A stretch of DNA of 48,652 bases from an uncultured Dehalococcoidales bacterium (lineage in GTDB: Bacteria; Chloroflexota; Dehalococcoidia; Dehalococcoidales; CAYFFA01): assembly GCA_964342375.1 (NCBI GenBank), contig CAYFFA010000001.1, positions 1 to 48,652 of the forward strand, written 5' to 3'. The number at the start of each line of letters is the position of its first letter. Positions within the stretch are counted from its first letter, which is position 1. The translations under genes and the position numbers were made by a program. Shown here one piece after another: positions 1 through 48,652 of this stretch. Below the pieces are notes generated by a model. The model did not search any database. It worked only from the letters and a program-made list of their open reading frames with translations, and was not told the DNA's origin.

Positions 1-333
1 TTAGAACCCCCCTACCCCCGGTAAAACGTAGAAAAACTGGCCAGTTATGCCCGATAATTGCCACCAAACCCACCACCACCTGCTGGACGATACCCAGCCC
101 TAATAGCTGAGCTGCCCACACCATGGCTGCCCCCTTACCCAAGTCAAAAAGAATCACCGATATGGCAAGCCGCCTAGAGGTCATCCCCCACAGATTGGAT
201 ATGCCCACGTTGCCGGTGCCATATTGTCTGATGTCTATCCCACGGACTCGCTTGGCAACTAAGTAGGCAGTGGGCACTGAGCCCAAAAGATAGGCACCTA
301 TTATTAACAGTACAAACTCAACGACCACAAGCA
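1..333 (-). CDS. plsY: Glycerol-3-phosphate acyltransferase PlsY, partial (C-terminal part lies beyond the left edge); 5' end apparently frameshifted
   Basis: Minus-strand translation of 2..298 reads GAYLLGSVPTAYLVAKRVRGIDIRQYGTGNVGISNLWGM...ILFDLGKGAAMVW...IIGHNWPVFLRFTGGRGVL, the PlsY pattern (GxGNxGxxN, FDxxKG, GHxxPxFLxFxGGxG). It is absent from the ORF track because it runs off the edge. An RBS-like GAAGGGG followed by GTG (333 or 327) opens a different frame, which reads VVELVLLI and then hits TAG at 298-300. Confidence 0.7.
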
Positions 334-387
334 CCCCTTCTGAGATTATTTACCTGCCTTTGTAAGATTTATTGTCTTATCAAAAGG

Positions 388-1239
388 CTATGATTCGACT
401 AGCTTTAGCCCTCGCTGCTTTGCCAGAGCTATAAGTCGCTCTGCTGATTTCAGAGGCACATCGAGACTACCAAGCATCGCCCCAGCGCCATCATCCAAAC
501 CGTGGTAATCACTGCCACCAGTGGTAATAAGATTATGCCTAGTAGCCAGGCCGACCAGAGCGATAGTTTCGTCAGCAGTGTAGCCATTGGAGTAGCTCTC
601 AATGCCTACCAGACCGACCGCCTTTAACTCAACAATCATACCTTCCGAGTCATTGACGGTTAGTGGATGGGCCAATACCGGCAGACCTTTAGCCTGCAAT
701 ATTAGTTCTACCGCTTGCACCGGGGTTGTCTTTTCTCGCTCAACATAGGCGGGGCCATCACGACCTATATACTTGGCGAATGCCTCACCAGACGAAGCGA
801 TATAACCCTTTTCTAACATAGCTTGCGCAATATGAGGACGCCCTATAGCACCACTACCGGCTATTTCCTTTACCCGCTGCCACTCAATATGAACATCGAG
901 CTTCTCCAGCCTGGCAACCATCCCCTGAGCCCGTATCTGCCGGGAAGCGCGCGACCTCTCCAGAGTCCCCAGCATTTCACGGTCTGTATAATCCACAAAG
1001 TAGCCCAGAATATGAACCTCACCGTGAGGAACATCAGTGCTGATTTCAACACCGGGAATAACCTTTAACATGGGGAATGCTTTGGCAGCTTCCAGGGCGG
1101 GAGCAATGCCATTCACAGAGTCATGGTCAGCGATAGCAATGGCGGTTAACCCGAGCTCCGCTGATTTATGGATAATCTCCGCAGGGCTGAATCGACCATC
1201 AGAGGCAGTGGTGTGTATATGAAGATCTACCTCGGACAC
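388..1239 (-). CDS. PHP-domain metal-dependent phosphoesterase (TrpH/YciV-like)
   Basis: 283-aa ORF. The N-terminus VDLHIHTTASDG and later His/Asp motifs (ADHD, HILGYF, LAHP, GGSDYHG) are typical of PHP phosphoesterases. The GTG start overlaps the ymdB stop (TAGTG) and is preceded by GGGAGGTGG. Confidence 0.8.
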   Translation of the reverse strand: MSEVDLHIHTTASDGRFSPAEIIHKSAELGLTAIAIADHDSVNGIAPALEAAKAFPMLKVIPGVEISTDVPHGEVHILGYFVDYTDREMLGTLERSRASRQIRAQGMVARLEKLDVHIEWQRVKEIAGSGAIGRPHIAQAMLEKGYIASSGEAFAKYIGRDGPAYVEREKTTPVQAVELILQAKGLPVLAHPLTVNDSEGMIVELKAVGLVGIESYSNGYTADETIALVGLATRHNLITTGGSDYHGLDDGAGAMLGSLDVPLKSAERLIALAKQRGLKLVES

Positions 1240-2009
1240 TATTCCACCTCCCGGCCTATCCGGTCGATGCTTGTTGTTTTGCCGCTATTCTCATCTACAC
1301 TGAGCAAGACGGCACTAAACATTGTTTTGCCCTTGCCCACGGATAAATGATGCGGCATCATCGTCAGGAAGCGATTGATTACCGCCTCAGCGGCAACGCC
1401 TATTATCGAATCGATCGGCCCGGTCATACCTATATCGGTCACATAGGCAGTACCCTGAGGAAGCACCATGGCATCAACGGTGCCCACATGGGTATGGGTG
1501 CCCAATACAGCACTGACTCGCCCGTCCAAGTATCGCCCCATTGCCACCTTCTCCGAGGTTGCCTCAGCATGAAAATCAACAACTATGACTGACGGCCTGG
1601 GCTCGACCTCAGCCAGCAATTTATCCATAGCTCTAAACGGGCAGTCGAAGTTGCTGATGAAGGTTCTTCCTATCAAATTAACTATCATTGTCTGCTTATT
1701 GATTATATATCCCCTACCTGGCACCCCGGGGGGATAATTTAATGGGCGCAGGATAGGCATCTCACTATCAAGGTGTGGAATAATCTCCTTCTGCGCCCAT
1801 ATGTGATTACCTGAGGTAAGAACATCAACCCCGGCGTCAAATAGTTCATCGGCAGTAGCTAAAGTCAGACCAAAGCCGCCGGCAGCATTCTCGGCGTTAG
1901 CAATAACAAGGCCTAACTCGTATTGCTCCCGCAGGTCCGGCAAATATTTTTGTATTGCCTTCCTACCCGGCCTGCCAACTATATCACCAACTGCTAATAT
2001 CAGCATCAC
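1239..2009 (-). CDS. ymdB: YmdB-family metallophosphoesterase (2',3'-cyclic-nucleotide 2'-phosphodiesterase, TIGR00282-like)
   Basis: 256 aa. LILAVGDIVGRPGR, NAENAAGGFG, TSGNHIW and DFHAEATSEK are the calcineurin-like motifs of YmdB. It lies directly downstream of rny, as in Bacillus. Confidence 0.85.
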   Translation of the reverse strand: MMLILAVGDIVGRPGRKAIQKYLPDLREQYELGLVIANAENAAGGFGLTLATADELFDAGVDVLTSGNHIWAQKEIIPHLDSEMPILRPLNYPPGVPGRGYIINKQTMIVNLIGRTFISNFDCPFRAMDKLLAEVEPRPSVIVVDFHAEATSEKVAMGRYLDGRVSAVLGTHTHVGTVDAMVLPQGTAYVTDIGMTGPIDSIIGVAAEAVINRFLTMMPHHLSVGKGKTMFSAVLLSVDENSGKTTSIDRIGREVE

Positions 2010-2067
2010 TATTCAGAAAAGAATGGCCGATTCATAAGGTATGGATTGCTCTCTCGGCCGATACCGC

Positions 2068-3615
2068 CTATTTAGCATAGCCCACAGCTCTCGTCTCTCT
2101 GACTACGGTAACCTTTATTTGGCCTGGATACGTCAGACCCTCCTCTATCTTCTTGACGATGTCCCGGGCAAGCCTCATTGCTCCTAGGTCATCAAGCTCT
2201 TCCGGCTTGACCAAAATGCGGATTTCACGACCTGCCTGGATAGCATAAGACTTTTCCACCCCCTCGAAGCCAGCGGCGATATCTTCCAACGCGTTCAGGC
2301 GCTTCAAGTAGTTCTCCAGTGATTCACGCCTTGCCCCCGGCCTGGCACCACTGATGGCATCAGCCGCTGAGATGATAAAGCCCCACGTGCTGGTAGTATC
2401 AGTATCGCCATGATGCTCAGCAATACCTTGAACTACTTCAGGAGATTTATCCCATTGCTTAACCAGGTCAGCTCCGATGGCAGCGTGAGTGCCTTCCACC
2501 TCGCGGTCTACCGCCTTACCAAGGTCATGGAGCAACCCGGCCCTCTTAGCTATGGCAACATCGGCCCCCAGTTCGCTGGCAATCATGCCAGCCAGATGGG
2601 CGGTTTCAATGCTGTGCCCCAGGACATTCTGTCCATAGCTAGTGCGATATTTGAGACGACCAAGCAGCTTAATTAACTCGGGGCGCAATCCATGCACCCC
2701 CACCTGGTAGGCTGCCTGCTCTCCTGCACTATAGATGCTGGCATCTACTTCCTCGTTGGTCTTAGCTACTACTTCTTCAATGCGAGCCGGATGTATTCGT
2801 CCGTCAAGGATAAGCTTGGATAGAGCCACCCGAGCCACCTCCCGCCGTACCGAGTCAAAGCTGGACAGGGTGACTGCCCCCGGGGTGTCATCAATTATCA
2901 GGTCGACGCCGGTAGCCTGCTCCAGGGCTCTGATATTACGCCCCTCGCGGCCGATAAGTCGACCCTTCATCTCATCACTGGGAAGAGGCACAACGCTAAC
3001 CGTGGTCTCAGCTACAACCTCAGAGGCGCAACGTTGAATAGCCTGCGATAAAATATCCTGCGCCTTTCTATTAACCTCCTCATTTATCTCAGCTTCCCAC
3101 TCACGAAGGCGCCGTGAGGCTTCCTGTCGCATCTCATCCTCCACGGCCTCCAGCAATGTTTGCTTTGCCTCGTTGCTGGACAGGCCCGAAATGAGCTCCA
3201 GCTGCTTCAACTGCCTATCTCTGACCTCTCCAAGTTGAGCGCGAATAGACGTCACTTCCTTTTCCTTACCAGCCAGGTCTCGCTCCCGCTGCTCCACGCC
3301 CGCTAACTTGCGATCCAATGTTTCCCCTTTTTGAGATAGGCGGTTTTCCTGACGCTGTAGTTCAACACGCCGCTCACGATACTCTGCCTCGGCTGATGTC
3401 CTAGCTTTACCTGCTTCCTCCTTGCTCTGACGAAGCACATTTTGAGACTCATTCTTAGCGTCAGCCATCATTCTGGTCGCTTTTCTCTCGGCAATACGTA
3501 TTTGTCGGTTAAACAACACCCGCCGGGAGAGAAAAAGCGCCATACCGCCAAATATCACGCCTATGATAAAACTGAATAAAATTGCTAATATTCCCTGTAC
3601 TCCCAGATCTCCCAT
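2068..3615 (-). CDS. rny: Ribonuclease Y
   Basis: 515 aa. It has an N-terminal TM helix, a long coiled-coil, a KH domain ([15 protein letters not shown]) and an HD domain ([13 protein letters not shown]...LLHDLGK). Confidence 0.95.
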
Positions 3616-3696
3616 TTTTAACCCCCTTTCCCTAGTAGCTTTCGGGTTAGGCGCAGGTTATTGATAGATGATACTGTTCGCCTTGTTGATTTAACG

Positions 3697-4347
3697 TCAA
3701 GACAAGATGCCATTTTCAAACCTGCCTCCCACTTCCTGCCACATCCGCTTTACGGTGTGATTTATCACCCCATAATTGAAACCACGGTGCTTGAGATATC
3801 CACCTAATCGGCGCTTAAAGCCTTGGTAGTCAGACAGGGGTAAACTACGGGCTTTACCCTGGGCTGCCCGGTAGGCGTTCTCGTCATCATTGACCGTATC
3901 AGCTACCCGGTCTATGATATCATCGGCTACACCCTTCTGCCTCAGCTCCAGCTTAGTTAACCGCTGACTGCGCGGGCTAAATGATTCCCGGTTAGCCTTC
4001 CAGAATTGAGCAAAAGCCGTATCATCCACTAACCCTTGCTCCCTTAGCCTAGCCATCACTGCATCTACACTGCTATCGTTGAAGCCCTGCCGCTGAAGAC
4101 GCTCCCTTACCTCAAGCTCGCTACGAGGTCGATAGCTGAGGTAACGGAGAGCGGCCCCAAGGCAACGGTGGAAGAAGTCAGACCGGTTCAGGTCTTCTGT
4201 CTGACTGGCAGATAGCTCCTGCCCCACACGCAGCCTTTCCTGCACCACCACTTCAGCTTCCAGACCGAAGGCGAACTCGCCATCTATAAATACATTCACC
4301 CGCTCGCTCCGCCCCCTACCGTCACGGATGGCAGTAATCTTCCCCAT
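3697..4347 (-). CDS. recX: Recombination regulator RecX
   Basis: 216 aa, immediately downstream of recA. It shows helical-repeat RecX-type sequence (YLSYRPRSELEVRERLQRQGF..., LELRQKGVADDII). Confidence 0.8.
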   Translation of the reverse strand: MGKITAIRDGRGRSERVNVFIDGEFAFGLEAEVVVQERLRVGQELSASQTEDLNRSDFFHRCLGAALRYLSYRPRSELEVRERLQRQGFNDSSVDAVMARLREQGLVDDTAFAQFWKANRESFSPRSQRLTKLELRQKGVADDIIDRVADTVNDDENAYRAAQGKARSLPLSDYQGFKRRLGGYLKHRGFNYGVINHTVKRMWQEVGGRFENGILS

Positions 4348-4375
4348 CTGCTTGATATACCTCCTTTTTTAAGCC

Positions 4376-4406
4376 AAAAAGGCTGAGGTATAAGCCTCAG
4401 CCTTTT
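4376..4406 (-). terminator. Rho-independent-type hairpin between recA and recX (bidirectional shape)
   Basis: AAAAA-GGCTGAGG-tataag-CCTCAGCC-TTTT. This is an 8-bp perfect stem (4381-4388 / 4395-4402) flanked by A and T runs. On the minus strand the hairpin is followed by TTTTT. Confidence 0.6.
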
Positions 4407-4468
4407 AAATCATTCTGCCTATTTAGCTATTCTGCTTAAAACGACATTAGTCGCTAGCTAGAGAGTTA

Positions 4469-5467
4469 TCAGGTATTATTGGCTGAGGCTCTAATCCGTT
4501 GCTCAATCTCTCCGGCAAGTTCAGGATTCTGCTTCAGGTATTGCTTGGCATTCTCCCTACCCTGCCCCAGGCGAATATCACCATAGGAGAAAAAGGCACC
4601 GGCTTTATTAACCAGCCCCAGCTCTACACCCAGGTCAATAAGATTACTCTCCTTACTTATCCCCTGGCCGAACATGATATCAAACTCAGCAGATCTGAAG
4701 GGAGCGGCAACCTTGTTTTTGACTACCCTGGCCCTGATTTGACTGCCTATTGACTCATTTCCCTGCTTAATTGTCTCGATACGTCTCAGGTCTATCCTAA
4801 CAGAACTATAGAATTTTAACGCCCTGCCACCTGGAGTTACCTCAGGGTTACCGAAGACAATGCCTACCTTCTCCCTCAGCTGGTTGATAAATACTACTGC
4901 TGTTCCCGACCTGCCGATAGCGGCAGCCAGCTTCCTCAGTGCCTGCGACATGAGACGGGCTTGTAAACCAACATGAACGCCCCCCATTTCGCCCTCGATT
5001 TCAGCTTGTGGTACTAGGGCGGCTACACTATCAATCGCTATTATCTCGACAGCCCCACTCCTGACCAATGCCTCGGTAATCTCCAGAGCTTGCTCACCGG
5101 TATCAGGTTGAGAGATGAGCAGGTCATCAATATTGACCCCACAACTGGTAGCGTAGGCAGGGTCTAGAGCATGCTCCACATCAATATAGGCAGCTGTGCC
5201 CCCTTTCTTTTGTGCTTCAGCAATAATATGCTGAGCCAGGGTGGTTTTCCCAGATGACTCAGGACCAAATATCTCCGTAATCCGCCCTCTGGGGATACCA
5301 CCTACACCCAGGGCCAAGTCTAATGCCAGCGAGCCGCTAGGAACAACCTCTACCACCGACGTTGTAGCAGCTTCTCCCAACTTCATAACTGAGCCTTTGC
5401 CAAACCGCTTTTCGATCTGACTGATAGCTAGTTCCAGTGCCTTGTCCTTCTCCGTGGTCATATTCAC
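4469..5467 (-). CDS. recA: Recombinase RecA
   Basis: 332 aa. It has the Walker A motif GPESSGKTT and the characteristic ALDPAYA, [17 protein letters not shown] and [17 protein letters not shown] blocks. Confidence 0.97.
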
Positions 5468-5500
5468 CTGAATCTTATCATAACATAATCATCCCATCAA

Positions 5501-5527
5501 AACAAGCAAATATTTTCATATCTTGTT
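5501..5527 (-). promoter_or_regulatory. Inverted repeat AACAAG-N15-CTTGTT in the recA upstream region (candidate operator)
   Basis: Read on the minus strand, 5501-5506 and 5522-5527 form AACAAGATATGAAAATATTTGCTTGTT. This overlaps a possible TTGTTT-17-TATGAT promoter about 35-60 nt upstream of the recA ATG. It is not a canonical GAAC-N4-GTTC LexA box. Confidence 0.25.
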
Positions 5528-5577
5528 ATCAACTCCATCATTTTTATCCGTCTTATGTAAAACCCAAATCGAGGTAT

Positions 5578-6507
5578 TTACACGTTACCACGTTTTGATT
5601 GCCAGTCTTCATCACCATAGAAACCCAGACCAATGAACCCCGGTCCCATGTGAGTTCCCAGCACCGGCCCAAGTTCAAAGAGGCGTAGTTCATCCCATTC
5701 AAAGCGGTCACGCAGTCCTTTTTCTAATACCGAGGCTGCTTCAAAAACACGGGTATGGGCAATCCAACCACGTAGAGGGGCGCTTCCCTCAATTCGTTTT
5801 GCCACAAACTTCAATATATGTTCTATAGCTCTGGCTATAGTACGTGGTTTGGCTAAGATATGAACCTCTCCTTCATGAAAAGTCAGGACAGGCTTAATCC
5901 CCAATAACGTGCCAACCAGAGCTCTGGCGGCGCCGATTCGCCCTCCTTTCCGGAGGTACTCCAGTGTGTTGAATATGCCAACGACGTTCAGGCATGTGTT
6001 GAGTTCTTCAACGGATACCTTGATTTGAGGTAGCGTCTGTCCCCTTTCAGCTGCCTCAGCGGCCGGAGCGACCAACATCCCCATAGCTATAGAGGACGAA
6101 TCCATAATCTCAATCTGAGCTTGAGGCAGTACATTTTTGGCAGCCAAAGCGGAATTGAGTGTTCCGCTCAATTTACTGGAGATGTGAACGGAGAGAATGG
6201 GATGGCCACGCTGAGCAAGCTCACTGTAAACTTGAGTAAAATCGCCGGCAGAAGGCTGTGAGGTAGCGGGAGAATAGGTGGCTTCAGCCAGCTCTCGATA
6301 TAATCCGCTTACGTAAGGTGAAAATTCGTAGGTGCCTGCTCTTTGATAAAATTCATCATTAGTAATATCTACTCCTTCGGAATAGACCTCGTCTCCGAAG
6401 ATAACCTTAAGCGGCACGACACGGATATCATATTTCTCAATTATTCCTGGTTCAAGGGAAGCAGTGCTATCGGTAACAATTTTAACCTTAGGGGTCAAAC
6501 TTCGCAT
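5578..6507 (-). CDS. DegV-family fatty-acid-binding protein
   Basis: 309 aa. It has KIVTDSTASL at the N-terminus, SSKLSGT, and a C-terminal GTHMGPG-type motif typical of the DegV/EDD fold. Confidence 0.8.
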   Translation of the reverse strand: MRSLTPKVKIVTDSTASLEPGIIEKYDIRVVPLKVIFGDEVYSEGVDITNDEFYQRAGTYEFSPYVSGLYRELAEATYSPATSQPSAGDFTQVYSELAQRGHPILSVHISSKLSGTLNSALAAKNVLPQAQIEIMDSSSIAMGMLVAPAAEAAERGQTLPQIKVSVEELNTCLNVVGIFNTLEYLRKGGRIGAARALVGTLLGIKPVLTFHEGEVHILAKPRTIARAIEHILKFVAKRIEGSAPLRGWIAHTRVFEAASVLEKGLRDRFEWDELRLFELGPVLGTHMGPGFIGLGFYGDEDWQSKRGNV

Positions 6508-6567
6508 TCCTCCTCGATTTTATAGCACCTGAGTCAGCACTATTCTCCGAGCAGTGCAGAGTTATAG

Positions 6568-7314
6568 CTAAACCTGAAAGTCGGCCACCTGAGGTAGCTG
6601 TCGCTTATGAGCACAACCCGCTATCATAGATTCAATTTTCCCCCTTAGCTCACCGGAGGCTTCACCGGCAACCAGGTAGCGGTCGAGCTCCTCATAGCTG
6701 AACCCTAAATCGCCTTCATCTGTTTGGCCCGGCCACAAGCCAGCCGATGCAGGCTTATCAATAATAAGCTGGGGAATGCCCAGAAAGCCGGCTAGCTCTC
6801 TCACCTGTCCTTTGACCAGATTGCCTAGAGGTATGATATCTACCCCACCGTCCCCGTATTTGGTAAAGTACCCTATGGCAAGCTCACTACGGTTGCTCGT
6901 GCCAGCTACCATATAGCCGAGCTGATTGGCAAAGTAGTAAAGGGTTAGCATCCTCAACCTGGCTTTGAGATTAGCTTCAGCTATCCGGCTGGCTGCGGGG
7001 TCAATGCTCTTACCGGGCACCATCTTAAGCAAGATATCAAAAACAGGTTCGAGGACCACCATCTTGGTTGGAATAGAAAACTGGCCAGCCACCGCCTGAG
7101 CATGTTCCATATCCTCCCGGCTACTGTGGCACGGCATAAGCGCCCCGAGCATGCTTTGCGGAAAAGCACGGTGACACAACACCGCCAGCACCGAGGAGTC
7201 GACTCCGCCGCTCATGCCCACCATCACTCCTTTACACCCGCCAAACAAGACCTGATCTTTTATCCACGAGACCAGCTTACCCGCCAGTTGCTCCTGATGC
7301 ATAAAAGTCTCCAT
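6568..7314 (-). CDS. nadE: NH3-dependent NAD+ synthetase
   Basis: 248 aa. It has the PP-loop motif GMSGGVDSSV, then GTSNRSELAIGYFTKYGDGG and KPASAGLWPGQTDE. Confidence 0.9.
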   Translation of the reverse strand: METFMHQEQLAGKLVSWIKDQVLFGGCKGVMVGMSGGVDSSVLAVLCHRAFPQSMLGALMPCHSSREDMEHAQAVAGQFSIPTKMVVLEPVFDILLKMVPGKSIDPAASRIAEANLKARLRMLTLYYFANQLGYMVAGTSNRSELAIGYFTKYGDGGVDIIPLGNLVKGQVRELAGFLGIPQLIIDKPASAGLWPGQTDEGDLGFSYEELDRYLVAGEASGELRGKIESMIAGCAHKRQLPQVADFQV

Positions 7315-7376
7315 TGTAGCACAATGTTGTACGTAGTATACTACCTTATAGTCAACTGGTCAAAAGCAAAAAACCG

Positions 7377-8918
7377 ATGTTAGCCGCAGATATTATCCTC
7401 GAAAATGCCAATGTAATAACCATGGAGCCGGAGCAGCCCACCGCTGAGCTGGTAGCAATCAGGGGCAACCGGATTTTGCTGGTCGGTGGCGATGAAGATT
7501 TGAAGCAAGTTACGGGAGCAAAGAGCAGGATAATCGACTGCCATGGTAAAACGTTGGTACCCGGTTTCAACGATGCCCATTGCCATATCTTCTCTTTCGT
7601 AAGAAAACTGCTCAGTCTCGACTTGAGTCCGTCATCAGTCGGCTCCATTGATGACATAAAGGCAGCCATCCACCGTCGAGCCCAAGACACGCCACCGGGG
7701 GAGTGGCTCATCGGCACCGGTTATAACGAGTTCTATCTCGCCGAAAAGCGCTGTCCGAATCGCCGGGATTTAGATGATGTGGCACCTCGCCACCCGGTAG
7801 TCCTGGCTCACCGCTCCCTGCACGCCTGCGCCCTTAATAGCATGGCGCTTTCCCTGGCTGGTATCACCAGAGAGACCCCAGAACCGCCCGGCGCGCTCAT
7901 TGACCGGGACCACGCCACTGGAGAGCCAACCGGTATCCTGTTTGAGATGCTTAGCTACATCAGAGAAAAGGTTTTGCCCCCTTTATCTGAAGAAGCATTA
8001 ACTGAAGGCATAGCTTCGGCTGATAAGCACTACCTGTCCTGCGGCATTACCTCGTTACAGGAGGCTACCATCAGCAACGACCTTGGCCGGTGGCAGTCCT
8101 TTCATCGGTTTAAAGGCAAACTGAAAAGCCGTCTATCCATAATGTTTGGAGTTGAAGCCTTGAGCCGATTCCAAGCGGCAGGCTTAGCCTCCGGGTATGG
8201 TGATAGTCAGTTGCGCCTGGGCGGGGCGAAGATACTGGTGAGGGAAACCACCGGACAACTGGAGCCGTCACAGCCGGAATTAAACCGGCAGGCACTTGCT
8301 GCCCACATGGCTGGCTATCAGCTAGCCATCCATGCCATTGAGCCGAACACCGTGAAGGCAGCCATCACCGCCCTGGAACATGTCAACAGCCATTCCCCGC
8401 AGAATGGTCAACGACATCGCATAGAGCACTGCTCGGTGTGTCCTCCTCCTCTACTCGAGCGCCTGAGCAAGCTCCATGCAGTCGTCGTTACTCAACCCCC
8501 ATTTCTTTACTATAGCGGGGAAAGATATTTAGCCACTGTGCCGGTCGGTCACCTACCATGGCTATACCGGATTAAGTCCCTGGTTAACAGTGGCTTGATT
8601 GTGGCTGCCAGTTCCGATTCTCCGGTAGTCCCTGATAACCCTTTGGTTGGCATATATGCCGCCGTCACCAGAAAGACCGAATCAGGACGGCAGCTTCTAC
8701 CCGAGGAATGTATCTTAGCCAAACAGGCACTGGCTATGTACACCATAAATGCTGCTTATGCCTCCTTTGAAGAGGATATAAAAGGCTCGATTGCTCCGGG
8801 CAAACTGGCTGATATCGTAGTATTGAGCGATGACCCTGTTAACTCACCCCCGGAGCGGATAAAGGACATCTCGGTGGAGATGACAATTATCAACGGCGAG
8901 GTGGTCTGGGAATCTTGA
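7377..8918 (+). CDS. Amidohydrolase-3 family metal-dependent hydrolase (YtcJ-like)
   Basis: 513 aa. It has GKTLVPGFNDAHCHIF near the N-terminus, HAIE, the RHRIEH motif and SSDSPV near the C-terminus. Confidence 0.8.
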   Translation: MLAADIILENANVITMEPEQPTAELVAIRGNRILLVGGDEDLKQVTGAKSRIIDCHGKTLVPGFNDAHCHIFSFVRKLLSLDLSPSSVGSIDDIKAAIHRRAQDTPPGEWLIGTGYNEFYLAEKRCPNRRDLDDVAPRHPVVLAHRSLHACALNSMALSLAGITRETPEPPGALIDRDHATGEPTGILFEMLSYIREKVLPPLSEEALTEGIASADKHYLSCGITSLQEATISNDLGRWQSFHRFKGKLKSRLSIMFGVEALSRFQAAGLASGYGDSQLRLGGAKILVRETTGQLEPSQPELNRQALAAHMAGYQLAIHAIEPNTVKAAITALEHVNSHSPQNGQRHRIEHCSVCPPPLLERLSKLHAVVVTQPPFLYYSGERYLATVPVGHLPWLYRIKSLVNSGLIVAASSDSPVVPDNPLVGIYAAVTRKTESGRQLLPEECILAKQALAMYTINAAYASFEEDIKGSIAPGKLADIVVLSDDPVNSPPERIKDISVEMTIINGEVVWES

Positions 8919-8962
8919 CTTACAGGCTGGACAGGGAGTAAACTGAAGACAGAGGGAGGGAG

Positions 8963-9193
8963 ATGCCAATATATGAGTACGTATGCCCTGACTGCGATTC
9001 GAAATTCGAGTTATTACGCCCGGTAAGCCAAGCTGATGAGGGTGCTTCCTGCCCCCAATGCCAGAATATGGCAGACCGGATGCTTTCTGCTTTCTACTCA
9101 GTCTCCAGGGCCGCTAGTGGAGTTACCGCTCCCATAGGTGGGAGCTCCTGCGGTGGTTGCAGCGCTACCAGTTGCGATCCCTGCGGTGCCTGA
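8963..9193 (+). CDS. FmdB-family zinc-ribbon protein
   Basis: 76 aa. It starts MPIYEYVCPDCDSKFELL and contains CPQC, the FmdB/CxxC zinc-ribbon signature. A GGGAGGGAG RBS lies upstream. Confidence 0.8.
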   Translation: MPIYEYVCPDCDSKFELLRPVSQADEGASCPQCQNMADRMLSAFYSVSRAASGVTAPIGGSSCGGCSATSCDPCGA

Positions 9194-9222
9194 TTAAGAT
9201 GGGGCATGTCAGCCAACCCCAC

Positions 9223-9328
9223 ATGAATCGGTATTGCTAATCTACCCCTTCACTATGGCAAAGCGCCCCCGTGGCTATTTGACCGCATGGTCAAGCTGGC
9301 TCAGGAAATCACCGTATTGGGATACTGA
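9223..9328 (+). pseudogene. N-terminal stub of a DUF763-like gene (frameshifted and truncated)
   Basis: The frame starting at 9233 reads [31 protein letters not shown] and then stops. From memory, LPLHxGKAPxWLFxRMxxLA is the N-terminal signature of DUF763 proteins. A plausible ATG at 9223 is one base out of frame. The rest of the gene is absent, because the next gene's 3' end is at 9426. Confidence 0.4.
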
Positions 9329-9425
9329 AAAGGAAACATTAACACCAGAGATAATTGGCATTCTAATAAATATCGGAGGAAATTCGGGAAGCCCGATGCA
9401 TAGAAATCAGAAACGCCCACCTCTT

Positions 9426-10124
9426 TCAGGCAGTTTGTCTCTTTATTCTCTTCAGCCATACCCCGCTCACCCCACCCAGAATAGCCGCCAGCCCGACGGT
9501 TATACCGCCGATGAATAGAGTCGCATCATACCAGAAACCCGCGGGGAAGAGCATTATCAGGTAGTCCCTGGCGGGGTCAAGCATCCAGAATTCGTTGGTG
9601 AAGCTGATGAGGTGGAACATGAGGAAAAGCTGGTCAAAGTTCAGCAGCGAACCTATTCCCAGAACCAGCAGCAGGCCAAGGGTGATGCCGCTTCCAATGA
9701 CCACTGCTTTCGCCAGTCGACGCCGCTCTTTCCGCCACAAGAGCCCAATACCGGCATAAACTAAGCCATAAATCAGTGTCCCCAGCAACAGGCGATAGTT
9801 AAGCCGAAACAGTCCCTTGACATCCTTGAGGTGGATTACCTCTCGCTCATTAAATAGCTCAAACGGCTTGCCGTCCTTAACCACAGTAAGGCTGATATAC
9901 TCTTCATCCGAGTTAAAATAGCTGATTAGCCCGACGGCTGCCTTCTCCAGCTCCGCTTCAGCCAAGCCCGTGGTCTGACCGACATTATATTCCTCAAAGC
10001 CGTATTTATAGAGCCAGAGGCTATTAACTGACCAGCCGATACCAGCCGTCAGCAGCAAAATGGGCAGACAAAGTATAAACAGCCACTTAGCGATGTTGTC
10101 CAGAATATCCAACTCTGCCTCCAA
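9426..10124 (-). CDS. TIGR01906/DUF1461-family integral membrane protein
   Basis: 232 aa with several TM helices. It carries the characteristic FNEREVIHLKDVKGLF block. Confidence 0.7.
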   Translation of the reverse strand: MEAELDILDNIAKWLFILCLPILLLTAGIGWSVNSLWLYKYGFEEYNVGQTTGLAEAELEKAAVGLISYFNSDEEYISLTVVKDGKPFELFNEREVIHLKDVKGLFRLNYRLLLGTLIYGLVYAGIGLLWRKERRRLAKAVVIGSGITLGLLLVLGIGSLLNFDQLFLMFHLISFTNEFWMLDPARDYLIMLFPAGFWYDATLFIGGITVGLAAILGGVSGVWLKRIKRQTA

Positions 10125-10195
10125 GTTGTTCTGAATTCTACACTATCAGGGCGAAAAAGGATAGTATTATCTGCCCCATCCCCCCTCCACCATAT

Positions 10196-10242
10196 CATTG
10201 CGAGCCGAAGCCATGAGCAAAGCGAAGGGGTAGCGAAGCAAT
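10196..10242. repeat. REP-like palindromic intergenic element (CATTGCGAG...CGAAGCAAT family), long copy
   Basis: The sequence is cattgcgagCCGAAGccatgagcaaaGCGAAGgggtaGCGAAGcaat. The termini ATTGC/GCAAT are inverted and there are three internal CGAAG sub-repeats. A second family member lies at 48617-48645. Confidence 0.6.
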
Positions 10243-10447
10243 ATCCCTCTTTATTATATCTACCTCATCCCCTTTATCCCCCTCTCCTTCAAAGGAGGGA
10301 GTGTGCGATTAGTTGATAATGGAGTTGATTGTAAAGGGCAAAGCTCATCTTAAACTCTCCTCTACTCCCCTTAACCTCACCTAAAAAATACCCCCAAAAG
10401 CCGGCCATGTGCTATAATTAGTCAAAAGTCGGACACAGAAAGATGCG

Positions 10448-13400
10448 ATGTTTACCCATCTCCACATTCACACCGAATATAGCTTACTTGATGGCATATG
10501 CCGCATCCCCAAGCTTATTGAACGAGCCAAAGAGCTAGGAATGGATAGCTTGGCGATAACCGACCACGGGGTCATGTATGGCGCCATCGAGTTCTATCTG
10601 GCAGCCAGGGAGGCCGGCATAAAGCCCATTATCGGCTGCGAAGTTTATGTTGCTCCAGATAGCCGCTTGAACCGAAGTGACGGGAATAAAGAGTACTATC
10701 ATCTCATTCTGCTGGCCAAGAACGGGACCGGCTACCGCAATCTAATCCAGCTCGCTACTCAAGCACAACTCGAGGGCTTCTACTACAAACCCAGAGTGGA
10801 CAAAGAGCTTCTACAGGAGTATCACCACGGTCTTATCGCCCTCTCCAGCTGCATGGGAGGTGAGATTCCCCGCCTCATCCGGGAAGGACGCCTCCAAGAG
10901 GCAAAGCAAGCTGCCCTGTGGCACAAGCAAACCTTTGATGATTTCTACCTGGAAATACAAAAGCACCCCATTCCCGAACTAGAGATGATAAACAAGGAAC
11001 TTGTATCTATGAGCGGTGAACTGGATATCCCGCTGGTAGCAACTAATGATGTCCACTATGTCAACCGGGAAGACGCCTCGACACATGATCTGCTACTGTG
11101 CATTGGAACCAACTCCTCTATCCATGATGATAAGAGACTGAAGATGGCAGGCGACTTTTTCTACCTCAAGAGACCTGAGGAGATGGCAGAGCTATTCAAG
11201 GATATTCCTCAGGCTGTGGAGAACACTGAGCGCATTGCCGAAATGTGCAACCTCAACCTGGATTTCGGACGTCTCCACCTCCCCGAGATAGAGCTGCCTG
11301 AAGGAAAAACGGCTGACCAGTTTCTGGCTAACCTCTGCCATGAGGATCTCCACAAATATTATCCCCAGCCCACACCAGAAATAGAAAACCGGCTCGCCTA
11401 CGAGCTAGAAGTAATAAAGCAGACCCAGTTTGCCAATTACTTCCTCGTCGTCTGGGATTTCATCTCCTTCGCCAAAAAGCAGGGCATCCTGTTTGGCGTT
11501 AGAGGTAGTGCTGCCGCAAGCATCGTCCTCTACTGCCTTGGTATCACACAGGTTGACCCCATTAAAAATAAGCTGGTCTTTGAACGTTTTCTCAATATGG
11601 AGCGTCGGGAGATGCCAGATATAGACCTGGATTTTGAGGGTGACCGCCGTGATGAGGTAATTGCCTATGTATCGCAGAAATACGGGCGGGAGCATGTTGC
11701 TCAGATAATCACCTTCGGCACACTGGGTGCCAGAGCATCCCTCCGAGATGTTGGCCGTGCGCTGGATATGCCTTATAGTGATGTCGACCGCGTTGCCAGA
11801 CTTATCCCCTTCTCTCCAAATATTACCCTGGACAAAGCCCTGGAGGAGAATCGTGAACTGCAAAACATCTACCAGGAGGATACCATAGTTCGCAATCTGG
11901 TCAACTCAGCCAAGAAGGTAGAGGGTATTGCCCGCCATGCCAGCACACATGCTGCCGGCGTAGTCATATCTAAAGAGCCCCTCACCAGATACGTCCCCCT
12001 TCAACGGGCAAGCAAGAGTAACGATGAAGCCACAGTTATGACTCAGTTCACCATGGAAGATATTGCTCATATTGGCCTGCTAAAGATGGATTTCCTTGGT
12101 CTGGCTAACCTGACTATTCTGGGCAAGGCACAGGAGATTATTCATCAGAACCGCAATGTTGATGTTGACCTGCGCCATATTCCCATGGACGATACCAAGA
12201 CCTTTGACCTGCTGTCCTCAGGAGAAACGGCTGGCGTATTTCAGTTGGAGGGAGCTGGCATGCGCCGCTATATCAAAGAGCTCGAACCGACCACCTTCAA
12301 CGATATCGCTGCTATGGTCGCCCTGTACCGCCCCGGGCCCATGGAGCATATACCCGCATTTATCAAAGCCAAGCACGGCGTTGAGCCTATCAGCTACCCC
12401 CACCCCACCTTAGCCAGCATCCTTGAGGAAACTTACGGGGTGATTGTATATCAGGACCAGGTGCTCTTTATCGTGCAAGCCCTCGCTGGCTACAGCTTGG
12501 GACAGGCTGATATCTTCCGCAAGGCGATGGGCAAGAAGATTCCCGAGGTTATGAAGAAAGAGAGACGTAACTTCACCGCCGGAGCCAAGAGGAACGGATT
12601 CTCAGCCGAGATAGCCGGTCAGGTTTTTGACCTCATTGAGCCATTTGCCGGCTATGCCTTCAACAAGGCTCACAGTGTCAGCTACGCACTCATTGCCTAT
12701 CAAACCGCCTATCTCAAAGCAAACTACCCAATAGAATACATGACCGCTCTCCTGATCACCAATGCTGATCAGCCGGAGAAAGTAGCTAATGCTATTGCTG
12801 AATGCCGACGTCTGGATATAACCGTGTTACCACCCGACATAAACCGAAGCCAAGCCAGCTTTTCTATAGAAAAGGATGGCGGTGGCACCTCAGTCATCAG
12901 CTTCGGATTGACCACCATCAAGAATGTGGGATTGGGAGCTATAGAACCTGTTATTGCCGGGCGAGATAAGGAGGGCAAGTTCAAATCAATTGGAGACCTG
13001 TGCCGCCGCGCCGACCTGAGCAGCGTCAATAAGCGGGTAATGGAAAGCCTGATTAAGGCGGGGGCTCTGGACTCCATGGGCAGCCGTGGAAGTCTACTCC
13101 AAAGTGCTGACCGCATCCTGTCCCTGTCCCAGCGAGAGCACCGGCTTCGGGAAACAGGACAATCCACTATGTTTGACCTGTGGGGTGAGGCAATGCCTTC
13201 ACCTCTGCCCAGCCTTGATCTTGAGGCGGCTGACATCCCTACTAAGGAGAAGCTAGCCTGGGAGAAGGATCTGCTGGGGGTATACCTTTCCGAGCATCCC
13301 TTCAGCTCCGTGGCCGGCAAGGCAGGCTCAGAGACTACCCTGTGCGGTCAGATTGATGCTGAACTGGCAGGACAAACCATTGTAGTCGCCGGGATGGTAG

Positions 13401-13960
13401 CTTCAGCTCGCCAACTGTCCACCAAAGACAGCCGCCCCTTTATCAGGGCCGTTCTGGAAGACCTAGATGGTCAGATTGAGGTTATGGTCTGGCCCAAGGT
13501 CTATGCTGAAACCGGAGACCTGTGGCAGGAAGGGAATCTGCTGCTGGTTGAGGGTAAGGTACGGGTAAGAGATGACCAGGTGCAACTGAACTGCGATAGT
13601 GCGCGCCTCTACCAACCTGAGGCAACCCAGGGTGAAGAGGCAGTCACCACTCAGCCTGCTGAAGAGCCATTAGCCGCCGAGGAAACCACAGCCGACACCA
13701 CACCCGCTGAAAGTCGTCGACTGGTAATAAGCATCTTCCAGACCGATAATCAAGCCAGTGACGTCGCCTACTTGCATAAATTGATCGATACCCTTAGGGA
13801 GTTCTCCGGTCAGGATGAGGTAAGCCTTCGTGTAACCAATGAGGGGAATATTATGAACCTCAAGCTGACCAACATACGTATCGACTACTGCCCTGAACTC
13901 CACCAGCAACTGGTAGAACTGGTGGGAGAGGATGGGTTGAGAGTAGAGACGCTCGGGTAA
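10448..13960 (+). CDS. dnaE: DNA polymerase III alpha subunit (replicative DnaE1)
   Basis: 1170 aa. It has a PHP N-terminus (FTHLHIHTEYSLLDG), the polymerase core (PDIDLDF, HAAGVVIS), an OB fold and a C-terminal domain. Confidence 0.97.
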   Translation: MFTHLHIHTEYSLLDGICRIPKLIERAKELGMDSLAITDHGVMYGAIEFYLAAREAGIKPIIGCEVYVAPDSRLNRSDGNKEYYHLILLAKNGTGYRNLIQLATQAQLEGFYYKPRVDKELLQEYHHGLIALSSCMGGEIPRLIREGRLQEAKQAALWHKQTFDDFYLEIQKHPIPELEMINKELVSMSGELDIPLVATNDVHYVNREDASTHDLLLCIGTNSSIHDDKRLKMAGDFFYLKRPEEMAELFKDIPQAVENTERIAEMCNLNLDFGRLHLPEIELPEGKTADQFLANLCHEDLHKYYPQPTPEIENRLAYELEVIKQTQFANYFLVVWDFISFAKKQGILFGVRGSAAASIVLYCLGITQVDPIKNKLVFERFLNMERREMPDIDLDFEGDRRDEVIAYVSQKYGREHVAQIITFGTLGARASLRDVGRALDMPYSDVDRVARLIPFSPNITLDKALEENRELQNIYQEDTIVRNLVNSAKKVEGIARHASTHAAGVVISKEPLTRYVPLQRASKSNDEATVMTQFTMEDIAHIGLLKMDFLGLANLTILGKAQEIIHQNRNVDVDLRHIPMDDTKTFDLLSSGETAGVFQLEGAGMRRYIKELEPTTFNDIAAMVALYRPGPMEHIPAFIKAKHGVEPISYPHPTLASILEETYGVIVYQDQVLFIVQALAGYSLGQADIFRKAMGKKIPEVMKKERRNFTAGAKRNGFSAEIAGQVFDLIEPFAGYAFNKAHSVSYALIAYQTAYLKANYPIEYMTALLITNADQPEKVANAIAECRRLDITVLPPDINRSQASFSIEKDGGGTSVISFGLTTIKNVGLGAIEPVIAGRDKEGKFKSIGDLCRRADLSSVNKRVMESLIKAGALDSMGSRGSLLQSADRILSLSQREHRLRETGQSTMFDLWGEAMPSPLPSLDLEAADIPTKEKLAWEKDLLGVYLSEHPFSSVAGKAGSETTLCGQIDAELAGQTIVVAGMVASARQLSTKDSRPFIRAVLEDLDGQIEVMVWPKVYAETGDLWQEGNLLLVEGKVRVRDDQVQLNCDSARLYQPEATQGEEAVTTQPAEEPLAAEETTADTTPAESRRLVISIFQTDNQASDVAYLHKLIDTLREFSGQDEVSLRVTNEGNIMNLKLTNIRIDYCPELHQQLVELVGEDGLRVETLG

Positions 13961-14109
13961 TATTTTAAGAGTACAGAGATGTTAATCGACTTCATTGATG
14001 AGGTGGAGTCTAACACATACGCATCGCAACCTTATTCCCAGATATTGGCCTCAGTGATACTCCTTTCACTGAAGGAGAATTAAAGGTGGGGTTTTTAAGA
14101 GGGGGGGTA

Positions 14110-14493
14110 ATGAAAAGGTTTTTGATACTGGTTACGGCGGCAATAGTAGCTACCAGTCTGGTGACTGGGTGTACGGGAGGAGTTAAGCCCTCTACTGAGT
14201 CGGAGCAAGCCATAAACACCGGCATTAATCAAGAGTTTATTATTGAGCCCGGCTCTAATCCTTCCACCGGCTATAGCTGACAAGAAAGCTACGATGAGAC
14301 CATGCTCGAGCTGGTGGAAAATACATATAAATCGGGTGAGGAGGCAAAACAGGGTGTGGTTGGCGCTGGCGGTACTGACTATTTTCGATTTAAAGCGTTA
14401 AAGACGGTTGAAACTGAGATAATAATGGTCTATAAGCGACCATGGGAAAAGGAGAGCCTAGAGCAAATTGTTTTCACAGTCGATATAGAGTGA
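14110..14493 (+). pseudogene. Peptidase inhibitor I42 (chagasin/ICP family) lipoprotein interrupted by one in-frame TGA
   Basis: A lipoprotein signal is present (MKRFLILVTAAIVATSLVTGC). Track ORFs 14086..14280 and 14302..14493 are in the same frame. Joined, they read ...EPGSNPSTGYS[TGA]QESYDETMLELVE...VVGAGGTDYFRFKA...YKRPWE. This is the I42 pattern NPTTGYxW ... GxGG..xFxF ... RPW, with the TGA (14278-14280) exactly at the conserved Trp. Confidence 0.75.
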
Positions 14494-14497
14494 CACT

Positions 14498-15013
14498 TTA
14501 CCTCGTTCTGGCTGGAGCTTCCAGAGAGAGAAGGTGCCTCTTCACAGCCAGCCCGCCGGCGAATCCGCAGAGCTTGCCATCGCTGGCAACTACACGGTGG
14601 CAGGGAATGATACCCGGCAAAGGGTTTCTTCCCAGAGCCTGCCCCACTGCCCGCGCCACCCCCGGTCTGCCTATCTGCTCCGCCACCCATGAATAGCTCC
14701 TAGTCTCTCCGTAAGGGATGAGCCTAGTTTTACTCCATACACCAATCTGAAAGGGGGTAGCCCCTGAGAGGTCAACATCGTCAGGGAAGGTTACTTTGTC
14801 ACCGCTATAATAATTCTTGAGGCGTTCCATCAGATTCTCAAACAGCCGTGTAGACCAGATGGCATGGTTTGCTTTATCACCCAACAGTTGACGCGCCTCC
14901 TGAAGTGAGCGCTGAGGTGGAGTGGTCAACAGCAGACCGCTTGTCGATCCCAACACTCCTACCCAGCCGGCAGAGGTATCGAAAGCGGTGTAATTTATAG
15001 CCTCATCTGCCAT
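14498..15013 (-). CDS. ogt: Methylated-DNA--protein-cysteine methyltransferase
   Basis: It has the active-site motif IPCHRVV and GGLAVKRHLLSLE. I prefer the ATG at 15013 (MADEAINYTAFDTSAGWVGV...) over the track start at 15088. Confidence 0.85.
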   Translation of the reverse strand: MADEAINYTAFDTSAGWVGVLGSTSGLLLTTPPQRSLQEARQLLGDKANHAIWSTRLFENLMERLKNYYSGDKVTFPDDVDLSGATPFQIGVWSKTRLIPYGETRSYSWVAEQIGRPGVARAVGQALGRNPLPGIIPCHRVVASDGKLCGFAGGLAVKRHLLSLEAPARTR

Positions 15014-15137
15014 ATATATGCTACCTATTCTCTGCCTCAACCGGAAGGGAGATAATTCAGTATATCGTCTAGTGATTATAACGCACAAGCGGGTTAAAAG
15101 ATAGCGGTAAAATATCTACCTGATAGATTCGTACTTC

Positions 15138-15680
15138 CTACCCCAGCTCAGGCTCAATCAGGCCAAAATCGCCATCCCTGCGTCGGTACAGGAGGCTAAG
15201 CCCTTCAATATCAGCATTGAAGAACAGGAAGAAATCGTGACCCAGCAGCTCCATCTGGTCTATTGCTTCCGCCACTGACATGGGATTGATAGCGAAACGC
15301 TTGACTTTGACCACCTTTCGAGGAGGCTGTGTCTCCGTCTCCTCCCCGACGTCATTCCGGGCGAGTGAGATGCCCCTCCCCTTATTATTAAGTTTCCCTT
15401 TGTGATGCTCGATTTGCCGATTCATAACTGCTCCCACCTTGTCAATAGCCGCAAACAGGGCTTCCCCCCGTTCCTCGCCACGAAGCAAGCCGTTGCCGCT
15501 ATCTACAGTTACCTGCACCACGAAGTGCTGTTGGCGAGACTTTGTCTTTTCCTCGGTTATTTCTACGCTGGCCGCCATAATGCCAGGCAGGTAGCGATTT
15601 ATTTTACCCAGCTTCCGCTCGATATAGCGGCGTACCTGCGGTTTTAACTCTATATTTTTACCCGTTATCTGTAGCTCCAT
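15138..15680 (-). CDS. hpf: Ribosome hibernation promoting factor (long HPF)
   Basis: It starts MELQITGKNIELKPQVRRYIERKLGKINRYL and has a C-terminal dimerisation domain (FLFFNADIEGLSLLYRRRDGDFGLIEP). The ATG at 15680 overlaps the TGA that ends the extended comF frame. Confidence 0.9.
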   Translation of the reverse strand: MELQITGKNIELKPQVRRYIERKLGKINRYLPGIMAASVEITEEKTKSRQQHFVVQVTVDSGNGLLRGEERGEALFAAIDKVGAVMNRQIEHHKGKLNNKGRGISLARNDVGEETETQPPRKVVKVKRFAINPMSVAEAIDQMELLGHDFFLFFNADIEGLSLLYRRRDGDFGLIEPELG

Positions 15681-16249
15681 CAGTTCACACTCCTTTGAAT
15701 CTCTCCAGCCAGCACCAATCCCCATACTGGACTCGCTCCGGCGTTTTTTTACGCCGCAGAGTAGGCAGCAAGGGTAGCTCCCGATGTTGAGACATCATCT
15801 ATAAGTAATACCAGTTTATCGCTTAGGCTGCCGTCACGGCAAATGAAAGCACCGGCAACGTTCCTTTGCCGTTCCTCCACGCTTGCCGTTCTGGCTTGAG
15901 GTAAGGCACTCCGCTCTCGAATGAGGCAGTCGCCTACTACAGCCAGGTCGGTGAGCTTACCCAGTCCACGAGCCAACAGGCTGGACTGATTATAACCGCA
16001 CTCTCCCAATCGTTTCGGGTGCAATGGTACCGGTACCAGAACTTCTCCCGGCACGGGGTTGGCGATAAAGGAATTTTTCAATAATTCAGCCAGAGGCGTA
16101 GCTATTGCCCGGAGATGCCGGTATTTCAGGTTGTGGATAGCCCAGCGCATCGTGCCATCGAAACCAAGTGAACACAAAAACATAATTAACAGTACCACTA
16201 CGAGTAGTATAACATATCCCTTCATCATCCCTATCAATATAGGAAACAA
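15680..16249 (-). pseudogene. comF: ComF-family phosphoribosyltransferase, N-terminally truncated and with a premature in-frame TAA
   Basis: The track ORF 15749..16249 has the ComF core (HNLKYRHLR..., VPVPLHPKRLGECGYNQS, ERQRNVAGAF, LLIDDVSTSGATL) but lacks the N-terminal Zn-finger region. After the TAA (15749-15751) the same frame continues KNAGASPVWGLVLAGE.... This matches the normal ComF C-terminus (L-K-x-A-G-A..V....LA) and ends at a TGA overlapping the hpf ATG. Confidence 0.7.
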
Positions 16250-16314
16250 GTAATGAGTGGCAAAGAAGGAGAAATTGGTAGAATTACCTGGACATCAATG
16301 GGGGTTGCGAGCTA

Positions 16315-16630
16315 ATGAAAATCCACTGCAATAACTGCGACCAAACTGTAGAGGTTAATGGATTGGTCGCAAGCCGCTAAATATACCACTCAAAATTGTT
16401 TGTGAGTCGTTACAGATACATCGTGATGTAGAAGCAGCAGCCAGTGAATTAGGTTGCAGTCAGGGGTACATTTTCAAAGCCCTGAAGGCCAATAGGCTAA
16501 AACTGGGGGATGTCATAAAGAAACAAAACGGCAAGGGGGGAGTGAGTCATGATAAAATCGGCACAAGAACCATAGCCCTCATACTCAGAATCGTTCCCCT
16601 GCTTCTACCGAGCAGACAACATCTACAGCT
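16315..16630 (+). pseudogene. Frameshifted remnant of a small Zn-ribbon/HTH (NUMOD-like) DNA-binding gene
   Basis: ATG 16315 gives MKIHCNNCDQTVEVNGLVASR and then stops. From 16359 the frame one base ahead continues, with no start codon, WIGRKPLNIPLKIVCESLQIHRDVEAAASELGCSQGYIFKALKANRLKLGDVIKK... The (x)EAAxxLGxSxxxIxxxLK pattern is typical of small phage or homing-endonuclease-type HTH modules. Confidence 0.3.
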
Positions 16631-16696
16631 TTAGACTGCATATGAAAACACATTTACCGTCTATAAACCAGAGCTTCAGGGTGTACTGCTGATACC

Positions 16697-16909
16697 CTAA
16701 CGGGCACGGGCACTGTGGAGTGCCCCGTTTACAATGGGTTCATCAATATAGACATCACCATTCCTGATTTTTAGGTTGTAACCGCAATCAGGTGTGGTGC
16801 AAACCCACGCTTTGTAGTGAATAGCCGCCCCCTGACTACCAAAATCAGACAGGGGTACTAAGTCACCAGAATTACATTTCTGGCATTTGGGGAAACTAAC
16901 GTTTTCCAT
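16697..16909 (-). CDS. Small zinc-ribbon protein (70 aa), function unknown
   Basis: It reads MENVSFPKCQKCNSGDLVPL...WVCTTPDCGYNL, with two Cys pairs. A strong RBS GGGAGGAGG lies 5 nt upstream of the ATG at 16909. The longer track ORF (start 16996) would overlap thpR. Confidence 0.6.
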   Translation of the reverse strand: MENVSFPKCQKCNSGDLVPLSDFGSQGAAIHYKAWVCTTPDCGYNLKIRNGDVYIDEPIVNGALHSARAR

Positions 16910-16950
16910 GAGATCCTCCTCCCAACCAAAGTATCTGTTGCAGTATACCA

Positions 16951-17553
16951 TTAACCGGTGGCGGTTGACAAGGGCTTCTCCAACCCTCTCGAACAAAGCC
17001 GACTATACACAGCACCTTCCCTGGTCAGTTGGCTTCTCATCAGGCTGATAGCATCTATTTCAAATGTACAACCTGCATCAAATACAGTGCCGGCTATAAG
17101 CTGCCCGAATTTTTGCCGGTCGTCCAACGATACCCCACCACGAAGGCGGGCAAGGGTCAGATGAGGGGTGAATGATCGCGATTCAGTAACAAAGCCCAGG
17201 GGAGCCAGGGCAGAGTCAAGACGCTTCTGAAGCTGAGCTAGCTTATCCGCCTCCCCCGTTAGCCCAACCCAGACTACCTGAGCTCGCCTCAGATTGGGGA
17301 AAGCTCCCAGTTCCCCGACCTCCAGGTGAAAGGAGGATACTCCCCGAGCTGCCTCCTCCACCACCGTGGTTATTCCGCCCATCTTATCAACAGCCACATC
17401 GCCCAGAAACTTCAGCGTTAGGTGAACGCCATATGGGTTTACCCACTTTACCCCGAACGGTTTTCCAGATTTCAGCCTGATCTGTAGCTGGTTGAGCCAT
17501 GCTTTCAACTCATCAGGCAGTTCAATAGCTATAAACGAACGGACTTGTTCCAT
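16951..17553 (-). CDS. thpR: RNA 2',3'-cyclic phosphodiesterase (2'-5' RNA ligase family)
   Basis: 200 aa with the two HxT/S motifs of the 2H phosphoesterase family (HLTLKFLG and HLTLARL). Confidence 0.85.
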   Translation of the reverse strand: MEQVRSFIAIELPDELKAWLNQLQIRLKSGKPFGVKWVNPYGVHLTLKFLGDVAVDKMGGITTVVEEAARGVSSFHLEVGELGAFPNLRRAQVVWVGLTGEADKLAQLQKRLDSALAPLGFVTESRSFTPHLTLARLRGGVSLDDRQKFGQLIAGTVFDAGCTFEIDAISLMRSQLTREGAVYSRLCSRGLEKPLSTATG

Positions 17554-17563
17554 AGCTTAAGTC

Positions 17564-18412
17564 TTACTCACCTTGAATACCCAATAACCTCTGGGCATTA
17601 CCGGAAAGAATCAGGTTCATTACCTCTCCAGGCAAATCCAGGGAGCCAATCTCATTGAGCAATCGTCTCTGGGTCAGCAGGGGGTAATCACTACCGAAGA
17701 GAATCCTGTTAGCACCAACAAGCTGGATAACCTGACTATATATCTGAGAATCATACAAAAGTGGTGAAGCTGCGGTATCAAAAAGGACATTGTGCATCGC
17801 CTGTTTTACCTCAGGCAACAGGGCATAGAAGGGTAAGCCACCGCCCCAGTGGGCACAGACTATGGTTAAATCAGGAAAACTAGCTATAAAGGGATAAAGC
17901 ACATCCGGGGTAATACCTCCCTTACCCGGATAGTCACGGCCCACCGGCTCAGAGGCATGGATGAGCAGGATTAGCTTATGCTTTCTCATCACCTCAACAA
18001 AGGGTTTCATCGCCGTGTCATTTCCGAGGTCAAATAGCTGTATATCCGGTCTTATCTCGCCAATCCCCCTTATTCCCCCTTTGGCACAGCGTTCTATCTC
18101 AGCTATAGCATCGTCATATGAGTTTGGCTGTACACTGCAAAAGCCTACCAGCCGCCCGTGGTAACGGGCTATGGATTCCAGAATGTAGTCGTTGATTTCA
18201 ACACATAACTCATGAGTAGTCCAGCCGTAATTGGCAATAACTGATATATCAATCCCATTCTCGTCCATACTGTCAATTAGTTCATCAGCGGTAGCCAGTC
18301 TGGCATTGGGATTGGAGTAAAGGATGGCAAAGCACGGGTCATTATCAATATACTTGCCGCGGTTTTTCTTTATATACGGTGGAACTACATGGGTATGAAA
18401 GTCAATAATCAT
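17564..18412 (-). CDS. Amidohydrolase-2 family TIM-barrel metal hydrolase
   Basis: It starts MIIDFHTHVVPP from the ATG at 18412 and contains LLIHASEP, VCAHWGGG and FGSDYPL motifs. Confidence 0.75.
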   Translation of the reverse strand: MIIDFHTHVVPPYIKKNRGKYIDNDPCFAILYSNPNARLATADELIDSMDENGIDISVIANYGWTTHELCVEINDYILESIARYHGRLVGFCSVQPNSYDDAIAEIERCAKGGIRGIGEIRPDIQLFDLGNDTAMKPFVEVMRKHKLILLIHASEPVGRDYPGKGGITPDVLYPFIASFPDLTIVCAHWGGGLPFYALLPEVKQAMHNVLFDTAASPLLYDSQIYSQVIQLVGANRILFGSDYPLLTQRRLLNEIGSLDLPGEVMNLILSGNAQRLLGIQGE

Positions 18413-18516
18413 CGGTAAATTATAACAAAACGGGCTGGGTGCCTTCAACAGCTACCTTCCTCTTTAAAGTCTTAGCTACATTCCACGCGCTCAAACGCAT
18501 ATCTTTTCATCGGGTA

Positions 18517-18545
18517 TTGACAAACTCTCAGGAGGGGACTATACT
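18517..18545 (+). promoter_or_regulatory. Sigma-70-type promoter candidate for the 18599 gene
   Basis: TTGACA (18517-18522), a 17-nt spacer, then TATACT (18540-18545), about 55 nt upstream of the start codon. Confidence 0.5.
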
Positions 18546-18598
18546 CAAGCCCAAATATGTGCAATAATTTATATTAGTATATCGATTTAGGAGGGCAT

Positions 18599-19000
18599 AT
18601 GATTGAGCGAGTTCATGAGCATATCGTTACCGAACTCCAGCAGAACACGCGTACGGACACGATATTCGTCCTTACTGCAATTGTTCTCAACCTGGTGGCC
18701 CTCGGCATCAATTCTATAGTCGCGGCTACGAATGGCGATGCTGCAACGACGATTGTGATGTTCGCATTTGTTGCGCTCGTGGTAGTGGTCAATTTTGTCG
18801 CGGAAGTAGGACTACTGAGGGGGAAGCAGACTCGAGAGAAGCTGCTAAATGGGCTCCTAAAGATGTACAAAGACCAAGGGGTGGAAGGGTATTATGACCC
18901 ATCCCTTTTGAGCACTTACAATACCAGATACAACCTGTTTATGCTCGTGGTCCTCTTCACGGGGCTGGTAGCCATTATTGTGCCTTTCATCATCAGATAG
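18599..19000 (+). CDS. Hypothetical membrane protein (3 predicted TM helices)
   Basis: 133-aa ORF with a GGAGGG RBS and three hydrophobic segments. I recognised no family. Confidence 0.6.
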   Translation: MIERVHEHIVTELQQNTRTDTIFVLTAIVLNLVALGINSIVAATNGDAATTIVMFAFVALVVVVNFVAEVGLLRGKQTREKLLNGLLKMYKDQGVEGYYDPSLLSTYNTRYNLFMLVVLFTGLVAIIVPFIIR

Positions 19001-19117
19001 TTGGTAACTACGTGCGAACATGTTGAAATCTAGGGTAGTATCACCCTCCTCTCTCCAAAGTCATAACTATATCCCACACGCCCAGTGGTTCGTCTTTATT
19101 TCGGGTATTGAAAAAGT

Positions 19118-19996
19118 TTATTCTTTAGAAACGTCTCTTTCTCTGAACGGAATTTGAATCGGCAAGTCCTTAGTATTCAATTTAAAGGTTTTCATCAAGT
19201 CAATCGCATTGTGCGGTGCGTATCCCTGCCAGTGGTTATTAAAAAAGACAAAGGTCATATTAGTCTGTTCGTCAGTGACCTTCACTCTGTTGGCAAGCTC
19301 TTCTATTTCGTCCGGTGAATATAGATACTTATACCGTGTTTCACTATCACCTTTCCACCACGTCTCTGCGTTCCGTCCATGAAAGCGGAAGTAAGCCATG
19401 TCTGATGTCAACGGCAAGTCCTTTGCGAGCGAGGATTCAAATTTTGGTTCATCAATCTGCACCCAAGACACATTATTTTCCTTTAGCAACCGGGCGATGT
19501 TTTCATCGTTGCTCCAACTGCGGTGCCTTAATTCAATAGCCAACCTGTATTGACCAAATATATCCATGACCATGCTTAATATCTGTTGCCCATAGCCATC
19601 ATTCTCAAAACTTGGTGGAAATTGAGCGAGTAGAACACCCAGTTTTTCGTATTTCAGCAACGGCTCAATACTATAATTGAAAAGGTCAACATCTTTTTGG
19701 GATATTACGGCTTCTCTTCCAGTCGCTTCTTTATACATCTCGGGATGAGTAAATTTCTGCCACAACTTCACAGTAAAGAGAAAGTCTTTCGGGACTCTAC
19801 GCACCCAGTTATAAACATACCCGGGATTTGGCAGTCTATAGAATGAACTATTAATTTCAACCGTATTAAAAAACTGGCTATAATATTCAAGCTCATTTAC
19901 CTTACCTCTGGGGTAGAAATATTCGGTCCACGTGCCTTCACCTTTGGGGTAAGACCATCCTGATGTGCCGATATAAAGTCTAGCTAAGTTGGTCAT
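19118..19996 (-). CDS. DUF72 (YecE/UPF0759) family protein
   Basis: 292 aa. It has LYIGTSGWSYPKGEG, YYSQFFNTVEINSSFYRLP, the FTVKL...F..HP pattern, RHRSW and YFRFHGRN, all typical of DUF72. Confidence 0.8.
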   Translation of the reverse strand: MTNLARLYIGTSGWSYPKGEGTWTEYFYPRGKVNELEYYSQFFNTVEINSSFYRLPNPGYVYNWVRRVPKDFLFTVKLWQKFTHPEMYKEATGREAVISQKDVDLFNYSIEPLLKYEKLGVLLAQFPPSFENDGYGQQILSMVMDIFGQYRLAIELRHRSWSNDENIARLLKENNVSWVQIDEPKFESSLAKDLPLTSDMAYFRFHGRNAETWWKGDSETRYKYLYSPDEIEELANRVKVTDEQTNMTFVFFNNHWQGYAPHNAIDLMKTFKLNTKDLPIQIPFRERDVSKE

Positions 19997-20089
19997 TTAC
20001 TATATTCCCCTTAACCATATGATAGCAAAACGCTGAATCCATCACCAGACACTTATTCATAAGCTATGGCGCCTGGTGACAAAATACCC

Positions 20090-20119
20090 TTGACAGTAGC
20101 ACATATGTTCTGATATATT
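20090..20119 (+). promoter_or_regulatory. Promoter with embedded LexA-type (Cheo-box-like) palindrome upstream of the 82-aa ORF and dnaE2
   Basis: TTGACA (20090-20095), an 18-nt spacer, then TATATT (20114-20119). The spacer contains AGCACATATGTTCT (20098-20111), one mismatch from the perfect palindrome AGAAC-ATAT-GTTCT. This fits the CGAAC-N4-GTTCG class of LexA operators used by Gram-positives and reported for Dehalococcoides. Confidence 0.5.
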
Positions 20120-20150
20120 GTAGCTCCCCCCTATCTTCGGAGTTAAGATA

Positions 20151-20399
20151 ATGTCAAAGCTTATTGGTGAACCTGTCAAAGTGCATAGAAATGGAGCCTC
20201 AGCTTTAACTGCCTTCATATGGAGAAGGCGTCTCTATAGAGTGGTTGAAGTTCTTAGCTGGTGGCGGGAACCATCAAAGTGGTGGAATGGGGAAGGAATA
20301 CGACTCTTTGTTCGTGTCAATGCCAGAAATTCCAGCATAGGAACTTACGAACTCTATAAACTTGGAGAGGAGTGGTTTCTCTATAGATACTTCGACTAG
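20151..20399 (+). CDS. Small Trp-rich protein, possible stand-alone ImuB-C-terminal/DUF6504-like accessory factor of DnaE2
   Basis: 82 aa, ending 10 nt before the dnaE2 start. The sequence is ...LYRVVEVLSWWREPSKWWNGEGIRLFVRVNARNSSIGTYELYKLGEEWFLYRYFD. From memory, the WW...R.F.RV...G...L......WFL motif resembles the extreme C-terminus of ImuB-type proteins. This was not verified. Confidence 0.55.
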   Translation: MSKLIGEPVKVHRNGASALTAFIWRRRLYRVVEVLSWWREPSKWWNGEGIRLFVRVNARNSSIGTYELYKLGEEWFLYRYFD

Positions 20400-20408
20400 G
20401 GTTCAATA

Positions 20409-23400
20409 ATGAGCTTTATTCACCTTCATGTCCATTCTCAATACAGCTTTCTTGATGGAGCCGCTTCCTTAGATAGACTCTTGGAAAAGGCAAAGGCGTT
20501 AGATATGCCTGCCCTGGCCCTCACCGACCATAACAGGTTAACAGGTGCTATCAGGTTCTATGAGAAAGCCAGAGCTATCGGTATAAAACCAATCATAGGT
20601 TCTGAAATTAATTTAGAGACTGGCCACCATCTCACGCTTCTGTGCAAGGACAATAAAGGCTACTCCAATCTATGTCGGTTACTGACTGAGGCCCATCTAT
20701 CCAATAAGGGCAGAAAGCCCGCTGTAACCAAGGAGATGCTACAAAAGCTCAAGGCTGGGCTAATCGTTTTATCTGGATGCACTAAAGGTGAGATACCCAC
20801 ATTAATTGACATGGGCGAAACCGAAACAGCCAGAGAAATAGCGAATTCTTACAGAGAAGTCTATGGGGGCAATTTTTTTGTTGAGCTCATCCGTCATCCA
20901 TCTAAGGATGGAATGCTCGGTAGCTACAGACTTGCTACCTTTGCCAGAGAGGAGGGTCTACCTATAGTGGCCACCAACAATGTTCACTGCACAGAAATGG
21001 AAGAGTATGAAATCAAGGAATTGCTTAATGCCATAGGTCGAAATACCCCCGTCTCCCAGTTAGAAGACCATCGAACTGTTGAGCAATACCTTAAATCACA
21101 GAAGGAGATGGCTAAGCTCTTCAAGGACTTCCCTGAGGCTATAGACGCGACAGTAGAGATTGCTTCCAGATGTAATTTGGGGTTAGAGTTGGGCAAACCC
21201 CGCTTCTCCAAGTTTGATACTCCCAATGGTAATACTGACTACGGCTACCTATCGAAGTTGGCTTTGGCAGGAGCTTTAAATAAGTATGGCTCAATAACGC
21301 CAAATATTAAGAATCGCCTGGAGAACGAGCTTATAACAATCAAGAGCCTTGGTTTTTGCAGTTATTTTCTGGTAGTTTGGGATATAGTTCAATGGGCGAG
21401 GAGACGCGGCATAAAATGCCAGGCAAGAGGGAGTGCAGTAGATAGCCTGGTGGTCTATGCACTGGATATTAGCACCGTTGACCCTATTGAGTATGACCTT
21501 CTCTTTGAACGCTTCCTGCATCCCTTGAGAAGTGACCCTCCCGATATCGATTTGGATATTGACCGGAGACGCAGGGATGAAGTGCGAGACTACATATATC
21601 AAAAATATGGTGCCGAAAATGTTGCCTGTGTGGGAACCATCAACACCTACATGGCTAGGGGGGCTATTCGAGACACCGGCAAAGCTCTACAAATACCACA
21701 GGAGATAATTCAAGAGGCCTGTAAAAGCATCCACTACTTATCTACTTCAAAACTCCTCGAATACGCTGATTCTCTGCCTGAATTAAAGAAACGCACCATT
21801 TACAGCAGACCTGAGCTTGCTAAACTGTTTGAACTATGTGTTGCCATAGATGGGTTCCCCAAATATCTATCTGTTCATCTTGGGGGAATGCTTATTGGGG
21901 ACGGCAGGCTTGCTGACTTAGTGCCTCTTGAAAGGTCTAGTGGTGGAGATATTATCAGCCAGTATGATAAGAATGATATTGAGAAGCTCGGTATTGTCAA
22001 AATGGATTTACTGGCACTCCCAACCCTTACCGTTATCGAAGATACGCTTACTAACATTAAGAAGAGTCGTGGCGTTGATGTTGATTTAGATAAAATACCA
22101 AGAGATGACCCTGAGGCCTTTGCTATGCTACGTGATGGGAAGACAATCGGCATTTTCCAACTGGAATCACCAGCGCAGAGAGAAATGGCAGGGAGGCTAC
22201 TACCAAACCGTTTTGAAGACATTATCGTTTCTATTTCCTTGGTCCGGCCAGGACCTCTCAAGTCTAATATGGACAAGGTCTATCTTCCCCGGAGACACGG
22301 TAACGAACAGGTTACCTATCTTCATCCCAAACTTAAAAATGCCCTTGGAGAGACCTTGGGGGTTATACTGTACCAGGAGCAGGTATTAAAGGTTGCCCAC
22401 GACCTAGCTGGAATGAGTTATGCTGAAGCAGCCGGTTTCCGCCGGGCCATGACACATGACCGCACCGAAGAAGATATGGAGAAAATGCGGGACTCCTTTA
22501 TTTCCAGTACTGTTAGAAATGGTGTAAGCAGGGGTATCGCAAAGGAGATATTTGAGCAACTGGCTGCCTTTGCTGCTTACGGATTCTGCAAAGCCCATGC
22601 TGCCGTCTACGCTGTCATTGCTTACCAAACCCTCTGGCTGAAGTGCCATTATCCGGCTGAATTTTTTGCTGCAGTCTTGTCCAATCAACCGGTGGGATAC
22701 TATCCACCACGTGTCCTAGTCGACGATGCGAAAAGGTTTGGAGTTAAAGTGCTACCTATTGATATTAACTGTTCCTTTGGCGATTATATCGTAGAAGATG
22801 ATGCTATAAGGATTAGTCTCAGGCAGTTAAAAGGAATGTCGGAAGAAGCACTGGAATCTATATTATCGAAAAGAGCTAAGAATGAGTTTAATTCGTTAAG
22901 GGACTTTGTCCTGAGAACGAATGTAAGTCTGCTCACCACTGAGAACCTCATCAAGGTTGGCGCTTTTGATTCGTTTGGCAATAGAGCGGAACTGCTTTTG
23001 CAGCTTCATAAACTAGGAAACCTCAAGCACAAAATAGGCAAGGGGGCAAGACCTCTGTTCGATGATTCTAAGCCAAAGTTGGAACCAACAGATAGGACTC
23101 ATTACCATGATAACAAAGCAAGGGTGCTTATTGAGAGAGAACTGTTGTCTCTAAGTTTATCAGCACATCCCTTAGATTTCTACACTTTTGATAACGGGAT
23201 AACAAAGATGAAAGACCTGTCTTCCATAGCTACAGGTAAGACTATTAAGATTGCCGGCTCTGTAATTCGTTATCAAACCCCACCTACCAGGAATGGCAAC
23301 AGAGTAATCTACGTGATAATGGAGGATGGGACTGGCATAGCTGATATAACCGTGTTTGGTGACGTCCAAGAGAAGTGTGGAGAGGTCTTATTTCGAGAAG

Positions 23401-23516
23401 GCTGGTTGATGGTGAAAGGGAAAGTGCAGAGAAGAGGGCCAAAATCAACCACAATCATTGCTGAGGATTTGTCTCCCCTGAACAAAAAATCATACTTTGC
23501 AAATAGCAGTTGTTAA
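20409..23516 (+). CDS. dnaE2: Error-prone DNA polymerase, DnaE2/ImuC type
   Basis: 1035 aa. It has a PHP N-terminus (FIHLHVHSQYSFLDGAASL, ALALTDHN), the pol III alpha core (PPDIDLDI, LSVHLGGM) and an OB fold near the C-terminus, but no tau-binding tail. It is the second DnaE paralog in the window and visibly lower in GC than dnaE. Confidence 0.85.
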   Translation: MSFIHLHVHSQYSFLDGAASLDRLLEKAKALDMPALALTDHNRLTGAIRFYEKARAIGIKPIIGSEINLETGHHLTLLCKDNKGYSNLCRLLTEAHLSNKGRKPAVTKEMLQKLKAGLIVLSGCTKGEIPTLIDMGETETAREIANSYREVYGGNFFVELIRHPSKDGMLGSYRLATFAREEGLPIVATNNVHCTEMEEYEIKELLNAIGRNTPVSQLEDHRTVEQYLKSQKEMAKLFKDFPEAIDATVEIASRCNLGLELGKPRFSKFDTPNGNTDYGYLSKLALAGALNKYGSITPNIKNRLENELITIKSLGFCSYFLVVWDIVQWARRRGIKCQARGSAVDSLVVYALDISTVDPIEYDLLFERFLHPLRSDPPDIDLDIDRRRRDEVRDYIYQKYGAENVACVGTINTYMARGAIRDTGKALQIPQEIIQEACKSIHYLSTSKLLEYADSLPELKKRTIYSRPELAKLFELCVAIDGFPKYLSVHLGGMLIGDGRLADLVPLERSSGGDIISQYDKNDIEKLGIVKMDLLALPTLTVIEDTLTNIKKSRGVDVDLDKIPRDDPEAFAMLRDGKTIGIFQLESPAQREMAGRLLPNRFEDIIVSISLVRPGPLKSNMDKVYLPRRHGNEQVTYLHPKLKNALGETLGVILYQEQVLKVAHDLAGMSYAEAAGFRRAMTHDRTEEDMEKMRDSFISSTVRNGVSRGIAKEIFEQLAAFAAYGFCKAHAAVYAVIAYQTLWLKCHYPAEFFAAVLSNQPVGYYPPRVLVDDAKRFGVKVLPIDINCSFGDYIVEDDAIRISLRQLKGMSEEALESILSKRAKNEFNSLRDFVLRTNVSLLTTENLIKVGAFDSFGNRAELLLQLHKLGNLKHKIGKGARPLFDDSKPKLEPTDRTHYHDNKARVLIERELLSLSLSAHPLDFYTFDNGITKMKDLSSIATGKTIKIAGSVIRYQTPPTRNGNRVIYVIMEDGTGIADITVFGDVQEKCGEVLFREGWLMVKGKVQRRGPKSTTIIAEDLSPLNKKSYFANSSC

Positions 23517-23546
23517 TAGAAGGCTCAGTATGTAGAATAAACTTAG

Positions 23547-23819
23547 TTTGATTCATTAAGAGTAACAGATAATAATTTTGTTGAGGTTCATCACTTGATC
23601 CCCAAGGCATTCCAAGATGATTTTAATTATAGCCTTGATGTCCCTGCTAATATAATAGCCGTATGTCCTAACTGTCATCGACGGTTACATCATACTAAGA
23701 TGAGCCAAATAGCGGAAGTTGTCCAGCAAATATATAGTGATAGACCAACTGCATTACACCAGGCAGGTATATTTGTACCGGTAGATAAGTTATTTAATTA
23801 TTATAAATTAGATAGTTAG
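23547..23819 (+). pseudogene. C-terminal fragment of an HNH endonuclease
   Basis: The frame is open from 23547 and reads ...NNFVEVHHLIPKAF...NIIAVCPNCHRRLHH. That is the His-Asn-His core, but the upstream Cys pair and N-terminal domain are missing. There is no credible start, so the TTG at 23595 in the track is arbitrary. Confidence 0.6.
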
Positions 23820-23934
23820 ATATTTTATTGAGCTGAAGTCTGGTTTCACGAGTATTGTAATAGCAAATAATATTTCCCTAAATGGGTTCCTACTACATTG
23901 GAAAAAGTATCTCTTGGCCTGTATAATCTATGTT

Positions 23935-24264
23935 ATGAAAGATGATTTAAAACAAATTCTTGAATTTGAGCACCAACGAGACTGGAAACAGTTTCATACA
24001 CCGAAGAATCTTGCCATATCCCTAGTGTTGGAAGCCGGGGAAGCCCTCGAAATATTTCAATGGTCTAAGGATGGTGATCTCCCCGCTGATAGACAAGTCG
24101 AGTTAGGAGAAGAACTGGCGGATATTTATTACTATTTACTTCTATTGGCGCATGAAACAGGCCTGGATATTCAGGGAGAGTTCCAAAAGAAAATGAAAAT
24201 AAACGCTGCCAAATATCCAGTAGATAAATCTAAAGGTAACTCACGCAAATACGATCGACTTTAA
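23935..24264 (+). CDS. MazG-like nucleotide pyrophosphohydrolase (DCTPP1/YpjD-like)
   Basis: It reads MKDDLKQILEFEHQRDWKQFHTPKNLAISLVLEAGEALEIFQW...LGEELADIYYYLLLLA...NAAKYP. A TTGGAA-18-TATAAT promoter ends 7 nt before the ATG, so the mRNA may be leaderless. Confidence 0.8.
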   Translation: MKDDLKQILEFEHQRDWKQFHTPKNLAISLVLEAGEALEIFQWSKDGDLPADRQVELGEELADIYYYLLLLAHETGLDIQGEFQKKMKINAAKYPVDKSKGNSRKYDRL

Positions 24265-24273
24265 CTCATCGTA

Positions 24274-24639
24274 TTACATATCTCTGCAGAGGTTTAATTC
24301 ATCAGAAAAGACGAAGAGAAACGTCTCCCTGTCCATACCAGCAGAATTTACATGTGTCACACGTGGTTTTATCAATATCATAGCGGCATTGAAAGGCTTC
24401 ACCTGTCCGCCCGTGCCTTTCACCGCATACTCAAACTGGGTCGCACTACCGCCGACCTGGAAAATGTTGATATAATCAAAGCCCACCACCTGGCTGAAGC
24501 CATCCAGTATAGACCAAGAAATTTGGTATAAGCCAAAGCAGATATACGGGAAGACAGCACCTTCCGAACCCTGCCGAAAAGGACGGATGAATGTGGTGCT
24601 GGTAGGGGAGGAGCTGGGCATATAGATAGCGTAAGACAT
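24274..24639 (-). CDS. Hypothetical protein (121 aa), no family recognised
   Basis: Protein-like composition (…[40 protein letters not shown]…). There is no clear RBS, and an alternative-frame ORF overlaps it. Confidence 0.4.
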
Positions 24640-24701
24640 GGCATATTTACCAGTCTGGTGTTACAATGAAGCGAAGTAAGCTTAAAAAAGGAGGGCTAGT
24701 C

Positions 24702-24959
24702 TTGTTTCCAGCAGAGAATCTGGGTTTTGTAGCAGGAGCACTTGTATCATGCAGCCTTATTCCCCAGATAATCCGTGTCTTTAAGCTTAGAAGCGCCCAC
24801 GAGATAAGCATGCTTTTTACCAGCTTGCTTCTGACAGGCATCATTATCTGGTTAGCCTACGGAATTTCTCTGGGGCTCACCCCGGTCATCCTGTGGAATG
24901 CAATCGGAGCTATTCCTGTGGCGATGCTTCTATATGCAAAGCTAAAGTACGGGAAATAA
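24702..24959 (+). CDS. SemiSWEET / PQ-loop sugar transporter (3-TM half-transporter)
   Basis: About 85 aa from the TTG at 24702, which sits 7 nt after AGGAGGG. It has three TM helices and a PQ motif in TM1 (SLIPQIIRVFKLRSAHEIS). An extended -10 element TGtTACAAT lies at 24659-24667. Confidence 0.75.
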   Translation: MFPAENLGFVAGALVSCSLIPQIIRVFKLRSAHEISMLFTSLLLTGIIIWLAYGISLGLTPVILWNAIGAIPVAMLLYAKLKYGK

Positions 24960-24960
24960 C

Positions 24961-24985
24961 AGCCCAGAGTGGGGCTTACTTTTTT
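24961..24985 (+). terminator. Rho-independent terminator candidate after the SemiSWEET gene
   Basis: AGCCC-agagtg-GGGCT (24961-24976) followed by TACTTTTTT. Confidence 0.45.
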
Positions 24986-25016
24986 AAGCTCCGCCAGACG
25001 AATTCAGAGGAGAAAA

Positions 25017-25517
25017 ATGATACTATCTAAATTGAATAAAAGATACATAAATCCTGTCCTTATAATTATTCTGCTTGTCGTGCTGTCCGGGACAATTACT
25101 GGATGTGAATATTTCGAGGAGTTGATCCCGCCACCTCCGGAAGACGGGAGAAGTACAGTGGTGGAAGCGCATCGCCCCGCTGTCAAAACCACCGACCGGG
25201 CTATCCTGGCAGTTTATCAACACCTTCTCAGTAAAGCTGGGGGCTACAGGGCGAAAGCATACCTTGCCAGCTTCTATACCGCAAGTGATAACTGGAGTGC
25301 TGAGTTGGATGTTTTTAAGGATGGAACCAGCGTATGGCATATCGTTGTTGATATGACATCCGTCGAGGTGTGGGAAGAGGAATCTTACTGGCAACAGGCT
25401 AGCTGGTTCATACTTTCAGATGGCAAAGTGATACCATCCAATCGCCTCAACACCAATGCTCTTAGGATTGAGGCTGACCTGCAAAAGCTAAGCCTCCCGC
25501 CACAGTTGAAGCCATAA
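25017..25517 (+). CDS. Hypothetical lipoprotein
   Basis: The ATG at 25017 follows GAGGAGAAAA. The signal peptide has a lipobox (LLVVLSGTITGC). I recognised no family. Confidence 0.6.
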   Translation: MILSKLNKRYINPVLIIILLVVLSGTITGCEYFEELIPPPPEDGRSTVVEAHRPAVKTTDRAILAVYQHLLSKAGGYRAKAYLASFYTASDNWSAELDVFKDGTSVWHIVVDMTSVEVWEEESYWQQASWFILSDGKVIPSNRLNTNALRIEADLQKLSLPPQLKP

Positions 25518-25850
25518 CTAAAATAGATTACCCCTTCTTCCGCGCAGAGAGTGGCCTAGCCGCTTTATCGCTGTAGCAAGCTCAAGACCTCTGCATTCTG
25601 CCCGTGCCTATTCCTATTCGGTAACTTCACCTTGAGTGTGCGTACCATAGCCGGACTTTCATATCGATGACATAATTGCGTGCTTATCCAAAACAAACTC
25701 CCTCCAGCACCCTCCGGAAACCCGCCAAGTCGGGCTATCCAATGGTAAGTGCTTGGGCAGCATAAATCAACTGCCGAATATCCGGGTATTGACAAAGATT
25801 ATCCATTCCCTTAGAGTGTCCGTTATTAAAGCTAACGGAGGTAACGGCCA

Positions 25851-26513
25851 ATGGAGTTATTGGAAGGAATTGAAACGAGGAGAAGTCTTCGTGCCTTCAC
25901 ATCCACTCCCGTTCCCGAAGAAATAGTGGGGAAAATTCTAAAAGCAGTCAGCAAAAGTCCCTCTTATACAAACACACAACCCTGGGAAGTCGCAGTAGTA
26001 AGCGGCAATAAGAAAGAGGGGCTCGCTAGAATCCTTTCTGATTTGTGGAAATCGGAAGTCGCTCCAAATCCTGATCTTCCCCTGCCCAAGACCTGGCCAC
26101 CCGAGTTGGATAGCAGGGTAAAAGAACATAGTGCGAGTAGGTTTAAGGCTCTCGGGGTAGAGCGAGGGGATGACCAGCACATGAGGGAACTGCGATTACA
26201 GAACTTTAAGTTTTTTGGAGCACCATGCGGTCTTTTCCTATTTATGGACAGTACGCTTACCCCATGGTCGATATTCGATATGGGAGTATTCGCCCAGAGT
26301 ATCCAGCTGGCTGCCCACTCTTTCGGTATTGGCAGCTGTCTGCAGGCAATGCTTGTTAATTATCCAGACGCCGTTCGTGAATTTTTAGGGATACCAAAAA
26401 CCAAGCAGTTAATTATTGGAATCTCAATAGGTTATCCAGATTATGAAGCAAGAATAAATGCTTACCAAAGTACGAGGATGAGTGTAGATGACTTCGTGCA
26501 ATGGTATTCTTGA
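25851..26513 (+). CDS. Nitroreductase-family FMN oxidoreductase
   Basis: 220 aa. It has IETRRSLRAF near the N-terminus, SPSYTNTQPW, and the conserved C-terminal layout of the NfsB/NADH oxidase-like fold. Confidence 0.8.
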   Translation: MELLEGIETRRSLRAFTSTPVPEEIVGKILKAVSKSPSYTNTQPWEVAVVSGNKKEGLARILSDLWKSEVAPNPDLPLPKTWPPELDSRVKEHSASRFKALGVERGDDQHMRELRLQNFKFFGAPCGLFLFMDSTLTPWSIFDMGVFAQSIQLAAHSFGIGSCLQAMLVNYPDAVREFLGIPKTKQLIIGISIGYPDYEARINAYQSTRMSVDDFVQWYS

Positions 26514-26667
26514 AGAATCACCCCGCTATTATTGAGGTGCCTTAACCGCTTTTATGCTCCATGACCAATTTGTGCGTCAATGCCGCTGACGGTACACACA
26601 ATTCCGCCAAAACTATGGTCGCCAACACGCCGCAACCCTCCGTCGCGCCTCTTTTTAGATACAAAAG

Positions 26668-26741
26668 TGGGCCATCCTGGGCTCGAACCAGGGACCTCAG
26701 TCTTATCAGGACTGCGCTCTAACCAGCTGAGCTAATGGCCC
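26668..26741 (-). tRNA. tRNA-Ile (anticodon GAU)
   Basis: The minus strand reads GGGCCAT-T-AGCTCAGCTGGTTAGAGCG-CAGTC-CTGATAA-GACTG-AGGTC-CCTGG-TTCGAGC-CCAGG-ATGGCCC-A. This folds into a complete cloverleaf with a 7-bp acceptor stem, anticodon loop CU-GAU-AA and a T-loop TTCGAGC. CCA is not encoded. Confidence 0.93.
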
Positions 26742-26899
26742 GCAAATCACATCTAATTCTACGTCAGGGATAAGGAAAAATCAAGCCCCAAGCCAAATAT
26801 ACACCCGTCAACAGTCTCCATGGCTCATCTTCCCGCTCAGCGCCGGGGACTATACGTTTATATTTTTTAATATGGTACAATTACGTGGAGGAGGAGAAA

Positions 26900-29602
26900 G
26901 TGTGGTTGACACCCGAGAGTGAATTGCGCCAGCTTGTTATAAACGGCAAAACAGTTAAAGCCAGAAGTGGCATGACAGTACTCGAAGCAGCACAGGCGGC
27001 TGGCATTTACATCCCCACTCTTTGTCATCACCCGTATCTATCTCCATCCGGATCATGTCGGCTTTGCGCCGTAGAGGTTGAGGGAATGCGTGGATTGCCG
27101 GGTTCATGCACTCTTCCTGTAGCCGAAGGGATGATAGTCCACACCGAGACGCCCGAAGTGCGGGAATTCCGCCGCACCCTGTTAGAAATCATCCTGAGCG
27201 ACCACCCTCTATCATGCCTTACCTGCCCGGCAAACCTGCGCTGTGAACTGCAGCAACTCGCCGCATATATCGGGATTGAGCAAGTCAGAATACCTCCCCC
27301 AGCACACCCCCCACGTTTTACTGAGGAGGGCATATTCTTCAACCGGGACTACAATCTGTGCATAGTTTGCGGTCGCTGTGTCAAGACCTGCCATGAGATA
27401 CGGGGCCAAAAGGCTATATTCTTCCTCTCTGACGAAACAGGTCTTTCGGTAGGCACTCCGCTAAACCGACCGCTTGAAGATTCGGGGTGCAAATTCTGTG
27501 GTGCATGTGTAGACATATGCCCCACAGGAGCCCTGATTGACAAGGAGCAAAAATGGCTGCCAGATAAGGTAGTTGCCACAACCTGCATCTACTGCGGAGT
27601 GGGTTGTCAACTAGACCTTGAGATACAAGACGGAAAGGTAACTCGGGGTGTGCCCGACCCTGATGGTCCAGCCAATCACGGACAGGCGTGTGTCAAAGGA
27701 CGCTTCGGAATTGCTGAGTTTGTCCATCACAGTGACCGACTCACCAGCCCTCTGATAAGGCGAAACGGCACACTGGTGGAAACCAGCTGGGATGAGGCTT
27801 TGAGCATGGTGGCAGAGAACCTCGCCAAGTACTCCGGCGACGAGGTAGCAGTGATATCTTCCTCCAAGTGCACCAATGAGGAGAACTATGTAGCCCAGAA
27901 GTTCACCCGGGCAGTGCTGTGCACCAACAATATTGACCACTGTGCCCGCCTCTGCCATGCCCCCTCCGTATCGGGTCTAGTCCAGAGTTTCGGCAGCGGA
28001 GCAATGACCAATTCCATTGCCGAGATTGGAGAGGCCACTTGCATCCTGGCTATTGGCACTAATACCACCGTTGCTCATCCGGTAATAGCTCTGGAGGTGA
28101 AGAAGGCAAAACGCCGGGGCGGCAAGCTCATTGTCGCCAATCCGAAGAAAATAGAACTCGCCGGGCTGGCTGATATCTACTTGGAGCATCAACCGGGGAG
28201 CGACGCTGCCCTCCTTATGGGCATGATGCGCGTTATCGTCGATGAAGGACTGCAAAACGATGAATTCATCCGGGAGCGCTGCGAGAACTTCGAATCGTTC
28301 CGTGCCTCTCTGAAGGATTTCAACCTCGACTTCGTTGAGAAAATCACAGGAATTTCACATGAGCAGATAGCCCGGGCGGCACGAATGTACGCTACCGTCA
28401 AGCCCGCGAGTATCCTGTACGCCATGGGCATTACACAGCACTCACATGGCACAGACAATGTACTGGCAATAGCCAATCTCGCCATGCTTACCGGTAATTT
28501 AGGCAAACCCTCGTCAGGAGTGAACCCGCTTCGCGGTCACAACAATGTGCAGGGCTCGTGCGATATGGGCGCACTCCCCAATGTATTTCCCGGCTACCAG
28601 CGTGTGGATGACGAAGCCGTCCAGGAAAAATTCGGCTCTGCCTGGGGATGCCGTCTGAGCCCAGACCCGGGCCTCACCCTCGTAGAAATGTTCGATGCTA
28701 TCCATGATGGGCAGATTAAGGCAGTCTACATGATTGGAGGAAACGCTTCGCTGAGTGAGCCTGATATCCAGCATATCAATGAGGCACTGGATAAGGTTGA
28801 ATTCCTGGTGGTTCAGGATATATTCCTTTCCGAAACTGCCGAGAAGGCTGACGTGATTCTGCCCGCGTGCAGCTTTGCTGAAAAAGACGGCACCTTCACC
28901 AATACTGAGCGCCGTGTGCAGCGGGTACGAAAGGCTATTGAAGAAATAGGTGAATCAAAGCCCGACTGGTGGATAATCTGCCAGATTGCGCAGAAAATGG
29001 GAGGTAAGGGCTTTGAGTATAAGCAGCCCTCCCAGATTATGGACGAGATTGCTAGCCTCACCCCCAGCTATGGAGGCATTTCCTATGAGCGTCTGGAGAC
29101 GGAAAGCCTGCAATGGCCCTGCCTGACGAAAGACCATCCCGGCACGATTTTTCTGCACAGGGATGGATTTACCCGGGGAAAGGGCAAGTTCATGCCGCTG
29201 ACCTATAAGCCTCCCAAAGAGCTCCCAGATGAAGATTTCCCGCTCATTCTGACCACTGGGCGCAGCCTATATCACTTCCACACCGGTACCCTGACCCGAA
29301 AGGTAAATGGTCTTAACACGCTGAAGAAGGAGGAGGAGGTAGAGATAAACCCCGAGGATGCCCAAAAGCTGGGAATTGACCATGGCGGGCTGGTTAAACT
29401 AGTCTCGCGACGGGGTGAGATAGTAGCAAAGGCAAAGGTTACGGAGACTTCGCCGCCAGGTGTCATCTTCATGACCTTCCACTTCGCCGAAAGCCCGGCC
29501 AATATGCTTACTAATCATGCGCTTGACCCTGTAGCCAAAATCCCTGAATATAAGGTAAGCGCGGTACGGGTGGAGAAAATAGCGGGGGCTATACGTGTAT
29601 AA
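26900..29602 (+). CDS. fdhA: Formate dehydrogenase alpha subunit, soluble FdsA/FdhF-type with N-terminal Fe-S domains, Cys variant
   Basis: It has an N-terminal 2Fe-2S motif (CHHPYLSPSGSCRLCAVEV), two ferredoxin 4Fe-4S motifs (CIVCGRCVKTC, CKFCGACVDICP), a MopB 4Fe-4S motif (CIYCGVGCQL), a bis-MGD domain and a C-terminal MopB-CT domain. The catalytic motif ARLCHAPSV has Cys where Sec-type enzymes have TGA. I prefer the GTG at 26900, after GGAGGAGGAG. The track start is 26885. Confidence 0.85.
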   Translation: MWLTPESELRQLVINGKTVKARSGMTVLEAAQAAGIYIPTLCHHPYLSPSGSCRLCAVEVEGMRGLPGSCTLPVAEGMIVHTETPEVREFRRTLLEIILSDHPLSCLTCPANLRCELQQLAAYIGIEQVRIPPPAHPPRFTEEGIFFNRDYNLCIVCGRCVKTCHEIRGQKAIFFLSDETGLSVGTPLNRPLEDSGCKFCGACVDICPTGALIDKEQKWLPDKVVATTCIYCGVGCQLDLEIQDGKVTRGVPDPDGPANHGQACVKGRFGIAEFVHHSDRLTSPLIRRNGTLVETSWDEALSMVAENLAKYSGDEVAVISSSKCTNEENYVAQKFTRAVLCTNNIDHCARLCHAPSVSGLVQSFGSGAMTNSIAEIGEATCILAIGTNTTVAHPVIALEVKKAKRRGGKLIVANPKKIELAGLADIYLEHQPGSDAALLMGMMRVIVDEGLQNDEFIRERCENFESFRASLKDFNLDFVEKITGISHEQIARAARMYATVKPASILYAMGITQHSHGTDNVLAIANLAMLTGNLGKPSSGVNPLRGHNNVQGSCDMGALPNVFPGYQRVDDEAVQEKFGSAWGCRLSPDPGLTLVEMFDAIHDGQIKAVYMIGGNASLSEPDIQHINEALDKVEFLVVQDIFLSETAEKADVILPACSFAEKDGTFTNTERRVQRVRKAIEEIGESKPDWWIICQIAQKMGGKGFEYKQPSQIMDEIASLTPSYGGISYERLETESLQWPCLTKDHPGTIFLHRDGFTRGKGKFMPLTYKPPKELPDEDFPLILTTGRSLYHFHTGTLTRKVNGLNTLKKEEEVEINPEDAQKLGIDHGGLVKLVSRRGEIVAKAKVTETSPPGVIFMTFHFAESPANMLTNHALDPVAKIPEYKVSAVRVEKIAGAIRV

Positions 29603-30434
29603 GATTTTGCGTAAAGAGAGTTTAACACCAACCGTACACCGGATTGAGATAGAAGCCCCGGCAGTGGCTAGAAAAGCACAGCCCGGGCAGTTCATCATGC
29701 TCATAGTGGATGAGAAAGGAGAGCGCATTCCGCTCACCATTGCCTCCTGGGACCACAAACAGGGTAGCATCTCAATTGTAGTCAGCGAAGTTGGCACGAC
29801 TACAAGTAAACTGGGTAAACTGAAACAGGGCGATTCTCTTGCCCACTTCGTAGGTCCTCTCGGCAAGCCAGCCACTATAGATAAATTCGGTAACGTTGCT
29901 TGCGTGGCTATGGGATATGGCATGGCTACTATTGTGCCCATTGCCCGTGCGCTGCGTGAGGCACAGAACAGGGTATACTCCGTAATCTCAGCACCGACCA
30001 AGGCCGACCTGTTTGGGATGGACCGCCTCAGCGAAGTCAGTGACAACCTAGTCGCGACCACCTTTGATGGCTCCTATGGTGAGCAAGGTTGGATAACCGA
30101 GCCGCTGAGGCACCAGTTCGAAGCTGGCGAGCCTATTAATCGGGTGTTTGCCATTGGTCCGCTTTGCATGATGAGGCAGGCATCCGCTGTTACCAAGGAG
30201 TTCGGGATAAATACCGTAGTCAGCTTGAACCCGGTCATGGTTGATGGCACCGGGATGTGTGGTGCCTGCCGGGTATCAATAGCTGGCGAGACCAAGTTTG
30301 CCTGCGTTGACGGACCCGAGTTCAACGGGCACGAGGTTGACTGGGACCTTCTCATGGCACGTCGCTGCCCCTATCCGGTTTGTCTGGAAGAGGGAGCCAC
30401 GGCATTTCGGTGCCAACACTGCGGACAGTGGTGA
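29595..30434 (+). CDS. nfnA: NfnA/SudB-like subunit (PyrK-type FAD/NAD(P)-binding protein with C-terminal 2Fe-2S)
   Basis: 279 aa. It shows FNR-like fold motifs (GERIPLTIAS, GYGMATIVP) and a C-terminal GTGMCGACRV cluster. The GTG start overlaps the fdhA stop by 8 nt (GTGTATAA). Confidence 0.8.
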   Translation: MYKILRKESLTPTVHRIEIEAPAVARKAQPGQFIMLIVDEKGERIPLTIASWDHKQGSISIVVSEVGTTTSKLGKLKQGDSLAHFVGPLGKPATIDKFGNVACVAMGYGMATIVPIARALREAQNRVYSVISAPTKADLFGMDRLSEVSDNLVATTFDGSYGEQGWITEPLRHQFEAGEPINRVFAIGPLCMMRQASAVTKEFGINTVVSLNPVMVDGTGMCGACRVSIAGETKFACVDGPEFNGHEVDWDLLMARRCPYPVCLEEGATAFRCQHCGQW

Positions 30435-30450
30435 GCGAAGGAGACACACA

Positions 30451-31881
30451 ATGGCAAAACTCGACCTGAACCGCGAGGAGATGCCCAGGCAGGAGCCTCA
30501 CATGAGGAGTAAGAACTTCGATGAGGTAGCCCTGGGTTATGCCGTTGAGCAGGCTACTCATGAAGCTAATAGGTGCATCCAGTGCGTGAAGCGCAACTGT
30601 GTAGCAGGCTGCCCGGTGAGCGTGGACATACCTGAGTTTATAAAAGCACTGCGCGAGGGCAACATGCCTGAAGCAGCCAAGATACTCAAAGGCAAGAATG
30701 CCCTTCCAGGAATCTGCGGTCGGGTGTGCCCTCAGGAGACCCAGTGTGAGCAGGTGTGCACTCTGAGCAAAAGGGACGCTCCCATAGCCATCGGGCGCTT
30801 AGAACGCTATGTTGCTGACTGGGACCATGAGCAAGAGACTTCTGGTAAGCCAAAAGTAGACATAGCCCCCCCTTCAGGGAAGAAGGTTGCTGTTGCAGGC
30901 TCCGGACCGGCAGGTCTGACCTGCGCTGCTGACCTAGCCAAGATGGGACATCAGGTGACAATCTACGAAGCCATGCATGTGGCTGGCGGAGTCCTGATAT
31001 ACGGTATCCCCGAGTTCAGGTTGCCCAAAGACATCGTGCAATCAGAAGTAGACTATGTCAAGTCCCTTGGGGTAGAACTCAAACTCGATTCGGTAGTGGG
31101 CAAGTTGATGAGCGTGGATGAGCTTCTGGGAAACGGGTATGATGCGGTGTTCCTGGGGACCGGAGCGGGATTACCCATGTTCCCGAATATCCCAGGGGAG
31201 AACTTCGGTGGTGTCTACTCCGCCAATGAGTTCCTCACCCGCGTAAACTTGATGAAAGCCTACCTGCCCGATAACTATGACACGCCCCTACCTATGGGGA
31301 AGCGCGTCGCTGTAATCGGCGGCGGCAACGTAGCCATGGATTCGGCACGCTGTGCTATTCGCTATGGGGCAGAAACCGTATACACTATCTACCGGCGCTC
31401 CGCAGTTGAGATGCCGGCACGCGCCGAGGAAGTGGAAAATGCTCACGAAGAAGGTATTATCTTCAAGCTGCTCACCAATCCGCTAAGATTCCTAGCCAGT
31501 GGCCGCTGCTGGGTCACCGCCATGGAGTGCATTGAAATGGAGTTGGGAGAGCCAGACGCAAGCGGTCGGCGCCGCCCCATACCGAAGCCGGGCAGTGAGT
31601 TTATCCTTGACGTAGATACCGTTGTGGTAGCCCTTGGCACTACCCCTAATCCATTGATACCCTCCACAACCGAGGGCTTAGCCACTACTTCATGGGGCAC
31701 AGTCGTTGTCGACAAGGGCACAGGACAAAGCGTAAAACACAAAGTCTGGGCTGGCGGAGACCTCACTACCGGGGCAGCCACGGTTATAAGCGCTATGGGC
31801 GCAGGGAAGACCGCCGCCGCATCTATCGATGAGTACCTTCGCGGGAATATGTCCTGGCCAGTATTCAAAGAAAATCAGTGA
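30451..31881 (+). CDS. nfnB: NfnB/SudA/GltD-like NADPH-dependent oxidoreductase subunit
   Basis: The ATG at 30451 follows AAGGAGA. The N-terminus has two 4Fe-4S motifs (CIQCVKRNCVAGCP, CPQETQCEQVC) and two dinucleotide folds (GSGPAGL, GGGNVAMD). The track's upstream start at 30298 would overlap nfnA. Confidence 0.85.
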   Translation: MAKLDLNREEMPRQEPHMRSKNFDEVALGYAVEQATHEANRCIQCVKRNCVAGCPVSVDIPEFIKALREGNMPEAAKILKGKNALPGICGRVCPQETQCEQVCTLSKRDAPIAIGRLERYVADWDHEQETSGKPKVDIAPPSGKKVAVAGSGPAGLTCAADLAKMGHQVTIYEAMHVAGGVLIYGIPEFRLPKDIVQSEVDYVKSLGVELKLDSVVGKLMSVDELLGNGYDAVFLGTGAGLPMFPNIPGENFGGVYSANEFLTRVNLMKAYLPDNYDTPLPMGKRVAVIGGGNVAMDSARCAIRYGAETVYTIYRRSAVEMPARAEEVENAHEEGIIFKLLTNPLRFLASGRCWVTAMECIEMELGEPDASGRRRPIPKPGSEFILDVDTVVVALGTTPNPLIPSTTEGLATTSWGTVVVDKGTGQSVKHKVWAGGDLTTGAATVISAMGAGKTAAASIDEYLRGNMSWPVFKENQ

Positions 31882-32074
31882 TGGCAGAGCGGACGCCGCA
31901 GGATAGACCGCACCATAAAGCTATCGCTTTGTAAAGGTGCGCTTCTGGTTTTCCTTCCTTCTTTTCCGCCTATGAGCATGTGACTTGTTTCGGAGCCCAT
32001 TAGCTTGACAGTAAGTATAAGGCTCAGCATATAATGTACATAGTAAATTCGGCCAGAGCGAAGGCAGGAATATA

Positions 32075-32584
32075 ATGAGGGTAAATGTAGCTCAGCATCT
32101 TAAGGCGCCCATAGGAACAACACGGAATTATGAGATAGATGAGATGGTTGATATTGCTGACAGCGGGCTTCCGATTCAGGGGGAGGTCGAGCTGACACGC
32201 ACCAATCGTGGTATCCTGGTCAAAGGCACGCTGCACACTGAGCTTGAAGTCACTTGCAGCCGTTGTTTGAGTTCATTCGGTTACCCTATAACCCTAAATA
32301 TTGAAGAGGAATTCTTCCCCACCACCGATGTAGTCAGGGGCACTTCATTGACTGTGCCCAATGAGCCCGGCTGTTTCACTATTGATGAGAATCATATTCT
32401 TGATTTAACTGAGGCAATATCTCAGTACGCACTATTGGCTGTCCCGATGAAGCCGCTGTGCCGTGAAGATTGCGTCGGGTTATGTACCAACTGTGGTCAC
32501 GAGCTTAACCAGGGAGCTTGTGGTTGCCCGCCTCAAGAAACAGGTCTTCATCAGTCAGAACTGAGAGAGGTAATGAAGAAATAG
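32075..32584 (+). CDS. yceD: YceD/DUF177 family protein
   Basis: 169 aa. It has the C-terminal motif CREDCVGLCTNCGHELNQGACGC and lies immediately upstream of rpmF, the canonical position. Confidence 0.85.
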   Translation: MRVNVAQHLKAPIGTTRNYEIDEMVDIADSGLPIQGEVELTRTNRGILVKGTLHTELEVTCSRCLSSFGYPITLNIEEEFFPTTDVVRGTSLTVPNEPGCFTIDENHILDLTEAISQYALLAVPMKPLCREDCVGLCTNCGHELNQGACGCPPQETGLHQSELREVMKK

Positions 32585-32674
32585 CCTCCCTCAATTTTAT
32601 CTGCCGAATAACCGGCCAAAATTGGCTTTTGCCAGTAGCTTAATCTAACCGAGTTGAAAGGAAAGGAATGGATT

Positions 32675-32884
32675 ATGGGAGCTTTACCAAAGCGAAAATA
32701 TGCTAAGGCACGCCAGGGTAAAAGGCGCAGTCATTCGGCATTAGACAATCCGCCACTGGACCTTTGCCCTCAATGCCATAGCCCCAAGCTGTCTCACCAT
32801 GTATGCCCAACCTGTGGTACCTATGCAGGCAGGGAAGTCATTGAGACTGAAAGCCCGAAAAAGCAGGCCGACCATGGAGATTAA
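32675..32884 (+). CDS. rpmF: 50S ribosomal protein L32
   Basis: It reads MGALPKRKYAKARQGKRRSH...CPQCHSPKLSHHVCPTCGTY. The ATG at 32675 follows GAAAGGAAAGG. Confidence 0.9.
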   Translation: MGALPKRKYAKARQGKRRSHSALDNPPLDLCPQCHSPKLSHHVCPTCGTYAGREVIETESPKKQADHGD

Positions 32885-32931
32885 ATACACTCATAACTGA
32901 CAAGTGAACTAATGGTAAGGAGGGAATTCCC

Positions 32932-34089
32932 TTGGAGTATTTCTTAAATGATAAGCAGAAGATGATTAAGAGCCTGGCCAGAAGAATTGCTGAGGAGAGA
33001 ATACTGCCGGGTCGAACGGAGCTTGATGAACGCGAGGAGTTCCCGTGGGCAATCTTGAAAGACATGGCTGATGCTGACTTGTTTCGCGTCTTTGTCCCGG
33101 AAGAATATGAGGGGTTAGGTGGAGGCTGCTTCGAGCTGTGTCTGGTTGTGGAAGAGTTGGCTCGGGCATGCAGTGGTGTTGCCGTCAGCTATGCGGCCAG
33201 TGCCCTGGGGAGCTTTACCCTGGTAGATTACGGAAGTGACGCACAGAAGCAGAAATACCTCCCCAGTATTGCCAGTGGCAAGAGTCTTACTGCCTTTGCG
33301 TTAACTGAGCCAACAGCGGGTAGCGATGCCCTTGCTATAAAGACAACGGCAGAAAAAGTTGAGGGGGGGTATCTGCTCAATGGCACAAAACAATTTATTA
33401 CTAACGGTGGTGATGCTGAGATATACACAGTTATTGCCTTAACTGATAAGACCAGAGGTCCCCGTGGCGCCAGTGCCTTGCTGGTTGAAAAAGGCACACC
33501 GGGTTTTTCTTTCGGTAAGAAAGAGAAGAAGATGGGTATTCGTGCTTCTTCAACATGTGAACTGGTTTTTCGCAACTGTCTGGTTCCTGAAGAAAATTTG
33601 ATTGGTAAGCCCGGCAGGGGGTTTCTCATGACGATGAATCTCTTAGATCAGTCGCGCCCGGGGGTAGGCTCTCAGGCACTTGGGCTGGCTCAGGGAGCCC
33701 TGGAAGCCGCCGTAGATTATACCGAGCAGCGCGCCCAGTTTGGACACCCCATAATTTCTCTTCCGGTAGTCCAGGATATACTGGCTGACATGGCAATTCA
33801 AGTTGAAGCTGCCAGGGCGCTGATCTATGCCACGGCACGGACAATTGATAGCGGAGCCACCAATTATACCGAAAATTCAGCTATGGCAAAGGTCTTTGCC
33901 TCAGATGCAGCGATGAAAATTACCACTGATGCTGTACAGGTTTGCGGTGGCGCTGGCTACATGAAGGACTATCCCCTTGAGAAGATGATGAGGGATGCCA
34001 AAATCACCCAGATATACGAAGGTTCTAACCAGGTCCTGAGAAATGCCATTGCCGTTCACCTGAGGAAGAGAAAGGCAAAAACAGAGTGA
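32932..34089 (+). CDS. Acyl-CoA dehydrogenase (short/butyryl-CoA dehydrogenase-like)
   Basis: 385 aa. The TTG start is 8 nt after AAGGAGGG. Characteristic ACAD blocks are present (FALTEPTAGSDA, KQFITNGG, GRGF...L...R, IYEGSNQV). Confidence 0.85.
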   Translation: MEYFLNDKQKMIKSLARRIAEERILPGRTELDEREEFPWAILKDMADADLFRVFVPEEYEGLGGGCFELCLVVEELARACSGVAVSYAASALGSFTLVDYGSDAQKQKYLPSIASGKSLTAFALTEPTAGSDALAIKTTAEKVEGGYLLNGTKQFITNGGDAEIYTVIALTDKTRGPRGASALLVEKGTPGFSFGKKEKKMGIRASSTCELVFRNCLVPEENLIGKPGRGFLMTMNLLDQSRPGVGSQALGLAQGALEAAVDYTEQRAQFGHPIISLPVVQDILADMAIQVEAARALIYATARTIDSGATNYTENSAMAKVFASDAAMKITTDAVQVCGGAGYMKDYPLEKMMRDAKITQIYEGSNQVLRNAIAVHLRKRKAKTE

Positions 34090-34871
34090 ACATCGTCGTT
34101 TGCCTGAAGCAAGTCCCCGGTATCACAGATGTCAAGATTGACCCCGAGACCAACACTCTGATAAGACAGGGAATTAAGAACATCATCAACCCGCTTGATA
34201 CTTATGCCCTTGAGGAAGGGGTCCGAATAAAGGAGCGATACGGGGGCAAGGTTACGGTTATCAGTATGGGGCCACCTCAAGCTGAAGAGATGCTGAGGGA
34301 AGCGATTTCACAGGGTGCCGATGAAGCCGTTTTGCTGAGTGATAGAGCCTTTGCCGGAGCTGATACCTGGGCTACTGCCTACACCTTGGCCGTCACAATC
34401 AATAAACTGGGGAAATATGACATCATAATTTGTGGACGGCAGACTCTGGATGGGGATACGGGGCAGGTGGGGCCGGAGTTGGCGGAGATGCTGGGGATAC
34501 CGTTCATAGCCTATGTCAGCCAGATAGAAGAGATAGTTGAGGGACAGATGCGAATCCAGCGGATGGTTGAGGGGGGCCATGAGATTATTCAGAGTCCTTT
34601 ACCGGCGCTAATTACGGTTGTAAAAGAGATTAATATGTCTCGTCTTCCATCACTTCGCGGCATTGCCAGATCACAGAGCGCTGTTATTCCAACGTGGACC
34701 ATCCAAGAACTGGGTGTTGACCCCGGCAGGGTTGGCTTATCCGGCTCCTTTACCAGAGTAATCAAAGTGTTTTCACCCCAGAGAACCTGCCAGGCTGAGA
34801 TATTTCAGGGCGAGTTGGAAAGTCAGGTAGACTGTCTGGTTGACAAGCTGAAAAATGCCGGATTAACCTAG
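34086..34871 (+). CDS. etfB: Electron transfer flavoprotein beta subunit
   Basis: 261 aa. It starts NIVVCLKQVP and contains CGRQTLDGDTGQVGP. The GTG start overlaps the acd stop (GTGA). Confidence 0.9.
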   Translation: MNIVVCLKQVPGITDVKIDPETNTLIRQGIKNIINPLDTYALEEGVRIKERYGGKVTVISMGPPQAEEMLREAISQGADEAVLLSDRAFAGADTWATAYTLAVTINKLGKYDIIICGRQTLDGDTGQVGPELAEMLGIPFIAYVSQIEEIVEGQMRIQRMVEGGHEIIQSPLPALITVVKEINMSRLPSLRGIARSQSAVIPTWTIQELGVDPGRVGLSGSFTRVIKVFSPQRTCQAEIFQGELESQVDCLVDKLKNAGLT

Positions 34872-34884
34872 TATCAGGATAAGT

Positions 34885-36063
34885 ATGGAAATTCAAATCG
34901 ACCTTGATAAGTGTACTGGCTGTGGTGACTGTGTCCCGGCCTGTCCGTTTGGTCTTCTGGAGATTATAGATGATAAAGTCCAGCTACAGGAAGGTTGCAC
35001 GCTTTGCGGTGCTTGCCAGGAAGTCTGCGCCCACGAGGCGCTAGATACCGAAACTATACCTGAGACTGAGGCGGTGAGCGATAGCCACCGGGGAATCTGG
35101 GTATTTGCCGAGCAACAGGATGGCAGGTTGAAGAGCGTTGGCTACGAGCTACTGGCCAAGGGAAGAGAGCTGGCAGATAGTCTGAATACCGAATTAAGTG
35201 CGGTATGTTTTGGTCACAATATCGATGAAATCAGCTTGATTGCCTGCGGCGCGGATAAAGTATACATTGTAGATAGTCCGGACCTTGCCGATAATTCGGA
35301 GGATGCATGTACTCATCAGCTCGTTGAACTGATTCGGAAATATGAGCCGGAAGTAGTTATTGCCGGGGCGACTTCACTGGGACGCTCGTTTATTCCCCGG
35401 GTAGCGTCTATCATAGAGTCAGGACTTACCGCTGACTGCACTGGGCTTGAAATCGATACCGAGAAGAGACTGCTCCTGCAGACCCGCCCTACTTTTGGCG
35501 GCAATATCATGGCAACCATTATTTGCCCGACAAAGCGACCACAAATGTCAACCGTCCGTCCGCGGGTATTTAAGAAAGGCGTACCAGACAAGCGAAGGAA
35601 GGGGCAGATAATAAGGGTAGACTTCAATAAGGAAAGCATAACGTCAAGAACCAAACTGCTTGGCTTTGTCGAGGATATTACTGAAACTGTCAAACTTGAT
35701 GAAGTCGATATTATTGTTGCGGGGGGGCGGGGACTGGAAAAGTCGGAAAACTTCCAGTTGCTGGAAGACCTGGCGAAGGTTATGGGGGCGGCGGTAGGCT
35801 CATCCCGGCCACCGGTCGACGAGGGATGGATTCCATATTCTCATCAAGTTGGGCAGACAGGGAAAACGGTTTGTCCCAAGATGTATATCGCCTGCGGCAT
35901 CTCCGGCTCGGTTCAGCACATGGCTGGCATGCAAACCGCGGAAGTTATCGTGGCCATAAATGATGACCCCAATGCCCCTATCTTCGAAATAGCTACCTAC
36001 GGCATTGTCGGCGACCTTTTCAAGGTAGTGCCAATGCTGATAGAAAAGCTAAAGAATGAATAA
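34885..36063 (+). CDS. etfA: Electron transfer flavoprotein alpha subunit with N-terminal 2x[4Fe-4S] ferredoxin domain
   Basis: 392 aa. The N-terminus has CTGCGDCVPACP and CTLCGACQEVC. The C-terminus has the Etf alpha FAD-binding motif (ACGISGSVQHMAGM). Confidence 0.85.
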   Translation: MEIQIDLDKCTGCGDCVPACPFGLLEIIDDKVQLQEGCTLCGACQEVCAHEALDTETIPETEAVSDSHRGIWVFAEQQDGRLKSVGYELLAKGRELADSLNTELSAVCFGHNIDEISLIACGADKVYIVDSPDLADNSEDACTHQLVELIRKYEPEVVIAGATSLGRSFIPRVASIIESGLTADCTGLEIDTEKRLLLQTRPTFGGNIMATIICPTKRPQMSTVRPRVFKKGVPDKRRKGQIIRVDFNKESITSRTKLLGFVEDITETVKLDEVDIIVAGGRGLEKSENFQLLEDLAKVMGAAVGSSRPPVDEGWIPYSHQVGQTGKTVCPKMYIACGISGSVQHMAGMQTAEVIVAINDDPNAPIFEIATYGIVGDLFKVVPMLIEKLKNE

Positions 36064-36118
36064 TTCCGGTTCGGGTCTCGGATGGAGAACCAGAATGAGG
36101 TTGAACTGCACGTAGAGT

Positions 36119-37069
36119 ATGCTCAAAACAGATATTTGTGAGCTTTTTGGCATCGAGCACCCTATTATTCAGGGGGGGATGGCCCATCTGGGCACAACTG
36201 AGCTTGTTTCAGCCGTTTCCGACGCCGGTGGACTGGGAATTATCGGCGCCGGTAATGCTGAACCGGAATGGGTAAGGCAGCAGATACATCTGGCCAGAGA
36301 GCAAACCAGTAAGCCTTTCGGAGTAAATATCATTATGATATCACCCTTCGCTAAGGAGGTAATAGAGGTAACCCTGGCAGAGAAGGTGTCACTGGTTACT
36401 TTTGGCGCCGGTAATCCCGGGGTTTATATTTCTCGCCTTAAAGAGGCGGGGATAAAGACAATGCCGGTAGTAGCCAGTGTTACCCTGGCCAAGCGATTGG
36501 AGCGGTCCGGCGCGGATGCTATTATAGCTGAGGGTATGGAGTCGGGAGGAGAGGTAGGAGAAACGACAACGATGGCTCTGGTGCCTCAGGTAGTGGACGA
36601 GGTGCAGATACCGGTAGTGGCTGCCGGCGGTATCGCTGACGGGCGCGGGCTAGCCGCTGCCCTGGCCCTCGGGGCTCAAGGGGTTCAGCTTGGGACTCGC
36701 TTTGCCTGTAGCGACGAATGTGTTGCCCATCCCAGATATAAATGGAAGGTCCTGAAGGCAGGAGACCGGTCTACAACAATTACCGCCCGGAGAACTGGTT
36801 ACCCCATGCGCTCCGTAGAGAACAGGCTAACGCGCCGATTCCATGAGATGGAAGATGCTGGCGCCTCTATAGATGAACTCAAAGCCCTCGGCAAGGGCAG
36901 GCTCCGCCTGGGGCTGATGGGGGGAGATGTTGATGAGGGCTCACTAATAGCCGGCCAGATTGCCGGATTAATAAAGGAAATCAAACCGGTGAATACCATC
37001 ATAGAAGAAATAATAACCGAGGCCGAAGCTATAATCGCCGGTCTCAATAAATTCTGCGGAGAGGACTAG
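36119..37069 (+). CDS. fabK: Enoyl-[acyl-carrier-protein] reductase II (FabK / NPD family)
   Basis: 316 aa. It has HPIIQGGMAHLG, AEGMESGGEVG and AAGGIADGRG, and lies next to fabD. Confidence 0.8.
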   Translation: MLKTDICELFGIEHPIIQGGMAHLGTTELVSAVSDAGGLGIIGAGNAEPEWVRQQIHLAREQTSKPFGVNIIMISPFAKEVIEVTLAEKVSLVTFGAGNPGVYISRLKEAGIKTMPVVASVTLAKRLERSGADAIIAEGMESGGEVGETTTMALVPQVVDEVQIPVVAAGGIADGRGLAAALALGAQGVQLGTRFACSDECVAHPRYKWKVLKAGDRSTTITARRTGYPMRSVENRLTRRFHEMEDAGASIDELKALGKGRLRLGLMGGDVDEGSLIAGQIAGLIKEIKPVNTIIEEIITEAEAIIAGLNKFCGED

Positions 37070-37071
37070 CC

Positions 37072-38025
37072 ATGACCGAACCAACCAAGGTAGCCTATAT
37101 CTTCCCCGGACAGGGCTCCCAGCGCGTAGGCATGGGGCGCGACCTATATGATAATTTTGAATCAGCCAGAGCCGTCTTCGAGGAGGCTGACAATACCCTT
37201 GGATTCCCTCTATCCCGCTTATGCTTCGAAGGCCCAGAGGGCGAGCTCCGTAAGACTGTTAACGCCCAACCGGCACTGGTAACCGTTAGTATTGCGTGTC
37301 TAAGGGCTGTCCATGAAGTGGGCCGCGGCGATGCCCTGCCACCGCCAGCATTTGTTGCCGGTCACAGCCTGGGCGAGTATACAGCGCTACCTGTAGCCGG
37401 TGTGCTCGATTTTATGCATACTGTCTATCTGGCTCGGGAGAGGGGACGGTTCATGTGGGAAGCCGGACTGAAGCAAGCCGGAAGCATGGCGGCAATAATC
37501 GGGCTGGATGAGTCCTCACTCACCGAGATATGTCAGGAGACCAACACCTGGATAGCCAATTTCAATAGCCCCGAACAGCTGGTAATCAGCGGGGCAAAGG
37601 AAAATCTGGCTCAAGCTATGGATTCGGCCAAGGCTAAAGGAGCGCTTCGTGTCATACCGTTACCGGTAAGTGGTGCCTTTCATACCCCACTCATGCAACC
37701 TGCGGTTGACGGTATGTCTGATATAATAGCCGCCCTTACCCTTAACAAGCCAGAGGTTCCTATTGTAGCCAACACTACCGCCCAGCCACTGACCACTGCT
37801 GAATCGATTAAGGAAGAGCTACTCAGGCAATTGTGCAATGGCATTCAGTGGCAGCGCTCTATTGAATATATGGTAAATAATGGCGTGTCCACCTTCATTG
37901 AGATAGGACCAGGAAATGTGCTGACCGGTCTCACCAGACGGATAAACAGGGATGCCAAGACTCTGAACATTGGCGGTGTAGACACGCTTAAGGACGTGGT
38001 GGGGGGAGACCTAGCGGGAGCCTAA
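37072..38025 (+). CDS. fabD: Malonyl-CoA:ACP transacylase
   Basis: 317 aa. It has FPGQGSQ, the active-site motif GHSLGEY and SGAFHTPLM. Confidence 0.92.
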   Translation: MTEPTKVAYIFPGQGSQRVGMGRDLYDNFESARAVFEEADNTLGFPLSRLCFEGPEGELRKTVNAQPALVTVSIACLRAVHEVGRGDALPPPAFVAGHSLGEYTALPVAGVLDFMHTVYLARERGRFMWEAGLKQAGSMAAIIGLDESSLTEICQETNTWIANFNSPEQLVISGAKENLAQAMDSAKAKGALRVIPLPVSGAFHTPLMQPAVDGMSDIIAALTLNKPEVPIVANTTAQPLTTAESIKEELLRQLCNGIQWQRSIEYMVNNGVSTFIEIGPGNVLTGLTRRINRDAKTLNIGGVDTLKDVVGGDLAGA

Positions 38026-38027
38026 CG

Positions 38028-38372
38028 GTGAATACAATTGATTCCTACCAGTTTGGGCAGATATTAGTCGCCGGCAAGGTGTATTCCTCGGATATAATCA
38101 TTTCTCCCGCCGGTATTAAGGATGACTGGTGGCGGAATAATGGTCATGAGCTGTGCCTTGAAGATATTGCCGGGGCTATATCCGAAAGTCCCGAGGTGCT
38201 AGTGGTTGGCACCGGAGCATCAGGATTGATGAAGGTGCTGCCTGACGTGAACCGGGCTACTCAAGCTCAAGGCATTGAGCTTATTGCGAAGACCACTGAT
38301 AAAGCCTGCAACATATATAATCAGTTGTGCTCTTCCCAAAGGGTAGTAGCTGCTCTCCACCTTACCTGCTGA
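38028..38372 (+). CDS. Mth938-like (DUF498) domain protein
   Basis: 114 aa with a GTG start 2 nt after fdbD's neighbour fabD stops. It has the F..I.V.GK.Y..DIII.P pattern and LVVGTGASG, typical of the Mth938 fold. Confidence 0.6.
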   Translation: MNTIDSYQFGQILVAGKVYSSDIIISPAGIKDDWWRNNGHELCLEDIAGAISESPEVLVVGTGASGLMKVLPDVNRATQAQGIELIAKTTDKACNIYNQLCSSQRVVAALHLTC

Positions 38373-38499
38373 ATGGAAAAAGCCGGCTATGTCAGTTTTA
38401 CCGACGACCCACAAGCATCAGGCTACGGAGGACATGGAGGCAGCCGAAGCAGCTGGACTAACCAGGGTGAGGTGGGATAACATTCACCTATTGTGGTGA

Positions 38500-38525
38500 C
38501 GGTGCAATAACCACCGATATTTTTT
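38500..38525 (+). terminator. Weak rho-independent terminator candidate after the fabK-fabD-Mth938 unit
   Basis: CGGTG-caataac-CACCG (38500-38516) followed by ATATTTTTT. Confidence 0.4.
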
Positions 38526-38540
38526 AACTACAGGTTGTTG

Positions 38541-38549
38541 TGCTAAAAT
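38541..38549 (+). promoter_or_regulatory. Extended -10 promoter element upstream of nusB
   Basis: TGcTAAAAT, about 25 nt upstream of the nusB ATG. Confidence 0.35.
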
Positions 38550-38574
38550 TTTCACTTAGGTATGGGGGAAGCTT

Positions 38575-38985
38575 ATGGCTGGGGAGCGACGAAGAGCGAG
38601 GATACTTGCCCTCCAAGCACTATATGAGGTTGACTCAGCAGGCCATGGGGTGGAAGAAACTTTAAACCGCTTTCTGGATGGGCAAAGTTTATCCGAAGAG
38701 AATACCACCTTTGTCCGCCAACTGGTGAGCGGGGTCATGCAGAATAAGGAAAAGATCGACCATAATATTCAAAGCTTCGCCCCGGCTTGGCCGATAAACC
38801 AGATCCCAGTAGTGGACAGGAATATCCTGAGACTTGCAATATTCGAAATTTTACTTGATAATAGAGTATCAGTAAAGGTTGTTATAAACGAAGCGGTCGA
38901 GCTAGCCAAGACATTTGGCAGTGATAATTCGCCAAAGTTTGTTAACGGAGTTTTAGGATCGGTGAGTTCTATCGCTGGTAGATAA
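38575..38985 (+). CDS. nusB: Transcription antitermination factor NusB
   Basis: 136 aa. It has [14 protein letters not shown] and the C-terminal block [25 protein letters not shown]. Confidence 0.92.
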
Positions 38986-39011
38986 GAGCCTTTAAAAAGG
39001 GGGGAAAGAAA

Positions 39012-39272
39012 GTGGCATCAATTCATGAGCGTCTCAAGAAAATAGCTGTGGAGCAGCTAGGTGTAGAGGAAGATGAGGTGACACCTACGGCTAGCTTTGT
39101 TGACGATTTGGGTGCTGATTCTCTGGATTTGGTTGAACTGATAATGTCTCTGGAAGAAGAGTTTAGCAAGCCTTCGCAGAAAATTGAGATACCGGATGAG
39201 GACGCTGAAAAGATAGTTACCGTCCAGGACGCCATCGATTACCTCAAAGACCTAGGCGTTGATGATAATTAA
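39012..39272 (+). CDS. acpP: Acyl carrier protein
   Basis: 86 aa with a GTG start after AGGGGGGAAAG. The phosphopantetheine attachment motif is [20 protein letters not shown]. Confidence 0.92.
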
Positions 39273-39286
39273 GCAGAGCAACCAGC

Positions 39287-39988
39287 GTGATTAAAGCAAT
39301 ATTCTTTGACTGGTTTGATACCTTAGCCCGTTTTGAACATCCAAGGGAGTAATTACAGAGTCGGGCTCTTCGTGATTTTGGAGTTGAAATAACAGCCGGA
39401 GAACTAGTATCCCCTGTCCTGACTGCTGATAAATATTTCTTCGGAGAGATCGCCCGTTCACCAGTGGGGCGGAGAAATCCCGAGGAACAGGCCGAGGTTT
39501 ATATGCGCTATCATAATATAGTATTAACCGAGGCCGGGGTTAAAGCTGACCAGGAGCTAGTATTTAAGCTGATAAAGAAGGTGCAACAGCTATCTGAAGG
39601 AGCAACCTTCGTCCTCTTTGATGACGTGCTACCAACCATGAAGACATTAAAAGAACAAAAGTTTATTTTGGACTTGCTCACCAATGCCAGCAAGGATATG
39701 ATTTCTATTCACCGCAAACTGGGGCTGGAACCATATCTCAGCTTTATGGTTACATCCTAGGAGGCGGGGGCCGATAAGCCTGATCCTCCCATTTTTCAGG
39801 CGGCGCTGGAGCGAGCCGGGGCAAAGGCTTCAGAAGCAATTCATGTCGGCGACCAGTATAAACAGGATGTGACCGGGGCCAGAGGGGTGGGCATTAAGCC
39901 CGTGCTTATTGACCGTAATAATTTGTATCCCGAAGTCCGCGGCTGCTCCCGAATTTGCAACTCGGCCGAGTTAGCCCAACACCTTTAG
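39287..39988 (+). pseudogene. HAD-superfamily (subfamily IA, REG-2-like) hydrolase with two in-frame stop codons
   Basis: A single frame from GTG 39287 reads VIKAIFFDWFDTLARFEHPRE[TAA 39350-39352]LQSRAL...LDLLTNAS...FMVTS[TAG 39758-39760]EAGADKPDPPIFQAALERAG...IHVGDQYKQDVTGARGVGIKPVLI. All four HAD motifs are present and in order (FDxxDTL, hhhTN, KPDPxIF, GDxxxxDxxGA). Confidence 0.75.
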
Positions 39989-40028
39989 CGGCTAGCTTGA
40001 TCCCGCAAGACTCTCTATTATCCCAAAT

Positions 40029-41540
40029 TCAGGAATGCTTAACTGGGGCACTCTGTATCTTCTCAACGACCTTGCGAAAATGGAATCCCTGAATAGCAAA
40101 GGCTATGGATAGGGGGAAAACCTTCGGGTTTTTCAGCAGGGTTGAGACAAACAGCCGCCAGTAATACCTTCTCCCCTTTTCCTTGATACCCAAAAACCAT
40201 ACAGATTTAATAAGCGCCCTGATGTAGGAAAGGTTAATCCTGCCTTTCCTCTTCCCTTGAGGTTTATACTCCTTCAGAAATATTTTTACCCGTTCGTAAT
40301 AGGGTTTGGGCGAGTAGATTGTATCCAGGATATGCCTGTAGCCGTTCATAAGTGTTTCATAAGGCATTTTGGTGATGAAGTTCGTTGAACCGTCTGTATT
40401 GTCGCCAGAGCCACCCGGCAATAGACGGTTCTCCTTTTTCATGCGCTGGTACAGTCTTGTTCTGGGAGGAGCCATTAGCAAACCGACCATAGCGGTAACG
40501 ATTCCGCTTCTTTGAATGAAACTGATTTGGCTTCTGAAGATTGAGAGTGGGTCACTATCAAAACCGACTATAAATCCTCCCTGCACCTGAAAGCCGTGGT
40601 TTTGAATCTTCTTAACCGAAGCCAGTAAATCACGGTTCTTATTCGGTAGTTTATTACATTCGTCCAGACTCTCTTCATTCGGGCTTTCAATGCCAACAAA
40701 TACGGTGTCAAACCCCGCCTCAACCATTAATCGCATTAATTCCTCATCGTCGGCAAGATTCATAGATGCTTCCGTAAAGAATGCGAATGGATGCTTTTTC
40801 CCATTCATCCATTCCACTATTGCTGGCAGAGTCTCTGACTTTAGCTTTCGCTTATTGCCTATGAAATTATCATCAACAAAAAATACGCTACCGCGCCACC
40901 CATCCTTGTATAATGCATCCAGTTCTGCCACTATCTGGTCTTTACCTTTGGTTCGTGGTTTCTGCCCGTTCAGCACAACGATATCACAGAACTCACAATC
41001 GAAAGGGCAGCCTCGTGAATATTGAATCATCATTGACTGGTATTTTTTGCTGTTGACAAGTGACCACGTGGGAACAGAAGTTTTGGTTACATCCGGCCGT
41101 TCATCGGATACATAAATATGCCTGCCACATCCCTTCTCTAAGTCTTCCAGAAAGAGCGGCAGTACATTTTCAGCTTCACTAAGTACGAGATGGTCTACAT
41201 CATCAAAACCAAATTCTTCGTATCCGGTAGTAAAAAGAGGTCCACCGGCGACAGTTTTAGTCCCGAACTTCTTACACCGGTCAATAACTTCCCTCGCTGA
41301 ATCCTGTTGCACTGCCATAGCGCTGATGAACACATAATCAGCCCACTTAAGGTCTTTATCAGTCAGAGTGGCTATATTCAGATCTACAAGCTTTTTCCCC
41401 CAGTCATCAGGAAGCATTGTAGCCACTGTTAGCAGACCCAGAGGGGGGAAAATTGCCTTTTTAGAAATGAACCTCAGAGCATGCTTAAAGCTCCAGAAGG
41501 TATCCGGATACTGAGGATAAACCAGAAGTATTTTCATCAA
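40029..41540 (-). CDS. B12-binding radical SAM protein with DUF4070-type C-terminus
   Basis: 503 aa. It has an N-terminal cobalamin-binding-like domain (KILLVYPQYPDTFWSF...PPLGLL) and the radical SAM motif YSRGCPFDCEFCDI. Confidence 0.8.
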   Translation of the reverse strand: MMKILLVYPQYPDTFWSFKHALRFISKKAIFPPLGLLTVATMLPDDWGKKLVDLNIATLTDKDLKWADYVFISAMAVQQDSAREVIDRCKKFGTKTVAGGPLFTTGYEEFGFDDVDHLVLSEAENVLPLFLEDLEKGCGRHIYVSDERPDVTKTSVPTWSLVNSKKYQSMMIQYSRGCPFDCEFCDIVVLNGQKPRTKGKDQIVAELDALYKDGWRGSVFFVDDNFIGNKRKLKSETLPAIVEWMNGKKHPFAFFTEASMNLADDEELMRLMVEAGFDTVFVGIESPNEESLDECNKLPNKNRDLLASVKKIQNHGFQVQGGFIVGFDSDPLSIFRSQISFIQRSGIVTAMVGLLMAPPRTRLYQRMKKENRLLPGGSGDNTDGSTNFITKMPYETLMNGYRHILDTIYSPKPYYERVKIFLKEYKPQGKRKGRINLSYIRALIKSVWFLGIKEKGRRYYWRLFVSTLLKNPKVFPLSIAFAIQGFHFRKVVEKIQSAPVKHS

Positions 41541-41666
41541 GTTGTGCTCCTAAACTGTCCTCATCGTCCTAGCTCTATCTCTAATAGCCTACTATCTACC
41601 ATAGCACCTTTCTTTTCGTCAAGTAAAGTGGCTTGTGAGCCGGTTCCAGCACAGGCGTGTAGCCAC

Positions 41667-42530
41667 TCATTCTCCAGTTGCCGACTGCTTGGGAGAGCCG
41701 CCAAAGTAGACCTTGGTGTGGGGCCAGGGAATCTCGATGCCCTCTTCGTCAAACACCTTCTTAATCCTCCGCCTGAACTCACCCATCACGTCCCACTGTT
41801 TTATGGGCTGGGTTTCTCCCACCATCTTTATGGTTATGCCCGAATCTCCAAATTCGTCCACCCGCATGAGCCACGGTGTTTTCGCCAGCATGAAGTGTTC
41901 CCACTCCGGGTCTTCAGCCATCTCCTCCCAGGTCTTTCGCATGAGTGCCATAACCCTGTCAAGGTCTTCCTTGTAGGCTACGCTTATGTTGAGGTGAGCC
42001 CTTGACCACTCCTGGGTAAGATTGCTCAGTGTTCGAATCTCGCCATTGGGAACTACATGACGCGCCCCATCAAGATCTCTCAAGATAGTCCTCCTGAGAG
42101 ATATATCCTCTACCATGCCGGCTACGCCGCCTGCCTTTATCACATCGCCCACATTGTACTGATTTTCAAAGAAGACAAAGAATCCAGAGATGAGGTCGCG
42201 GATAAGCCACTGGGCGCCGAAGCCCACGGCAATCCCGACTATTCCCAGACCAGCTAAGGCAGCAGTAACATTAACCCCCGCCTGCTGAAGGGCAAGGGAG
42301 AGAGCGACTATCCCCAGGACTACACCTGAAACGCCCTTTATTATACGAGCAAGGGTATCCGCCCTCTTCTCTATCTCCGCCCTGCGTTTCCGCTTCATAT
42401 GGCGTTTCACCGACCTCTTTATTGCCATTGGAACAAAGTGCCGTATCATAAAATATACGCCGGCGGAGAGACCCAGGGTTACAAATATTTTCCATCCCGT
42501 TTGGGCAAGCCAGTTTGCTAAGCCTTCCAT
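41667..42530 (-). CDS. mscS: Small-conductance mechanosensitive channel (MscS family)
   Basis: 287 aa with three TM helices, followed by the beta-domain block VGDVIKAGGVAGMVEDISLRRTILRDLDGARHVVPNGEI. Confidence 0.85.
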   Translation of the reverse strand: MEGLANWLAQTGWKIFVTLGLSAGVYFMIRHFVPMAIKRSVKRHMKRKRRAEIEKRADTLARIIKGVSGVVLGIVALSLALQQAGVNVTAALAGLGIVGIAVGFGAQWLIRDLISGFFVFFENQYNVGDVIKAGGVAGMVEDISLRRTILRDLDGARHVVPNGEIRTLSNLTQEWSRAHLNISVAYKEDLDRVMALMRKTWEEMAEDPEWEHFMLAKTPWLMRVDEFGDSGITIKMVGETQPIKQWDVMGEFRRRIKKVFDEEGIEIPWPHTKVYFGGSPKQSATGE

Positions 42531-42602
42531 TTTTCCTCTCCGAAGTCTTTACAGCACTCGGTTAGATTGTTACCGATGAAAGTCATAATGTCAAGAACTC
42601 TG

Positions 42603-42631
42603 ATTGATAACCGTAGACTTCTCGATTACAC
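42603..42631 (+). promoter_or_regulatory. Sigma-70-type promoter candidate for the 42673 ORF
   Basis: TTGATA (42603-42608), a 17-nt spacer, then TACACT (42626-42631). The direct repeats TTCTCGAT (42618-42625 and 42650-42657) flank the -10 region and the start region. Confidence 0.4.
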
Positions 42632-42672
42632 TCATACCATAGACACTTATTCTCGATGTTCAGGAGGAGAAC

Positions 42673-42864
42673 ATGTTAGACCCTGCGGTTCATGCAAGTA
42701 TCATATCGGTTGCCGGCGAATGGGCGAAGGTGGTTATTGAAACTACCGAACCCCGCACCAAGCTGAGCAGGGCAAAGGCTACCAGCTTACTGCGCCGCGA
42801 TTTTGAAAGCGCATACAAAGAGCTCGTCATGGCGGTGCAGATACTCGAAAAAGACGATAAATAG
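42673..42864 (+). CDS. Hypothetical small protein (63 aa)
   Basis: A strong RBS AGGAGGAG lies 5 nt upstream of the ATG. I recognised no family. The gene is convergent with the HEPN gene. Confidence 0.5.
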   Translation: MLDPAVHASIISVAGEWAKVVIETTEPRTKLSRAKATSLLRRDFESAYKELVMAVQILEKDDK

Positions 42865-42947
42865 TCTTTCAGGGGCGGGATACTGAAAAGAGAGGCGGCA
42901 TAGAAAGAGCTGATGTCATCTCTTAAACTCCTATACACCTAACTAGC

Positions 42948-43763
42948 CTAGTACTTTATTTTAGCTTCAGTGTCTATGCATTTCACAAGGGTGTCTACTA
43001 TATCTATTGATTCCACCAAATATTTATTGGTGATAGATTTGTAGGTTCCCACCCTTAACGTGTTGTTCTTGACCATTTTCTAGAATTTCTGATTTACCAT
43101 TCCTTTATTATGTATGTGAATGTTCCTAGTTGCTAGAATCTCTGTTACGCTTTCAACCGATACTCCTGAATTATTCAGATTAATCTTGAATTTGCCCTCA
43201 AAATATTTGACAACGTTTGAGAATGAGTCATATTGTAGGTCTTCCACTTCTCTCTCTGCAAAATAGCTTATTATTTGCTTTCGCTCGCCTTGAGCAAGTA
43301 TTTCTTCGACGGTCAATTGTTTACCAGATTTAAGGGCATCAGGACGAGTTAACAATATTTCCCGAACGATATCAACAAGGTATCCTTCAAAGATTGACAC
43401 TAAATAGATTAAGCCAAGTATGCGGACAAGTTCGATAAATTGCCGAAACTTCTTCATTTCCATAGGCACAAATACATCTATATCGGTTAAGTCATCCAGT
43501 TTTTCGCCAAGTTCACCGGTTAGTTTCTCATCAGCTTTGGACAATCTAGATTTTCCATATTTATCAAGGAGGTCACCCATTCGCATCTCAAGTTGGGGTA
43601 ACTCTTTCCTAGCAGCTCGGACTTGTTTCTATAAAATTTTTACTTGCTTACCATACCACTCCTCAGTTGTACCGAGAAAATAGGTAAGCTTCCAGAAGCT
43701 GGAATCAAATGTTCGGGAACTCGCAGTATCTGTCTTACGCTTAAGTTGTTTCTTCTTCGCCAT
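42948..43763 (-). pseudogene. HEPN-domain (Rx4H) Abi/toxin-like protein, RiboL-PSP-HEPN-like, interrupted by two in-frame TAG codons
   Basis: The frame opens at ATG 43763, inside the last 7 codons of mfd and one base out of the mfd frame. It reads MAKKKQLKRK...WYGKQVKIL[TAG 43629-43631]KQVRAARKELPQLEMRMGDLL...IFEGYLVDIVREILL...VTEILATRNIHIHNKGMVNQKF[TAG 43080-43082]KMVKNNTLRVG...DTEAKIKY[TAG 42948-42950]. RNIHIH fits the HEPN Rx4-6H catalytic motif. The block is markedly AT-rich compared with mfd. Confidence 0.6.
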
Positions 43764-46700
43764 TTCGCTTCACCTCCTTATTTAATATGCCCTCTAGCAC
43801 CTCCCGCCACTCTTTCTCACACCGTTTAGAGTTGAGGCGGAGCCGGGTGACGCCTACCTCTATGTCATCCCCGACCGATTCAAGCTTCTCTTTATCAAAC
43901 CGCATCCCCTCGAACAGCCTGAGCACGATTTGGCCGTCCTCGGTAGAGATAGACTCAATACCCGCCTTTGACGCCTGAATCTTGATTCTGAGGGCATACA
44001 GCAGGTTCCCGACCTCCGGCGGAGGGGCGCCAAACCTGTCGTCGAACTCCTGAGCCAGAGCCTCTACATGGTCGGGCGTTTCCATCTTCGCCAGGCTCCG
44101 GTAGAGGCTTAACCTGATGCTGAGGTCGGCTACATAGTCTTCGGGTATATAGGCTCGTAGGGGAAGGTCAATGGTGGGGGGCGGCAAGCGCTTGGTCATT
44201 TTCTCGCCAGCCAGTCTGGATTTTAGCTCCCCCACCGCTTCAGCCAGCAGCCGCGTATAGAGGCTGAAGCCAACGGCGCTTATAAACCCGCTCTGCTTCA
44301 CTCCCAGCAGGTTGCCGGCTCCCCTGATTGCAAGGTCTTTCATGGCAATGCCGAAGCCGGCTCCCATCTCAGTGGTTTCAAATATAGTCCTCAGGCGCTT
44401 CTCCGCGGTGGGGGTCAGGCGTTTCCCTTTCTCATAAAGAAAATAGGCATGGGCGAGGTCGGCGCCGCGCCCGACTCTGCCCCGTAGTTGATACAGCCCG
44501 ATCAGGCCAAATTTATCAGCCTGGTTGACGATGATAGTATTGACATTGGGCATATCCAGTCCCGACTCAATAATAGTCGTGCATACCAGGACATCATTTT
44601 CGCCCCGAGCAAAGTCAGCCATCGCTTTCTCCAGTTCGCCCTCGGGCATCTGACCGTGAGCAACGGCTATCTCCGCCTCGGGCATCAGAGACCGCAGCCT
44701 GCCGGCAACCATGGCTATGCTCTGCTCCCGGTTATGGACAAAGAAGACCTGCCCGTTGTGCTCCAGCTCCCTGAGTATGGCTTCTCTGACCAGCCGGTCA
44801 TTATATTCAGCCACAAAGGTTTTCACGGGCAGGCGTTCTTCAGGGGGAGTTTCCATGGTGCTCATATCCCTCACCCCCACCAGAGACATGTTAAGAGTGC
44901 GGGGTATAGGGGTAGCGCTGAGGGTGAGAACGTCCACCTCCCGCCTCATCTGCTTGAGGTATTCCTTATGGGCTACACCAAAGCGCTGCTCCTCGTCAAT
45001 GATTAATAGCCCCAAGGCTTTGAAGCCTACGTCTTTCTGCAGCAGGCGATGGGTTCCGATACAGATATCCACGGTTCCATCAGCCACTCCGTCAAGGATA
45101 GCCCGCTGCTCTTTTGGCGTCCGAAACCGACTCAAAACCCCAACCTTTACCGGGAAGGCGCGCATCCTCTGGCTGAAGGTAGAGAAGTGTTGTTGAGCCA
45201 AGACTGTGGTCGGCACCAGCACCGCCACCTGCTTGTTGTCCATCACTGCCTTGAAGGCGGCACGGATAGCCACCTCGGTCTTGCCGTAGCCGACATCCCC
45301 GCAGACCAGCCGGTCCATAGGTTTGGATTGCTCCATATCTTCTTTTACATGCTCCTGCACCTCCATCTGGTCAGGGGTCTCAACATAGGGAAAAGAACCC
45401 TCAAGCTCCTGCTGCCATACTGTATCACGGGAAAAGGAAAAGCCGGGGACAACTTCCCGGGCGGCATAAAGGGTTATCAACCCCTGAGCCACGCTCTCCA
45501 CAGACTCCCTGGTTCTCTGCTTGGTCCGCGTCCACTCCTGGGTGCCCAGTCGACTCAATGTGGGGGGCTGTTCACCACCGCCTACATAACGGTCGACACG
45601 GTCTATCTGGTCAATGGGGACATACAGTCTATCACCGGCAGCATACAGCAAGAGCAGATATTCCTTCTCACTCCCGTCAGTCCTCATGCTGGTAACGCCA
45701 GCAAACTTACCAATGCCATGCTCAACATGCACCACATAGTCGCCTGGTGTTATATCGGCAAACAGCTTGTGGCGCGGCACAGGGTGCTTCTTGAGTAACC
45801 GCCGTTGCTTGGCGAAGCCAAAAATCTCGGTATCAGTGAACAGATATGTATCATTATCCATAACCCATCCCTCAGCCAGCGAACCATGGACGAGGGTTAG
45901 CGAACCGGGCGGAGGCGTTTGTTTGACTTCATCGAGGGGCGGGGCAATAATGCCTTCCTCCCCAAGCAGCTCTGATAGCCGGCTTGCCTGATGGCTGGTG
46001 ATGATGAGGCGATTTTTCCGGTTCAGAAGCTGCTTTGCCTTTTTGATGAGTATCGGCAGCTGCCCGGCATATGCAAGAGCGGAAGTGAAGTTTAACTTAT
46101 GCTCCTGACCCTCAGCGACATCCCAGGCGGTAAGCACCAGGCGCCGCCTGTTTTCTATCCCGGTCTCCAGCTCGTCCCAGGTAAAATATGGAGCGGGGAA
46201 ATTATGGGGCAGTTCTCCCTGTTCTATTTGCTCGCCCCGCAACTCGTTGGCTTCAGCTTTCAGGTCTTCCATGGCCGACTCGACATTCCGGGGTTCATCG
46301 ATGACCAGAAGGGCATCCTGAGACAGGTAGCTCAGGATGCTGTCTTTATCGAACAGCGAAGCGTAGAACTGCAGGTTGCGCGGTCTCTGTCCATCGAGCA
46401 GCATAGCCAGTTCCTGTCGAAACTGCTGGCTCGCCTCGGCATTACAGGCAGACAGGTCGACACTGCTAAGAAGTGCCTCCATCTCCGGTTTGTTGCTCAT
46501 CAGTGGGGTCAGCAGTTCTGTGGCGGGACCGATGGTTACTGATGACACTCTGGTTTGTGAGCGCTGGTTCGCCTGGTCAAAGAGGCGAATGCTGTCTATG
46601 GTATTACCGAAGAATTCAAGCCTGGCCGGCAGGTCGCTGGTAGGAGGGTAGATGTCAACGATGCCGCCGCGACGGCTTACAGTACCCGGCATCTCCACTA

Positions 46701-47226
46701 TATTTTCCATTCTATAGCCCATAGCTTCCCATCGGCTCAGCAGGCGGAAGGGATCAACATCCATCCCCAGCTCTACGGTATGGCAGGCAGAGGTGAAATC
46801 ATTATAAGATGCCGTCTTTTGCATAACGGCGGAAGCCGAGGCGACAACTAATGGAGCGTCTGCAGTCGGCTCTATATTGGCTAACGCCGATAGCACCTGG
46901 AGCCGTTCCAATTCAGTGGAGGTATCCGAGGCAACACGCTGGTAGGGCAAAGCATCCGGTTCAGGAAGAAGCTTCACCTGAGAATCGGACCAGGTCGAGA
47001 GTTGTTCATAGAGCTTTTTACTGTTCTCAGGCTGAGCGGTAACCATCAGCACGGGTACCTGCAAACTACGACACAGAGCCGCAATGAGATAGGACTTGGC
47101 GGCATCGAGCACAGCCGCTCTGGTGCTGCCATTTGACTGCTGGAGCTCGGCCACAAGTCGGCGATAGGCGGGCATATCATCAATAAGATGTAATAACTGT
47201 CCCAGGTTCAAGCTCATTTTCCCCAA
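43741..47226 (-). CDS. mfd: Transcription-repair coupling factor
   Basis: 1161 aa. It has a UvrB-homology N-terminus, a CarD/RID domain, superfamily-2 translocase motifs (GDVGYGKTEVA, DEEQRFGV, SATPIPRT) and a TRCF C-terminal domain. Confidence 0.96.
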   Translation of the reverse strand: MGKMSLNLGQLLHLIDDMPAYRRLVAELQQSNGSTRAAVLDAAKSYLIAALCRSLQVPVLMVTAQPENSKKLYEQLSTWSDSQVKLLPEPDALPYQRVASDTSTELERLQVLSALANIEPTADAPLVVASASAVMQKTASYNDFTSACHTVELGMDVDPFRLLSRWEAMGYRMENIVEMPGTVSRRGGIVDIYPPTSDLPARLEFFGNTIDSIRLFDQANQRSQTRVSSVTIGPATELLTPLMSNKPEMEALLSSVDLSACNAEASQQFRQELAMLLDGQRPRNLQFYASLFDKDSILSYLSQDALLVIDEPRNVESAMEDLKAEANELRGEQIEQGELPHNFPAPYFTWDELETGIENRRRLVLTAWDVAEGQEHKLNFTSALAYAGQLPILIKKAKQLLNRKNRLIITSHQASRLSELLGEEGIIAPPLDEVKQTPPPGSLTLVHGSLAEGWVMDNDTYLFTDTEIFGFAKQRRLLKKHPVPRHKLFADITPGDYVVHVEHGIGKFAGVTSMRTDGSEKEYLLLLYAAGDRLYVPIDQIDRVDRYVGGGEQPPTLSRLGTQEWTRTKQRTRESVESVAQGLITLYAAREVVPGFSFSRDTVWQQELEGSFPYVETPDQMEVQEHVKEDMEQSKPMDRLVCGDVGYGKTEVAIRAAFKAVMDNKQVAVLVPTTVLAQQHFSTFSQRMRAFPVKVGVLSRFRTPKEQRAILDGVADGTVDICIGTHRLLQKDVGFKALGLLIIDEEQRFGVAHKEYLKQMRREVDVLTLSATPIPRTLNMSLVGVRDMSTMETPPEERLPVKTFVAEYNDRLVREAILRELEHNGQVFFVHNREQSIAMVAGRLRSLMPEAEIAVAHGQMPEGELEKAMADFARGENDVLVCTTIIESGLDMPNVNTIIVNQADKFGLIGLYQLRGRVGRGADLAHAYFLYEKGKRLTPTAEKRLRTIFETTEMGAGFGIAMKDLAIRGAGNLLGVKQSGFISAVGFSLYTRLLAEAVGELKSRLAGEKMTKRLPPPTIDLPLRAYIPEDYVADLSIRLSLYRSLAKMETPDHVEALAQEFDDRFGAPPPEVGNLLYALRIKIQASKAGIESISTEDGQIVLRLFEGMRFDKEKLESVGDDIEVGVTRLRLNSKRCEKEWREVLEGILNKEVKRNGEEETT

Positions 47227-47234
47227 ACACCTTT

Positions 47235-47259
47235 AGGGCTAGCCGAAACGACTAGCCCT
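47235..47259. promoter_or_regulatory. Perfect 8-bp inverted repeat between the MFS gene 3' end and the mfd start
   Basis: AGGGCTAG-ccgaaacga-CTAGCCCT. There is no U-tract on either strand, so this could be a terminator without a tail, or a processing or operator site. Confidence 0.3.
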
Positions 47260-47297
47260 CCGAAAAAGTGTAGCACAGCGGTATTAACCAGACAAAC

Positions 47298-48476
47298 TCA
47301 ACGGCGCCTTAAGGCGGTTAAAGCTACCGCTAAAGCCAGCACCAAAACACTTGGGCTTGATAATAGCCCCTGCTTTATCCCGACTATTTCTTCCACCCAG
47401 CCTACCGCGATGGCTCCGACTGCAACTCCGGCGGTAAGAAGAGCGTGAAATAGTCCCGACGCCATGCCACGCTCCTCAGGGAGGCTATAGTCAGCGACCA
47501 GTGCTGAAACCGATGGAAATAGCATTCCAAAGGCTATTCCATATAATGCCATTGCCACCATCAGCAAGGGGAATGTTGTCACCGAAGGTAATACAACCAG
47601 GGAAACTATGCCGAGGCTTAAACCAATACATACCGGAATTAGCCGTCCCATTCTGTCGGAGATAGACCCGCTGGGAGGCTGAAGTGCAATGAACATAACA
47701 GTGAATATAGTCAGCAACATGCCGACATGAAAGGCTTCCATTCCCAATCCCTTCACATAGAGCGGTAGAAGCGTAACTACCCCGCCGAAGGTAAAGTACT
47801 GGGCGAATATGGCGGAATAGGAGACCAAAAGCCCCCTTCTCCTGAGTAAACCCTTTGCCTTCTGAAAATCCTGACCGAGCGAGGTTTTTGCAGCCGTACT
47901 CTCATACCTCCTGATTGTAGGAAGAGAAAGACTTACTACCACCCCTATAGTCAGCATTATCATTCCGAACAGGAAAAGAACCTGGTAGCCCAGTCGAGAT
48001 ACAATTACTCCACTCAATCCAAATCCCACCAAATTAGCGGCTGCTATGGACATGCCGTATAAGCCCATTGCCTTGCCCCTTCGAGACTGCTCAGAATATC
48101 CGGTGATACCAGACATGGTAGCCGGGCCTTTCAAGCCACCGCCTATCCCGTGAATCGCCCGTATCAGAGCAAGGTGAGCTGGCAATCTGGCCAGGGAATA
48201 GCCAAACATGCTTACGGCACTGCCTATTAACCCAGCAATTAACGGAATCTTAAAGCCCACCTTATCAATCAGCCGCCCGGCCAGAATATTTGCCGGGGTA
48301 TTAGTTATTGAATATAAGCCTATGATAAGCCCGATCATACCAGGACTGGCGCCAAGCCCCGAAGCATAAAGGGCCATAATCGGTATAAGCAGGTTTATGT
48401 CAATCAAGCTGAGGAAGGTTACAACAGAGATGAGGGGTAAAACTCTTCGAGGCTGGGATTGGCTTAATTCGCTCAC
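47298..48476 (-). CDS. Major facilitator superfamily transporter
   Basis: 392 aa with about 12 hydrophobic segments and an MFS loop 2-3 motif (GRLIDKVG). Confidence 0.8.
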   Translation of the reverse strand: MSELSQSQPRRVLPLISVVTFLSLIDINLLIPIMALYASGLGASPGMIGLIIGLYSITNTPANILAGRLIDKVGFKIPLIAGLIGSAVSMFGYSLARLPAHLALIRAIHGIGGGLKGPATMSGITGYSEQSRRGKAMGLYGMSIAAANLVGFGLSGVIVSRLGYQVLFLFGMIMLTIGVVVSLSLPTIRRYESTAAKTSLGQDFQKAKGLLRRRGLLVSYSAIFAQYFTFGGVVTLLPLYVKGLGMEAFHVGMLLTIFTVMFIALQPPSGSISDRMGRLIPVCIGLSLGIVSLVVLPSVTTFPLLMVAMALYGIAFGMLFPSVSALVADYSLPEERGMASGLFHALLTAGVAVGAIAVGWVEEIVGIKQGLLSSPSVLVLALAVALTALRRR

Positions 48477-48616
48477 TGATTACTTTGCGGCTCACACCAT
48501 GAATTCCAGAAAAAGCCGCGCAACGCCTTTCTAGGCCAGTATAGCACATGACGAAAGAGGCAAGCAAAAAGTATACTCGTCCATATGATCGGTGACACAC
48601 GGCCTCTTTTTACTGT

Positions 48617-48645
48617 CATTGCGAGGCACAAAGTGCCGAAGCAAT
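48617..48645. repeat. REP-like palindromic intergenic element (CATTGCGAG...CGAAGCAAT family), short copy
   Basis: The sequence is cATTGCgaGGCACaaaGTGCCgaaGCAATc. Nested stems ATTGC/GCAAT and GGCAC/GTGCC are present. The termini are the same as in the 10196-10242 element. Confidence 0.6.
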
Positions 48646-48652
48646 CTCTTAT

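Follow-up and report, generated by a model that had tools for sequence, protein, structure and literature searches.

A conserved ImuB-C and DnaE2-like polymerase gene pair behind a predicted LexA-box operator in Dehalococcoidia

The window analysed here is a 48.6-kb stretch of DNA from an uncultured member of the Dehalococcoidia (Chloroflexota), and it contains a two-gene unit made up of an ImuB-C-type open reading frame and a second gene of the DnaE family. The small ORF encodes 82 aa (20151–20399, plus strand), and a Shine-Dalgarno sequence, GGAG, can be read at 20139–20142, 8 nt 5′ of its ATG; GGAG or GGGG is kept at this position in relatives. A 9-nt gap separates the small ORF from the polymerase ORF of 1035 aa (20409–23516, plus strand). 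The gene on the other side encodes a DUF72 protein (19118–19996; Pfam PF01904, E 5.8e-60; TIM barrel). The initial annotation described this gene as convergent, but it lies on the minus strand and is head-to-head with the small ORF, diverging from it across a shared 154-bp control region. Outside the operon, the accessory polymerase co-exists in the window with a bona fide replicative DnaE1 of 1170 aa that has its C-terminal domain (10448–13960, plus strand; 1424 bits against NCBIfam NF005298, above the cut-off of 1260), and recA (4469–5467, minus strand; Pfam RecA, E 9.6e-133) encodes a possible partner in a mutasome complex. The GC content is 44.6% for the pair and 50.8% for the distant flanks. 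The AT-richness remarked on earlier is not a general trait of the module: among 42 relatives, 33 have a module with a higher GC content than its flanks.

Judged by profile and model, the small ORF encodes a stand-alone ImuB-C protein with a beta-barrel fold. It scored 30.4 bits against Pfam DUF6504 (PF20114, the ImuB-C domain; gathering score 24.2), and the profile of its family matched the ImuB-C proteins of Kyrpidia, Deinococcus and Alicyclobacillus as well as the C-terminus of a fused ImuB1 (Thermogutta, residues 258–331), which bears out the earlier suggestion that it resembles the C-terminus of ImuB. There are 344 close homologs, mostly of 82 aa, and the members of the 184 representative clusters of the family are nearly all 75–100 aa long, with Trp44, Trp45, Trp75 and Asp82 invariant. 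The AF2 model (pLDDT 87.6) is all-beta, with six strands.

The two genes are a conserved unit. Tabulated neighbourhoods showed that the polymerase starts 4–23 nt past the small ORF in 73 of the 79 related Dehalococcoidia loci with room for it, directly downstream as had been anticipated, and the gene neighbourhoods in which the pair occurs number at least 40. The 48.6-kb window was found to contain neither imuA nor imuB, which the initial annotation had missed beside the pair, nor any Y-family gene, and no Y-family or ImuB-like gene was found within ±10 kb at any of the 73 pair-bearing loci, in a search whose positive controls scored 575–615 bits. No Y-family gene, whether ImuB or iPolY, is linked to the pair. 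The missing iPolY gene could mean that the pair is a decaying, no longer functional remnant of an iPolY–ImuB-C–DnaE2 triad, and in two complete-chromosome MAGs (L021 and L049) the polymerase ORF as called is only 849 and 738 aa long. We consider decay extremely improbable, because both ORFs are intact across 51 full-length relatives, at 57–77% identity, mean column conservation reaches 0.79, and conservation extends to the catalytic motifs, promoter, operator and Shine-Dalgarno sequence.

The 1035-aa polymerase contains PHP, Pol3 core, fingers, HhH and OB domains (Pfam) and lacks the C-terminal (tau-binding) domain, the protein stopping 11 aa past the OB fold. The PDIDLD and KMDLL catalytic motifs are conserved, with their Asp residues intact. 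Its earlier identification as ImuC (DnaE2A) does not hold, because it scored 851 bits on the NCBIfam error-prone model, below the cut-off of 939, and lies roughly as far from DnaE1 as from the published DnaE2X. On the DnaE1 model it scored 943 bits, also below the cut-off (1002). The HMM-profile index, defined as the error-prone score minus the best DnaE1 score over the N-terminal 400 aa, was −70 for this polymerase and −313 for the DnaE1 of the window; the DnaE2X references lay between −13 and +18, and DnaE2A gave +197 and +281. The best non-self N-terminal matches were the DnaE2X proteins of Kyrpidia (42% identity) and Alicyclobacillus (39%), and N-terminal identity to DnaE2A/ImuC was 30–35%. 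Where DnaE1 has its clamp motif, QSTMF, the protein has ARPLF, a degenerate equivalent without the usual Gln that is gone in more distant relatives. By these sequence measures, the enzyme is a C-terminally truncated paralogue of DnaE that is probably of the DnaE2 functional type and comes nearest to the “DnaE2X” grade of the literature, and its motifs indicate catalytic competence.

The same comparisons bear on a reading in which the enzyme is a paralogue derived from DnaE1 that works accurately and without mutagenesis, for example in damage-inducible gap filling or in back-up replication, and ImuB-C recruits or regulates it as a subunit and is not part of a mutasome. The polymerase is marginally closer to the DnaE1 of its own genome (37% identity, 616 bits) than to the DnaE2X of Dehalococcoidales (34–35%, 560–573 bits, within a full range of 34–38%), and the error-prone model gives it a slightly lower score than the DnaE1 models do. 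The metal-binding motifs of its PHP domain look intact, which would allow proofreading, and the enzyme is therefore not necessarily error-prone; some known DnaE1 variants also end after the OB domain (PMC3919608). We nevertheless regard this reading as unlikely, because the polymerase lacks the C-terminal domain, like every DnaE2; it is coupled to ImuB-C, which has so far been seen only in TLS or mutasome contexts; its operator and DUF72 neighbour are shared with true DnaE2X triads; and the published DnaE2X references have the same intermediate HMM profile.

A predicted sigma-70-type promoter precedes the small ORF (20090–20119, plus strand), with TTGACA at 20090–20095 and TATATT at 20114–20119 separated by an 18-nt spacer. 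Its hexamers match the consensus at 11 of 12 positions, with a TG ahead of the −10, and it is the best promoter in 19900–23950. The spacer is filled by the operator TAGCACATATGTTCTG (20097–20112, unstranded), which includes AGCACATATGTTCT at 20098–20111 between the −35 and −10 hexamers and has one mismatch with respect to the family consensus TAGAACAwwTGTTCTA. In the window alone, GAAC-N4-GTTC with at most one mismatch was seen 9 times against 13.3 expected, and no perfect copy is present; as the palindrome is not above chance there, its significance comes only from the comparison with relatives. Of 78 upstream regions, 76 retain the operator, and in the 76 aligned regions both promoter hexamers are conserved, the spacer positions carry 1.4–2.0 bits each, and the GTTCT half-site is invariant (76/76). 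The sole variable half-site position is C in the window, and across the aligned regions it is A in 36, C in 21, T in 18 and G in 1. Perfect AGAAC-N4-GTTCT occurred 32 times in 1.10 Mb, where about one copy is expected by chance, and all 32 copies lie in this promoter. In metagenomes, the same promoter-operator architecture was found upstream of lexA, yneA-like LysM and imuA-like genes, the lexA genes encoding LexA_DNA_bind and S24 domains, and the iPolY triad operons of Dehalococcoidales have it as well. As far as these comparisons go, the 16-bp palindrome in the promoter spacer is conserved and belongs to the LexA-box class, GAAC-N4-GTTC, as proposed earlier, and the operon is probably inducible by DNA damage. 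GAAC-N4-GTTC is the LexA motif of Gram-positive-type bacteria (PMC3323433).

Two observations in the window run against an SOS-type operon: the one mismatch in the operator, and the recA gene without a box, there being no GAAC-N4-GTTC match between recA and the next gene. Some different regulator, not the housekeeping LexA, might bind the palindrome, which would place the operon outside the SOS regulon. In addition to the boxless recA, no lexA was found in the window, and 42 of 78 operators, that of the window among them, deviate from GAAC at one position. Furthermore, the sole relative with lexA fused into the operon, at its head (L053), has a different palindrome, TTACACTTGTAA-TATA-TTACAAGTGTAA, which indicates that dedicated LexA paralogues exist in the clade. 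We find such a regulator quite unlikely, even so, since the consensus matches the Cheo-type box AGAAC-N4-GTTCT exactly and the identical design stands before bona fide lexA and YneA-like LysM genes in metagenomes. The LexA of Dehalococcoides also reportedly bound the Gram-positive box (Fernandez de Henestrosa et al., J Bacteriol 2002).

The DUF72 gene recurs beside the module in about a third of relatives, lying divergently within 500 nt in 20 related loci and also in L023, L025 and L053. At L088, a DUF72 ortholog (64% identity) diverges from an iPolY–ImuB-C–DnaE2 triad. DUF72 has been reported as related to UV-damage endonuclease, and it is enriched near polB2 mutasome operons (PMC11791011). 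We rejected it as a boundary gene on the grounds of this recurrence next to the module, next to the L088 triad and near polB2 operons. Its association with the module is loose and recurrent, and it probably belongs to the damage island.

Taken together, the module appears to be an SOS-type operon of ImuB-C plus a DnaE2-like polymerase, with a probability that we put at roughly 0.7. In undamaged cells, LexA on the operator between the −35 and −10 would block RNA polymerase, and would probably block the divergent DUF72 gene too; after DNA damage, RecA-stimulated cleavage of LexA would free the promoter. ImuB-C would then bind the polymerase at its PHP domain, the contact predicted in published AlphaFold models of ImuB-C and DnaE2 (PMC6511836, PMC12926913). 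At stalled forks or gaps, the heterodimer would synthesize DNA in a damage-tolerant and probably mutagenic manner, and it may reach the sliding clamp through the degenerate ARPLF motif.

We give even odds to the pair working without any Y-family scaffold. A possible, though doubtful, alternative is a split multi-component mutasome, in which ImuB-C and the polymerase need RecA and a Y-family scaffold, in the form of iPolY or of an active PolY that carries clamp-binding and RecA-NT motifs, the partners are encoded elsewhere in the genome, and the module is not minimal. All published DnaE2X systems include iPolY and RecA, that of Dehalogenimonas, in the same class, among them; iPolY is common in Dehalococcoidales MAGs, where it lies in triads with the same operator; and every Chloroflexi genome listed with DnaE2 in the NAR 2026 table has one or more Y-family genes. 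The recA gene in the window and the degenerate clamp motif also fit a split system. However, other lineages all keep the scaffold gene in the same operon, and here it was found within 10 kb at 0 of 73 pair-bearing loci. The iPolY-linked ImuB-C is moreover a different subtype (94 aa, with an N-terminal extension and a QSY end), the polymerase of those triads is only 34–38% identical, and the actinobacterial DnaE2B–ImuB-C pairs are a precedent for a pair lacking the scaffold.

What the window carries is a real and conserved version, specific to its lineage, of a damage-tolerance (“mutasome”) module, and the general design is already in the literature. The initial annotation took it for a new, stripped-down configuration; stand-alone ImuB-C had been described in 2013 and 2019 (PMC6511836), and DnaE2–ImuB-C pairs appeared in NAR in 2026 (PMC12926913). 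Like the lexA-imuB-C-polY operons of the Geobacter sulfurreducens type (PMC6511836), it has a stand-alone ImuB-C in an SOS-controlled operon, here predicted, but the partner is a C-family polymerase and there is no Y-family gene. With the canonical (lexA)-imuA-imuB-dnaE2 cassette (DnaE2A/ImuC) of Pseudomonas, Caulobacter and Mycobacterium, it shares LexA-box control and a damage-inducible (here predicted) accessory C-family polymerase working together with an ImuB C-terminal domain, and lexA heads the operon in L053 as in lexA2-imuA-imuB-dnaE2 cassettes. Unlike that cassette, it lacks ImuA and the Y-family body of ImuB, and consequently the ImuB clamp motif and the RecA-NT motif, and its polymerase is not DnaE2A. 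The two-component DnaE2B–ImuB-C system of Arthrobacter alpinus and Cryobacterium arcticum (PMC12926913) likewise consists only of a DnaE2-type polymerase and a stand-alone ImuB-C, which its authors model as a heterodimer. However, it is reported from Actinobacteria only, DnaE2B is of another polymerase lineage (1146–1180 aa, 24–29% N-terminal identity), and its ImuB-C is encoded after the polymerase, is longer (90–111 aa) and matches the window family weakly or non-significantly (E 0.019 and 2.9e-5). The DnaE2X–iPolY–ImuB-C–RecA system of Kyrpidia tusciae, Alicyclobacillus, Dehalogenimonas lykanthroporepellens and Sphaerobacter (Timinskas & Venclovas 2019; PMC12926913) differs in its defining inactive Y-family gene, absent from the pair operon. 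In common with it, ImuB-C precedes a DnaE of roughly 1020–1045 aa without the C-terminal domain, and the ImuB-C of the window is of the Kyrpidia subtype (92 bits for Kyrpidia ImuB-C against the family profile). The simplest reading makes the module a relative, without iPolY, of the iPolY–ImuB-C–DnaE2X operons of other Dehalococcoidia. Those operons share the promoter-operator and, in one case, the DUF72 neighbour.

The 82-residue small ORF (20151–20399, forward strand) and the second DnaE gene (20409–23516, forward strand, 1035 residues), which starts nine nucleotides after it, recur together in related genomes. We scanned one genome per GTDB species with an alignment of 13 closer small-protein sequences and found 79 loci, virtually all in Dehalococcoidia MAGs, with three of them on the complete chromosomes CP070819.1, CP070645.1 and CP070842.1; metagenome look-ups added seven more, giving 86 loci in all. 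Of the 79 loci with 400 nt or more of downstream sequence, 73 have a DnaE homolog that begins 4–23 nt past the stop codon of the small ORF, the modal gap being 9 nt (31 of the 73). These homologs come from distinct species and are 57–77% identical to the second DnaE of the window. Because the genes 3′ of the pair are almost all different and those 5′ of it belong to many families, the conserved unit is the pair itself, and the expectation that the small ORF is kept beside the polymerase in relatives was borne out. In the window the two genes also share one reading frame, the junction at 20397–20408 consisting of a TAG codon and nine further nucleotides, as a fusion by stop-codon read-through would require. 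Gaps of 8, 10, 14, 17, 19 and 20 nt in relatives break this frame, which makes a conserved read-through fusion unlikely, and we rejected this explanation.

The small ORF stands alone in six loci, five of which retain the same promoter. In these five (L045, 6239–8584; L048; L050; L060; L078), an SOS promoter and an ImuB-C gene are found with no polymerase behind them; a gene for a UvrD/PcrA-type helicase directly follows the small ORF in L045, and the MAG CSMAG_843 carries both a lone small ORF (L048) and a full pair (L052). These polymerase-less loci suggest that ImuB-C may have partners other than DnaE2. Separately, in two of the three MAGs with a complete chromosome, a simple ORF call gave shortened polymerases of 849 residues in L021 (CP070645.1) and 738 residues in L049 (CP070842.1), about 10259–12808; these could be pseudogenes, or be the result of a frameshift or of faulty assembly.

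The small ORF encodes a stand-alone ImuB-C. Its product matches Pfam family PF20114 (DUF6504) over residues 3–69 with 30.4 bits, above the gathering score of 24.2 (E = 4.8e-7). A search of 5.8 billion proteins returned 344 relatives, almost all of exactly 82 residues and with PF20114, some of which carry the NCBI name “DUF6504 family protein [Chloroflexota bacterium]”. An exhaustive phmmer search of 1.84 billion cluster representatives gave 184 matches, nearly all 75–100 residues long; the lone long match (539 residues) was repetitive and was discarded as spurious. Trp44, Trp45, Trp75 and the C-terminal Asp82 are invariant in 54 diverse family members. We compared the family profile (A1, 54 sequences) with the ImuB-C reference sequences in the supplement of PMC12926913. 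The profile matched the stand-alone ImuB-C of Kyrpidia tusciae (ADG05749) with 92 bits, the ImuB-C sequences of Deinococcus deserti, Alicyclobacillus and Janibacter with 67, 60 and 53 bits, respectively, and residues 258–331 of the 334-residue “very short” ImuB1 of Thermogutta with 33 bits (E = 2.7e-6, Z = 1e6). Together with the Pfam score, these matches confirm the likeness to the ImuB C-terminus and DUF6504 that the initial annotation had proposed.

The AlphaFold2 model of the small protein (pLDDT 87.6) shows six β-strands. A Foldseek comparison of the model with the PDB returned nothing significant (best E = 0.73), a sequence search of the PDB gave no match, and no ImuB-C, ImuB or DnaE2 structure was found there by sequence or by fold; sequence matches to Nup358 were dismissed as noise. 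A β-rich model with no PDB neighbour agrees with the published description of ImuB-C as a β-barrel without close solved relatives (PMC12926913), and the predicted fold of the small protein is likewise small, all-β and probably a barrel. In the AlphaFold models of the same study, ImuB-C contacts the PHP domain of its DnaE2 partner (PMC12926913).

The second DnaE contains PHP, polymerase core, finger, HhH and OB domains. Its OB fold spans residues 947–1024 and the protein ends at residue 1035, 11 residues beyond, which indicates that the C-terminal tau-binding domain (CTD) is missing; this domain has been found in “not a single DnaE2” (PMC3919608). The longer DnaE of the window (10448–13960, forward strand), unlike the second, extends about 110 further residues past the OB fold and is a bona fide replicative DnaE1 (1424 bits against an NCBIfam cut-off of 1260), so that the second DnaE co-occurs with a DnaE1, as a DnaE2 does. 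The catalytic motifs PPDIDLDID and KMDLLAL are kept in 51 full-length relatives, as are the PHP His/Asp motifs, and the polymerase active site is intact. Where DnaE1 has its clamp motif QSTMF, the second DnaE has ARPLF, at about residues 880–884; close relatives have xPLF[ED]D at this position, and distant ones have lost it.

The initial annotation had read this polymerase as an error-prone DnaE2/ImuC; ImuC is the DnaE2A of published groupings. Its scores fell below both NCBIfam cut-offs, with 851 bits against the error-prone model NF004225 (cut-off 939) and 943 bits against the DnaE1 model NF004226 (cut-off 1002). It is 37% identical to the DnaE1 of the window and 34–38% identical to the DnaE2X polymerases of Dehalococcoidales triads, in which an inactive Y-family polymerase (iPolY) gene precedes ImuB-C and DnaE2. 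Over the first 400 residues, the identity is 42% to Kyrpidia DnaE2X and 30–35% to DnaE2A. For DnaE2B it is 24–29%, with N-terminal matches of 80–126 bits to the references versus 308 bits to DnaE2X and DnaE1, and the second DnaE does not fall in that group. Subtracting the best DnaE1 score from the error-prone score on N-terminal fragments of 400 residues gave −70 bits for the second DnaE and −313 bits for the DnaE1 of the window, compared with −13 to +18 bits for published DnaE2X references and +197 and +281 bits for DnaE2A references. In a neighbour-joining tree of the N-terminal 400 residues, which included one DnaE1 and truncated references, the second DnaE grouped with the DnaE1 of the window, adjoining the DnaE2X of Kyrpidia and Alicyclobacillus. 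These intermediate scores and identities indicate that the polymerase is not ImuC; judged by its sequence, it probably resembles the DnaE2X grade most, with a slight further shift towards DnaE1.

The pair was said to lack adjacent imuA and imuB, and this held throughout: neither imuA nor a full-length imuB was found in the window or within ±10 kb of the 86 loci, so the module is not an imuA-imuB-dnaE2 cassette. We also searched six-frame translations of the window and the 86 loci for Y-family proteins, using as queries five published iPolY/PolY sequences, a small HMM and an iPolY HMM built from 124 sequences. The controls scored 575–615 bits and a RecA control was recovered; no Y-family protein was detected in these translations, with nothing better than E = 2. 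The inactive Y-family gene that DnaE2X systems carry in their operon was thus not found by the iPolY HMM in the window or the 86 loci. RecA, which such systems also use, is available, its gene lying at 4469–5467 on the reverse strand of the window, and by analogy it might serve as a subunit.

Upstream of the small ORF, the layout of promoter and genes is as first described. The −35 hexamer TTGACA (20090–20095) and the −10 hexamer TATATT (20114–20119) are separated by 18 nt and form the best promoter-like site in 19900–23950 (11 of 12 consensus matches), followed by a GGAG Shine-Dalgarno sequence at 20139–20142. Between the hexamers, where a bound repressor would occlude the promoter, lies the palindrome AGCACATATGTTCT (20098–20111), which belongs to the GAAC-N4-GTTC class with one mismatch. 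Within the window alone, this palindrome does not stand out: matches to GAAC-N4-GTTC with up to one mismatch number 9, versus 13.3 expected from shuffles, and none of them is perfect.

Comparison among relatives gave a different result. We aligned 76 non-identical upstream regions on GTTC and obtained the consensus CTTGACA-n-TAG-n-ACAT-n-TGTTCTA-n-TATAAT, in which the spacer is as informative as the hexamers (1.4–2.0 bits per position). The GTTCT half-site is invariant in these regions, and the one variable half-site position, occupied by C in the window, has A in 36, C in 21, T in 18 and G in 1. The GAAC-N4-GTTC core is perfect in 34 of 78 unique upstream regions and carries one mismatch, always at this position, in another 42. 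The common GCAC and GTAC variants of the left half-site would be expected to bind LexA less tightly and hence to set a different threshold of induction. Furthermore, in 1.10 Mb comprising the window and the 86 loci, all 32 perfect copies of AGAAC-N4-GTTCT lie in the promoter of the pair, whereas chance alone predicts about one copy anywhere.

We next searched JGI metagenomes for the combined pattern of promoter and operator and typed the first downstream ORF (L092–L171). These ORFs included eight iPolY genes, five ImuB-C genes and five lexA genes (LexA_DNA_bind and Peptidase_S24 domains), as well as short RecA-like (ImuA-like) genes, FtsK-like ATPase genes and genes for 97-residue LysM proteins, which we take to resemble the SOS division inhibitor YneA. 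The same type of site therefore stands before known SOS genes, including lexA, in genomes not necessarily of the same lineage. Uncharacterised proteins also recurred behind the pattern, one of 137 residues with a LuxR/GerE-type HTH and two of 165 and 191 residues with no Pfam match. For bacteria whose LexA boxes are of the Gram-positive type, this set is a ready source of candidate SOS genes. A J Bacteriol study of 2002 reportedly showed that Dehalococcoides LexA binds the GAAC-N4-GTTC box. In Bacillus, Mycobacterium and Gram-positive-type bacteria, GAAC-N4-GTTC serves as the LexA motif (PMC3323433). From the conservation of the putative operator, the occurrence of the pattern before lexA and SOS-type genes and the published motif class, we infer that the operon is under LexA control, and this inference is well supported. 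The LexA-like operator of the initial annotation thus stands in its class, and the operator is conserved (76 of 78 regions), although within the window alone it does not exceed chance.

Other features of the upstream regions were also noted. In locus L053 (5240–9420), a true lexA (LexA_DNA_bind and Peptidase_S24) is inserted directly 5′ of the small ORF, and upstream of lexA another perfect palindrome, TTACACTTGTAA-TATA-TTACAAGTGTAA, takes the place of the usual operator; this gene appears to encode a dedicated LexA paralogue that recognises a site of its own. No GAAC-N4-GTTC-like box was found upstream of recA/recX (window 5468–5577), which suggests that recA may lie outside the LexA regulon in this lineage. 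In a clade with GTG start codons (L054–L083), the beginning of the 5′UTR (GCGCA, CTGCAC) seems complementary to the bases before the GTG (TGCGC, GTGCAG), with co-variation apparent by eye. RNAalifold on an automatic alignment of this clade did not recover the leader pairing, and the 5′UTR of the clade of the window gave no consensus structure (0 pairs). An anti-Shine-Dalgarno hairpin, first seen by eye, was rejected; in the GTG clade its support was weak and compensatory changes were absent.

The gene upstream of the pair encodes a DUF72 protein (19118–19996). It lies on the reverse strand with its start at 19996, in divergent orientation to the small ORF and not, as originally annotated, convergent with it. 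A divergent DUF72 gene lies within 500 nt of the pair in 20 related loci, slightly farther off in L023 and L025, and with only lexA between in L053, so that it stands upstream of the pair in about a third of relatives (DUF72-bearing loci: L008, L014–L016, L026, L031–L035, L039–L042, L046, L047, L049 and L072). The intergenic region is about 100 nt in several relatives, and the DUF72 promoter would thus have to overlap the operator. DUF72 genes are enriched beside polB2 mutasome operons, and the protein is a TIM barrel related to UV-damage endonuclease (UVDE; PMC11791011). The recurrent divergent DUF72 gene is a second, independent genomic link of this uncharacterised UVDE-like family to mutasome operons, and its product may be an SOS-co-regulated repair enzyme.

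The AT-richness of the block had been taken as a sign of horizontal acquisition. In the window, the GC content of the pair is indeed 6 points below its flanks; the deviation has the opposite sign in 33 of 42 relatives, the pair being GC-richer than its flanks by a mean of 4.6 and up to 14 points. A deviation of either sign implies a compositional history distinct from the flanks, with no specific evidence of recent transfer, and suggests that the history of the module is partly independent of its host genomes. AT-richness was accordingly rejected as a sign of recent transfer. The module was absent from viral contigs and mobilizable plasmids, so these provide no evidence for a phage or plasmid vehicle; the plasmid search found only an orphan DUF6504 gene on a Thermaerobacter plasmid and a match in a chromosome-sized Nonomuraea record. 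Past the polymerase, a 400-nt spacer (in the region 23517–24264) is the most AT-rich part of the window (38% GC) and holds a 74-residue ORF with a sub-threshold HNH match (20.5 versus 21.4 bits); the MazG-like nucleotide pyrophosphohydrolase gene that follows (23914–24264) is not conserved in relatives. Beyond the DUF72, ImuB-C and DnaE2 block, the window is also rich in genes of DNA maintenance (recX, recA, dnaE1, an Ogt-type methyltransferase gene and mfd, at 3697–5467, 10448–15088 and 43741–47226).

Overall, the pair is a conserved operon of ImuB-C and a DnaE2-like polymerase, very probably under LexA control, with no linked ImuA, ImuB or iPolY. The initial annotation was therefore largely right about a conserved SOS-type operon; the polymerase is not ImuC proper, and the design, which it had proposed as a new, stripped-down configuration, was already published. 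Stand-alone ImuB-C goes back to an observation by Aravind et al. (2013) and an analysis in PMC6511836, and DnaE2-ImuB-C pairs are described in PMC12926913 (February 2026), which split DnaE2 into groups A, B and X. In that survey, DnaE2B-ImuB-C two-component systems occur only in Actinobacteria, the Chloroflexi genomes that have DnaE2 all carry one or more Y-family genes as well, and the DnaE2-ImuB-C pair by itself is seen in none of them (PMC12926913). The combination of ImuB-C with this polymerase lineage in Chloroflexota was not found in the available published surveys.

A more specific reading, to which we assign a probability of about 0.3, is that in these Dehalococcoidia an ImuB-C–DnaE heterodimer, with no Y-family scaffold or ImuA, would be a complete SOS lesion-bypass machine, co-regulated with the UVDE-like DUF72 protein from one bidirectional LexA-controlled region. 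Its origin, separate from that of the actinobacterial DnaE2B pairs, would lie in a DnaE2X triad that lost iPolY. If this is true, ImuB-C, and not the Y-family body of ImuB, is the one indispensable cofactor of DnaE2. The practical value of the locus is limited: no culture exists of these organisms, and the pairs of Actinobacteria are more accessible to study.

Among known systems, the actinobacterial DnaE2B-ImuB-C pairs are analogous to the window module in composition; the partner subtype, gene order and regulation relate it to the DnaE2X systems. DnaE2X-iPolY-ImuB-C-RecA systems include that of Dehalogenimonas lykanthroporepellens, of the same class as the window (PMC12926913), and our iPolY search showed that triads of iPolY, a 94-residue ImuB-C and DnaE2 are common in Dehalococcoidales MAGs. 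The same TTGACA / AGAAC-N4-GTTCT / TATAAT promoter-operator precedes the triads of L087, L088, L090 (about 7870–8000), L100, L124, L125, L145 and L147, including a GTAC variant of the left half-site, and the triad locus L088 has a divergent DUF72 ortholog (6779–7633) that is 64% identical to the copy in the window. In view of this shared promoter-operator and the DUF72 ortholog, the most fitting description of the window module is a second member of the ImuB-C/DnaE2 module family, one without iPolY. One class with the same SOS promoter-operator thus contains a three-gene form (iPolY-ImuB-C-DnaE2X) and a two-gene form, and comparing the two amounts to a natural experiment on the contribution of the Y-family scaffold. 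With this locus, the two-component design of DnaE2 and ImuB-C reaches a second phylum and another lineage of polymerase.

Follow-up and report, generated by a model that had tools for sequence, protein, structure and literature searches.

The AT-rich block that lies directly behind mfd in a 48,652-nucleotide stretch of DNA from an uncultured Dehalococcoidales bacterium (the window) is very probably a decaying pseudogene of a HEPN-like protein family, which a single clade of Chloroflexota has long carried in this position. The locus represents gene decay of a fairly ordinary kind, and the supposed puzzle of stop codon recoding and of a toxin grafted onto mfd is removed for this genome: the locus becomes another gene killed by nonsense mutation, in an organism from whose genome genes are visibly being lost.

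The gene is encoded on the minus strand in a frame from 43763 to 42939, which comprises 274 codons plus the ancestral stop and bears an Rx4H motif (Table 1). A preliminary description, made from the letters of the DNA alone, had reported one continuous frame of 272 codons broken by two in-frame TAGs. The continuity of the frame and both TAG sites hold, while the terminator assumed at 42950-42948 turned out to be a third premature TAG; the premature stops are thus three in number, at codons 45, 228, and 272. The ancestral stop is assigned to the TAG at 42941-42939 because intact relatives end in YLAS followed by a stop, the tail of the window reading KY-TAG-A-S-TAG versus KY-L-A-S-stop in these relatives. 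The low GC content noted earlier is real, with values of 0.35-0.40 across 42850-43600 versus 0.55-0.59 within mfd (38% for the whole gene versus 55% for mfd), and the ATG (43763-43761) does lie within the last seven codons of mfd, the two genes overlapping by 23 nt. The last approximately 11 residues of Mfd form an extension that runs through the ribosome-binding region of the HEPN-like gene, and relatives align only as far as residues 1150-1159. The flanks of the block, searched for insertion scars, contain neither direct nor inverted repeats. Scans revealed neither a terminator between the gene and the convergent open reading frame (ORF) nor a credible promoter for the gene. The gene has its own Shine-Dalgarno sequence but no room for a promoter in this genome, and its transcription would probably have occurred by read-through from mfd.

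Table 1. Coordinates and strands of the features at the mfd-linked locus (positions in the window).
Feature	Positions	Strand	Basis or remark
Probable pseudogene (family of stand-alone HEPN-like proteins)	42939..43763	-	three in-frame TAGs; intact orthologues; lesions common to L001 and L022
Shine-Dalgarno AGGAGG of the HEPN-like gene, within the mfd coding tail	43773..43778	-	8 nt 5' of the ATG
N-terminal region with two very long predicted helices	43347..43724	-	AF2 model
C-terminal predicted all-alpha domain with HEPN-like motif, residues 96-272	42948..43478	-	sequence and AF2
Rx4H motif R213-N-I-H-I-H218 (in ATRNIHIHNKG)	43110..43127	-	R213 at 43127-43125, H218 at 43112-43110
Premature TAG 1, codon 45	43629..43631	-	sense codon in orthologues
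Premature TAG 2, codon 228, ten codons past the Rx4H motif	43080..43082	-	sense codon in orthologues
Premature TAG 3, codon 272	42948..42950	-	Leu/Phe site of the KY[LF]A[SK] tail; last three residues lost
mfd, transcription-repair coupling factor, intact, 1161 aa	43741..47226	-	homologue alignment
Convergent 63-aa ORF, conserved small protein of Chloroflexota	42673..42864	+	21 homologues, 58-95% identity

Comparison with relatives indicates that the frame was once a single gene. The search returned 61 homologues, about 50 of them of full length (269-308 aa; intact orthologues, found in metagenomes, have 271 aa), and these full-length proteins align without gaps across the TAGs at codons 45 and 228. 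Judged by these alignments, the three segments of the frame are one gene, as had been proposed, and the segment past the second TAG corresponds to the conserved last helix of the family. At codon 45 the orthologues carry AAG, AGG, GAG, GGG or GCG, with AAG in L033, the closest intact relative; at codon 228 they carry CAA, CTG, CTA, AAG or CGC; and codon 272 is TTG in L033 and encodes Leu or Phe across the family. TAG at these three codons is confined to the strain group formed by the window and two sister assemblies, L001 (ENA ERZ27286513) and L022 (JGI Ga0187827_10024749), the other orthologues having varied sense codons. On the branch ancestral to this group three stops were gained and no indel. 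From the orthologue codons, one-step nonsense mutations are expected to yield TAG in 27-40% and TAA in 41-51% of cases, so that three TAGs in three ancestral lesions have a probability of p ~0.03-0.06; this mild oddity can be explained by chance.

The two sister assemblies bear on whether the TAGs are real. L001 and L022 are independent assemblies of strains near-identical to that of the window, obtained in different projects and with different assemblers, and the three copies differ at 11-21 other positions. The idea that the TAGs arose as errors of assembly or consensus calling, the gene being an ordinary intact accessory gene, could draw on the fragmented source, a metagenome-assembled genome (MAG) of 46 contigs that is 64% complete; we give it next to no chance, because L001 and L022 have the same three TAGs in spite of the other differences.

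The sister strains also show what happened after the stops were gained. L022 bears additional lesions, namely CAA to TAA at codon 40, which breaks the pattern of TAG-only lesions, and a 100-bp and a 1-bp deletion, both of which break the frame. Over the three copies, nonsynonymous and synonymous changes stand at 19:6, corresponding to an omega of ~0.86, which is consistent with omega = 1, while values of <= 0.3 and <= 0.15 are rejected (p = 0.014 and p = 5e-5, respectively); the window and L001 branches alone give 6:3, too few changes to exclude residual constraint. Intact pairs of the family, by comparison, are under purifying selection, with omega of 0.13-0.33. The pseudogene evolves at about the synonymous rate of the adjacent mfd: for the same strain pair, dS of mfd is 0.034 and the pseudogene, with all of its sites counted, has accumulated ~0.029 changes per site. 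In the family tree the terminal branch of the window copy measures 0.27 versus 0.16 for its intact sister L033. Nonsense-broken genes are also found elsewhere in the window, such as a HAD hydrolase gene (TAA and TAG) and an I42 inhibitor gene (TGA), and the loss of the HEPN-like gene fits a genome-wide decay of genes by nonsense mutation. Of the two explanations offered previously, inactivation is therefore the one we favour, but the counter-selection of an unneutralised toxin invoked for it is not required, given the many other genes broken in the same way.

According to the other explanation, the gene is still functional and expressed under certain conditions only, its three UAGs being read through by a suppressor tRNA, as pyrrolysine or by leaky termination, to give an RNase at trace or stress level. 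Such a reading could appeal to the fact that all three interruptions are TAG and that the window and L001 are free of frameshifts, to a share of TAG somewhat above the mutational expectation, to an independently arisen TAG at codon 2 in L002, which belongs to an unrelated lineage, and to the retained start codon and Shine-Dalgarno sequence (AGGAGG kept in L022, AGGGGG in L001). However, TAG is a normal stop codon throughout this genome. Long ORFs end in TAA (172), TAG (168), and TGA (156) at similar frequencies, and the in-frame extensions downstream of the three codons have the same length distribution, which together rule out a genome-wide recoding of TAG. Four successive ORFs on contig C30 that share a frame and are divided by TAG codons proved to be ordinary genes (apgM-like, aspartokinase, TPR protein, and gyrA). 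In the 64%-complete genome, Aragorn identified 12 tRNAs, none with a CUA anticodon, and the best match to the PylS_Cterm profile reached 16.8 bits versus a cut-off of 178; because of this completeness the lack of a suppressor tRNA is no proof. Moreover, all intact orthologues have sense codons at the TAG positions, in-frame TAA and TGA codons likewise interrupt other genes of the window, selection on the gene is relaxed, and L022 combines the same TAGs with a TAA and two deletions. Three consecutive near-cognate decoding events would furthermore leave a negligible amount of product. Since TAG is a normal stop, neither PylS nor a tRNA-CUA was found in this genome and other genes are nonsense-broken as well, we regard the locus as a pseudogene, and a gene kept alive by read-through as very improbable.

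A truncated product might still be used. The middle ORF (43586-43080; 168 aa, residues 59-227) starts with an ATG and keeps the Rx4H motif, and in L001 gene callers predicted it, with a weak match to PF18735; it could be a short RNase or a dominant-negative remnant. No Shine-Dalgarno sequence precedes the ATG at 43586, however, half of the N-terminal hairpin is missing, and the product would lack the C-terminal helix (residues 246-272), which is among the best-predicted and most conserved helices of the core. Nonsynonymous changes between the strains fall within this ORF too, and 100 bp of it are deleted in L022. The chance that the remnant is functional appears to us even slighter than that of read-through, and complete loss of function is the reading retained here.

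The HEPN-like nature of the ancestral protein, as initially suggested, is supported by profile similarities that are confined to HEPN models and by residues that stay invariant even at 20-28% identity. The only consistent Pfam match of the family is HEPN_RiboL-PSP (PF18735), which 31 of 50 close members match at E <= 0.01, with a best E of 2e-5. The window protein, outscored by no close member, reaches 25.1 bits (E = 2e-5), below the gathering threshold of 28.4 bits. The alignment pairs profile positions 33-151 with residues 116-232 of the read-through product, and the match to residues 71-166 of the middle ORF becomes 116-232 once the stop is read through. Among distant members, 6 of 62 match PF18735 (best E = 1.2e-6), while L006, L007, and L009 do not; the PADLOC HEPN models RTasHEPN and ApeA match 6/62 and 2/62 of these members, respectively (best E = 1e-6), and neither PADLOC nor PHROGs gave a match for the window protein. 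All recurrent weak matches, in two independent libraries, are to HEPN models. R213 and H218 are the sole invariant columns among the 62 distant relatives, down to ~20% identity, and N214 is conserved in at least 90% of both the 50 close and the 62 distant relatives. R213-N-I-H-I-H218 accordingly displays the Rx4-6H spacing with a polar residue after the arginine by which the HEPN superfamily is recognised. A Pfam search of the window protein revealed no endoRNase L-PSP domain.

The AF2 models of the full-length protein (mean pLDDT 80.8) and of the C-terminal domain (pLDDT 74.6) are all-alpha, and two long helices (residues 14-71 and 76-139, pLDDT 82-95) are predicted to pair as a hairpin or coiled coil, with the second continuing into the C-terminal domain. 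Fold searches did not bear out a HEPN structure: Foldseek against the PDB returned generic helical bundles (best E values of 0.18 and 1.0 for the full-length model and the C-terminal domain, respectively) with no HEPN entry among the best 50 matches of either model, a profile search against PDB sequences gave coiled coils only, and BFVD contained one match, an uncharacterised Siphoviridae protein (E 0.02, TM 0.66). HEPN-like is consequently the term we use for an assignment that combines sub-threshold profile matches with an invariant R/H pair, and the family probably represents uncharacterised stand-alone HEPN-like proteins with a role as RNases or in defence.

The family is widespread and barely covered by Pfam, NCBIfam, and PADLOC. 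Its C-terminal domain is common to ~4,800 protein clusters (50% identity) of ~260-aa proteins, which span several phyla and include at least one phage, represented by a phage contig. In 60 genomes of the same order the close family is absent, and a scan of GTDB species genomes returned only two distant relatives. The neighbours were recorded for more than ten loci and vary, comprising mfd, aminoacyl-tRNA synthetase (aaRS), nitroreductase, ABC transporter, and other genes; among members without mfd, some follow an aaRS gene, some lie within a defence island, and others stand by themselves. One locus is an island with an integrase and a STAND NTPase, and in another the gene lies beside an AbiV HEPN gene. 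Neither MNT nor any other antitoxin-like gene is conserved in these loci, and ParB is absent from the neighbours examined. The absence of an antitoxin partner reported at the outset holds across the loci recorded, in which the HEPN-like protein is a single one with no dedicated partner gene. The convergent 63-aa ORF had been put forward as a candidate partner; it is conserved, but it also occurs in L035 and L036, which lack the HEPN-like gene, and we therefore reject it as an antitoxin.

These distributions bear on the function of the family. The R/H pair might instead have a different task, for instance to bind a ligand or another protein, within a structural or regulatory coiled-coil protein acting alongside Mfd or the translation apparatus, and the weak HEPN matches might reflect a common helical-bundle shape only. 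In line with such a non-nuclease role, no profile match reaches a curated threshold, Foldseek finds no HEPN structure, some distant relatives have no PF18735 match, and the gene lies repeatedly just 3' of housekeeping genes (mfd, class-II aaRS). We consider it unlikely, though with a real share of the probability, as the two sole invariant residues, an arginine and a histidine in Rx4H spacing together with the asparagine, constitute the HEPN catalytic signature, and every recurrent weak match is to a HEPN model. Furthermore, a defence island with a STAND NTPase and an integrase, the vicinity of an AbiV HEPN gene, and a phage are among the places where members occur, and the family is patchy and often pseudogenised, like defence genes. 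Intact members would most likely be metal-independent RNases that depend on the R/H pair. For defence by abortive infection the evidence is circumstantial, consisting of the island, the AbiV neighbour, and the phage contig.

In one clade only is the neighbourhood conserved. The mfd-linked copies form a single clade (support 100/99), within which the identity between Mfd proteins falls to 63%, so that the link is not the recent and odd graft it had been taken for but an adjacency ancestral to the clade. GC3 of the mfd-linked gene is 0.36-0.42 versus 0.51-0.78 for mfd. Preservation of the adjacency to such a divergence of Mfd, while GC3 stays foreign, allows the speculation that this branch is coupled to transcription-repair coupling; it could, for example, remove by RNase activity the nascent transcripts that are set free when Mfd dislodges stalled RNA polymerase, or it could sense transcription stress. 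Separately, the triple-TAG allele might be throttled by read-through rather than dead, which the evidence speaks against. We rate the whole of this speculation as a long shot. A literature search for a connection between HEPN and Mfd yielded none, the sole paper containing both words using 'MFD' as the name of a strain.

The following history would account for the locus as a decayed, formerly functional gene. The ancestor would have belonged to a lineage-restricted branch of the large family of ~260-aa stand-alone proteins, in which a hairpin of long helices at the N-terminus is followed by an all-alpha domain carrying an invariant R-N-x3-H. As HEPN-type RNases that are independent of metal ions, intact members may dimerise, with two Rx4H motifs forming one active site, and may remain latent until phage infection, stress or a similar trigger elicits RNA cleavage, so that no separate antitoxin would be needed. 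In one Chloroflexota clade the gene was presumably placed once, co-directionally and directly behind mfd, and then inherited vertically, with probable transcription by read-through from mfd. The ancestor of the strain group would have acquired nonsense substitutions in codon 45 (AAG to TAG), codon 228 (CAA or CAG to TAG), and codon 272 (TTG to TAG), followed by neutral drift, during which the sister strain would have gained the TAA and two frame-breaking deletions. The more useful by-product of the analysis is the family itself, with its thousands of partner-less and barely annotated clusters; should these be solo HEPN RNases, the known single-protein defence or stress nucleases would be joined by a sizeable group that lacks annotation. 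The mfd-linked clade, moreover, presents intact alongside decayed alleles in a natural series, in which a foreign base composition was kept through long vertical inheritance.

Several known systems resemble the family in part. The bacterial RiboL-PSP-HEPN family (PF18735), which is distantly related to AbiD/AbiF and occurs fused to endoRNase L-PSP or in an operon with ParB (Anantharaman et al. 2013, PMC3710099, Table 1), shares the Rx4H motif, the polar residue after the arginine, and the all-alpha domain, which in the window protein is a predicted one. In contrast, the window protein scores below the cut-off of this family and most distant relatives do not match it, neither an L-PSP fusion nor a ParB operon is found, and the N-terminal long-helix hairpin of ~100 residues sets the window family apart. 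HEPN-MNT modules of type II/VII likewise contain a HEPN RNase toxin with Rx4H and are accessory genes that are frequently pseudogenised; they differ in their MNT nucleotidyltransferase, of which, as of any other conserved neighbour, the loci studied here are devoid, and the window protein is twice the size of minimal HEPN toxins. With the PADLOC systems RTasHEPN and ApeA the family is connected by the weak matches of distant members, but no reverse transcriptase is encoded nearby and the window protein itself has no PADLOC match. HepS, a 'HEPN solo' anticodon nuclease of the Salmonella Gifsy-1 prophage that acts in abortive infection, is tetrameric and presumably combines the roles of sensor and effector, being constitutively made and kept latent (PMC13043305). 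While HepS is prophage-borne, the window family is chromosomal, resides 3' of housekeeping genes, and has an N-terminus predicted as a coiled coil; both are single proteins, with a HEPN domain in HepS and a HEPN-like one in the window family, that have no antitoxin or partner, which makes HepS, by analogy rather than by sequence relationship, the working model for how intact members may function.

The AT-rich HEPN-like gene behind mfd is very probably a pseudogene, and the family member of which it is the relic is new and lineage-restricted. Its ATG lies within the final seven codons of mfd, the two genes overlapping by 23 nt, and the GC content falls from 0.55–0.59 in mfd to 0.35–0.40 over 42850-43600. 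The preliminary description had reported one frame interrupted by TAG at codons 45 and 228, both of which are present, and terminated by the TAG at 42950-42948. This observation stands as a whole, except that the supposed terminator is a third premature stop, which raises the count to three: the intact relatives end in …KY-L-A-S-stop and the window in …KY-TAG-A-S-TAG, and the ancestral stop is therefore the last of these codons. A search with the read-through product matched 61 proteins, of which about 50 are full length (269–308 aa, 44–71% identity) and can be aligned over their whole extent, both internal TAGs included; T212-R-N-I-H-x-H-N219 is among the invariant or near-invariant positions in the alignment of close relatives. 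The match to the Pfam family PF18735 (HEPN_RiboL-PSP) grows from residues 71–166 of the middle open reading frame to 116–232 of the joined protein and therefore spans the second TAG. All three TAG sites are ordinary, varied sense codons in the orthologues (AAG, CAA and TTG in L033, the closest intact relative with 71% identity). Judged by these alignments, the three pieces between the TAGs are one gene.

Features of the HEPN-like gene and its surroundings (window positions; codons counted from the ATG)
Feature	Position	Strand	Remark
HEPN-like frame	43763 -> 42939	-	opens at ATG 43763-43761
AGGAGG	43778-43773	-	8 nt 5' of the ATG
mfd	43741-47226	-	1161 aa
Premature TAG, codon 45	43631-43629	-	in HEPN-like frame
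ATRNIHIHNKG motif	R213 at 43127-43125, H218 at 43112-43110	-	in HEPN-like product
Premature TAG, codon 228	43082-43080	-	in HEPN-like frame
Third premature TAG	42950-42948	-	Leu in intact relatives
Ancestral stop	42941-42939	-	
63-aa ORF	42673-42864	+	convergent; 21 homologues, 58-95% identity

The same three TAGs recur in two closely related strains whose assemblies are independent, L001 (ENA ERZ27286513), in which 11 of the 825 nt of the gene differ from the window, and L022 (JGI Ga0187827_10024749), which contains mfd (97% amino-acid identity), the HEPN-like gene and the beginning of the 63-aa ORF. L022 carries additional lesions: codon 40 has changed from CAA to TAA, and deletions of 100 bp and of 1 bp have occurred. 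Differences among the three copies, each assigned to a lineage before counting, amount to 19 nonsynonymous and 6 synonymous changes; the resulting omega of ~0.86 fits neutrality, while omega <= 0.3 (p = 0.014) and <= 0.15 (p = 5e-5) are rejected. Between intact family members omega is 0.13–0.33, and for mfd of the window/L022 pair dS is 0.034 and omega 0.39. At ~0.029 changes per site overall, the pseudogene evolves as fast as synonymous sites do locally, and its terminal branch in the family tree measures 0.27 versus 0.16 for the intact sister L033. By these comparisons the TAGs are genuine and of long standing, and the gene is in decay; the inactivation proposed earlier is borne out by the shared TAGs, the extra lesions of L022 and the omega of the three copies. 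The window copy evolves neutrally and, with the code that the organism uses, cannot yield the full-length protein, and its intact relatives are under purifying selection.

The other reading proposed earlier was conditional expression through amber read-through. It is an oddity that all three lesions are TAG, with a p of roughly 0.03–0.06, the one-base stops expected from the orthologue codons being TAA in 41–51% and TAG in 27–40%; the later TAA in L022 means that the lineage makes stops other than TAG. In the 695-kb MAG, long open reading frames stop at TAA 172, at TAG 168 and at TGA 156 times, and the in-frame distance to the following stop is equal after all three, as expected of an ordinary TAG stop. 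Neither a CUA-anticodon tRNA (Aragorn) nor PylS (best match 16.8 bits, cut-off 178) was found in the MAG, which at 64% completeness makes weak evidence alone; these absences agree with the orthologues' sense codons and the evidence of decay, and read-through is unsupported. A same-frame run on contig C30 of the same MAG (minus strand, 84-5826), considered as one interrupted gene, was rejected: it consists of four ordinary genes (phosphoglycerate-mutase-like, aspartokinase, TPR protein, gyrA) with single TAGs between them and looks like chance operon packing. In L002:5183-5188 (= L013), TAG is codon 2 (ATG TAG GAG AAG) of an otherwise intact orthologue (61% identity to the window protein); either the start has shifted or this is a TAG lesion of separate origin.

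Two other broken window genes were verified. The HAD-IA hydrolase gene (39287-39988, +) has two in-frame stops, TAA at codon 22 and TAG at codon 157, with no indel, an intact 233-aa copy lying at the same place in the syntenic L036 (L036:2615-3316). In a chagasin/I42-type inhibitor lipoprotein gene (14086-14493, +) the frame is interrupted by one TGA (…NPSTGYS*QES…). Since these genes carry TAA and TGA, the loss of the HEPN-like gene looks like part of a general point-mutation decay and not a special device. Elsewhere in the family, an orthologue behind an aminoacyl-tRNA synthetase gene (L023/L027:2796-3404) is frameshifted after residue ~197, so that its two called products measure 202 and 58 aa, which is another independent inactivation; a HicB-like gene lies just 3' of it.

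A co-directional mfd immediately precedes the HEPN-like gene in the window, L022, L002/L013, L003-L005, L014, L018, L033 and L034, and also in L001, there at the contig edge. The mfd-linked copies form one clade with 100/99 support in the maximum-likelihood tree (L011, whose upstream side is cut off, falls inside it), and its Mfd proteins have diverged to 63–70% identity; the placement behind mfd therefore took place a single time and was inherited. On this phylogenetic evidence the linkage is ancestral to the clade and no recent graft, and the graft of the preliminary description is wrong or at least unneeded. GC3 of the HEPN-like gene is 0.36–0.45 in every lineage versus 0.51–0.78 in mfd (0.36–0.42 in the mfd-linked window, L002, L003, L018 and L022; 0.36 versus 0.78 in L003), and it has stayed low despite apparently vertical co-inheritance, so the gene has not ameliorated. 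Neither flanking repeats marking an insertion nor a notable promoter or terminator were found around the window gene; as its ATG lies within mfd, it is most simply taken to be transcribed from mfd. The window Mfd has a C-terminal extension of ~11 residues (…KEVKRNGEEETT; 43741-43776, -), absent in relatives, because mfd reads through the Shine-Dalgarno sequence and start of the HEPN-like gene.

Outside the mfd-linked clade, the HEPN-like gene lies directly behind a class-II aminoacyl-tRNA synthetase gene (L027; L030, overlapping), as part of an island that also encodes an integrase and a STAND-type NTPase (L029), or alone among metabolic genes (L031). Downstream neighbours vary at all loci compared, and no conserved partner, MNT-like or other, was found among these neighbourhoods, in line with the lack of an MNT-like partner noted earlier. 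Some family members have other genes of defence type nearby: in L030 (6736-7404) an AbiV-type HEPN gene is situated two genes 3' of the family member, and in L029 (1277-5015) genes for a tyrosine integrase and for a SLFN/NB-ARC-like STAND NTPase of 875 aa lie 5' of it. At L007:6583-7149 and L009:2241-3125, distant homologues (26–32% identity) have differing neighbours: the one in a Segetibacter MAG has a DUF6932 protein (E = 4e-29) directly downstream, and the one in a genome of the same order is directly preceded by a protein of 294 aa that contains ...LIDPPGY.... The 63-aa ORF is, by its conservation, a real gene for a small protein (also L035:6001-6192 and L036:6001-6192) that seems restricted to Chloroflexota and has no Pfam, NCBIfam or PADLOC match. 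It occurs in L035 without a HEPN-like gene, which removes the need for the suggested link between the two. L036 and the window have the order fabD-nusB-acpP-HAD-rSAM-mscS-ORF63 in common; in the adjoining slot, where the window has the HEPN-like gene and mfd, L036:6192-8300 contains small ORFs together with a HicA/HicB toxin-antitoxin pair, and this spot appears variable.

At E <= 1e-3, a family profile built on the C-terminal domain (residues 96–273) matched 4,811 clusters, and at E <= 1e-10 still 1,477; the majority are 250–280 aa long with the domain likewise C-terminal. Among 62 proteins with 18–46% identity to the window protein, R213 and H218 are the sole invariant columns, and D131, Y178, N214 and G221 are at least 90% conserved. 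PF18735 is the only recurrent Pfam match (31 of 50 close and 6 of 62 distant members, the best distant one at E 1.2e-6); the window protein reaches a sub-threshold 25.1 bits, which no close member exceeds. The PADLOC HEPN models RTasHEPN (6/62) and ApeA (2/62) are the sole recurrent defence-library matches, and NCBIfam and PHROGs gave nothing useful. The HEPN-like nature of the gene is upheld by the invariant R213/H218 and the recurrent, albeit sub-threshold, PF18735 matches. In the AlphaFold2 prediction the protein is all-alpha, and two very long helices (14–71, 76–139) precede a helical domain (full protein: mean pLDDT 80.8, pTM 0.75; domain alone: pLDDT 74.6). Foldseek against the PDB returned generic helical bundles only and no structure match to HEPN; the best viral match (E 0.02, TM 0.66, 23% identity) was to a Siphoviridae protein that is itself uncharacterised. 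The modest interest of the gene lies in this large unannotated family and the long-kept place behind mfd.

We favour, with moderate confidence, an RNase function of the intact members. They would be RNases of the HEPN type that act as dimers, with one active site built from two Rx4H motifs; the long-helix hairpin may serve dimerisation and/or trigger sensing, and members of the mfd clade would be expressed via read-through from mfd. Ribo L-PSP-HEPN proteins, distantly related to AbiD/AbiF, are fused to endoRNase L-PSP or encoded in ParB operons (Anantharaman et al., PMC3710099), whereas the present family shows neither association; we therefore call it HEPN-like, nearest to PF18735 and outside it. 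Like HepS, a solo HEPN abortive-infection protein (PMC13043305), its intact members may be kept latent without an antitoxin.
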